Shown: positions 1 through 40,294 of the stretch, piece by piece
Layout: each line of letters opens with the position of its first letter
How positions within the stretch are numbered: the first letter of the stretch is position 1
Source: Verrucomicrobiales bacterium
Lineage (GTDB): Bacteria; Verrucomicrobiota; Verrucomicrobiia; Limisphaerales; RI-55
Reading direction: 5' to 3'
Assembly (NCBI GenBank): GCA_003484235.1
Contig: DNDP01000461.1
Coordinates: forward strand, 27,684 to 67,977
Length of the DNA stretch: 40,294 bases
Translations under genes and position numbers: made by a program
Notes under the pieces: model-generated
The model's input: only the letters and a program-made list of their open reading frames with translations
Database searches by the model: none
What the model was told of the DNA's origin: nothing

Positions 1-1803
1 GATCTCTACATCGCGGTGGAGGCGTTTGACGATCACATCGAGGAACTGCACGCCACCGAACAACGGGAGGACCGGTTCTTTGAAGGCGATGACTTTGTAC
101 AGATCCACCTGGACCCGCGCCACAATCACCGGACCAAGTACGGGTTCTTCTCGAATCCCCTGGGCACGCGGCTGGACGGGGCAGAGGGTTTTTCCGGCAG
201 TTCCTGGACGACCGGCTGGTCGGCGGAGTGGGAACTGGCGGCCCGAATCCTCGAAGACCGCTGGGTCTTCGAGATGCGCATTCCCTTTGGCGTGATGAAC
301 TATCGCCGGGCGGATGGCCAGACATGGGGCATAAATTTCACCCGCCGCATCCCGCGCCTCGACAGCTACAGCTTCTGGAGTTTCAATCCGACCGATCCCT
401 TTCGCCCCCATAATTTCGGGCATCTGACGCACCTCGACCTGGCGGAGACGCAGTTCGACCGCAACCTGGAAGTTTCGCCGTACGTGAGCACCCGCGTCGA
501 TTTCAACGGGGCGTCCGAGGCCCATTTTGAAGCCGGCATCGACACGAGTTTTCGACTGAGCCCGTCTGTCATCACCGCGTTGACCCTCAACCCGGACTTC
601 GGGCAGGTCGAGGCCGACGCGGACACAATCGAGTTGCGGGATACCGAACGGTTCCTTCCGGAGAGGCGGCTGTTCTTTCGCGAAGGCGCCGAGATCTTTC
701 AGATGCGCCACCGCCTCTACTACAGCCGCCGCTTCACGGACATACTCACCGGCGCAAAAATCAGCGGCGAGATGAACAAGCTCAATTTCGCGTTCCTGAA
801 CATCCAGGGGGACACGCAGCATGGCGGAACGCGGAACGGGAACTCCAGCGTGCTGCGGGCGGTCCAGCATGTCCAAAACAAGTCCTCCATCGGCTACTAC
901 CTCAATGCCTCGGAATTCGAGGATGGCCATTCCCGGGTGGCGAGCACCGACGGCTACTTTTTCCTCACTGATGAATGGCGCCTCTCCTATCAGGCATCGG
1001 TGGCGGATGATCGGCTGACGCCGGAATCCGGCGTGCCGGGCAAAGACCGGGTCGACTACCTTGGATTTGGGGCGCTGAGCTACGAGAGTTACCCCTGGTA
1101 CTTCACCCTGAGCTATGATGCCATCACGGAAGGATTTGATCCGAACCTGGGGTTGATCTTCCGCCGGGACATCTTCGGGCCCACTTTCGAGGCCGCCTAT
1201 CGGCACGATTCGGACGAGCGCTGGTACAAGAGGCTCGACGTCGCTTTCGATGCCAGCAGGTACCAGGACGAGGAGGGCAAAACCGTGCTGCGGGATTATC
1301 TCATCGCCTCGAGGGCGGTCTTTCCAAACGATCTGGGCGTGTCGCTTTCCCACGCCGACGAGTTCCATGCTCCCTACAACAACCACCGCACCTCGGGCAG
1401 GCTGTCATTCAACACGTCCGATCTCTGGCGCTCGGTCGACGTCGGCTGGGCGGGCGGCGTCTTCCAGGAGGTGGACTACAACGAACTGTCGTTTGGCAAA
1501 CCCTACAAGCCCTTTGAACGGCTGCCGATCCGCTATGAGCTGAACCTCCGCTTTGAGGAACTGCCCACGGGCGGGGACAACCTCGCCTGGCTGAACCGAA
1601 TCGTCTTCGACTACTTCATCACCGACGACATGTGGCTGAAATCATCCCTGCAGCACCGGGATGACAGCATCCACAACATCAGCGTCATTTACGGGTGGAA
1701 GATCAGGCCGGACCTTCAGTGGTATCTGGTCTACAACAGCGTTGCTGACGACGACGACACAAGGAACAGCGCCTTCACCAAGCTGGTCTACACCTTCAAC
1801 TGA
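1..1803 (+). CDS. CBM9/DUF5916-like carbohydrate-binding, probably outer-membrane-associated protein (5' partial)
   Basis: The frame is open from base 1 (GAT CTC TAC ATC GCG precedes the listed GTG at 16), and the stop is TGA at 1801-1803. The N-terminal part carries CBM9/DUF5916-like motifs (FVQIHLDPRHNHRTKYGFF, WSAEWELAARI..WVFEMRIPF). It is followed by a long beta-rich Tyr/Asp/Gly-rich region ending in LVYTFN. The family assignment is by recollection of motif style only. Confidence 0.7.
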   Translation, partial: DLYIAVEAFDDHIEELHATEQREDRFFEGDDFVQIHLDPRHNHRTKYGFFSNPLGTRLDGAEGFSGSSWTTGWSAEWELAARILEDRWVFEMRIPFGVMNYRRADGQTWGINFTRRIPRLDSYSFWSFNPTDPFRPHNFGHLTHLDLAETQFDRNLEVSPYVSTRVDFNGASEAHFEAGIDTSFRLSPSVITALTLNPDFGQVEADADTIELRDTERFLPERRLFFREGAEIFQMRHRLYYSRRFTDILTGAKISGEMNKLNFAFLNIQGDTQHGGTRNGNSSVLRAVQHVQNKSSIGYYLNASEFEDGHSRVASTDGYFFLTDEWRLSYQASVADDRLTPESGVPGKDRVDYLGFGALSYESYPWYFTLSYDAITEGFDPNLGLIFRRDIFGPTFEAAYRHDSDERWYKRLDVAFDASRYQDEEGKTVLRDYLIASRAVFPNDLGVSLSHADEFHAPYNNHRTSGRLSFNTSDLWRSVDVGWAGGVFQEVDYNELSFGKPYKPFERLPIRYELNLRFEELPTGGDNLAWLNRIVFDYFITDDMWLKSSLQHRDDSIHNISVIYGWKIRPDLQWYLVYNSVADDDDTRNSAFTKLVYTFN

Positions 1804-1810
1804 ACGGAAG

Positions 1811-1834
1811 CGCCGTGGGCTCGGCGCCACGGCG
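1811..1834. terminator. GC-rich hairpin between convergent genes (possible bidirectional terminator)
   Basis: CGCCGTGG (1811-1818) is the perfect reverse complement of CCACGGCG (1827-1834), with an 8-nt loop. It lies 8 nt after the stop at 1803 and about 80 nt after the convergent stop at 1912. No U-tract follows on either strand. Confidence 0.35.
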
Positions 1835-1911
1835 GAGTCGGCCTGTCACGGCTGAACCACGACGAATGGAGAGCCCAGCCGGCCCATTCATTGATCCGGC
1901 CCGCCGGTCAT

Positions 1912-2940
1912 TCACGGCGCGATTACGATCTTCCCCGCCACCTTCCGGGCGCGCAGCAGGTCGAAGGCTTCACGGGTCTGACCAAGTGGCATGACGCGGT
2001 CGACCACGGCCCTGAGCCGGCCCTCGGCCGCCCATTTGAGCGTGCGGTCCATGGCGGCGCGGTTGCGCCCGTAGCTGCCCACGATTCGCTGCTGCTTCAC
2101 GAAGAGCGGCCAGAGATCGATGGGAACCTGTTTGCCGGCAGTTGCACCGCAGGTCACGACCGTGCCGTTCCGCGCCAGGCATTGCAGCGCCTGGAGGATG
2201 ACCTCGCCGCCGATGTGCTCGACCACGACGTCCACGCCGCGTCTGCCGGTCAGTTGCCGGACGTCCCTCGCCCAGTACTTGGCGGCATGATCCACGACGT
2301 GGTCCGCGCCGAGTTCAGCCGCGAACTTCCGTTTCTCCTCGGTTGAGCCGGTGCTGATGACCCGGGCGCCCAGCCCCTTGGCGATCTGGATGGCCGCCGA
2401 GCCGACGCCGCTGTTGCCGCCCATGACCAGCACCCAGTCGCCCGGCTTCACGGTGGTCCGCGACGTCAGCATGTGCATCGCCGTGCTGCCGGCCAGGGTC
2501 AATGCCGCCGACGCGATGAAATCGACCTCCGCCGGCAGGCGGACCAATGACAGGACCGGCACCAGCACTTTTTCGGCAAACCCGCCATCCACCTGGACCC
2601 CGAGAATGCGTCCGTTCACGCAGATCGACTCCTCACCCTGTTGGCAGAACTCACACTCGCCGCAGAATAGATTCGACTGGATGGCCACGCGGTCGCCGGG
2701 CTTCCAGCCGCCCACTCCGCTTCCAACCGATTCCACCTCGCCGGCGACCTCGCCGCCGGGCGTCCGGGGCGTTGGCAACGGAATGGGCAGATCGCCCTGT
2801 TCGTGCCAGAGGTCGAGGCGGTTGAGCCCGCAACCCCTGACACGGACGACCACTTCGTCCGGTCCCGGTGCGGGGTCCGGCAGGTTCCTGAGTTCAAGTC
2901 TGCCTGGGTTGCCGTGTTCGATGATCTGTATGGCTCTCAT
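1912..2940 (-). CDS. Medium-chain dehydrogenase/reductase (zinc-type alcohol dehydrogenase / quinone oxidoreductase family)
   Basis: The translation starts MRAIQIIEHGNPGRLELRNLPDP. It has a structural-Zn Cys cluster (CGECEFCQQGEESIC) and a Rossmann motif (LVMGGNSGVGSAAIQIAKGLGARV). The listed start at 2979 is TTG, and the in-frame ATG at 2940 gives the canonical MDR N-terminus. Confidence 0.9.
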   Translation of the reverse strand: MRAIQIIEHGNPGRLELRNLPDPAPGPDEVVVRVRGCGLNRLDLWHEQGDLPIPLPTPRTPGGEVAGEVESVGSGVGGWKPGDRVAIQSNLFCGECEFCQQGEESICVNGRILGVQVDGGFAEKVLVPVLSLVRLPAEVDFIASAALTLAGSTAMHMLTSRTTVKPGDWVLVMGGNSGVGSAAIQIAKGLGARVISTGSTEEKRKFAAELGADHVVDHAAKYWARDVRQLTGRRGVDVVVEHIGGEVILQALQCLARNGTVVTCGATAGKQVPIDLWPLFVKQQRIVGSYGRNRAAMDRTLKWAAEGRLRAVVDRVMPLGQTREAFDLLRARKVAGKIVIAP

Positions 2941-3006
2941 GAAGTGCAATGGTTCGCCCGGTGCGGATTCCCGGTTCAATCGCCGGATCTACGGTCGGCC
3001 CGCCGA

Positions 3007-5577
3007 CTATTTCCCCATCTGCCCACGGGTAACCCCGAGCTGGTTCTGCAGCTTGAGTTCCCGCCAGAGGTCCGAGCCGTTGATCTCACCCCGCAACAAC
3101 GCCTGATAGCGGCCCAGCGTGTGCCGCACTTCGGCCGGCGATTCGTTGACAAACTCGATCCGGAAGCGGCGCACGCCAAGGTTCCGCAGCGCCCCGTAGT
3201 ACTCCGCCCCGGTCTGGGCGCGGGCATTGTAAAGCGTGTTGCGGCAGCCGACGTCCGCCTTCAGCGGATGCTCCATCCCGACGCGGTCCCGCACTTTCAC
3301 GTCATGCCGGTCACACGGGCGCCCGCAATCGCGGTAATCCCTGCCCTTGGAAAGGAAGGCGCAGAAGACACAGTGCTCCATGTGAAACATCGGCATGTGC
3401 TGGTGCAGCGTCACCTCGAACCACCCGGGAGGCGCCGCCTGCAGCAGTGCCGCCAGCTGGACATTGTTCAGGTCGTACGACGCGGTCAGCCGTTCGAGCC
3501 GATACCGGCTCATGAAGTACCCGGCGGTCAGCTGGTTGGCCACGTTGAGTGAAAAGTCGCCGACCTTTCGGTCCCCGGCGAAGAAGTTGAGGTGATCGTA
3601 GTTCCGCACGAGGTATCCGTCGGCCTCGCACGAGCGCACCTGCTTCAGAATCCAGTCCTCGCCCATCTTGAAGATGCGGGGCGGTGCGACGAACACCTCC
3701 GGGGCAGCGGCACCCGGAGCAGGCGAGAACGAGCGGACCATGGCCACCGCCTCACGATACCCCTTTGGGCTTTCAAAATCGCAGTAGAGCGTGGTGATGC
3801 CGGATTGTAGTGCGGCTTCAAGCTGCGGCAGCGAACGTGTGAGCACCACCAGCTGGGTGGCCGTTTCACCTTCAGGCCGAGCGGTGGAGGCGCCACGGTC
3901 CCCGGAGGCAAAGTCAGACAGCCGGCCCTGGCTCAACGTCCAGCGCCGCGGTTCGGCCCGGAGCTGCTCCAGGCGCTGGATGGCATCGCGACGCAGGCGG
4001 TTCAGTTCGCTGACCGGCAAGATGACGTCGCCCACCAGCTGGCTGTCGATTCCGGCCAGCCGGAACGGCGTTCCCCCAAGTCTGCCGAGCTGCTGCTCCA
4101 GACGGGCGGCATCGAGCGGAGCGTTGGTGGCGTGCTCGAGCCTCCTAACCGATTCGGCCTTCACCACGTGGCCCTGTTCGTCGTAAAGCAACACCGCCAG
4201 CGGTTCCCCTGCCCGGCCATGGACCTCCATGCTCACCGGCCGTTGGTAGCGCGGCTGGTCACCCTCAAATGTCTGCCTCACGCGCTTCTCGAACTCCGGA
4301 TCGCTGGTCTTCCAGACCCGGTCACCAACATGCACCCGCGAGAAATCCACGGCGCCGCCACCAAACGAAAGCCATTGTTCCCCTGCCGAGGAACGGCCCT
4401 CGGCGTCGAGCCGATAGACCCGACCGCCCTCCTCCCCCGCCTCGGGATTGCCATGGTCGAACACCACGCCGTCGCCGGTCTTCAGCGGCGCAGCCAGCCG
4501 CACGAGCACGCGGCCACCCGCCACCCGTGTCACCTCCCCCAGGAACACCCCGCGCTTCTTGCCGAAGCGTGCGTGGGCCAGCTCCTGATTGTTGATGCCG
4601 CGGAACCATCCGGTGTAGAGGCCACGCGAGAACGACATTTCCAGATCGTGACGCGAGGCGTTGAAAAGGGCCGCGGCATCCGGCCGTCGCTCATTCTCCA
4701 GGTCGGCGCAGATCCGGTCCACCGCCTGGCGGTAGGCCCGGGTAATGCCGGCCACGTAGTCGGGTGATTTCAGGCGTCCTTCGATCTTGAGCGAGGCCAC
4801 CCCCGACCGGATCAGCTCGGGCAGGACTTCCATGCCGGCGAGATCCTGGGGACTCAGGAGATACTGCCGGTCGCCGAGCTCGACCTTGCGGCCGTCGCTG
4901 ATCAGTTCATACGGCATCCGGCAGGCCTGGGCGCACTCACCGCGGTTGGCGGAACGGCCGCCCAGCACCTCGCTGGTCAGGCACTGGCCGGAGTAGGCGA
5001 CGCAGAGGGCGCCATGAACGAAAACTTCCAGTGGCAGTGGTTTCGATTCCGTGGCCGTTTCGCCGGTCTGCGCCTCCTGAATCTTCCCGATTTCGGCGAG
5101 CGAGCATTCCCGCGCCAGCACGGTCAGATTGCAGCCGAGTTCGCGGGCAAAGGCGACACCACCCGCGCTGCTGATGGTCATCTGGGTCGAGGCATGAATC
5201 GGAAAATCCGGGGACAACCGGCGGATCAGGCGGCAGATGCCGACGTCCTGGACGATGGCGGCATCAACCCCCGCGCTGATGATCGAGCGGAGATGGGACT
5301 CCGCATCCGGCAGCTCGTTTTGAAACACCAGCGTGTTGAAGGTGACGTAGCCGCGGACACCCCGCCGGTGCAGAAAGGACATCAGGTCGGGAAGATCGGC
5401 CGCAACAAAGTTCTTTGCCCGCATCCGGGCATTGAACTTCTCAAGACCGAAATAGATGGCATCGGCGCCGTTCTCGACTGCGGCCCGGGCGCATTCCCAG
5501 TCGCCGGCAGGCGCGAGAATCTCGGGACGCCGCAGCCGGTTTGCAGCCGGTTTTGGTTCTGGACGGGCAAGGTTCAT
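3007..5577 (-). CDS. U32-family protein with two U32-like modules (peptidase U32 / Fe-S hydroxylase-like)
   Basis: The start is ATG at 5577. The N-terminus PEILAPAGDWECARAAVENGADAIYFGL and the U32 signature EVFVHGALCVAYSGQC are present. The first module has a C-x6-C-x15-C-x3-C cluster (CVAYSGQC..15 aa..CAQAC). The C-terminal module has a second four-Cys cluster (HCVFCAFLSKGRDYRDCGRPC). Length is 856 aa. Confidence 0.9.
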   Translation of the reverse strand: MNLARPEPKPAANRLRRPEILAPAGDWECARAAVENGADAIYFGLEKFNARMRAKNFVAADLPDLMSFLHRRGVRGYVTFNTLVFQNELPDAESHLRSIISAGVDAAIVQDVGICRLIRRLSPDFPIHASTQMTISSAGGVAFARELGCNLTVLARECSLAEIGKIQEAQTGETATESKPLPLEVFVHGALCVAYSGQCLTSEVLGGRSANRGECAQACRMPYELISDGRKVELGDRQYLLSPQDLAGMEVLPELIRSGVASLKIEGRLKSPDYVAGITRAYRQAVDRICADLENERRPDAAALFNASRHDLEMSFSRGLYTGWFRGINNQELAHARFGKKRGVFLGEVTRVAGGRVLVRLAAPLKTGDGVVFDHGNPEAGEEGGRVYRLDAEGRSSAGEQWLSFGGGAVDFSRVHVGDRVWKTSDPEFEKRVRQTFEGDQPRYQRPVSMEVHGRAGEPLAVLLYDEQGHVVKAESVRRLEHATNAPLDAARLEQQLGRLGGTPFRLAGIDSQLVGDVILPVSELNRLRRDAIQRLEQLRAEPRRWTLSQGRLSDFASGDRGASTARPEGETATQLVVLTRSLPQLEAALQSGITTLYCDFESPKGYREAVAMVRSFSPAPGAAAPEVFVAPPRIFKMGEDWILKQVRSCEADGYLVRNYDHLNFFAGDRKVGDFSLNVANQLTAGYFMSRYRLERLTASYDLNNVQLAALLQAAPPGWFEVTLHQHMPMFHMEHCVFCAFLSKGRDYRDCGRPCDRHDVKVRDRVGMEHPLKADVGCRNTLYNARAQTGAEYYGALRNLGVRRFRIEFVNESPAEVRHTLGRYQALLRGEINGSDLWRELKLQNQLGVTRGQMGK

Positions 5578-5653
5578 GTCCGTAATGAGGTCGCAGCCTA
5601 ACGAAGTTGACTCCGGGGCTCAAACATTCCCACGCACGGCCAAAGGACAATTT

Positions 5654-6199
5654 ATGAAGATCGAAGAAATGCACATCGGCATGGCGGTCCGGCACCCGCA
5701 GTACGGCACCGGTACGGTCAAGGCGCTGACCGAGCAAAGCGCCAGCATCCAGTTCAGCGATGCGATACGGGAAGTGTCACCCGGCCTGAGCGACCTGCTT
5801 CCGGCCGAGGCGGCCGCCTCGGTCAAGGGTCTTGAGCTGCCCCTCAAACAATTTGTAGCCGACATCGTCGAGTCCACCGTGAACCGGTTCGGCATCAGCA
5901 AGCCGGATGAGGTGGTCGGCCAGCTGGCCGCCAGATGGCGAAAGGGCACCCTGGTGCTCAAACCTGCAGATCCCACCCTGCAGCCGAAGGACATCGAGCT
6001 CGAGGTCTTCTTCCACAAGATCGTGATGATGCGGAACAACCTCCGGGTGCTGGAACAGAAGATCAACGCCATGGATGAGCTTTCGGCTGCCGACAAGTTC
6101 GACCTCCAGCAGTACATCACGCGCTGCTACGGCTCGATGACGACCTTCAATGTGCTGTTCCGGGACAAGGAGGACCAGTTCTCCACGCAAAAGCGATAA
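5654..6199 (+). CDS. Hypothetical protein with a Tudor/DUF3553-like N-terminus
   Basis: The ATG at 5654 is preceded by AAAGGAC. It is divergent from the U32 gene with a 76-nt spacer. The N-terminus MHIGMAVRHPQYGTGTVKAL resembles the small beta-barrel found at the UvrD/PcrA C-terminus and in DUF3553. I do not recognise the rest. The longer listed ORF start at 5456 overlaps the U32 gene and has Arg/Ala-rich shadow-like composition. Confidence 0.6.
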   Translation: MKIEEMHIGMAVRHPQYGTGTVKALTEQSASIQFSDAIREVSPGLSDLLPAEAAASVKGLELPLKQFVADIVESTVNRFGISKPDEVVGQLAARWRKGTLVLKPADPTLQPKDIELEVFFHKIVMMRNNLRVLEQKINAMDELSAADKFDLQQYITRCYGSMTTFNVLFRDKEDQFSTQKR

Positions 6200-6360
6200 G
6201 CGTTCGGGAGCTGCGATGCGGCATTCGACGGTGAGCCGCCGGGAGAAAGTTTGGTTGGAATGGCCCGCGACTAGCTAAACCGGGCCAGCGGGTGTGCTTT
6301 TAACCGGACGGGAAACTGGTCGCCGTGGTGGGGGCCGACCTGTCCCAGCCCGCCCATACT

Positions 6361-8391
6361 ATGAAACTCTTCCTCCAAAGCCTCGTAAGCAACGCCGAAT
6401 TCAGCGACCAGTACGTCAAGGCCGCCCTCATGGTGTCGCTGTTGTCGGTCTGGGTTTTGGTGGGTCTGTTCTTCTATCTGAACCAATACACCAAGAGGAA
6501 CTATTTCACGGTTTGGACGGCTGCCTGGCTCTTTTATGCTCTCTGGCTCACGTTGAGCATCACCCAGGATTCGAAGGAACTCGGCACCTGGGCGTTTGTA
6601 GTCAAGCAGTGGTGTGTGGGCATCTCCGCGGTATTCCTCCTCTGGGGCAGCCTGCAGTTTCTCGGCCTGCCGGTGCGACAGACGCTGTTCGGCCTGTTCA
6701 TGTTGTTTCTGATGGTTTGGACCATGGTCAGTCCGGAGCTGACCAACCACGACAAGCTCTTGGCCCAGCTGCCGGTGTTCATCCTCATGGGGCTGGGCAG
6801 CATCTTCGCGGCGGTCTGCTTCTTCCGACTGCGCAAGAAGATGCCATTTGTCGGGGCCGGCATGCTTTCACTGGGATTCTTCCTCTGGGGCGTCTATCTC
6901 GGAACCTACCCATTTTCGACCAACTACAACAATCTCAGCAATGCCGGTTTCTTCGTGGCGGCTGTCCTGCAATTGTTCATTGCGGTGTCCATGATTGTCC
7001 TCGTATTGGAAGAGGTCCGCTACAAGAACGAGCAGGTGCTCCAGCAAATCGCTGCAATTCAGACGGAAAAGGAGGCCCTGCAGGTCCAGGTGCTTTCGTC
7101 AGAGGAGAAGTGCCGGACGTTGTTTGACCAGGTCCGGCTGACCGAGGGTTTGCAGAAAGCCTACGACGAGCTCCGGTTGACCCAAAACTCGGTCATGCAG
7201 CTGGAACGGCTGCGGGCGCTCGGCCAGATGGCCAGCGGAATGGCCCACGACATCAACAACGCCCTTTCGCCGATCGTGGCCTACTCCGACATCCTGCTCA
7301 CAACACTGAAGGACATCCCCGACAAATCCCGCAAGCACATCGAATACATCCGCAAGTCAGGTGAGGACATCGCCCACATCGTCGCCCGGATGCGAGAATT
7401 TTACCGGCGCCGTCATGGCGAGGAAGATCTGGCGCCCGTCAACCTGAACCGGGTGATCGACGAGGTCATCGAACTGACCCGACCCCGCTGGCGGGACATG
7501 AGCCAGAACGCCGGCATCAAGGTGGAGGTGAACACCCGCTTCGAAAAACTGCTCCCCGCCTTCCCGAGCGACGAAAGCGAACTGCGCGAGGCGCTCACCA
7601 ACCTGCTCTTCAACGCCCTCGATGCCCTGCCTCAAGGCGGCGACATCACCTTCACCACCCGGGCGGTCGCCGTCCGGGGCGGCCCCTGCGGGGAGGTCAA
7701 GTACAGCCACGTCATCATGGAGATCACCGACAGCGGTGTGGGCATGGATGAAAAGACCCGGCAACGGTGCCTCGAGCCGTTCTTCTCCACCAAGACCCAG
7801 CGGGGCGGCTCGGGTCTCGGGTTGGCGATGGTCTACGGCATGATGGAACGTCACGACGGCGCCATCGAGATCGAGAGCGAAGTGGGCAAGGGCACGACCT
7901 TCAGGCTGGTCTTCCCGGTGCGCGGTTGCGTCCGCCGCCGCAATGGCCGCTCGGACACCAATGCCTTCGCCCGACCGCTGCGGATTCTGTGCATCGACGA
8001 CGAGCCGCTCATCCGCGAACTGCTCACCGATTCGCTGGTGCTCTTCAAACACCAGGTGGTCACCGCCGACAGCGGCACCGCCGGTTTGAACCTGTTCCGC
8101 AAGGCCGCCGAGCGGAATGAGGCCTTCGAAGTCGTCATCACCGACCTGGGCATGCCGGAAATGGACGGCCGCCAGGTCGCCAATGCCATCAAGGCCGAAT
8201 GGCCGGGCACTCCGGTGGTCATGCTGACCGGCTGGGGCACCATGATGAAGGAGGACGGCGATGTTCCTGCCCAGGTGGACGGCGTGCTGAGCAAGCCGCC
8301 CCGGGTCAAGGAACTGGGCGACATGCTCGCCCGCGTGATTGCCCAGAACTCCCGCAAGAAGGAGTCGGGCGCCATCGTGCGCACCGAGTAG
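6361..8391 (+). CDS. Hybrid sensor histidine kinase / response regulator with a polytopic (about 7 TM) N-terminal sensor domain
   Basis: About seven hydrophobic segments occupy the first ~220 aa. A coiled coil follows, then an H-box (MASGMAHDINNALSPI), N-box (LTNLLFNALDAL), G1 (DSGVGMD) and G2 (GSGLGLAMV). A C-terminal receiver is present (ILCIDDEP..VITDLGMPEMDG..LSKP). The start could be ATG 6361 or GTG 6325. Confidence 0.9.
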   Translation: MKLFLQSLVSNAEFSDQYVKAALMVSLLSVWVLVGLFFYLNQYTKRNYFTVWTAAWLFYALWLTLSITQDSKELGTWAFVVKQWCVGISAVFLLWGSLQFLGLPVRQTLFGLFMLFLMVWTMVSPELTNHDKLLAQLPVFILMGLGSIFAAVCFFRLRKKMPFVGAGMLSLGFFLWGVYLGTYPFSTNYNNLSNAGFFVAAVLQLFIAVSMIVLVLEEVRYKNEQVLQQIAAIQTEKEALQVQVLSSEEKCRTLFDQVRLTEGLQKAYDELRLTQNSVMQLERLRALGQMASGMAHDINNALSPIVAYSDILLTTLKDIPDKSRKHIEYIRKSGEDIAHIVARMREFYRRRHGEEDLAPVNLNRVIDEVIELTRPRWRDMSQNAGIKVEVNTRFEKLLPAFPSDESELREALTNLLFNALDALPQGGDITFTTRAVAVRGGPCGEVKYSHVIMEITDSGVGMDEKTRQRCLEPFFSTKTQRGGSGLGLAMVYGMMERHDGAIEIESEVGKGTTFRLVFPVRGCVRRRNGRSDTNAFARPLRILCIDDEPLIRELLTDSLVLFKHQVVTADSGTAGLNLFRKAAERNEAFEVVITDLGMPEMDGRQVANAIKAEWPGTPVVMLTGWGTMMKEDGDVPAQVDGVLSKPPRVKELGDMLARVIAQNSRKKESGAIVRTE

Positions 8392-8420
8392 CCGGCGCGG
8401 CACCCCATTTGACCGAAAGC

Positions 8421-8448
8421 GGTGGCCTGACAACCCGGCCACCTTTTT
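8421..8448 (+). terminator. Rho-independent terminator after the hybrid kinase gene
   Basis: GGTGGCC (8421-8427) pairs with GGCCACC (8437-8443) across a 9-nt loop. TTTTT (8444-8448) and then CGTTTC follow. The hairpin starts 30 nt after the TAG stop at 8391. Confidence 0.6.
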
Positions 8449-8525
8449 CGTTTCTGGAATGGTCGTTGAAATTCAACGCCACGTTCTGGAAGCTCCCGCC
8501 CGTGGCTGACGAACTGACTCTCACC

Positions 8526-11500
8526 ATGTCTCCCCCGGCAGGGGCACGGCACGTCCGCTTTGTCGGAGACTTTCTGGAGGTGGAGCTGCGCCCCGCCAAT
8601 CCCGCGGCCGTGCGGGACGGCATTCGTGCACGCCTCCGGACCACCATCGGACGCGGTCAGGAACTGCGCCGGGAGATTCGCTCCGCCCATTTCCACCGGC
8701 TGCCGCCGGCGGGACGCGCCTGGCGCGACCTCGAGATGGCTTGGAATGGCAGGGCGTGGGTCATCGGGCTGCCGCTGGCCGAGGTGGGATTCTTCCGCGC
8801 CAAGGCCTACGCGATCGATGCCCAGGGCTGGCTTCACTGGCCCGGAGGCGATGATCTGGGGATCAACGTCCTGCCCAACTGGTGCCGCACCGCGAACACG
8901 ATCTACTGCGCCTTTCCGCGCATGTTTGGACCGAACCGCGACAAGGCCGTCACTCTCGACCCAGCCCAAGACGCCCGGCTCAGGCAGCTCGACGATCAGG
9001 GCTACACGGTCATCCCGCCTTCGGGCACGCTGCACGACCTGCGGAGGCAGCTGCCCCACATCTTCGACACGCTCGGCTGCCGCATTCTGCACCTCCTGCC
9101 GGTCAGCCCCACACCGACCACGCTCGCGAGATTTGGCCGCTTCGGAAGTCCCTACGCGCTGCAGGATCTGACGGCGATCGATCCCGCGTTGATCGAGTTC
9201 GACCAGCGCACCACCGGCATCCAGCAGTTCGAGGAGTTGGTTGACGCGGTCCACCTGCGCGACGGCCGGGTGATCGTTGATCTCGTCATCAATCACACTG
9301 GCTGGCACTCGACGCTGTTCGAGCGGCACCCGGAGTGGTTTGTGCGCGGAACGGACGGGAAATTTGTCAGCCCCGGTGCGTGGGGCACGACGTGGGCAGA
9401 CCTGGTCGAGATCGATCCGGCCAGCACCGAGTTGTGGGATGAACTGGCGGAGGCGTTCCTGGTCTGGTGCCGGCGCGGCGTCGATGGTTTCCGCTGCGAT
9501 GCCGGCTACAAGGTTCCCACCCTGGTGTGGCAGTACATCACTGCGCGGGTGCAGATGGAGTTTCCCGAATCCGTGTTCCTCCTCGAAGGTCTGGGCGGGG
9601 GGTGGGACGACACGGCGATCCGGCTCACGGAGGGCGGCATGCAATGGGCCTACTCCGAGCTGTTTCAGAACTGCTCACCCGCCCAGCTCTGCAGCTACCT
9701 CGATCACACCTGGCGGGCGAGCAAAGGGGTTGGACTGCTGGTCCACTACAGCGAAACCCACGACAACGACCGGCTCGCGAAAAAGGGCCGCGCGTGGTCG
9801 CTGCTCCGCAACCGGCTGTGCGCGCTGGCGAGCGTGAACGGCGGTTTCGGCTTCACGAACGGCGTCGAGTGGCTCGCGGCCGAACAGGTGAACGTGCATT
9901 CGGCCCGCGGCCTCAACTGGGGCGCGGACACCAACATCGTCGCCGAACTGGCGGAGTTGAACCGACTGCTCGTGGAGCATCCGTGTTTCTTCGACGGCGC
10001 CAAGTTGGTTCGCGTCTCGACGCCGGAAGATCTCGTCCTCGCCTTCCTGAGGTTGCGGGCCGACGGAGCAGTTTTGGTTCTGCTCAATCTGGACATGGAA
10101 TCGCCTCAGAGCATCTCGTGGGCGGCCGGTTGGAGCGACGCCTCGGCAGAAGATCGAGGGACGGTCCATTTCACCGGTCGCGACGGAGCCGAGCTGTTGG
10201 AGGAAGAATGCTCCCTGATGCGGGCGGCATGGAAACAGTTCATTTCGGGCGGCTACACTCTGCTTCTGGGAAGGGCTCCCGAAGGCGTGACCGAGACCGG
10301 GGATGGGCGAACGCGCATCACCCTGACTCCCGGTGGCTGCTCCTGCCTCGAGCTGGTCATGCCCGTCGATCTGGTTGGGAGCCAGTATCGGGACGCGCGG
10401 CAAAGGGTCATGTTCGCGCTGCAGGCCGCCCAGGCCGTCGGCAACTCCACGGCTTTCGGTGCGGCAGCCTGGTCAGCAATCGGTCGGGAGGCCAACGATC
10501 CCGAGTCCCTGCTCACCCGGCTCATGGGAGTCGAATCGCCCGCCGGCTACCGGCCGGTTGTGCGATGGACCAGTTCAGACGAACGCCGTGTAACCCTGGT
10601 GCCGCCGGAGCACTGGCTGCTGATCCGCCTCCCCGGCCGGTTCCGCTGTCACGTGCGGCTCGCCAATGAACAAGTCCTGAACCTCGAATCCACGCCCGGC
10701 CCGCAAGACTGGTTTGCCGTTGTGCCGCCCGGCCAGACGGCGGGCGACGGGACGCTGGTCATCAAGCAGTTCACCGACCGGGCCGAATCGCTGACCGGAA
10801 CCGTGCGCTTTCTGAAACCGGCCGGCGAATGGGAACCCGCTGCGGCAGGCGACCCGCTCAACCACTGGGCCGCAGCCCGCACCGTGCTGCTGACCAATGG
10901 CCGCGGCGGCATGGCCCGCATCAACCTGGATCTCGGCCGGGTTCAGTCCAAGTACGATTGCGTGCTGGCCGCCAACCTGCACGGGTCGTTGCCGGTGGAC
11001 CGGCACGTCTTCATCAAGCGGCTGCGTCTCTGGGCCAATGCCGACGGATTCATCGCCCCGCTCAATGCCACGACCCTGGTGTGGTTCGGCGTGGAACCGG
11101 CGGCGCATCCCGGCACCGCGTCCTGGCGGTTCCGGGTGCAGGCCGGCGACGGGCGAAGCGTGATGGTGCGCATGGACGCAAGCATGCCTGCAGGGGAAAA
11201 CAGGGTCGCTTTCGAGTTCACCCGCGAGGAGACCCGCGCTTTAGACGGGCTGCCGCTGCGGCTCACCGCACGACTTGATCTCGAGGACCGCAATTTTCAT
11301 TGGGAAACGAAGCGCAACGAGGGCGCCGATCATCACTTTGCTTCGAACGCCCGTCCGCTGGAGGGACGGCCGGGATTTGCCTTCACGCCGGCATCGGATC
11401 GGGCGGTCCGGGTTGTCGCATCCGCCGGGACTTTTCACGCCGGACCGGAATGGAGCCAGGATCTGCCGCACCCGGTCGAGGCCAGCCGCGGCCAGACGGG

Positions 11501-12890
11501 CTCCGGCGATGGCTGGAGTCCGGGCTGGTTCGACCTGCCATTGCTTGAGGATGGCGCTTCGGTTTGGTTGGCGGCGTCGGCCGAGTCGGCTGAAACGGGA
11601 GCGTTCCAGCCTGCGGAGCCCCGAAGCCCTGCCCCGCTCGCCGACGCGGGCAGACAGAATGCAGACGATCGGCAGGCGGCTTTCGGCGAGCAGCTGCGCC
11701 GGGCGGCGTCACAGTTCATCGTGCGTCGGGACCAGTTCAAGTCCGTCATCGCGGGATATCCCTGGTTCCTCGACTGGGGGCGCGACACGTTGATCTGCGC
11801 ACGGGGCATGATCGCGGGCGGATGGACGGAGGAGGTGAAGCAGCTGCTCATCGTGTTTGGCCGCTTCGAGGAGAAGGGTACGCTGCCCAACACCATCCAC
11901 GGTTCGGACGCTTCGAATCGCGACACGAGCGATGCGCCGCTCTGGTATGGCGTCGTCGCCGGAGAGCTGGCGGCAGCGATCGGCGACGAAATTCTTGACC
12001 TGTCGGTGGATGAACGACGCTCCGTGCGTGACGTCTTGACGAGCATCGCGAGCGGCTACCTTGCCGGCACGGCCAACGGCATCCGTGTAGATCGCGAGTC
12101 CGGTCTCGTGTGGAGCCCCAGCCATTTCACCTGGATGGACACCAACTATCCCGCCGGCACGCCGCGGGAGGGCTACCCGATCGAGATCCAGGCGCTTTGG
12201 ATCCGGCTGCTGCGGTTGCTGGCCCGTTTGGACCCAAAGTCCGAATGGGCCGCGCTCGCGCTGCGGGCCTCGCAGTCGCTGGATGCACTCTACTGGCTGG
12301 AGGACAGGGGCTGGTTTGCGGACTCGCTCATTGCGCGGGCCGGCATCCCGGCTGCCCACGCGGTGAAGGACACGGTGCTGCGAAGCAACTGCCTGTTTGC
12401 CATCAGTCTCGGACTGGTGTCCGGCGAGCGGGCCCGTCGCTGTGTGGATGCCGCCCGCGATCATCTGGTCGTACCGGGAGCGATCCGTTCGCTGGCGCCG
12501 CTGCCGGCCGAGCCACCGTTGCCGATCCATGCAAACGGTGGCGGGCTGCTCAATGATCCGGGGAATCCCTACTGGGGTCGTTACGAAGGCGACGAAGACA
12601 CCCGGCGCAAGCCCGCCTATCACAACGGAACCGCCTGGACCTGGCCGTTCCCGGTTTTCTGCGAGGCCCTGGCCATCGCGCACGGCGAATCGCCGACCGC
12701 GGTCGCGGCGGCCCGCTCCTATCTCGGCAGCATGGATCGACTGCTTGAAGAGGGCTGCCACGGGCAGCTTCCTGAGGTGGTCGACGGCGATGCCCCACAC
12801 GCGCAACGCGGCTGCGACGCCCAGGCGTGGGGAGCCACGGAGGCGCTGCGGGTGCACGAGTGGTTGAACCGCCTGGCAACGCCCGGCTGA
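8526..12890 (+). CDS. Fusion protein: GH13 alpha-amylase-family catalytic domain + glycogen-debranching N-terminal-like domain + amylo-alpha-1,6-glucosidase (GDE_C/GH133-like) domain
   Basis: All four GH13 regions are present: DLVINHTG (from 9279), GFRCDAGYK (Asp at 9498), LLEGLGG (Glu at 9585) and YSETHDND (Asp at 9762). A GDE_N-like segment follows (LLTNGRGGMARINL..SKYDCVLAANL). GDE_C motifs are present from about 11753 (GYPWFLDWGRDTLICARG, DAPLWY, FTWMD, GYPIEIQALW, YHNGTAWTWP, DAQAWGATE). The ATG at 8526 lies after the upstream terminator, while the listed ORF start at 8199 overlaps the kinase gene. Confidence 0.85.
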   Translation: MSPPAGARHVRFVGDFLEVELRPANPAAVRDGIRARLRTTIGRGQELRREIRSAHFHRLPPAGRAWRDLEMAWNGRAWVIGLPLAEVGFFRAKAYAIDAQGWLHWPGGDDLGINVLPNWCRTANTIYCAFPRMFGPNRDKAVTLDPAQDARLRQLDDQGYTVIPPSGTLHDLRRQLPHIFDTLGCRILHLLPVSPTPTTLARFGRFGSPYALQDLTAIDPALIEFDQRTTGIQQFEELVDAVHLRDGRVIVDLVINHTGWHSTLFERHPEWFVRGTDGKFVSPGAWGTTWADLVEIDPASTELWDELAEAFLVWCRRGVDGFRCDAGYKVPTLVWQYITARVQMEFPESVFLLEGLGGGWDDTAIRLTEGGMQWAYSELFQNCSPAQLCSYLDHTWRASKGVGLLVHYSETHDNDRLAKKGRAWSLLRNRLCALASVNGGFGFTNGVEWLAAEQVNVHSARGLNWGADTNIVAELAELNRLLVEHPCFFDGAKLVRVSTPEDLVLAFLRLRADGAVLVLLNLDMESPQSISWAAGWSDASAEDRGTVHFTGRDGAELLEEECSLMRAAWKQFISGGYTLLLGRAPEGVTETGDGRTRITLTPGGCSCLELVMPVDLVGSQYRDARQRVMFALQAAQAVGNSTAFGAAAWSAIGREANDPESLLTRLMGVESPAGYRPVVRWTSSDERRVTLVPPEHWLLIRLPGRFRCHVRLANEQVLNLESTPGPQDWFAVVPPGQTAGDGTLVIKQFTDRAESLTGTVRFLKPAGEWEPAAAGDPLNHWAAARTVLLTNGRGGMARINLDLGRVQSKYDCVLAANLHGSLPVDRHVFIKRLRLWANADGFIAPLNATTLVWFGVEPAAHPGTASWRFRVQAGDGRSVMVRMDASMPAGENRVAFEFTREETRALDGLPLRLTARLDLEDRNFHWETKRNEGADHHFASNARPLEGRPGFAFTPASDRAVRVVASAGTFHAGPEWSQDLPHPVEASRGQTGSGDGWSPGWFDLPLLEDGASVWLAASAESAETGAFQPAEPRSPAPLADAGRQNADDRQAAFGEQLRRAASQFIVRRDQFKSVIAGYPWFLDWGRDTLICARGMIAGGWTEEVKQLLIVFGRFEEKGTLPNTIHGSDASNRDTSDAPLWYGVVAGELAAAIGDEILDLSVDERRSVRDVLTSIASGYLAGTANGIRVDRESGLVWSPSHFTWMDTNYPAGTPREGYPIEIQALWIRLLRLLARLDPKSEWAALALRASQSLDALYWLEDRGWFADSLIARAGIPAAHAVKDTVLRSNCLFAISLGLVSGERARRCVDAARDHLVVPGAIRSLAPLPAEPPLPIHANGGGLLNDPGNPYWGRYEGDEDTRRKPAYHNGTAWTWPFPVFCEALAIAHGESPTAVAAARSYLGSMDRLLEEGCHGQLPEVVDGDAPHAQRGCDAQAWGATEALRVHEWLNRLATPG

Positions 12891-12915
12891 AGTCCTCGGG
12901 ACGGTTGACGAAATC

Positions 12916-13563
12916 TCAGATCAGCTTCTGCTCCACGGCATAGCGGGTGAGCTCGGCATTGGTCTTGAACCCCATCTTGCGCAGTATCCTGCTCCGATGC
13001 GTGCTGACGGTCTGGATGGTGATCGAGAGATCGAGGGCGATTTCCTTCAGGGGCTTGCCGACGGCCAGCTGCAGCATGATCTCGTGTTCCCTGGGAGAGA
13101 GCAGTTCGTGCGGAAGAGGGGCCTCACTCCGGGTCATGCGTCGGGCAAGCAACTGTCCCAGGGCGTCACTTACGTACTGCTCGCCTCCGAGGATCTGCTC
13201 CACCGCCTTCACCAGCTCGTTTGGCGCCAGCATCTTGGTCAGGTAGCCGGCTGCGCCCGCCTTCAACACGCGCACGGCATACTGCTCCTCCGGGTGCATG
13301 CTCAGGACAAGCACCGGCAGCGAGGGGTGCGCCTGATTGATGTCCCGCAAGAGATCCACCCCGGTGCGTCCGGGCATGGAGATGTCCAGCACCACCAGGT
13401 CAGGCGAATTGGTGTCGATCACCCGCATGGCCGTCGGCGCGTCACCGGCCTCGACGACCCTTGCCTGCGGCAGGCTCTCCATCAGGATGTCCCGCACGCC
13501 CCGGCGAAAGATCGCGTGGTCATCCACCACCACGATGCAGAGGGTCTTCTTGCGCTGGCTCAT
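12916..13563 (-). CDS. NarL/FixJ (LuxR-type HTH) response regulator
   Basis: The receiver domain reads IVVVDDHAIFRRG..LVVLDISMPGRTG..LSMH. The C-terminal LuxR HTH reads LSPREHEIMLQLAVGKPLKEIALDLSITIQTVSTHRSRILRKMG. Its ATG (13561-13563) overlaps the kinase stop as ATGA. Confidence 0.95.
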   Translation of the reverse strand: MSQRKKTLCIVVVDDHAIFRRGVRDILMESLPQARVVEAGDAPTAMRVIDTNSPDLVVLDISMPGRTGVDLLRDINQAHPSLPVLVLSMHPEEQYAVRVLKAGAAGYLTKMLAPNELVKAVEQILGGEQYVSDALGQLLARRMTRSEAPLPHELLSPREHEIMLQLAVGKPLKEIALDLSITIQTVSTHRSRILRKMGFKTNAELTRYAVEQKLI

Positions 13564-16500
13564 GACTTGAGAGGCAGCTGAACTGCGACGGTGGTGCCCT
13601 TGCCGGCCCCGCTGTCGAAGCGAACCTCGCCGCCGACCGCGGCCGCCCGCTCCCGCATCCCCAGCAGCCCCAGAGAACTGGCATGGTTCCGGACACTGGC
13701 CGGCATGCCCACGCCATCGTCGGATACCTCCAGTCGCACCGAGCCTTCGGAACGGACCAAACGGACGGTCACCCGGGTTGCCCTGGCATGGCGAACGACA
13801 TTGGTCAGGGACTCCTGAAAGATTCGATACAGCACGGTTGACTGATCGCTGGAGAGCCCGTCAACGGATTTCGGCGCCTTGACCTCGCACGGGATGCCCG
13901 TCTGCTCGGCGAACTCATCCGCCTGCCATTCCAGAGCCGCGACAAGGCCGAGGTCATCGAGGATGCCGGGGCGCAGGTCCGAACACAGCCGCTGCACGGA
14001 CATGACGGTCTCGTCCACCAGCGTGGACATGCGTCCCAGCCGGTGCTGCATGAGCTGGTCGAAATCGGCCGCGGTCCGGTGCTTCTCGAGCAGCCGTTGC
14101 GCCCAGGCGATGTCCAGATTCAGTCCGGTCAGGGACTGGCCGATCTGATCATGCACCTCGCGCGCGATCAGCGTGCGTTCCGCTTCCCGCGCCTGTTGCA
14201 GGCTGCCGGCCAGCGCCCGCATGGCCTGCTCCGATTCCGCCAGCGCCAGTTCGGCCTGTTTCAACCGGGTCACATCGGTGTGCGTGCCGAGCATGCGGAC
14301 CGGGTTCCCCGCGGCGTCGCGTTCCACGATCTGTCCAATCGAAAGAATCCACACCCAGCTGCCACTGCGCGACCGCTGGCGGAACTCCACCTGGTACCGT
14401 TTGATCCGCCCCTGCAGGTAGTCCTGAAAGCGCGCCGACACCTGGTCGCGGTCGTCGGGATGAAGTCGTTCGATCCATTTTTCGTTGGTCTCCAAGAACA
14501 GGGCGGGATCGTAACCGAGCATCTGCGCGTATTCCGGGGAAACCGTCACCCTGCCGGTGCGGACATCCAGATCGTAGAGTCCCTGCCGGGCCGCCTGAAT
14601 GGCCAGCCGCAGGCGTTCCTCGCTTTCGCGAATCGCACCGGCTGCCCGATGACGCTCGATCGCCGCCGAGAACAGGCCGGCAGTCGTGCGCAGCGCATTG
14701 ATCTCGGCTTCGGACCACGCGCGTTCGGCGGCGCAGTCGTCGAAGCCGACGAAGCCCCACCAGCTGCTCCCGACATGAATGGGAAATGCGGCAAAGGAAA
14801 AAACCTGCCGGTCCCCCAGCAGTGCTCGTTTGCCCGGGGGCAGTTCACTGATGCGGGCGATCACCGGGTTCCCCAGCTTCAGCTCCCCAAACCATTCGGC
14901 AAACGCGGACCCGGGCACGCCGCCCGACGTGGCGACCGCTTCCCCGAACGCAGCCCCCACCTTGGGGCCGCTCCATTCGCCCTGCAACCTGAGTTCCTCA
15001 TTGTCGACGACGGCGGACACCAATTCCAGCAGGTAGACCCGGCTCACGCCGGTGGCCCGGCCCAATGCCTCAATGGTACTCTGGACCCCGTCACGCCAGT
15101 GGGCTGCGCGCAACAGCTCTCCGGCGGCGTCCGCCAGCGCTCCCAGAACGGCGTTGCGCAGGCGGAGATCGAGTTCCCGCTGCCGGCGCTCGGTCACGTC
15201 CTGCCAGGTGCCGAGGACACCGAACACCTGTCCCGTTTCATCCCGCAACGGCAGTTTGCTCGTCTCCAGCCAGATTTCGGAGCCGTCCGCGAGGGTGGCC
15301 GACTCGACAACACCACGTCGTTCCCGGCCGCTGGCGATCACCTCCCGGTCCACCCGCACGAACTGCTCCCGCTCTTCGGGGGTCAGGCTGCCAATCTCTG
15401 AATCCGTCCGACCGATCAGTTCCTCCGGCTCTTCAAATCCAAATGTCCGCGCGGCCAGCCGGTTGACGCCGAGATAGCGGCTTTCGCGGTCCTTCCAGAA
15501 CACTCCCTGGGGGATGTTGTCGATCACGGTGCGCAACATCCGCCGAGATTCCCTCAAGGCGATTTCGGATGCCTTGCGCGCGGAGATCTCCAGGGCGGCC
15601 CCACGCATCTGCACCGGCGTTCCTGCTTCGTCGTACACGCCGGTACCCAGCGCCTCGATCCAGTGGTCCGAGCCGTCGGGCCACCGGATCCGATATTCCG
15701 CATGAAACTCCCGGTGTTCAGCCAGAGCGCCACGAAACGCCCGCTCCACCCCGGACCGGTCCTCCGGGTGAATGGTCGAGACGAACCAATCGAGCGTCAG
15801 ATCGCCGGCATCAATGGGAAGTCCGAAGGTTCGCTTGAGCTGTTCATTCCATTCCAGTTCGTTGGTGGCGACGATCCAGGTCCAGAGCCCGACGCCCCCA
15901 CCCTCCACCGCCCGGCGCAGGCGTTCCTCGCTCTCTTGCAGCGCTTCCTGCACCCGGATGCGGTTCAACGCTCCGCCACAATGGTCGGCAAACGATTGAA
16001 GCACTTCGAGCTCGCGTTGGCCGTAGGCCTTGGGTCGGTAGCTTTGGATGGAGAGCACCCCGACCGTCCTCTGCTGATCCCGGATCGGAACGAACATGAG
16101 CGAAGCCGAGCGCCGCGATGTGTCGCCAAACGGCACGAGGTCGGAGTCTTCGGCAACCGGACCCTGACGCAGCAGCAGCTGCGCGCCCATCTCGATGGTG
16201 CGCCGGGCGATGGGAGCCGGCGGAGCATCATTGTAGCCAGGCGGGCACTCCCGGCGCTGGCCGTCCATGGTGTCCATGGCCAGAACCGAGGACACCCTGT
16301 CCGACTCCGGCGAATAGAGTGAAAGCGAGCAGCTGTCCCAGCCGAGCAACTGGTCCGCGTTGTCCAGGATGCTGCGCGCGGCGTCACGCGCGGACTTGGC
16401 GGCATTGAGCTCGCGGCCGAGGCGGGCAAAGGTCGTGAGAAGCTGCTCCACGCGTTTCCGTTCGCCGATGTCCACCAGCAGCGTCAGCAGGCAGTCCTCG

Positions 16501-19500
16501 CCGTTCACGGTCACCCGCTCGACCGAGCGGAGCGTGTGAACCACCCGGCCGTCGCCGCGGACGATGGGAGATTCGGCACTGGAGGTTGCGCCCCGCTGCC
16601 AGACGGTCGCGAGTATCTCCCGCCGCTGGACCTCGGAGGAGTAAAGTCCCACCGACAGCCCCGTCCGGCCCACGATCTCGCTCCGGGGCCGGCCCACGAT
16701 GGCAAGGAAGGCATCGTTGACGTCCAGGCAGGTGTCGGCCTCGAAGGTCGTCAGTGAGATGCCGGCGGGGTTGGCCCGGAAAGCGGCGGCGAACCGCTCC
16801 TCGCTTTCGCGCAGCGCACGTTCGGCGCGGCGGCGGTCGGTGATGTCGATCAGGATCGTGTAAACCAACTGCCGATCGTCGAGCTCAAGCAGGTGGGTGG
16901 TGGCGGCGAAGTCACGGAGCTGGCCATCCCTGGTCCGCATCCGGGTTTCAAACGAACCTGAACTTCCGGGTGCCAGCTGACGAAGTTCCCGCATCATGCC
17001 GGCGACGGATTCGTCCGCGCCCAGTTCCTCCAGGCGGAGGGCCAGCAGTTCACTGACCGGGTAGCCCAGCAGCCGGGCGGTCATTTCGTTGCACTCCACG
17101 ATCCCGTGGGTTTCGCGATCGATCAGCGCCACCCCAGCCGGGGAGCGGTCGAAAAGGGTGCGGAAGCGCAGCTCGCTTTCGCGCAGCCGGTCCTGAGTCT
17201 GTCTCGCTTCCGTCACGTCGGTGAAGGTCCCCATCATGCCGACGGGCTTGCCGTCATGATCACGGATCAGGGCGGTGGCCATCTGCACGATCAACGGTGA
17301 TCCATCCAGACGCCGCGCAACCTCCTCGCCTTCCCAGGAACCCTGCCGCTGGATCACGGCCAGGATTTCCGTGACCCTGCCGGGATCGCTGCCGAGTTCC
17401 ATGACGGGTTTGCCCAGCAGATCCTCCAGATTCGGGATGCGCCACATCCTGAGAAAAGCCGGATTCGCATCGGTCACGCGCCCCAGAAGGTCGGTGAAAC
17501 AGATGCCGACGACGGCGGACCGGATGGCCAGATCCTTCACGCGGAGCTGTTCCCCGGCCTGGCGCCGTTCGCTGATGTCCCGGGCGATGGTGGAAACATA
17601 TTCCAGGCGCCCCTGATCGTCCCGATGTACGAGCAACACCTGGGAGGTGGGCACTTCCCGACCGTCCCGGGCGACCAGCTCCGTCTCGTGATGCCAGTGG
17701 CCGTCGCGGATCGCCGCTGGTATGCCCACCGTTTCTATGTAGTTCCCGGTCTCTTCAGAAACGTAATCGCGTAGCCGCAACGCCGTGAGGTCCTCCTTCT
17801 CGCCGATTCCCATCATCTCCCGCCCCGCCCGGTTGACATAGGCCAGCCGCCCCTGATGGTCCGCGATGCCGACAAAGTCCGGAGTCGCCTCCAGGATGGC
17901 AAGCAGCTGCCGCTCCCGGTCTTTGGCCCTTTTCTTCTCGGTGACCACTTCCGAGAAGAGGACGATGCCACCAATCACACCGGCCGATTCCTCCCAGGGA
18001 CGGATCTCCCAACGCACCCAGTCGATCCGTCCGTCCAGACGCTGAAAGGCATCCTCCTCGCACATTTCCACCGCGCCACCGAGACAGCGTTGATGGATCG
18101 CCTTCCAGCGCTCGGAGATTTCCGGAAAAACCTCGTAGTGCAGCCGTCCCACCAGATTTTGTATCGGGAGCCCGTAGTCGGAGCAGAACCGGTTGCTGGC
18201 CCCCAGATAGCGCATGTCGCGGTCGAACATGGCGATCGCCGCGGGCGAATGCTCGACGAACAGGCGCAACAATCGTTCGCGCCTTTGCAGCGTTTCCTCG
18301 GCCTTCTTGCGGGCCGTGATGTCCTGGGCCGCGCCATATATCATCTCCACCCGGGAGCAGTCGGCGCTCCAGTGGGGTTGGGCGTAGGCGATCACCCATC
18401 GCGCCCGTCCCCCCCGCGTGATGAGCCGAGCCTCGATGGCGGTGGACTCCCCCGCCAGATTTCGCCGGCAGGTCTCGGCCATCAGCGCCCGGTCTTCCGT
18501 GTGGATGATTTCGAACGGATCGGTAAGGGAGCGATACTCGTCCATGGAATATCCGGTGATCCGGGAAAAGGATTCGCTGATCCACTCCAAAGCCAGTTCA
18601 CCGGACGGCGCTACTCTCAGTACGTAGACAAAGTCCGAGGTCATCTGCGCGGTGATGCGATGCCGTTCCTCGGAAATGCGCAGTGCCTCGACGGCGCGTT
18701 TGCGTTCGAACACGTCGATGCCCATGCCCATCAGACACGGGCGCCCCTCCAGTTCGATCCGCCTCCCGGTCAGGAAGAAGGGCCTTCCCTCCCCCGCGCG
18801 GTTCAACATCTCGGCCTCGGTCTCCGCCTGGCCACCCGCGAAGGCCTGGTCGATGAACTTTTCAATCCGATGCCGGTCGGCCTCGCGGAAGAATTCTCGC
18901 GGATGAATCTGGCGGAGTTCTTCTCCGGTGCGCCCGGTCACGGTGCACAGGTTTTCGTTCCAACGAAGAAACTCGCCGGCGCGGTCGAACAGGTAGAAGA
19001 CGCCCGGCAGGCTGTTGATCATCTGATTGGAGAGGTCCCGCTCATGGAGCAGACGCTCCTCCGCGAGCTTGCGCTCCGTGATGTCGATCATGAAGACGAG
19101 CACGGCGGAACGCCCCCTCCAGTCAATGCGTGTCGAGCCGGACTGGATCCACCGGCGCGTTCCGTCGCTCCGGATGCCCACCCAGCCCGGATGCACCGGC
19201 ACATTCTCGCCCCGCAGCATCCTCTCCTCCCGGTCGCGCAGCTCTTCGTGAAACTCGGGCGCCACGAAGCGCCTCCACGGATCCCCTTCCTTTACGGCAC
19301 CGGGATTCTCGAGTCCCGCCATCCGGGCGGCCGCCTCGTTGGCGTACTCGATCCCCTCCCCGGTGCGCACCACGATGCCCAGCAACGACGAGTCGCTCAG
19401 GGCCCGGTAACGGGCCTCGCTTTCGTGGAGTTCGCGGGTGCGTTCGTCCACCCGCAGCTCGAGCAGCCGGTTGCCGTCACGGACCCGCAGATGCCGCTCC

Positions 19501-19943
19501 AGCAGGAACAGCCCGAGCGCGAAGGCGATTGCGGCGTTGAACTCATCGTAGATGGTGCGGCTCCACCACACGGCGTCGATGCGGCCGATGGTCGCGCCGC
19601 GATGCACCACGGGAGCCGTAAACTCCAATGCGGAAATCAGGCCCACCCGTTCCAGCCACCTCTCAGCGCGGTTCAGGGGATGTCCGCTGAAGTGCGCAAA
19701 CTGTTCACCGTCGTCCCGCACGATGTGAAGCTCCCGATAGCCGCCGGCCTGCGCTGCAAGCAGCAGGTAGTTGGTCAAGGTCTCGGGCTGCAGCTGCCAC
19801 AAAGCATCGGCAACGTAGGCGGCATGTTGACGAACCCGTTCAATCCCCTCCCTCCGGACGCTGTATTCCTTCCATCCCAGATATGCGAGAAACAACAGCA
19901 ACCCCGTGCCGGCCAGCAGCCAGTTTTGGTTTCTGGTTCTCAT
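13560..19943 (-). CDS. Giant (2127 aa) membrane sensor histidine kinase: 2 TM + about 11 PAS-like + about 2 GAF-like modules + HisKA_3 + HATPase_c
   Basis: TM1 is LLAGTGLLLFLAYLGW and TM2 is AAIAFALGLFLLERHL. Module junctions recur in the style DIT[ED]RK.AE..L..SE.R.R. (for example ERKLAEERLL, ERKRAVEALRISEERHR, ARKKAEETLQRRE, DRRRAERALRESEERF). The NarX-type H-box is IAREVHDQIGQSLTGL, the N-box is ESLTNVVRHA, G1 is DDGVGM, and LGLLGMRERAAAVGG is present. ATGA overlaps occur at both ends. Confidence 0.95.
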   Translation of the reverse strand: MRTRNQNWLLAGTGLLLFLAYLGWKEYSVRREGIERVRQHAAYVADALWQLQPETLTNYLLLAAQAGGYRELHIVRDDGEQFAHFSGHPLNRAERWLERVGLISALEFTAPVVHRGATIGRIDAVWWSRTIYDEFNAAIAFALGLFLLERHLRVRDGNRLLELRVDERTRELHESEARYRALSDSSLLGIVVRTGEGIEYANEAAARMAGLENPGAVKEGDPWRRFVAPEFHEELRDREERMLRGENVPVHPGWVGIRSDGTRRWIQSGSTRIDWRGRSAVLVFMIDITERKLAEERLLHERDLSNQMINSLPGVFYLFDRAGEFLRWNENLCTVTGRTGEELRQIHPREFFREADRHRIEKFIDQAFAGGQAETEAEMLNRAGEGRPFFLTGRRIELEGRPCLMGMGIDVFERKRAVEALRISEERHRITAQMTSDFVYVLRVAPSGELALEWISESFSRITGYSMDEYRSLTDPFEIIHTEDRALMAETCRRNLAGESTAIEARLITRGGRARWVIAYAQPHWSADCSRVEMIYGAAQDITARKKAEETLQRRERLLRLFVEHSPAAIAMFDRDMRYLGASNRFCSDYGLPIQNLVGRLHYEVFPEISERWKAIHQRCLGGAVEMCEEDAFQRLDGRIDWVRWEIRPWEESAGVIGGIVLFSEVVTEKKRAKDRERQLLAILEATPDFVGIADHQGRLAYVNRAGREMMGIGEKEDLTALRLRDYVSEETGNYIETVGIPAAIRDGHWHHETELVARDGREVPTSQVLLVHRDDQGRLEYVSTIARDISERRQAGEQLRVKDLAIRSAVVGICFTDLLGRVTDANPAFLRMWRIPNLEDLLGKPVMELGSDPGRVTEILAVIQRQGSWEGEEVARRLDGSPLIVQMATALIRDHDGKPVGMMGTFTDVTEARQTQDRLRESELRFRTLFDRSPAGVALIDRETHGIVECNEMTARLLGYPVSELLALRLEELGADESVAGMMRELRQLAPGSSGSFETRMRTRDGQLRDFAATTHLLELDDRQLVYTILIDITDRRRAERALRESEERFAAAFRANPAGISLTTFEADTCLDVNDAFLAIVGRPRSEIVGRTGLSVGLYSSEVQRREILATVWQRGATSSAESPIVRGDGRVVHTLRSVERVTVNGEDCLLTLLVDIGERKRVEQLLTTFARLGRELNAAKSARDAARSILDNADQLLGWDSCSLSLYSPESDRVSSVLAMDTMDGQRRECPPGYNDAPPAPIARRTIEMGAQLLLRQGPVAEDSDLVPFGDTSRRSASLMFVPIRDQQRTVGVLSIQSYRPKAYGQRELEVLQSFADHCGGALNRIRVQEALQESEERLRRAVEGGGVGLWTWIVATNELEWNEQLKRTFGLPIDAGDLTLDWFVSTIHPEDRSGVERAFRGALAEHREFHAEYRIRWPDGSDHWIEALGTGVYDEAGTPVQMRGAALEISARKASEIALRESRRMLRTVIDNIPQGVFWKDRESRYLGVNRLAARTFGFEEPEELIGRTDSEIGSLTPEEREQFVRVDREVIASGRERRGVVESATLADGSEIWLETSKLPLRDETGQVFGVLGTWQDVTERRQRELDLRLRNAVLGALADAAGELLRAAHWRDGVQSTIEALGRATGVSRVYLLELVSAVVDNEELRLQGEWSGPKVGAAFGEAVATSGGVPGSAFAEWFGELKLGNPVIARISELPPGKRALLGDRQVFSFAAFPIHVGSSWWGFVGFDDCAAERAWSEAEINALRTTAGLFSAAIERHRAAGAIRESEERLRLAIQAARQGLYDLDVRTGRVTVSPEYAQMLGYDPALFLETNEKWIERLHPDDRDQVSARFQDYLQGRIKRYQVEFRQRSRSGSWVWILSIGQIVERDAAGNPVRMLGTHTDVTRLKQAELALAESEQAMRALAGSLQQAREAERTLIAREVHDQIGQSLTGLNLDIAWAQRLLEKHRTAADFDQLMQHRLGRMSTLVDETVMSVQRLCSDLRPGILDDLGLVAALEWQADEFAEQTGIPCEVKAPKSVDGLSSDQSTVLYRIFQESLTNVVRHARATRVTVRLVRSEGSVRLEVSDDGVGMPASVRNHASSLGLLGMRERAAAVGGEVRFDSGAGKGTTVAVQLPLKS

Positions 19944-20776
19944 CTTTCTTGGTGCCCAGGGTCGGTTCGGTTCGGCGAGGAGGCCAAATCCAGCGCACCG
20001 TTGAACCGGTTTATCCAGTCCGGGGGAACAGATCGATTGAACATGACGTGCCGGACGCCACCGGGCGGGACATCCGTAAACTGAACGAGCTTGAATCGAC
20101 GCCTGCCTGGGTCGGCCTGATCAAGCAGTGCCCTCGCCTCCTCGCCGCCAAGAAAGAGGTAGTCGGCCCGGCCCGCACCAATCATTCGCAGCATCGCCAG
20201 ATTGTCGCCGGAGGTCATCTCACTCCGCGGCTTCGCTTGTGCGATGGCGGCATCCAGCAAAGGTCCGTAAGTGTAGGACTTCTTCAACAGCAGTCGCAGT
20301 TCGGGATGCGCGAGCGCTTCGGAAACGGATCGGCCCGAGGCCAGCCGATCGTCCTCCCGCCGTGCCAGCGCGACATTTGGCCGATCCTGGTAAATCGGTT
20401 CCGAAAACGCAGCGAACTGCATTCTCCCGGTGGTCATGAACCAGCCAAGCCCGGCGTGGTAGCCATCAGCCCCGCGCAGAAGCAGCAGCTGCCGCTGGGG
20501 AGGTGTCGCCTCCCAGCGATGCACAAGTCCGGAACGTTCCAGTGCCCGGCGCACCGGATCGCCTATGAGGCCGCCCACTTCGCCATCGATCAGCATGTAG
20601 TAGGGGATGCGCTCATGATAGTGGACCCGGAGCAAAACGCCCGGCGTCAATTCGGCCCCAACCTGCGCATCGACAAACCGATCGCCGAACATTGTCGGCC
20701 GGAGCAGAAGCAGCACGTAGATCCCGGCCACCGCGAGCAGTGCGTTGAGCATCCGGGGCTTGAATTCAGACTTCAT
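19940..20776 (-). CDS. Membrane-anchored family-3-like solute-binding protein (SBP_bac_3-like), cognate to the downstream kinase
   Basis: The N-terminal anchor is MKSEFKPRMLNALLAVAGIYVLLLL. The body resembles periplasmic amino-acid/polar-solute binding proteins (IPYYMLIDGEVGGLIGDPVRRALERSG..FSEPIY..SYTYGPLLDAAI..DYLFLGGEEA). Its stop overlaps the kinase ATG (ATGA at 19940-19943). The listed start at 20830 is TTG, so I prefer the ATG at 20776. Confidence 0.75.
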   Translation of the reverse strand: MKSEFKPRMLNALLAVAGIYVLLLLRPTMFGDRFVDAQVGAELTPGVLLRVHYHERIPYYMLIDGEVGGLIGDPVRRALERSGLVHRWEATPPQRQLLLLRGADGYHAGLGWFMTTGRMQFAAFSEPIYQDRPNVALARREDDRLASGRSVSEALAHPELRLLLKKSYTYGPLLDAAIAQAKPRSEMTSGDNLAMLRMIGAGRADYLFLGGEEARALLDQADPGRRRFKLVQFTDVPPGGVRHVMFNRSVPPDWINRFNGALDLASSPNRTDPGHQER

Positions 20777-21019
20777 CGAAGAAATTGCGGGATTCTCTGG
20801 TGCGCGCCCTCGGGACGCCGGAACGGACAAAGATGGAGGGCCCGAGGTGGGCGCGGCGGAGGAGAGCCGATGTCGCCATGGTAAGATCCCTGTTGCGGCC
20901 GGGGTTGACAGCGGAGCACAAGCAGCAGGTCAGCGGAGGGAAACTAACAACAACCTGCGATCCGGCCAAGGGAAAGCAACTTTGCCGGTTCAAGTTCAGG
21001 CGACTGGCAACGGGTACAG

Positions 21020-21044
21020 AAAAAACCCCGCAGATGCCGTGGGG
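21020..21044 (-). terminator. Candidate rho-independent terminator on the minus strand inside the large non-coding gap
   Basis: The minus strand reads CCCCACGG-CAT-CTGCGGGG followed by TTTTTTCTGT. The stem is imperfect: 4 GC pairs, one A/C mismatch, then GC, GU and GC. It lies 309 nt downstream of the LOG gene stop at 21353. Confidence 0.45.
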
Positions 21045-21352
21045 AACAGTTCCTTTGAACGTTCTTTGAAACCAGGTGGAACCCGATCGATGATTTTCGA
21101 CTTCCAGCGAAGGCCTGTCGGCCACAACCGAAATAGAGGCTCCATTCGTACTAACTTAAGGTTCAAGGATATAGTTTCGATACACGCACACCGCAGGGTA
21201 AATCTGGGCAGGATCCGGTTGCTTCCAAAGATCATGGCGGGCTTCGGCGAGTCCTGCAAATCTGCCCGCAGCTGACGTAAGACTTATCGACGATCGGGGA
21301 GTGATTCTCAAGCCCAAAGATGATCCGGTCGCGGAAAATTTTTCTGCGATGG

Positions 21353-22381
21353 TCACATTCCGTTGAGCGCATCGATCAGTTCCCGCAGCCGGCCGTAATC
21401 CTTTCGGTTGAACGTAAACGCGATGCGCGGAAGATTGATGAAGTCCTCGTCCTCGCGTTCATCGGCTGTGGCCTTGATCGCGTGAATGGGTTCGCCGGCA
21501 ACGATGTCCGCAAAGTCCTCGTTCAGCGCCTTGATCGCCGTCTCGGTGATCGGATGCAGCAGCCTGATGACATAGAGATCTCTCACGAACCGGCTCGAAT
21601 GATAGTTGCGGTAGAAACGGGTGATCACCTTCACCGCGTGATCCACGTCGTCCGTGATCTCGTAGAGGTTCAGGTCATCTTCGGAAATCAGCCCGTTTCG
21701 CAGCAGGTGTTCCACGACGTGCTTGTCCCAGGCCTTCCAATAGGTCCCTCCCGGCTTGTCCACCAGCAGCAGCGGCATCAGTCGGCTCTTGCCCGTCTGC
21801 ATGAGGGTCAGCGCTTCGTAACCCTCGTCGAGGGTGCCGAAGCCCCCCGGAAAGAGGACCACCGCGTCGGACTGCCGGATGAACTGCAGTTTTCGCGTGA
21901 AGAAGTAGCGGAACGTGATGAGTTTCTTGTCCCTCTCGATGACCGGGTTGGCGGACTGCTCCCACGGCAGCCGGATGTTGCAGCCGAAGCTGTTTTCGGC
22001 ACCGGCCCCTTCGTGCCCCGCCTGCATGATCCCGCCGCCCGCGCCGGTGATGACCATGAAACCGGCCTCGACCATTTTCCGGCCGAATTCAACCGCCTTC
22101 TGATATTCGATCCGATCCGGTTTTGTGCGCGCCGAGCCAAAGACGGTCACCTTGCGTTTCTGATCAAACGGTTCGAACAATCGGAAAGCATATCGCAGTT
22201 CCCGCACCGCCGTCTGGATGACCCGCACATCGCCGCGCACCTTGACATCGGTGAGCAGTTTGAGCGCGTTCTCGATCAGGTCCTCTACCAGATCCTCATT
22301 GCCGCCCCCTCCTTTGATCAGGATCAACTCACGGATCTTCGCCTTTAATTCATTGTCCGAGCCGCCGGCATTCTTTCCCAT
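21353..22381 (-). CDS. LOG-family / TIGR00730-type Rossmann protein (nucleotide 5'-monophosphate nucleosidase-like) with N- and C-terminal extensions
   Basis: The core motifs are VFGSAR, ITGAGGGIMQAGHEGA and LFPGGFGTLDEGYEALTLMQTGK (the PGGxGTxxE signature). An N-terminal extension of about 75 aa and a C-terminal extension of about 100 aa flank the core. The start is ATG at 22381. Confidence 0.9.
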   Translation of the reverse strand: MGKNAGGSDNELKAKIRELILIKGGGGNEDLVEDLIENALKLLTDVKVRGDVRVIQTAVRELRYAFRLFEPFDQKRKVTVFGSARTKPDRIEYQKAVEFGRKMVEAGFMVITGAGGGIMQAGHEGAGAENSFGCNIRLPWEQSANPVIERDKKLITFRYFFTRKLQFIRQSDAVVLFPGGFGTLDEGYEALTLMQTGKSRLMPLLLVDKPGGTYWKAWDKHVVEHLLRNGLISEDDLNLYEITDDVDHAVKVITRFYRNYHSSRFVRDLYVIRLLHPITETAIKALNEDFADIVAGEPIHAIKATADEREDEDFINLPRIAFTFNRKDYGRLRELIDALNGM

Positions 22382-22447
22382 GCGCGGAGAATGAAGGGGA
22401 GATTCGGAAGTGAAAAGCCGAATAGTAATTGACCCGCCCTCCGGCGC

Positions 22448-25400
22448 TCAGCGATGCAACAGAACAGTCACGGCGTCGCCCAGGTCGTCCGCGGTAACCA
22501 GATCGGGGCGACCGTCACCGTTCAAGTCCGCCAACTTCGGCGCCAACGAGGCACTGCCCATGTGGTAGGACTGGACCGCCCGATAGCCGCCGCCGGACGC
22601 GGCCAGTCGGACGTCAGCGCCATTCAAAAGATCGGGCAGGCCATCTCCATTGACGTCGGCCACCATGATGTCACCGGCGTAGCCACCCAGCACCAACTGT
22701 TCGCCACCGAAATCTCCCCCGCTGCCGCCGGGGTAAATCACCAAACTCTCCGCGCCTGCCTGAAACACCACCGCCACCATGTCCCGCCTTCCATCGCCGT
22801 CCAGATCCGCCCAATCGAGACTGGAGACACTGCCGTTGTTCAATGGCGTGACCACCTCCGTCTCTGTCAGCGTTCCGGCGCTGCTACCGGACAGAATCTT
22901 GATCACTGCCGGCCCGCTGACAAACACAGCCGCACCAACGTCATCCACACCGTCGCCATCGAAGTCGCCAACGATCCGTTCGTAGGAGGTCCCCCCCAGC
23001 TCATGCTGCGGCCGGACAAAAAAATCTGCACCGCTGTTGAGGAACAGCTGCAACTCACCGGAGCTGCCGAAAGCCACCAGGAGGTCGGTCAACCCGTTGC
23101 CATCGAAATCACCCATCAGCACGTCGTCTGGCTGGGCATGCAGATCCATCACCGGTCCGGCAGTGAAGCCGCCCACACCATCGCCATAAAGCACGTGCAA
23201 ACGATTGCTGGAACTCCCCGGGAGAAAGTCCGGTCGCTGGGTCACCACCGCGAGGTCAAGTGACTGGCCTGCGTTCAGCCGCCCCACGGCAAGACCCTCG
23301 ACTTGAGCGCCGACCGGCACTGAAGACATCGCCAGGAATCCGCCTCCGGCCTGCCCGATCAGGATGTCCACCACGTTCTGGCTTTGGTTGCTGACCAGAA
23401 TGTCGGGTCTGCCGTCGGCATTCACATCGGCCACCTCGAAGTCGCGGGGGCTGAACTGGCCCGGATCGAAATTAAACTGCTGCCGCGTGTCAAAGCGATT
23501 GCCGGGAAGGCCCCGGCTGACAATGGCGCCTCCCCCACCGGAGTTTATCAGGCTCACCACATCACGCATGCCGTCGCGGTCCACATCAAACAGCAGGCAG
23601 TTTTGATTGCCCGAAGCGGTATGAATTGGACTGCCGGCCGTGAATGTTCCGTTGCCGCCGTTCCACAGGACGGCATGGTGGCCCGCGGCAAGATGGGCCA
23701 CGATGAGGTCCAAGTCGGTGTCGCCATCCAGATCGGTTACCAGCATGCCCGCCGGATTGTCGCCTGTGGCGTAGTCAGCCTTTCCTTGAAGCGTTCCGTT
23801 GCCGTTTCCCAGAAGCACGGAAACGCCGTCGCTGGTCCGGTTGGCGGTGATGATGTCGACGATGCCGTCCCCGTTCACATCGCCGGCGACCACCCGTTGC
23901 GGCGAAGCGCCGGTCGGGTACATCACCTTGGCAGCATGGGTTCCATCACCATTGCTCAGGAATACTGCGACGCGGCTGCCACCCGTTTCCAAGGTCACCG
24001 ACAGGTCGGGATGCGCATCGTTGTTCAACAGGGCGGCCACCACGTCGGTTGGGCGGTACTCCGTGTCGAGACTGGTCGGCGTTTGAAACGTGCCGTCTCC
24101 GTTGCCCAGCAGGATCGAAAGCGTTCTTGCGTTGTTGTTGACCGAAATGATGTCCAGGTGCGGGTCGTCATTGACCCGCGCCAGCACAACGCGCCGGGGC
24201 GACACCCCCAGATCATGTTTGGCATTGGAGGTGAACCCCCCCAGGCCATTTCCGAACAGAATCTCGACCCGGTTGTTGAACTCGTCTGCAAGCACGACAT
24301 CGGGAAAGCCATCGCCATCGAGCCTTTCCAGGGTGATGTCACCGGAGGAGCCGGCGTCCGCGATGGCAACAAGGTGGGGCGGCGCAAAGGACCCGTCTGA
24401 ATTGCCCAAGGTTACATTCAGCGCGCCATTGAAGGTCACCAGGTCGATGACACCGTCGTTGTTGAGATCGGCGGCTTCCAGCTCACCGCCCTCGCCGACG
24501 GCGAAGACTGCCGCCGGATACAGCCCTCCGGTGGTCGGCCCCTGGTCGGCCGTTTCCGGATCGGTTCCCTCGACGTACTCCTGGCGGGCATTGCGTCCGT
24601 CGTCGTCGGAGTCAGCCAGGGCGTCTCCGGCGTTGAGAGGATCAAGGATTGCGGAATGATTCAGTTCATATACGTCGTCGATGCCGTCGCCGTCGCTGTC
24701 CAACGGAACCGAGCTGCGCACCCGTTTGACCAGGTAAAAGGAGCGTTGCTGCTGGTCGGCGGAGCGGGGATCCACCAGCTCTCCGTGGCCATCCACGCCG
24801 GCCTTGATGACCAGCGGCGGCTCGACTCCGTCAACCTCATCACCGCTGCACAGGAGGTAGTAGTATTCCGGGTTCGACGGAAACTGGACATGGCTTCGGC
24901 CCTCGGCATCGATGGTGAAGTCGGTGATCCGCAATAGCTCGCCATAATCGCCATATTCCACCATCACACCGCCTGAGTATTTCAGGGGATCACCACTCAT
25001 CGACTCCGCCAAAGTGTCCGGGCCGTAGGCCACCGCATCCGCAAGAATCTGGTAGGTGACCGTAAACGTCTCACCGACCCCGATGCCGGAGAGATCCAGA
25101 ACACCGCGGTAGGCCGGGGTTTTGTATTGGGCGCCGATATAGGAGTACAGAGTGTAACCGGGCTCCCCGCCGATGACCTGGCCCGTGTCCGGATCGAAGA
25201 TCTCCCGACCGGGCACTTCTGCCTCGCCAAGCAGGCATTCCCAGGTCCCAACGATGGGACCCGTATCGTGGCTCATCTGATAGTTCATCGCACAGAAATC
25301 CTTGGCGATGACCCGGCGTTTACTGGAAAGACTGCCCTTGCCGTGGAGTCGCTTGTGAACCTCGAACTGGGTGATGCCCTCGACTTTGGCAATCAGCTTC

Positions 25401-25897
25401 CATGAGGCATGAAGCTCCGTGTCGCCATGGCCACCGCCATCGACGAGGCGCAGGAGACCGGGGTTGACGACGAATTCGAAAGGCGTGGTCTCATCCACCC
25501 GAACGAAATCCCGGGTCCAGATCAGATTGATCTGGTTCTCGACCTGTACTCCGGTTCCGCCACCGGTACCGGTGGCCAAATAGGCTCGAAATGAGCCCTG
25601 GTCATTGGCGTAGGCCGACACTCCCCCAAAGGTTGGATAAACGTCATCCGGTCCGCCCCCCGGGATCGCGCAGCCGTTCCCGGCCCCGCACGGAAGCGAG
25701 AACCCCGGTGAATCGTCGAGCACGAAGACGACTTCACTGTCGTTGATGGACACGCTTTCCCCCAGGTGAAGGGCGCCGTCCCGTAATACGCCGCTGGTAA
25801 TCGTGACGTTGAAATCCTGTGCGGCGGCCGTGCCCGCAACGAGACCGGCGAGCAGTGACGGGATTGCGGCGACCGTGTGTGATGGGCATTTTCTCAT
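22448..25897 (-). CDS. Secreted FG-GAP/VCBS-repeat protein (predicted double 7-bladed beta-propeller) with an unknown N-terminal domain and thrombospondin-type-3-like Ca-binding linkers
   Basis: The ATG at 25897 gives the signal peptide MRKCPSHTVAAIPSLLAGLVAGTAAAQ. An N-terminal region of about 400 aa is unrecognised. It is followed by DSDGDGIDDVYE and DSDDDGRNARQEYVEGTDP, then 14 FG-GAP-type repeats. The listed start at 25960 is TTG. Confidence 0.9.
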   Translation of the reverse strand: MRKCPSHTVAAIPSLLAGLVAGTAAAQDFNVTITSGVLRDGALHLGESVSINDSEVVFVLDDSPGFSLPCGAGNGCAIPGGGPDDVYPTFGGVSAYANDQGSFRAYLATGTGGGTGVQVENQINLIWTRDFVRVDETTPFEFVVNPGLLRLVDGGGHGDTELHASWKLIAKVEGITQFEVHKRLHGKGSLSSKRRVIAKDFCAMNYQMSHDTGPIVGTWECLLGEAEVPGREIFDPDTGQVIGGEPGYTLYSYIGAQYKTPAYRGVLDLSGIGVGETFTVTYQILADAVAYGPDTLAESMSGDPLKYSGGVMVEYGDYGELLRITDFTIDAEGRSHVQFPSNPEYYYLLCSGDEVDGVEPPLVIKAGVDGHGELVDPRSADQQQRSFYLVKRVRSSVPLDSDGDGIDDVYELNHSAILDPLNAGDALADSDDDGRNARQEYVEGTDPETADQGPTTGGLYPAAVFAVGEGGELEAADLNNDGVIDLVTFNGALNVTLGNSDGSFAPPHLVAIADAGSSGDITLERLDGDGFPDVVLADEFNNRVEILFGNGLGGFTSNAKHDLGVSPRRVVLARVNDDPHLDIISVNNNARTLSILLGNGDGTFQTPTSLDTEYRPTDVVAALLNNDAHPDLSVTLETGGSRVAVFLSNGDGTHAAKVMYPTGASPQRVVAGDVNGDGIVDIITANRTSDGVSVLLGNGNGTLQGKADYATGDNPAGMLVTDLDGDTDLDLIVAHLAAGHHAVLWNGGNGTFTAGSPIHTASGNQNCLLFDVDRDGMRDVVSLINSGGGGAIVSRGLPGNRFDTRQQFNFDPGQFSPRDFEVADVNADGRPDILVSNQSQNVVDILIGQAGGGFLAMSSVPVGAQVEGLAVGRLNAGQSLDLAVVTQRPDFLPGSSSNRLHVLYGDGVGGFTAGPVMDLHAQPDDVLMGDFDGNGLTDLLVAFGSSGELQLFLNSGADFFVRPQHELGGTSYERIVGDFDGDGVDDVGAAVFVSGPAVIKILSGSSAGTLTETEVVTPLNNGSVSSLDWADLDGDGRRDMVAVVFQAGAESLVIYPGGSGGDFGGEQLVLGGYAGDIMVADVNGDGLPDLLNGADVRLAASGGGYRAVQSYHMGSASLAPKLADLNGDGRPDLVTADDLGDAVTVLLHR
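22451..24538 (-). repeat. Array of 14 protein-level FG-GAP/VCBS repeats (D-x-[ND]-x-D-G-x-x-D-h-h cores)
   Basis: The repeat cores read in order are ADLNNDGVIDLV, ERLDGDGFPDVV, ARVNDDPHLDII, ALLNNDAHPDLS, GDVNGDGIVDII, TDLDGDTDLDLI and FDVDRDGMRDVV. They continue ADVNADGRPDIL, GRLNAGQSLDLA, GDFDGNGLTDLL, GDFDGDGVDDVG, ADLDGDGRRDMV, ADVNGDGLPDLL and ADLNGDGRPDLV. Spacing is about 45-55 aa, usually with an intervening LxGNGDGTF-type strand. Confidence 0.8.
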
Positions 25898-26037
25898 GGC
25901 GTTTACCTTCCATACCGGGCGAAGTCGGGAATCTTTCAGCGAAAGTTGAACCTGCGCCAAATAACACCTTTAGCCCTGCGGGCAGGCGCAAAGGCACCGG
26001 GGTTCTCAGTCGGATCACTACTCTCCCCAACACTATC

Positions 26038-29000
26038 TCACTGGCTCCCAGAGCCCGTGCCGACGACGGCTGTTACCAACCGGTAGAACTTGATGGGCAC
26101 ATCCTGCACCGCGACCAGCTGCACGCGTTCCTGCGTGGGGCTCAGCGGCTGCACGGTTTCCGTCAGCCCGGTCGCCTCCAGCCACGCATCCAGATCCTCG
26201 CTGCTCTCGAAGGTGACGCCCAGCGACTGCGAAAACGTGGTACGATCGAACTCAATGATCACCAGGGACTGGCCGTTGATTTCACCCGCCGAAATGGTGA
26301 CCGGCGACGTTGTCTCGGCCACATAGGGATTGCGGCCGAAGAAGGCCTCGAAGATGGCGCTCAATCCATCACCGTCGTCGTCCGCATCCGGATCCGCGCC
26401 GGCACCGGTGAGCTGGTGGTATTCGACCCAGTCAGCGAAGCTCTCGATCAAGCCACGCTCCAAAGCCTCGACAGCCAGAATCGTCGGGGCGCTGTAGTCG
26501 AGCGGCGCCGGGACCGTAGCGCCAGGCGTGAAGGTGAGCGGAGTCTGAACGAATGCCGCGGGGCTGAAGCTGCTGGAAAATGTCTGAGGTGCGCCAGGGT
26601 TTTCAATCCGGGAGAGCATCATGAACTCTTCGGTCGTGGAGGTGTGAAAGACCTGCGGCTGGAGGTAGAGGCTGTCCAGGCCGCTGTCTTCGTGGAAACG
26701 CATGAGACCTTCCCAGGGCAGTTTCAACAGCATGGGCGCACTCTGTCCGCCGCTGCCCCACGGATACGCCGAACGCGTGGTGGCCAGCATGGCGAGACCG
26801 TCTCCCGCGTCGGCCAGGTCGAGGCAGATCTCCGCGTCCGGACCGTCGAACACCGAAAACAGTTTCACCCCAAGCTCGTCGGTCAGGCTCATGACCCAGC
26901 CCGCTCGTTCGGCGCCGAGCCCCGTCACTCCGCAGGCCCAGAGACCGCCTTCGACCCACTCGAGCCCGGTAACCAGGTCGTAGGGAGAATTGCCGCCGTC
27001 AGGCAGTTCGTCCTCCCAGTCGGGATCGTCACCGATGCTCACGTGATCCAGCAGGTTGCCCTCGGCGTCGAGTTTCACGAACAGGTTCACCGGACGGTCC
27101 TGGGTGACGATCCGGCCCACGGCCCCGGCGGCGTAAATGGTGCCATCGGGCGACTCCAGCACCTCCTCGAGATTCATGCCCCAGCGGCTGGCATAGACGT
27201 TCGCCCACAGCAACAAACCATCCTCCACATCGATCTTCATGAGCAGCCCGCTGGAGGTGGCATCCTTGAGGACGTTTGCGGAATCGGGCGTGCCCATCGG
27301 AGGCGGAGCGACATTGGCGGCCGACTCGCCGGACAACAGCAGCATGCCATCGGCGGTCAGGGTCATGCCATTCACCTCGTCGTCGCCATCGAGGGCATAG
27401 TAGGCGGCCCACAGGATGTTTCCGAGGGCGTCGAGCTTGATGAGGGCCGGATCACTGGAACTGATCGAGCCATGGTGAATGTGGCCGGCCACGTAGAACT
27501 CGGGTTGCCCGAGGCCATCTTCACCTACCACGATTTCCTCAACCGTGATGGACAGCCCTGGCCGTTGACTGAACGACCATTCGCGGTTGCCGTCGCCATC
27601 GAACAACGCCACCACAAGGTCGAGCCCCTTGAGTCCTGCGGTGACGAAACGGCCATCCGGCAGCACCGCACCCACCTGCGCGCTCTTGTTGAGGCCGAGG
27701 TCCTTCATCCACACCAGATTCCCGGCGGCATCAAACTTGGCCACGGCGGTGCGGCTCACGTTGGCGCCACCCACGATCAACGTCTCCGCGCCTGCCGGAC
27801 CGTAGGGAGGCAGCGGCAGGACGAATCCCTGATCAAACGTGCCGAAGCTGGTCGTGGGCTGGAACACCCGCGCCCAGCGCACCCTGCTGCCGCTCAGCTT
27901 GTCAAAGCCCTGCAGGGCCGGTCGCGGCCCCGCCAGTTGGGGAACGGGCACCAACGGTCCGCCGGCATCGCGATGAAAGAACGTGGCCACCGGTTGCGAG
28001 ACCTCAACCCCCACTACATTGAAACCGAGCAGGCTGAGATCGAAACGCCCAAACAGCTCCGCGTCGGCATGGAGTGTCCACCAGGGATTTTCGAGCGGAG
28101 CCACCTCCATCTCCGCCACGGCCCGAATGCCGAGCGCCGGTCCCGCGGTGGCGAGACCGCCGGCCACGCTGACGTTGATCTCGAGGCGCGCGTCCACCCA
28201 GGCGCTGGCACTGGCCGCAAGGTCGTCAAAGACCGTCGGATCCGACACCCTTGGTGCAATGAACTCCTGAATGGGAGTGGCGAAGGTCTGGCCGTTGTCC
28301 CAGCCGACCTCGGCCCCGACGGTGATCGCGGATTCGAGAGGAATCGTCAGGCCGGCCGGTGCCGTGGCCTCGGCGCCCACCGCGAGCACAAAGGTCGGGC
28401 CGATCGTGGCAGGCACTCCGGCGATGGTAATCGGTACTCCGGGCAGGGGGATGCGGGCCAGCTCCTTCTGCTTGTCCACGAGCGGCAGGGTCGTGTTGTC
28501 GCTGCTGCCGGTCGTTTCGAGCAGCAGGCTGGCGGTGATGCCCGCGTCGATGCCCACGCTCGCGCGTTTGATGGCAAAATCCCGGAAGGAGATCTGAAAC
28601 CGAAGTCCCGAGGAGCGGAGCAGCACCTCGCCGCTCAGCTGCAGGTAGTCCGTGATTTTCAGCTCGTTGAAATGCCACGGGATGGCGCTCAACCCCCGCA
28701 GGCCCGCCAGCGCAGCGCTGTTCGGGTCCTCCGCCTCGACAAAGGCGGCGGCCTCCGCACGGTCCTCCTGCTCCTCTTCGGTGTAGGTGTTTTCGAGCGG
28801 CGGATCCAGCAGGTCGCGCCCGCTGCCATTGAAGTTTTCGTCGTCTGCCAGGAACGTGCCGCTCTTCAGGATCTCGAGCAGTTCACGCTTGTGGCCGGCC
28901 ACATGAGTCTTGTCGCCAACCTGCGTCACCGAGGCGATCTCGAAGGGGATCTGCTGGCTCAAATAGGGAACCGCAAAGCCGCCGGTCGGTGGCGGTTGCT

Positions 29001-30774
29001 TGGGCCGGTATCCGCCCGACGCAGTGTCGGCAATCAACAGGTCTCCGGGCTGGAGGCTTTGGATCAAGTCGGTCGCCTCACCAAAGACCAGCACCAGTTC
29101 GCCCAGGCCGTTGCCGGTGGTCGCTTCGAAGGCTTCATCGGTCGGCGCGTCGATGAACCGCGTGGGTGCCGAATAGACCTGCTCCTCGAAGCCGGCGACC
29201 TGCAGCAGTTCACCGCTGAGGATCATCCCGCGGACGGCGGCAAGGTCGGCGTTGGCCACCCGCACCACCAGTGTGTCCGCGGTGCCGGCGGTGGCGGCAC
29301 CGAGTTCGGGCAGCGTGGCGTAATTCAGCTGCGGATCGGTCACCGCGGCGGTCGCCGGCAGGAGTTCACGGTCCACCAGCAGCGCCAGCTCGAAGTAACG
29401 GCCACTGTCGGTGTTCAGGAGATCCGCAGAAAACTCAATGTCCGTCTCGTCGGTCCCGACCGGCGTTTCGCCGAGGATGCGGATGTTCTGGAGGGTGATG
29501 TCGAGCGGCTTCGCGATGAAGGTGGACGGCGCCAGCGGTGCACGGTACGGATCCGTTCCGGCAAGAAGCTCGGCCTCGTCGGTCCGGCCGTCATGATCCG
29601 AATCGAGCAACGCCACTTCGCGGGCGCGCTGGTAGATCCAGCCCAGATGGGGCTGCACCAACGTGAAGCCCGCGACGTTGCCATAGACGGAGTCGGCGGT
29701 GGCGGCGGCGCCGGGATTGAGGAACGAGGCAATGCCGTAGATAACGGGTGTGCCGGTGAGGTAATACTCGTCCGGCGCGGGGAAATTGGGAAAGGCCGAC
29801 CAGAGAAAGGCGGGGCCGCCGCTGTCCCCTTCTCCGCCGATGAAATCGCAGACGGTGGCCGCAAACAAACCGTTGGCCGGATCGATGGGACCCGCGCAGG
29901 CGACCGGCGGGGAGGTCACCTCATTCTCGAAGCCCATCGTGCTGAAGGCGCTCAGCGCGACAGGCACGTCGTTGGTCGTCCGACCGTTTACCGGATCGTC
30001 GCAGACAACCTCGCTGAGTTCCCATTTGTCAAAGTCCATGAACGCCACGGAGGCTGCGGCGGTGGGAAAGGGGACGTAGGCGGAGTTCGATCCGTCGGTC
30101 GTCTGGCCGCCACCCACCACGTCGAGCACGTTCACGCCGGCGGACAGGAAGTCGGGAAAGCCGTTGCCACCGGCGTCTCCGTCGCCTTCCTCGCCAAAAC
30201 CCGCGATCAGCACCCCTACGGAGCCGGCAAACGGCGTCGCGGACAGACGGGCGAAGGTGGTGACTGCCGCCACGGGCCCGGCCAAACGGACCAGCGCGAT
30301 GTCGTTGCCCAGGAGATACTGTTCCTTCTGCCAGTCTTCGTGGACGTGAAACTCGGCCACCCCGATCACTTGTCCGCCTTCGGTCTCACACTCGAGGCTG
30401 GTGACATTGATACCCGCGCCCTGACCGTCGGTGCCCTGGAGTGCGTGCGCGCAGGTAAGCACCCATTCGGAGGCGATGAGGGTTCCGGACCACGTGAGAT
30501 AGTCGGGCACCTGGTCGCCGTCGACATCCACCGGCGCGTTGTTCCGGATCCGCACCACGGTCTGGTTCAGGAGCGGGTTGCCCGCCTCCCGGAGCATCTG
30601 CGTGATGATGTTCTGGTCGTCGGCATTGAGGTTGAAGGCCCGGTTTTCAGCGGGCTTGATCACCGCACCGGTCCGGGCCGCCAGCAGGCAGAACAGCACC
30701 GTGAGCAGGATGGTTCGGCATCGATTCCGCGGGACGGCATGCGCCATACCGCCCTGGGAGGCTTCAATTCTCAT
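26038..30774 (-). CDS. Giant (1578 aa) secreted multidomain protein: N-terminal trypsin-like (S1) serine protease + unknown central region + beta-propeller-like repeats + C-terminal Ca-binding linker and beta-sandwich
   Basis: The signal peptide is RTILLTVLFCLLAARTGAV. The S1 triad motifs are WVLTCAHAL (His110), GNDIALVRL (Asp158) and GGEGDSGGPAF (Ser318, codon AGC at 29821-29823). DSDHDGRTDEAELLAGTDPY follows. Repeats have the form h-h-K-h-D-x-x-G-N-h-h-W (AKFDAAGNLVWM, ALFDGDGNREWS, IKLDALGNILWA, MKIDVEDGLLLWA, VKLDAEGNLLDH). The C-terminal part contains DPDADDDGDGLSAIFEAFFGRNP and ends ..KFYRLV. The start is ATG 30774, with ATG 30747 as an alternative. Confidence 0.9.
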   Translation of the reverse strand: MRIEASQGGMAHAVPRNRCRTILLTVLFCLLAARTGAVIKPAENRAFNLNADDQNIITQMLREAGNPLLNQTVVRIRNNAPVDVDGDQVPDYLTWSGTLIASEWVLTCAHALQGTDGQGAGINVTSLECETEGGQVIGVAEFHVHEDWQKEQYLLGNDIALVRLAGPVAAVTTFARLSATPFAGSVGVLIAGFGEEGDGDAGGNGFPDFLSAGVNVLDVVGGGQTTDGSNSAYVPFPTAAASVAFMDFDKWELSEVVCDDPVNGRTTNDVPVALSAFSTMGFENEVTSPPVACAGPIDPANGLFAATVCDFIGGEGDSGGPAFLWSAFPNFPAPDEYYLTGTPVIYGIASFLNPGAAATADSVYGNVAGFTLVQPHLGWIYQRAREVALLDSDHDGRTDEAELLAGTDPYRAPLAPSTFIAKPLDITLQNIRILGETPVGTDETDIEFSADLLNTDSGRYFELALLVDRELLPATAAVTDPQLNYATLPELGAATAGTADTLVVRVANADLAAVRGMILSGELLQVAGFEEQVYSAPTRFIDAPTDEAFEATTGNGLGELVLVFGEATDLIQSLQPGDLLIADTASGGYRPKQPPPTGGFAVPYLSQQIPFEIASVTQVGDKTHVAGHKRELLEILKSGTFLADDENFNGSGRDLLDPPLENTYTEEEQEDRAEAAAFVEAEDPNSAALAGLRGLSAIPWHFNELKITDYLQLSGEVLLRSSGLRFQISFRDFAIKRASVGIDAGITASLLLETTGSSDNTTLPLVDKQKELARIPLPGVPITIAGVPATIGPTFVLAVGAEATAPAGLTIPLESAITVGAEVGWDNGQTFATPIQEFIAPRVSDPTVFDDLAASASAWVDARLEINVSVAGGLATAGPALGIRAVAEMEVAPLENPWWTLHADAELFGRFDLSLLGFNVVGVEVSQPVATFFHRDAGGPLVPVPQLAGPRPALQGFDKLSGSRVRWARVFQPTTSFGTFDQGFVLPLPPYGPAGAETLIVGGANVSRTAVAKFDAAGNLVWMKDLGLNKSAQVGAVLPDGRFVTAGLKGLDLVVALFDGDGNREWSFSQRPGLSITVEEIVVGEDGLGQPEFYVAGHIHHGSISSSDPALIKLDALGNILWAAYYALDGDDEVNGMTLTADGMLLLSGESAANVAPPPMGTPDSANVLKDATSSGLLMKIDVEDGLLLWANVYASRWGMNLEEVLESPDGTIYAAGAVGRIVTQDRPVNLFVKLDAEGNLLDHVSIGDDPDWEDELPDGGNSPYDLVTGLEWVEGGLWACGVTGLGAERAGWVMSLTDELGVKLFSVFDGPDAEICLDLADAGDGLAMLATTRSAYPWGSGGQSAPMLLKLPWEGLMRFHEDSGLDSLYLQPQVFHTSTTEEFMMLSRIENPGAPQTFSSSFSPAAFVQTPLTFTPGATVPAPLDYSAPTILAVEALERGLIESFADWVEYHQLTGAGADPDADDDGDGLSAIFEAFFGRNPYVAETTSPVTISAGEINGQSLVIIEFDRTTFSQSLGVTFESSEDLDAWLEATGLTETVQPLSPTQERVQLVAVQDVPIKFYRLVTAVVGTGSGSQ

Positions 30775-30901
30775 AATTCAACGGCCAGATGTATCGATTC
30801 TGACGGCTCCGCGGGGCGGCCGGCCGGACTGCACCAGGATACTCTGTGATCCATACCCGCCGTAACGGAAAACCTTTCACGCCAACGGTCGTTTGCCATC
30901 G

Positions 30902-33244
30902 TCATTTGGGTGGAGAGACTGCGTGGTCGGGCCGGATGGCGGCTTCCCAAATGACGTAAGCTGGAGAAGCACGCCAGTCCTCGTAAGGTTTTCCCGGACC
31001 CATCCGGACGATCTCAGGCGGACTGGGCATGTCGGCGAGCATTGCCTCGATCTCCAGCTTGTTCGCGGTGAGATCCTCCTGCGTCAGCAGGGCATCCATG
31101 AACACCGCGCGCAGGCCGGCTGGCATCATGCGGCTGCCGGTTTCCTCGACTTCCGCCAGCCCGTCCCAATCAACGACAGTCCGCGGCGTGCCGGGGGCGG
31201 GGGCGGGCCGTCCCTGACTTGTCGGCAGGTTGATGAATGCCTGCTGCACCCGGTACCGATTGTTGTCTCCGGACCAATTGAGGTTCGTCAGGATGTACTG
31301 CGCTTCCAGGGCAAAGCCAAAAATCACGCTGTCGACCTCAATAACGCTGTCCTTGATCCGCACCTCGACGGAATTGGCGGGTGCCAGGTCATCCAGCCGA
31401 AGCAGCAGCCGGTTGATGAACACCGAATCTTCGATGGTCAGGCGCACCGGTTCGGCGGTGCGATTCTCCACCTCGCAGGTCTCCATGCCAAACATCAGTG
31501 ACTGCATGATGCGCACCTCGGCTGCAAACGGTTCGACCGGCCGCCGGTCGGAGGTCACATTCTGCAGCACCAACCCCACTGCGCGCTCGACCGGAATCAA
31601 CTCGCTGTACGCAATTTCCACGAGCGGTGCATCGTTGGCCTCCACGCAAAAGGCCCGCTGCCGGTATGCGCGCGGCACCAGGCTGCGCTTCTGCATCCGG
31701 CAGTGCCACAGCCGCAGTGACGCGCCGGTGATCCGGATCAACGGCGGAGCCAGCACGTTTGGCAGCTGATGTTCCAACACCAGCCCCTCCAGCGTCAGGG
31801 CGCTGTCCGTGTCAAACATCGGCGCGTCGCTCGAAACACAGCGCAGGACGGGCCGGGCTCCGACGGCGTTGCGGATGCGCAGGGGCTTCCCCCGCACCGT
31901 CAGCGGCTGCACTTCAATCAGCCCATCACCGTGCACTTCGATCAAATCACCGGGGGTGGCAAGTTCGACCGCCTCGGCAAGCGAGCTTGCAATGGTGCCG
32001 CCGGAACGCAGGGTGAACCCGACCGGCCGGTTCGCATCCCCCGCGTTGGGATGTGGGTCCGGCCACACGATCCCGACGAGCACTGCAAGCAGGGCGGCGG
32101 CCGCCGTCGTCCACACCACAAGGTTGGCCTTCTTCGGGCGCGCCAGTTTCCGAAATGTTGCCAACGTCTCCGCCGCCGTTCCCCGCCGGGTCGGATCCGG
32201 GGACATCAGGCGGCCGATCAAGCCGGCGAGTCCCGCCGAGAGCTCGGAGCGTTCGCGGCGGATGGGTTCCACAATACCCTTGCGAACTTTGGCCAGCAGC
32301 TCAGTCATCCGGTCGGCCACGAACGGCGGGTGGCCGATCGCCAATGAATACAGTGTGCCTCCGAGACTGAACAGGTCGGACGCAACGCCGACCGGTGCCC
32401 CCGCCGCCTGCTCCGGCGACATGAACTGGGGCGTGCCCGCCAGCAGATGCCCATCCGTGGTGTTCGTTTGATTCACCGAATGCACGAGCCCGAAATCGGT
32501 GAGCCGCACCCGCGCCAGACCGTCTTCCAGAAGAATGTTCGCGGGTTTGATGTCGCGATGAATGAGGCCCACGGCATGGGCCGCCACGAGGGCGGAAGCA
32601 AGCTGCCGGCCCACCCTGATCACCTCGGACTCGCCCAGACGGCCATGCGTGTCCAACCATGCCTGAAGGGAAGGACCGGCGAGGTGTTGCATCACGATGA
32701 AGGGCAGTCCCGCCTCCTCTCCCACCGAGTGGATCACCACGACGTGGTCGTGCTGCAGCGCCGCCGCCGCGCGGGCCTCCCGAAGAAACCGCTCGCGAAA
32801 CTCGATGTTCGCGGCCAGATGGGGTGCCAGCACCTTGACGGCTACCACCCGATCCAGCTGTCGATCGTGTGCCTTCAGGACGATTCCCATGCCACCGCGG
32901 GCGACGATCTCCAGCACCTCGTAGCCGCCAAAAGTTCCGATTGCCTCAGATCCCGCGGAAGGCTGCAGGTATGGGGCAATGTCCCAGTCAATGCCCTCAC
33001 CGGCGGCTCCTTCAACCCCCTTCAGACGGGACACCAAGCGGCGCAGCTCGATGGATTCGTTGCGGGAATCGTCCCGTTCCGCAAAGACGAAGGTGGTGGT
33101 GCCGTGACCGGAAAGCTGCTCCAGCAGCTGTCGGCACGGCTCGCAGGTGTCCAGGTGTCCTGCAAGCTCAACCTGCTCCGCCTCCGGCACCGCCCCGCTG
33201 AGAAGCGCCCGCCATGTGGCCGGAGTGGGGCACACCGCATTCAT
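30902..33244 (-). CDS. Transmembrane Ser/Thr protein kinase with an N-terminal ZAS-type (HxxxCxxC) anti-sigma-like segment and a C-terminal extracytoplasmic beta-helix-like domain
   Basis: Kinase motifs are ARGGMGIVLKA, VAVKVL, HRDIKPANILL, DFGL and GTPQFMSPEQ. A single TM segment reads LVVWTTAAAALLAVLVGIVW. The ectodomain of about 380 aa has beta-helix-like periodicity (LIEVHGDGLIEVQPLTVRGKPLRIRN..LTLEGLVLEH..IRITGASLRLWHC). The ATG at 33242-33244 overlaps the sigma gene stop TGA (ATGA). The listed upstream start at 33271 is TTG. Confidence 0.9.
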   Translation of the reverse strand: MNAVCPTPATWRALLSGAVPEAEQVELAGHLDTCEPCRQLLEQLSGHGTTTFVFAERDDSRNESIELRRLVSRLKGVEGAAGEGIDWDIAPYLQPSAGSEAIGTFGGYEVLEIVARGGMGIVLKAHDRQLDRVVAVKVLAPHLAANIEFRERFLREARAAAALQHDHVVVIHSVGEEAGLPFIVMQHLAGPSLQAWLDTHGRLGESEVIRVGRQLASALVAAHAVGLIHRDIKPANILLEDGLARVRLTDFGLVHSVNQTNTTDGHLLAGTPQFMSPEQAAGAPVGVASDLFSLGGTLYSLAIGHPPFVADRMTELLAKVRKGIVEPIRRERSELSAGLAGLIGRLMSPDPTRRGTAAETLATFRKLARPKKANLVVWTTAAAALLAVLVGIVWPDPHPNAGDANRPVGFTLRSGGTIASSLAEAVELATPGDLIEVHGDGLIEVQPLTVRGKPLRIRNAVGARPVLRCVSSDAPMFDTDSALTLEGLVLEHQLPNVLAPPLIRITGASLRLWHCRMQKRSLVPRAYRQRAFCVEANDAPLVEIAYSELIPVERAVGLVLQNVTSDRRPVEPFAAEVRIMQSLMFGMETCEVENRTAEPVRLTIEDSVFINRLLLRLDDLAPANSVEVRIKDSVIEVDSVIFGFALEAQYILTNLNWSGDNNRYRVQQAFINLPTSQGRPAPAPGTPRTVVDWDGLAEVEETGSRMMPAGLRAVFMDALLTQEDLTANKLEIEAMLADMPSPPEIVRMGPGKPYEDWRASPAYVIWEAAIRPDHAVSPPK
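33134..33157 (-). other. H-x3-C-x2-C motif (HLDTCEPC) in the kinase N-terminal segment, matching the zinc-binding anti-sigma (ZAS) signature
   Basis: I verified the codons on the minus strand: CAC CTG GAC ACC TGC GAG CCG TGC. The motif sits about 30 aa from the kinase N-terminus, upstream of the catalytic domain. Confidence 0.55.
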
Positions 33245-33858
33245 GCAGCCACCACACGAAGGTCGTCCCAATCGCCGGTCGCGTGCTCAACCGCCAACCG
33301 AAGCTTCGCAATCACCCTGGAGCGCGCGATGTACACGGCGCCTTCGGTCAGGCCAAGCGCCCGGGCGACCTCGCCGATCGGCTGGTTCTGCACCGCCGTC
33401 TTCCAGAACGCCTCCCAGGTCGGCACTTTGAACTCGGCGCGAACCCGGTCGGCCGCCCAGTGAAACATCCGCAGCCGGTACTCGTGATCCCAGTCCAGTT
33501 CCTCCGAGGAACCGGGCTGCTCCTGGATGAGCTGCATCATCGTGGTGCCGCCCATCGCTGCCGGCTGCCGTTGCCGGCGGTCCCAGAAACTTTTCAGCTT
33601 GTTGCGGGTGACGGTAAACAGCCAGTTGCGGAATCCGCCGCGGTCCGGTTCATATTCGAATTTCTGGATCGCCCCGGCAACCGCCTTCATCACCTCCTGC
33701 GCCACATCGGCCGCATCCACCTCCTGCAGGCCGCGTTTCCGGCAAAACTGAAAGATCAACGGGGTATAGAGGTCGACAAAGCGCTCCCAAGCCGCGTGAT
33801 TCTCCACATCACGAAGATTCAGCAGCAATGTTGCGCGAGTTTGCAGTCCCTGATCCAT
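33241..33858 (-). CDS. ECF-type sigma-70 family RNA polymerase sigma factor
   Basis: The translation starts MDQGLQTRATLLLNLRDVENHAAWERFVDLYTPLIFQFCRKRGL. Region 2 reads DAADVAQEVMKAV..FRNWLFTVTRNK. Region 4 HTH reads IGEVARALGLTEGAVYIARSRVIAKLR. The listed start at 33900 is TTG, so I prefer the ATG at 33858. Confidence 0.9.
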   Translation of the reverse strand: MDQGLQTRATLLLNLRDVENHAAWERFVDLYTPLIFQFCRKRGLQEVDAADVAQEVMKAVAGAIQKFEYEPDRGGFRNWLFTVTRNKLKSFWDRRQRQPAAMGGTTMMQLIQEQPGSSEELDWDHEYRLRMFHWAADRVRAEFKVPTWEAFWKTAVQNQPIGEVARALGLTEGAVYIARSRVIAKLRLAVEHATGDWDDLRVVAA

Positions 33859-34041
33859 GGATCGCGCGCCGAGTCTGTCTGAAGCTCGTGAGACCTGCAA
33901 GCGTGCCCGGACAGCTCAAATGCCGGCAGAAGCCGGCCATGGCTGCCCGGCGGCCGCAGTTCCGCCAGGAGCGCTCCAACAGACGGGCCGGCATAGGCCG
34001 GCTCCTTGACGCTGCTCCACGTGCCCGTTAGGTTCGCGCCC

Positions 34042-35067
34042 ATGTCTCGTGCCTGTCTGCGAAACGTCCTGATTTTGTCATGCCTGCTTGGGTTTGTCTG
34101 GAACTCTCCGGCACCGCTGATTTACCGGCCCGGCGAGGGCTGGGTCTACGAGCAGGCCGGCGGCGAGTCGGGAGATTGGGAGCGCGGCCGGGCACTGGAC
34201 CAACTGGAGGTGGCACGTCAGGCGTTTGAAACCGGCGACATCGGCACCGCCTTGAAGGCGGCAAAGCGGGTCGTCAACCGCTGGCCGTTGTCGGACTACG
34301 CGCCGGATGCACAGTATCTGCTGGGCCGCTGTTACGAGGAGAAGGGGCTGCTTGAAAAGGCCTTCAAGACCTATCAGGAGCTGGTGGAGAAGTTTCCCAA
34401 ATCCCAGAACTACGAGGAAGCACTGCAACGGCAGTTCAACATCACCAACCGCTACCTGGACGGGCGATGGTTCCGGCTTTGGAACTACATTCCCACGTTC
34501 CCGTCGATGGAACGCACGTCAAAGATGTATTCACAGATCGTGGAAAACGGCCCCTACAGTCCGGTGGGGCCTCAGGCCCAGATGAACATCGGCAGCGCCC
34601 GCGAGAAACAGGAAGAGTATCAGCTCGCGGTCCGCGCCTATATTCGCGCCGCTGACCGCTATCACGATCTGCCAGGCGTCGCGGAGGAGGCGGTCTTTCG
34701 TGCGGCGCTGGCGTGGCACAAGCAGGCGAACAAGGCCGAATACGACCAGGGCACCGCCGGCGAGGCGATCAACACCTACACCGACTTCACCCTGCTCTAC
34801 CCGCAGGATCCGCGCGTGCCGGAAGCCCGTGACGCGATCCGCGAGCTTCAAACGGAGCAGGCCAAGGGAGCCTTCGCCACCGCCCGCTACTACGAGAAGA
34901 AGCGCCGCTGGCTGGCGAGCGAGATCTACTACAACGAAGTGCTCTTGAAGGACCCGCAATCAGAGTTTGCGGATGCCGCCCGCCAGCGGCTGGCGGAATT
35001 GAAGCCACATACCGCCAGGCTAAAGGAACAGCAGGCGGCCGTTGAACCGTCCACATCGGCAAACTAA
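34042..35067 (+). CDS. bamD: BamD (YfiO)-like TPR outer-membrane lipoprotein
   Basis: The ATG at 34042 gives MSRACLRNVLILSCLLG with a lipobox-like LILSC. TPR-like helices resemble BamD (QLEVARQAFETGDIGTALKAAKRVVNRWPLSDYAPDAQYLLGRCYEEKGLLEKAFKTYQELVEKFPKSQNYEEAL). The gene assignment is based on architecture only. Confidence 0.65.
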   Translation: MSRACLRNVLILSCLLGFVWNSPAPLIYRPGEGWVYEQAGGESGDWERGRALDQLEVARQAFETGDIGTALKAAKRVVNRWPLSDYAPDAQYLLGRCYEEKGLLEKAFKTYQELVEKFPKSQNYEEALQRQFNITNRYLDGRWFRLWNYIPTFPSMERTSKMYSQIVENGPYSPVGPQAQMNIGSAREKQEEYQLAVRAYIRAADRYHDLPGVAEEAVFRAALAWHKQANKAEYDQGTAGEAINTYTDFTLLYPQDPRVPEARDAIRELQTEQAKGAFATARYYEKKRRWLASEIYYNEVLLKDPQSEFADAARQRLAELKPHTARLKEQQAAVEPSTSAN

Positions 35068-35080
35068 CCCCTCGTTCCGC

Positions 35081-35593
35081 TTGAAGAACGGATTTTGCCT
35101 CAGCCTGCTGGTCGCCGTGTTCATGCTTTCCGGCTGTGCCGGATACCGGCTCGGCTCCACCGGAGGCCAGCGCGCGGGAATCGAATCAATTGAGATTCTC
35201 ACCCCCGCCAACGACACCGTCGAGGCCCGCCTTCTCGCTCCGTTGACCACCGCCCTGCGGCGACGCGTGCAGCAGGACGGCACTTTTCAGCTGGCGACCG
35301 GCGGGCCTGGCGATGTGGTGCTCAGCAGCCGGATCACCGCCTATCAACGTCGCGAGCTCAGCTTCCAGCCGGGTGACATCGTGACCGTCCGGGATTATCA
35401 GCTCACGATGACGGTCCACGCAACCGCCCGCCGTCGGGACACCGGCCGCATCCTGATGGATCGTGAAGTGACCGGGCGCACGACGATCCGGGTGGCCGAC
35501 GACCTGGTGAGCGCGGAGCGCCAAGCAATGCCGCTGCTGGCGGAGGACCTTGCCCGCAACTTGATCGGTCTGGTTGCCGAAGGCGACTTTTGA
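35081..35593 (+). CDS. lptE: LptE-like LPS-assembly lipoprotein
   Basis: The TTG at 35081, 13 nt after the bamD-like stop, gives MKNGFCLSLLVAVFMLSGC, a textbook lipoprotein signal with lipobox LSGC. It is followed by AGYRLGS, as in LptE-family proteins. The listed start at 35042 is also TTG and overlaps the upstream gene. The start is uncertain. Confidence 0.6.
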   Translation: MKNGFCLSLLVAVFMLSGCAGYRLGSTGGQRAGIESIEILTPANDTVEARLLAPLTTALRRRVQQDGTFQLATGGPGDVVLSSRITAYQRRELSFQPGDIVTVRDYQLTMTVHATARRRDTGRILMDREVTGRTTIRVADDLVSAERQAMPLLAEDLARNLIGLVAEGDF

Positions 35594-35815
35594 TCAGACG
35601 GGCGGCGCAGGCGGCGGCCGGATCGGCAGTTTCGGCGGCAGTTTGACCTGCTCCGCCGGGCGCTCGTGAAGGATGTTCTCGAGCACGTCGGTGACCCTGC
35701 TTGCGCGTTCTGCCAGAATCTTGGCATCGTACTCCGGCTCCGAAGCGGCATGGACCCGAGGGGACGGTTTCACCTTTTTTCCGGCGGTTTTTGAAATTTC
35801 GGTTTTGGTATTCAT
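35594..35815 (-). CDS. Small hypothetical protein with a Pro-rich C-terminus (weak call)
   Basis: The ATG at 35815 gives MNTKTEISKTAGKKVKPSPR...KLPPKLPIRPPPAPPV (73 aa). Its stop abuts the LptE-like stop (TGA/TCA at 35591-35596). I recognise no family. Confidence 0.3.
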   Translation of the reverse strand: MNTKTEISKTAGKKVKPSPRVHAASEPEYDAKILAERASRVTDVLENILHERPAEQVKLPPKLPIRPPPAPPV

Positions 35816-36106
35816 GGCATCATTATCATTCAACACAACCGCCTTCTGGCCAACACCGGAATTGCCAAGTTATCCACAGGATTTGCACCGTCTGAATTGC
35901 AGGGGCATGGAATCGCAAACGTCGATTGGCCAGCCGTTAACGGCAACGCATTCCCCCGAGTTCGCCCCAGCAGGCCATGGTGACCGGTGAACAGCTCGAA
36001 CAAGGATTGAAACTACTGCTCATTGACTTCGTCCGAACGGGGCTGGCCTGTTGCGGGCATACCGACTAGATTCGCACCTCGAAACGGCCGCAGATCAATC
36101 ATCCGC

Positions 36107-39100
36107 ATGAAGGCACTGGCAAAACGCAGCATCCCGTACTTGGTTGGCATCATTTGGCACATCGGCTCATCCGGCTCCCTGCCCGCGGCGGAAATCGATT
36201 TTCTCCGTGATGTACGCCCCATTCTTTCAGGTCATTGCTTCAAATGTCATGGGCCTGACGCCGAGCAGCGAAAAGGGGGGCTCCAATTGGACATTCGTGA
36301 GAAAGCTCTCGAAGGGGGCAAGTCCGGCGAAGCTGCAATCGTGGAAAGGGATCCGGCCGCCAGCGAAATGATCCGTCGAATACTTTCGGAGGACGAGGAT
36401 GAGATCATGCCACCTCCGGCAACCAAGCATCCGCTCTCGCCGGCTCAGAAGGAGATTCTGAGGGCCTGGGTGGCTGCGGGGGCCGACTACCAGCCCCACT
36501 GGGCCTTCATCAAGCCCGAGCGGCCCCAACCTCCCACCGTGAAGAATTCGGAGTGGCCGGTGAACGAGATCGATCACTTCGTGCTCGGCCGGCTGGAGGC
36601 AGCGGGCCTGAGGCCACAGGCGAAGGCGGACAAGTATTCGCTGATCCGAAGAGTTTACCTGGATCTGGTGGGCTTGCCGCCCTCGCCCGAGCAGGCGGAC
36701 ACGTTCGTTTCCGACACTTCGCCCGATGCCTACGAAAAGGTCGTCAATGGGCTGTTGCAGTCAAAACACTACGGCGAACGCTGGGCGCGGCGCTGGCTCG
36801 ATCTGGCGCGCTATGCCGACACCAACGGCTATGAGAAGGACCGGCCACGCTCCATCTGGCCGTATCGCGACTGGGTGATCAACGCCATCAACGCCGGCAA
36901 ACCGTTTGACGACTTCAGCGTCGAACAACTCGCCGGAGATCTGCTGGCCAGGGAATTGCCGGACGGCGATCCGGGGAAGCTGGAGCTGATGATTGCGACC
37001 GGATTCCACCGCAACTCGATGATCAACGAGGAGGGTGGCACCGACCCGCAGGAGTTCCGCTTCTACTCGATGGTGGACCGCGTTCACGTCACCGCCACCA
37101 CCTGGTTGGGTCTGACCATGGCGTGCGCGCAGTGCCACACGCACAAGTACGATCCCATCCAGCACTCCGAGTACTACCAGTTCATGGCGTTCCTGAACAA
37201 CGCCGACGAACCCTGGATCGACGTGCCCAAGCCCGACATTTCCGAACGGCGCCAGAATCAACTCGCCAAGATTGCCGAGACCGAGAACGCCCTGATCCAC
37301 CAGTTCCCGCCCGAGCTGAAGGCGGATTGGATCACGCCCGCGGAAACTGACTTTGCCTCGGAATCCGGAACCAACTCCGAACGGCAGAGCGATGGCTCTT
37401 TTCTGGTCGCCGGGCCGGCTGCGGACAAGGACGTCTATACCGTCACTCTGAAGACTTCGCTGGACGGGATCACCCACCTGCAGCTTTTAGCGCTGCCGGA
37501 TCAAACACTTGCCAAAAACGGCCCCGGCCGCTCGGAGAACGGCAACTTTGTCCTGAGCGAAATCGAGGTGAGTGCGGCACCCCTCGGCGATCCGGATTCG
37601 GCGCAGCCGGTCAAGCTGGCGAAGGCCCGGGCCGACGCCGCCCAGAAGGATTTTCCCGCGTGGAACGCCATTGATGGAAAGGAAGACACGGGCTGGGCGA
37701 TCGACACGGGCGGCGACTGGCACGTTAGCCGCACGTTGACGATCAATTTTGAGAACCCGGTCAGCCACGAAGGTGGAACGACATTCACGATCAAGCTCAA
37801 GCAGCAGCACGGCAAACAGCACCTGATCGGACGGTTCCGCCTGAGCCTCGGCCGCGCCCTGCCCGATGAACGCCCGCTCGACATCCGGCGCCGGGAACAC
37901 CTCGATCTCCGTCTGGCCAAATGGCTCGACCACGAGCTCCCGCGCTCCATCGAGTGGAAACCGGTTGCGCCCATCGCCGCCAAGGGCAGCTACCCGACGC
38001 TGACCATCGAACCGGACAACATCGTATTCGTCTCGGGCGACTTCACGAAGAGCGACACCTACACGGTGGAGTTTGATGGCGACTGGAAAGGAGTGCGCGC
38101 GGTCCGCATCGAGGCGCTCGCGGACGAGCGGCTGCCCAACGACGGTCCCGGCCGCGTAAACTACGAGGGGCCGTTCGGCGACTTCTTCATGTCCGACATC
38201 AAGGTGTTCCACAACGACACTGCGGTGAAGATCAAGAGCGCCACGGACAGCTTCCGCAGCGGTGGAAACTCGGCCGCCAAGGCCATCGATGACGATCTCC
38301 AGAGCGGCTGGTCCATCAACGGCGGCCAGGGCCGCAATCACAGCGCGGTGTTCGTATTCGAGGAACCGCTGAACTTCGCCGGCCGGCTGCGGTTGCAGAT
38401 GATCTTCGAGCGCTACTACGCCGCCGGGCTTGGCAAATTCCGCGTCTGGGCCACCCGCGATGAAGACCCCGCGGCGGTGCCGCACCCGAACGATGTTCAG
38501 GAGACCCTGCTGGCCATCAGGCAGGGTGTCAGCGAGACCGAACGGGTGCGCCTGATGAATCGCCTGCGGGAACACTACGTCACCATCGCTCCCGAACTGG
38601 AAGAGGAGCTGGCCGGACTGGCGAAGCTGAAGAGCCGTCTGCCGAAGTATCCAACCACGCTGGTGATGATCGAGCGCCCGGAGGGACATCAGCGGGTGAC
38701 ACACATCCACAAGCGGGGCGAGTTTCTGCAACCGACAGACCCGGTGGAGCCGGGCGTTCCCGCCGTGCTTCCCGACCTGCCGGCAGACGCGCCCCGGAAC
38801 CGCCTGGGCTTCGCCCGCTGGCTGGTTTCCCCGGAGAACCCGCTCACCCCGCGGGTGGTGATGAACCGCCATTGGCAGGCGTTTTTTGGGCGCGGATTGG
38901 TCAAGACCATGGAGGACTTCGGTTTCCAGGGCGAACTGCCGACGCATCCTGATCTGCTCGACTGGCTGGCCACGGAGTTTGTCCGGCGCGACTGGTCGCT
39001 CAAGGAAATGCACAAGTTGATCGTCATGAGCGCCACCTACCAGCAATCGAGCGGAACGACGCCTGAACTGCTCGAACGCGACCCGGAGAACCTGTTGCTG

Positions 39101-39721
39101 TCGCGCGGACCGCGGTTTCGGCTCGAGGCGGAACTGATTCGAGACGCCGGGCTCGTCGCCAGCGGTCTGATCTCCGGGAAACTGGGCGGCCCGAGCGTCT
39201 ATCCACCGCAGCCCGCGAACATCACGACCGAGGGAGCCTACGGCAGACTGGACTGGGCCCTGAGCGAGGGCGAAGACCGCTATCGGCGGGGGCTCTACAC
39301 GTTTGCCAAACGGACGGCACCCTTTGCCATGTTCAACGCCTTCGACGCGCCCAGCGGAGAAGCCTGCGTGGCCCGACGCGACCGTTCGAACACGCCGCTG
39401 CAGTCGCTGACGTTGTTGAACGACGAGATGTTTCTGGAAATGGCCCGCGCCCTGGGCCGGGAGGCGGCTGAATCCGCCGGCACGGTCGAGCATCGTGCGG
39501 CCGATCTGTTCCGCCGCTGCATCACGCGGCCGCCGACCGCCGACGAACTCGCCAAGCTGGTTCGATTCTACGAGAAGCAGGCCGCGCGGTTCGGCTCCGG
39601 TGAACTCAAGGCCGCCGACTTGATGAACTCCAACACCGGTGACAATTTGAACGAACAGGCCGCCTGGACCACCGTCGCCCGGGTGCTGATGAACCTGGAC
39701 GAGGCGGTGACCAAATCTTAG
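36107..39721 (+). CDS. PSCyt1 (CxxCH) + DUF1549 (PSCyt2) + two discoidin-like modules + DUF1553 (PSD1) giant protein
   Basis: The ATG at 36107 gives the signal MKALAKRSIPYLVGIIW. The heme motif is ILSGHCFKCHGPD. DUF1549-type motifs are EIDHFVLGRLEAAGL, RRVYLDLVGLPPSP, HYGERWARRWLDLARYADTNGYEKD and CAQCHTHKYDP. DUF1553-type motifs are HKRGEFLQP, MNRHWQAFFGRG, DFGFQGELPTHPDLLDWLA, WSLKEMHKLIVMSATYQQS and QSLTLLND. Confidence 0.95.
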   Translation: MKALAKRSIPYLVGIIWHIGSSGSLPAAEIDFLRDVRPILSGHCFKCHGPDAEQRKGGLQLDIREKALEGGKSGEAAIVERDPAASEMIRRILSEDEDEIMPPPATKHPLSPAQKEILRAWVAAGADYQPHWAFIKPERPQPPTVKNSEWPVNEIDHFVLGRLEAAGLRPQAKADKYSLIRRVYLDLVGLPPSPEQADTFVSDTSPDAYEKVVNGLLQSKHYGERWARRWLDLARYADTNGYEKDRPRSIWPYRDWVINAINAGKPFDDFSVEQLAGDLLARELPDGDPGKLELMIATGFHRNSMINEEGGTDPQEFRFYSMVDRVHVTATTWLGLTMACAQCHTHKYDPIQHSEYYQFMAFLNNADEPWIDVPKPDISERRQNQLAKIAETENALIHQFPPELKADWITPAETDFASESGTNSERQSDGSFLVAGPAADKDVYTVTLKTSLDGITHLQLLALPDQTLAKNGPGRSENGNFVLSEIEVSAAPLGDPDSAQPVKLAKARADAAQKDFPAWNAIDGKEDTGWAIDTGGDWHVSRTLTINFENPVSHEGGTTFTIKLKQQHGKQHLIGRFRLSLGRALPDERPLDIRRREHLDLRLAKWLDHELPRSIEWKPVAPIAAKGSYPTLTIEPDNIVFVSGDFTKSDTYTVEFDGDWKGVRAVRIEALADERLPNDGPGRVNYEGPFGDFFMSDIKVFHNDTAVKIKSATDSFRSGGNSAAKAIDDDLQSGWSINGGQGRNHSAVFVFEEPLNFAGRLRLQMIFERYYAAGLGKFRVWATRDEDPAAVPHPNDVQETLLAIRQGVSETERVRLMNRLREHYVTIAPELEEELAGLAKLKSRLPKYPTTLVMIERPEGHQRVTHIHKRGEFLQPTDPVEPGVPAVLPDLPADAPRNRLGFARWLVSPENPLTPRVVMNRHWQAFFGRGLVKTMEDFGFQGELPTHPDLLDWLATEFVRRDWSLKEMHKLIVMSATYQQSSGTTPELLERDPENLLLSRGPRFRLEAELIRDAGLVASGLISGKLGGPSVYPPQPANITTEGAYGRLDWALSEGEDRYRRGLYTFAKRTAPFAMFNAFDAPSGEACVARRDRSNTPLQSLTLLNDEMFLEMARALGREAAESAGTVEHRAADLFRRCITRPPTADELAKLVRFYEKQAARFGSGELKAADLMNSNTGDNLNEQAAWTTVARVLMNLDEAVTKS

Positions 39722-39724
39722 ATC

Positions 39725-40294
39725 ATGAACTGCCACGATAATCTCTATCGCCGAAGCGAGCCGCTGGTGAACTCCCGCCGCTGGTTCCTCAAGGAATGCG
39801 GCCTCGGCCTCGGCAAGATTGCCGCCGCCACGCTGCTGACCGATGCGTTTTCCTGGAAGTCCCGCGCCGCAGTCTCGGCGGCCGATGCCTTCCTCCCACG
39901 CCAGCCGCATTTTCGCGGCAAGGCCCGCGCGGTAATCCATCTGTTCATGGCCGGCGCGCCCAGCCAGCTCGACCTGTTCGATCACAAACCCGAACTGGCC
40001 AGGCTGGAGGGCAAACCGTTGCCGCCCTCGGTCATCAAGGGGCAACGCTACGCCTTCATCCGGCCGGATGCCGCGGTGCTGGGGCCGGTTTACAAGTTCA
40101 GCAAGCACGGCCAGAGCGGCACCGAACTGTCGGAGATCATTCCGCGACTCGGCGAGGTGGTGGACGACGTCTGCCTGATCAAATCGGTCACCACCGACCA
40201 GTTCAACCACGCCCCGGCGCAGCTGTTCTTCAACACCGGGTTCGGCCAGCCGGGCCGGCCGAGTCTCGGCTCGTGGGTGACCTACGGGCTCGGC
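39725..40294 (+). CDS. DUF1501 (sulfatase-fold) protein with Tat signal (3' partial)
   Basis: This ORF is not in the supplied track because it has no stop in the window. The ATG at 39725, 3 nt after the upstream TAG, translates to MNCHDNLYRRSEPLVNSRRWFLKECGLGLGKIAAATLL. The twin-arginine motif is SRRWFLK. Typical DUF1501 motifs follow (VIHLFMAGAPSQLDLFDHKP, SVTTDQFNHAPAQ, GSWVTYGLG). The frame stays open to the window end. Confidence 0.9.
   Translation, partial: MNCHDNLYRRSEPLVNSRRWFLKECGLGLGKIAAATLLTDAFSWKSRAAVSAADAFLPRQPHFRGKARAVIHLFMAGAPSQLDLFDHKPELARLEGKPLPPSVIKGQRYAFIRPDAAVLGPVYKFSKHGQSGTELSEIIPRLGEVVDDVCLIKSVTTDQFNHAPAQLFFNTGFGQPGRPSLGSWVTYGLG

Follow-up and report, generated by a model that had tools for sequence, protein, structure and literature searches.

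The window, the whole stretch of DNA analysed, comprises 40,294 nt from a Verrucomicrobiales bacterium (GCA_003484235.1, contig DNDP01000461.1, forward-strand positions 27,684-67,977). In it the ORF calls place four consecutive genes on the minus strand, encoding in order a sigma factor, a Ser/Thr kinase and two giant proteins, hereafter the S1 giant and the FG-GAP giant (Table 1). This layout is as the original prediction described it: the kinase start overlaps the sigma stop in an ATGA, spacers of 127 nt and 140 nt separate the genes that follow, and a LOG-family gene lies 66 nt past the FG-GAP giant. Conservation of the LOG gene beside related sigma/kinase/FG-GAP loci was not found, and it is not part of the conserved unit.

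Table 1. Features of the locus, in window coordinates.
Feature	Position	Strand	Details
ECF-type sigma factor, 205 aa	33241..33858	(-)	region 2.2 = DAADVAQE, canonical DxxDxxQE
Predicted ZAS (zinc-type anti-sigma domain), kinase N-terminus	33065..33244	(-)	ligands C5, H30, C34, C37
Hanks-type Ser/Thr protein kinase domain	32159..32923	(-)	gene 30902-33244, 780 aa; Pkinase E 2.8e-42
Kinase transmembrane segment, single, aa 373-395	32063..32128	(-)
Kinase extracytoplasmic sensor domain, aa 400-780	30905..32047	(-)	predicted right-handed beta-helix
Promoter-like motif 1, TGAAAGGTTTTCCGTTACGGCGGGTAT	30853..30879	(-)	78 nt upstream of S1-giant ATG; PWM 40.7 bits
S1-protease giant, 1578 aa	26038..30774	(-)	signal peptide, trypsin domain, two TSP3-like repeats, large uncharacterised body
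Promoter-like motif 2, TGAAAGATTCCCGACTTCGCCCGGTAT	25912..25938	(-)	ends 14 nt before FG-GAP giant ATG; PWM 38.1 bits
FG-GAP giant, 1149 aa	22448..25897	(-)	signal peptide, ~390-aa all-beta head, two TSP3-like repeats, 14 FG-GAP repeats
LOG-family gene	21353-22381		101.6 bits vs TIGR00730, cut-off 96.35

The sigma factor matches Sigma70_r2 (E 1.1e-11) and TIGR02937 (64 bits, cut-off 42.9), with a weak match to r4_2, and its orthologs at related loci (denoted below by L numbers) are 49-63% identical to it by BLASTP. The acidic DxxDxxQ[ED] motif of region 2.2 is kept by the orthologs of L009, L013 and L016. The protein thus retains the residues for binding RNA polymerase and is expected to be intrinsically competent.

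The kinase had been called an anti-sigma/kinase fusion, a call borne out by its Pkinase match, which includes an HRDIKPAN catalytic loop, together with an N-terminal HxxxCxxC. Of the putative zinc ligands, H30, C34 and C37 show no variation across 30 related kinases, and C5 shows at least 90% conservation. As a profile, the kinase N-terminus matches the solved anti-sigma factors DdvA (7.7e-7), RslA (3hug_B, 3.4e-6), RsiW (5.6e-5) and ChrR (2e-3), whereas the single sequence scores 19.5 bits against Pfam zf-HC2, under the cut-off of 22.2, so that the predicted anti-sigma domain reaches significance only in profile form. The transmembrane segment is the sole Kyte-Doolittle 19-residue window above 1.6. 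Beyond it, the sensor domain gave an AlphaFold2 model (18-sequence alignment) with a pLDDT of 86.4 and a pTM of 0.89, whose top Foldseek matches in the PDB are nearly all right-handed beta-helix polysaccharide lyases, hydrolases, esterases and phage tailspikes. The model is confident but the Foldseek E-values are weak (3.6e-3 and above, probability up to 1.0, TM<=0.46), and the beta-helix fold is accordingly given as predicted. The sensor-domain family comprises 497 clusters at E<=1e-3; among its 150 top relatives, 49 have both an HxxxCxxC near residue 29 and a kinase catalytic loop. Kinase orthologs at related loci are 30-48% identical.

Each giant begins with one hydrophobic segment consistent with the signal peptide proposed for it; these calls, like that of the kinase transmembrane segment, are based on hydrophobicity. 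The S1 protease head of the first giant is confirmed by a Trypsin match of 40.8 bits (cut-off 20.6); the catalytic His/Asp/Ser triad is complete, and 17 of 18 homologs retain it. Only 18 of 5.8 billion proteins belong to this family, and 14 of 17 members carry TSP3_bac. The propeller proposed for the body fared less well: faint PQQ_2 or DUF5122 matches occur in 2 of the 17 and none in the rest. The database copy of this protein starts at Met10.

The FG-GAP giant matches FG-GAP_3 with 197 bits and has four full-length orthologs at 54-56% identity. Its FG-GAP calcium-loop repeats number 14, as originally counted, with a period of ~49 aa; a regular expression finds 13 of them, and the 14th was placed in the single double-length gap. 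No relative by sequence and no fold match was found for the ~390-aa head (model pLDDT 56). The FG-GAP giants of L009, L010 and L016 carry fused S8 subtilase domains. The acidic DxDxDG motifs quoted for the two giants are present in the translations, but the beta-sandwich modules they were said to share are not detectable: the giants have no mutual BLASTP match at E<=1e-3, and when the quoted segments are compared on their own, only TSP3-like repeats of 12-24 residues align (E 0.05-0.11). The sharing therefore reduces to short calcium repeats of the TSP3_bac type, a generic Pfam repeat.

Conservation of the four-gene order, which the original prediction put forward as a check, does not hold. 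What recurs is a unit of ECF sigma, ZAS-Ser/Thr kinase and FG-GAP giant, in about five independent lineages besides the window when L009 and L016 (kinases 87% identical) are counted as one. L008, L012 and L013 have this unit in the order and strand of the window, minus the S1 gene, while L009 and L016 have the FG-GAP giant facing sigma-kinase in a convergent arrangement. No other sigma-kinase-FG-GAP locus contains the S1 giant, which lies between kinase and FG-GAP giant in the window only. In seven of seven other contexts its homologs have neither sigma/kinase nor FG-GAP partner beside them, and one such genome carries the sigma-kinase-FG-GAP unit on a separate contig. Thus, of the proposed system of regulators and giants, the FG-GAP linkage stands and the S1 part does not extend beyond the window; conservation of the four-gene module is partial. 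The linkage of FG-GAP giants to sigma and kinase is itself not universal, because the orthologs in L007 and L011 have neither nearby. What comes before the giants of L001 and L011 is an orthologous histidine kinase. The small number of independent loci limits the recurrence argument.

A search of both spacers and of orthologous spacers for a common ECF-type -35/-10 motif was positive and highly specific. Both window spacers contain a 27-nt motif, TGAAAG-N16-GGTAT, with identical spacing, and even with up to 2 mismatches allowed the 40-kb window holds just these two matches (0.23 expected by chance). The motif recurs with the same spacing upstream of the FG-GAP giants of L008, L012, L013, L009 and L016, that is, upstream of every FG-GAP giant with adjacent sigma and kinase; the L013 site was found with the pattern already fixed, at a locus reached via its kinase and not its giant. 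L009 has a second site, ahead of a gene for a PATR protein. Over 289 kb scanned with a PWM, the motif sites score 36-46 bits and the next best <=14.2 bits. Upstream of FG-GAP orthologs lacking adjacent sigma and kinase the motif is absent (L007, L010) or degenerate (L011), and it is absent upstream of S1 homologs elsewhere. This co-occurrence suggests that the motif is the promoter type recognised by the adjacent sigma. With the same motif before both, scoring far above background, the giants seem to be co-regulated, each from its own promoter of a shared type. No consensus RNA structure spanning the motif was found, nor any terminator-like site in the spacers. Two observations count against this reading. 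In L013, as for the FG-GAP giant of the window, the end of the motif lies only 14-16 nt from the ATG, which implies a very short leader. ECF sigmas also typically autoregulate; the PWM scan found no motif upstream of the sigma genes themselves at the loci examined, and typical ECF autoregulation therefore appears absent.

What is directly observed is the linkage of the genes, a conserved and specific motif, the identity of the domains and the canonical region 2.2; from this we consider the locus probably to be a signalling unit in which a kinase-linked ECF sigma controls a local regulon encoding giant secreted proteins. At rest, sigma would be held at the membrane by the ZAS at the kinase N-terminus. 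The periplasmic beta-helix would respond to a signal from outside the cytoplasm, a polysaccharide or a glycan of the envelope being the most plausible one, whereupon the activated kinase would release sigma by phosphorylating the anti-sigma segment and/or sigma, and free sigma would transcribe genes carrying the GAAAG-N16-GGTAT promoter. In this genome the targets would be two promoters, before the S1 giant and before the FG-GAP giant; since such a promoter precedes each of them, the two giants would be produced jointly and exported. Of the two, the FG-GAP giant would be the ancestral, conserved target and the S1 giant a lineage-specific recruit, which may give in trans a protease that distant relatives have as the fused S8 subtilase.

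An adjacent Hanks kinase is also the hallmark of ECF43 and other kinase-linked ECF groups, and a classical ECF43-style switch would leave sigma inactive until the kinase phosphorylates it, the kinase Cys/His motif then being not an anti-sigma domain but possibly a zinc ribbon or redox sensor. The sub-threshold zf-HC2 match and the typical lack of anti-sigma factors in kinase-linked groups (PMC7826278; PMC13147305) fit this reading. However, ECF43 sigmas lack the acidic DxxD in region 2.2, carrying an uncharged QTTA/STTA whose phospho-acceptor Thr must be phosphorylated, and since the window sigma keeps its canonical motif it is not ECF43-like. With the profile matches to four solved anti-sigma factors also against it, we regard this switch as unlikely.

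Transcription of all four genes as a single operon from a promoter upstream of sigma, the spacer motifs being sites of another regulator or otherwise conserved, would suit the shared strand, the short spacers, the ATGA overlap and the finding that no terminator-like sites are seen in either window spacer. It nonetheless seems improbable: the convergent arrangement in L009 and L016 makes co-transcription of the FG-GAP giant with sigma-kinase impossible there, yet the motif is kept; the motif is bipartite like ECF promoters, with a 16-nt spacer; and orthologous loci lack the S1 gene. Least credible, indeed very doubtful, is that independent secreted giants stand by coincidence beside a regulator pair of a common type, both being abundant in the genome. 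The unlinked S1 homologs, the regulator-free FG-GAP orthologs and the histidine kinase of L001 and L011 would agree with this, but the sigma-kinase-FG-GAP adjacency recurs across lineages whose proteins are only 30-55% identical, the intergenic motif is kept while flanking DNA has diverged, and its two window copies fall in exactly the two spacers.

That the locus matches no named system, as the original prediction had it, holds only in part. Its regulatory half fits the known class of ECF sigmas paired with Hanks-type Ser/Thr kinases (ECF43, ECF59-62, ECF217 and others; PMC7826278, PMC8999054), but differs from ECF43, the one characterised mechanism in that class. Among the closest known systems are the ECF43 pairs EcfP-PknT (Vibrio parahaemolyticus) and EcfK-PknS (Xanthomonas citri), in which likewise the sigma gene adjoins a single-pass transmembrane Ser/Thr kinase with a large extracytoplasmic domain and the targets are, as predicted here, neighbouring envelope or secretion genes (PMC8999054, PMC13147305). 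An anti-sigma domain is not reported for ECF43 kinases, whereas the window kinase has a predicted one, and ECF43 targets are T6SS or polymyxin-resistance genes rather than, as predicted here, FG-GAP and protease giants. ECF59-ECF62 and ECF217 of Planctomycetes and Verrucomicrobia match in phylum, co-encoded kinase and lack of a separate anti-sigma gene, a likeness of phylum and gene context. Kinase-linked groups other than ECF43 keep a DAED-like motif, their mechanism not being established (PMC7826278, PMC8999054), and for ECF59-ECF62/ECF217 the accessible literature does not describe a kinase-borne anti-sigma domain, a promoter motif or an FG-GAP target. The regulator and propeller-protein unit is thus a variant of kinase-linked ECF systems with a predicted promoter and regulon.

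The predicted ZAS resembles class I zinc-binding anti-sigma factors (RsrA, RslA, ChrR, RsiW, DdvA) in its ligand pattern, C/H-x(~25)-H-x3-C-x2-C, and in its profile similarity to solved structures. To our knowledge those either stand alone or carry a simple membrane anchor or sensor, unlike the fusion to Ser/Thr kinase, transmembrane helix and beta-helix sensor seen here. In Mycobacterium tuberculosis the Hanks kinase PknB modulates SigH and its ZAS anti-sigma factor RshA by phosphorylation. SigH phosphorylation is mentioned in PMC13147305. A Hanks kinase acting on an ECF sigma/ZAS pair is what we propose for the window, but M. tuberculosis has kinase and anti-sigma as two proteins, with a kinase that regulates globally, whereas here both would form one polypeptide dedicated to the adjacent sigma. 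The FG-GAP giant differs from FG-GAP/VCBS integrin-alpha-like beta-propellers, whose calcium-loop repeats it has, in its relative-free head, and descriptions of that family do not include a conserved link to a sigma/kinase pair and a specific promoter. As in bacterial TSP3-repeat proteins, TSP3_bac-type DxDxDG repeats serve as linkers in the window giants.

The window encodes four consecutive ORFs between 22448 and 33858, all on the minus strand (table below): a sigma factor, a membrane kinase and two giant predicted secreted proteins, one with a trypsin domain (S1 giant) and one with propeller repeats (FG-GAP giant). The ATG of the kinase gene overlaps the stop codon of the sigma gene (ATGA), spacers of 127 nt and 140 nt precede the giants, and a LOG-family gene follows after 66 nt. 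At its N-terminus each giant has one hydrophobic stretch that resembles a signal peptide. Since ORFs, spacers and domains are as found in the window, the descriptive part of the original prediction is accurate; as a whole its observation is largely right and its interpretation partly so, the argument from modules shared between the giants having failed. The nearest named relatives of the locus are Verrucomicrobiota MAGs, and a PSCyt1/PSCyt2/PSD1 protein is encoded in the window neighbourhood.

Features of the window and of related loci (L numbers denote related DNA loci compared with the window; positions are those of the respective sequence)
Feature	Sequence	Positions	Strand	Remarks
Sigma gene	window	33241-33858	-	205 aa; Sigma70_r2 and weak r4_2
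Kinase gene	window	30902-33244	-	780 aa; Pkinase, one transmembrane helix (aa 373-395)
S1 giant gene	window	26038-30774	-	1578 aa; trypsin domain, after 127-nt spacer
FG-GAP giant gene	window	22448-25897	-	1149 aa; FG-GAP_3, after 140-nt spacer
LOG/TIGR00730-family gene	window	21353-22381		66 nt beyond FG-GAP giant
Promoter-like motif	window	25912-25938	-	one per giant spacer
Promoter-like motif	window	30853-30879	-	one per giant spacer
6S RNA (SsrS) gene	window	21021-21202	-	RF00013
Antisense ORF	window	25819-30849	+	1676 aa
Histidine kinase and response regulator	window	12916-19943	-	two-component system
Second motif copy	L009	5290-5316	+
PATR-repeat protein gene	L009	5457-7874		805 aa
Esterase-like gene	L009	7962-9833
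Small histidine kinase gene	L001	2-166	+	GAF-HisKA-HATPase
Small histidine kinase gene	L011	168-1433	+	GAF-HisKA-HATPase
Transposase gene	L013	~2479-3430	-	Mutator family

The sigma factor matches Sigma70_r2 (E 1.1e-11), r4_2 weakly (E 0.007) and, at 64 bits (cut-off 42.9), the NCBIfam ECF model TIGR02937, which assigns at the superfamily level only; by these matches it is a predicted ECF (group 4) sigma-70 factor. The adjoining gene product contains a Pkinase domain (E 2.8e-42, 145 bits) with the catalytic loop HRDIKPAN, conforming to HRDxKPxN, and is a predicted Hanks-type Ser/Thr protein kinase. Pairing with a Hanks kinase marks a known class of ECF sigmas (ECF43, ECF59-62, ECF217, ECF267, ECF283), in which anti-sigma factors are described as typically missing (PMC7826278). 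ECF43 sigmas have QTTA or STTA in place of the acidic DxxD in region 2.2, and phosphorylation of the Thr restores RNA polymerase binding (PMC8999054, PMC13147305, PMC8103513). The window sigma shares with ECF43 the adjoining, here overlapping, Hanks-type kinase gene, but it alone of the two keeps a canonical DxxDxxQE-type region 2.2 (DAADVAQE; DASDVAQD or DAADVAQD in the orthologs). The uncharged region 2.2 with its phospho-acceptor Thr is absent from the window sigma and its orthologs, which thus lack the defining ECF43 feature. According to reviews, groups that keep the acidic motif must act differently from ECF43, by a route not yet known (PMC8999054).

The kinase N-terminus displays the pattern C5...H30-x3-C34-x2-C37, which corresponds to the signature of class I zinc-type anti-sigma (ZAS) domains (HxxxCxxC with a Cys or His ligand about 25 residues before it) and is kept in the orthologs; 30 related kinases all have H30, C34 and C37, and C5 is at least 90% conserved among them. 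A profile of the kinase N-termini searched against the PDB matches the solved anti-sigma factors DdvA (7.7e-7), RslA (3.4e-6), RsiW (5.6e-5) and ChrR (2.2e-3); the single-sequence comparison with Pfam zf-HC2 gives 19.5 bits, under the cut-off of 22.2. The conserved Cys/His pattern together with the profile matches leads us to assign a predicted zinc-type anti-sigma domain to the window kinase.

The extracytoplasmic C-terminal region of the kinase (380 residues) has no Pfam match, and one kinase ortholog matches Pfam Beta_helix (E 0.0037). The model of this sensor domain is of high confidence (pLDDT 86.4, pTM 0.89), and right-handed beta-helix proteins (polysaccharide lyases, glycoside hydrolases, pectin methylesterases and phage tailspikes) make up nearly all of its top Foldseek matches, though at weak scores (E≥3.6e-3, TM≤0.46). 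An exhaustive search of representatives assembled a sensor-domain family of 497 clusters at 50% identity (E≤1e-3); among the best 150 of these, 89 contain the kinase catalytic loop, and 49 of the 89 additionally carry HxxxCxxC near residue 29. Scans with the sensor-domain alignment retrieved four loci from genome contigs and two from metagenome contigs. L014, L017 and L018 are too short to add information. L014 and L016 place a Verrucomicrobia-type kinase on contigs labelled as Bifidobacteriaceae or Bifidobacterium MAGs; these contigs look mis-binned, since the kinases of L016 and of the Verrucomicrobia MAG locus L009 share 87% identity.

Gene neighbourhoods in five loci establish the sigma, the kinase and the FG-GAP giant as the conserved unit. 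In L008 a partial sigma gene, the kinase gene and the FG-GAP giant gene share a strand and no S1 gene intervenes, in L012 the giant is directly preceded by the kinase C-terminus, and in L009 the sigma-kinase pair is convergent with an S8/FG-GAP giant. The genome search with the kinase sensor domain reached the other two: L013, with sigma, kinase and a 2053-aa FG-GAP giant, and L016, a close relative of L009 with the same convergent layout. The FG-GAP giant has four full-length orthologs (54-56% identity) and longer relatives (30-32% identity) whose polypeptide also includes an S8 subtilase domain. No sigma or kinase lies near the orthologs in L007 and L011, and the upstream region of L010 is uninformative on this point. 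Between kinase and FG-GAP giant, the S1 giant is an insertion specific to the window. In seven other contexts of its family (P0002, P0003, P0006, P0008, P0010 at two places, and P0016) neither the kinase nor any FG-GAP giant is nearby: a 69%-identical homolog sits between a histidine kinase and an amidase, P0003 is preceded by a different ECF sigma and then two small ORFs, P0010, P0008 and P0006 are surrounded by unrelated genes, and P0016 belongs to the same MAG as a sigma-kinase-FG-GAP unit but lies on another contig. The four-gene order is therefore not conserved, and what the original prediction took for a self-contained module survives as a sensing-plus-effector unit of three genes that does not include the S1 giant. 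The LOG-family gene is conserved in none of the related loci, and it was rejected as a member because the downstream genes differ in every one of them.

Two further features were seen in these neighbourhoods. A small GAF-HisKA-HATPase histidine kinase, orthologous in L001 and L011 (83% identity over the last 54 residues), lies directly upstream, on the same strand, of an S1-giant ortholog in L001 and of an FG-GAP-giant ortholog in L011; both giant families thus fill the same slot behind the same histidine kinase in two lineages, an indirect second link between them. The intergenic DNA behind this kinase shows no similarity between L001 and L011. The L013 copy of the sigma-kinase-FG-GAP unit has a Mutator-family transposase gene (PF00872, E 5e-33) directly upstream of its sigma gene.

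Alignment of the regions upstream of the giants yielded a bipartite motif of fixed spacing, TGAAAG-R-Y-T-Y-N10-S-S-GGT-W-T, or GAAAG-N16-GGTAT. With two mismatches allowed, the whole window contains exactly two copies, both in the spacers (chance expectation 0.23). The motif recurs upstream of the FG-GAP giants in L008, L012, L009, L013 and L016, and a PWM built from seven sites gives 36-46 bits for all sites, against 14.2 bits for the next best position in 289 kb. The shared ECF-type motif to which the original prediction had directed attention is present in both spacers and in orthologous ones. It is absent upstream of FG-GAP orthologs without sigma and kinase in L007 and L010 (a degenerate version occurs in L011), upstream of the S1 homologs in L001, L002, L004, L006 and L019, and upstream of the sigma genes, where it would indicate autoregulation. 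In its predicted architecture the motif matches ECF promoters: 16 nt separate a -35-like pentamer, which has a T-rich tail, from a short -10-like element. The Bacillus SigW consensus, for comparison, reads TGAAAC-N16-CGTA. In L013 and in the FG-GAP gene of the window, only 14-16 nt separate the end of the motif from the ATG, implying a very short leader. L009 has a second copy upstream of the gene for a PATR-repeat protein, followed by an esterase-like gene, and this copy suggests that a larger local regulon may exist in this Verrucomicrobia MAG.

The trypsin domain of the S1 giant (40.8 bits, cut-off 20.6) has an intact His/Asp/Ser triad, and TCAHAL, NDIALV and GDSGGP are kept in 17 of 18 homologs, which characterizes the protein as a predicted S1 (trypsin/chymotrypsin) peptidase from a family of 18 proteins among 5.8 billion searched. 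FG-GAP_3 matches the FG-GAP giant at 197 bits in 12 stretches, and the 14 repeats originally proposed were recovered as 14 calcium loops spaced by ~49 aa. Its N-terminal head has no match in a profile search against the PDB, and the AF2 model of the head (pLDDT 56) has no Foldseek match below E 0.028. The beta-sandwich modules thought to be common to both giants were not recovered: BLASTP of one whole giant against the other gives no match at E≤1e-3, and direct comparison of the segments on which the claim was based aligns only acidic DxDxDG repeats of 12-24 residues (E 0.05-0.11). These repeats are predicted bacterial TSP3 repeats (PF18884), a family matched by 14 of 17 S1-family members at E≤0.1 (best E 3.6e-6), by the window S1-giant repeat at 20.5 bits, below the 25-bit cut-off, and by the L013 FG-GAP giant at 21.8 bits; PF18884 was not detected in the repeats of the window FG-GAP giant. 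The DxDxDG pattern is limited to members of the two giant families in a small and biased sample (12 of 116 ORFs of ≥200 aa in ~290 kb), and the repeats belong to a generic Pfam family.

The giants of L009, L010 and L016 are distant FG-GAP relatives of 1823-2003 aa with a Peptidase_S8 subtilase domain; in two of them pentapeptide repeats also precede the part with TSP3 and FG-GAP repeats. They are the fused counterpart of the separate S1 giant of the window. A protease thus accompanies the propeller in two ways, as a fused S8 domain or as a separate S1 giant with a shared predicted promoter, suggesting a repeated functional pairing of protease and FG-GAP propeller.

From the gene linkage, the motif and the domain identities observed here we infer the following route. 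The sigma factor would be intrinsically competent, and the membrane kinase probably sequesters it through its anti-sigma domain. A cue in the periplasm, possibly a glycan, would be sensed by the predicted beta-helix domain and activate the kinase. Once the anti-sigma segment and/or the sigma factor itself is phosphorylated, the sigma would be free to initiate at the GAAAG-N16-GGTAT promoters of the adjoining giant genes. As both window giants carry a predicted promoter, they should be co-induced and need not be co-transcribed.

Activation in the manner of ECF43, with no anti-sigma function, would be compatible with the adjoining kinase gene but is argued against by the canonical region 2.2 of the sigma and by the resemblance of the kinase N-terminus to solved anti-sigma factors. 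The four genes might instead be transcribed as one operon from the promoter of the sigma gene, and neither the 127-nt nor the 140-nt spacer contains terminator-like sites; each giant, however, has its own promoter-like motif, and convergent loci still keep it, which argues against read-through as the only route. Coincidental adjacency is difficult to reconcile with retention of the motif across loci whose proteins are only 30-55% identical. A transcribed RNA element was also considered for the motif and rejected, as RNAalifold predicts no pairs over it and no consensus RNA structure, and the spacers match no Rfam family.

The original prediction could match the locus to no named system. The regulatory class, an ECF sigma with a Hanks kinase, is already known, but our literature search, whose coverage of planctomycete and ECF-reclassification work is incomplete, found no description of a canonical sigma whose partner kinase includes a fused anti-sigma domain, of the beta-helix sensor, of a defined promoter, or of an FG-GAP giant as conserved target to which proteases are added lineage-specifically. 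Kinase-linked ECF sigmas are abundant in Planctomycetota and Verrucomicrobiota, and their mechanism has been worked out for ECF43 only. The locus makes this open question testable by offering a concrete hypothesis, the fusion of anti-sigma domain and kinase, together with a conserved target gene and a predicted promoter that occurs twice in one genome. It also puts a first regulatory handle on two giant secreted families without known function, one of them with so few known members (18). Our broader proposal is tentative and we hold it with considerable doubt: kinase-linked ECF sigmas with canonical region 2.2 in these two phyla may be under an undescribed control in which the anti-sigma domain resides in the Hanks kinase N-terminus, so that one polypeptide senses a periplasmic glycan, holds the sigma and releases it by phosphorylation, the output being FG-GAP giants with proteases expressed from GAAAG-N16-GGTAT. 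If true, the fused architecture would be widespread, this one sensor type being shared by at least 49 clusters at 50% identity, and the output it conserves would be giant FG-GAP propellers whose proteases are either attached or co-regulated.

Several other features of the window were recorded. The antisense ORF covers the entire S1-giant gene and exceeds it in length, and Arg, Gly and Ala abound in its translation; most likely it is no gene but an artefact of high G+C content. A 6S RNA gene (77.9 bits, gathering score 46.4) is positioned just downstream of the LOG-family gene. Beyond it and a 296-aa ORF with no Pfam match, ~1.4 kb downstream of the LOG gene, lies a separate two-component system, in which a 2127-aa histidine kinase of the HisKA_3 type with many PAS and GAF domains is followed by a LuxR-type response regulator.
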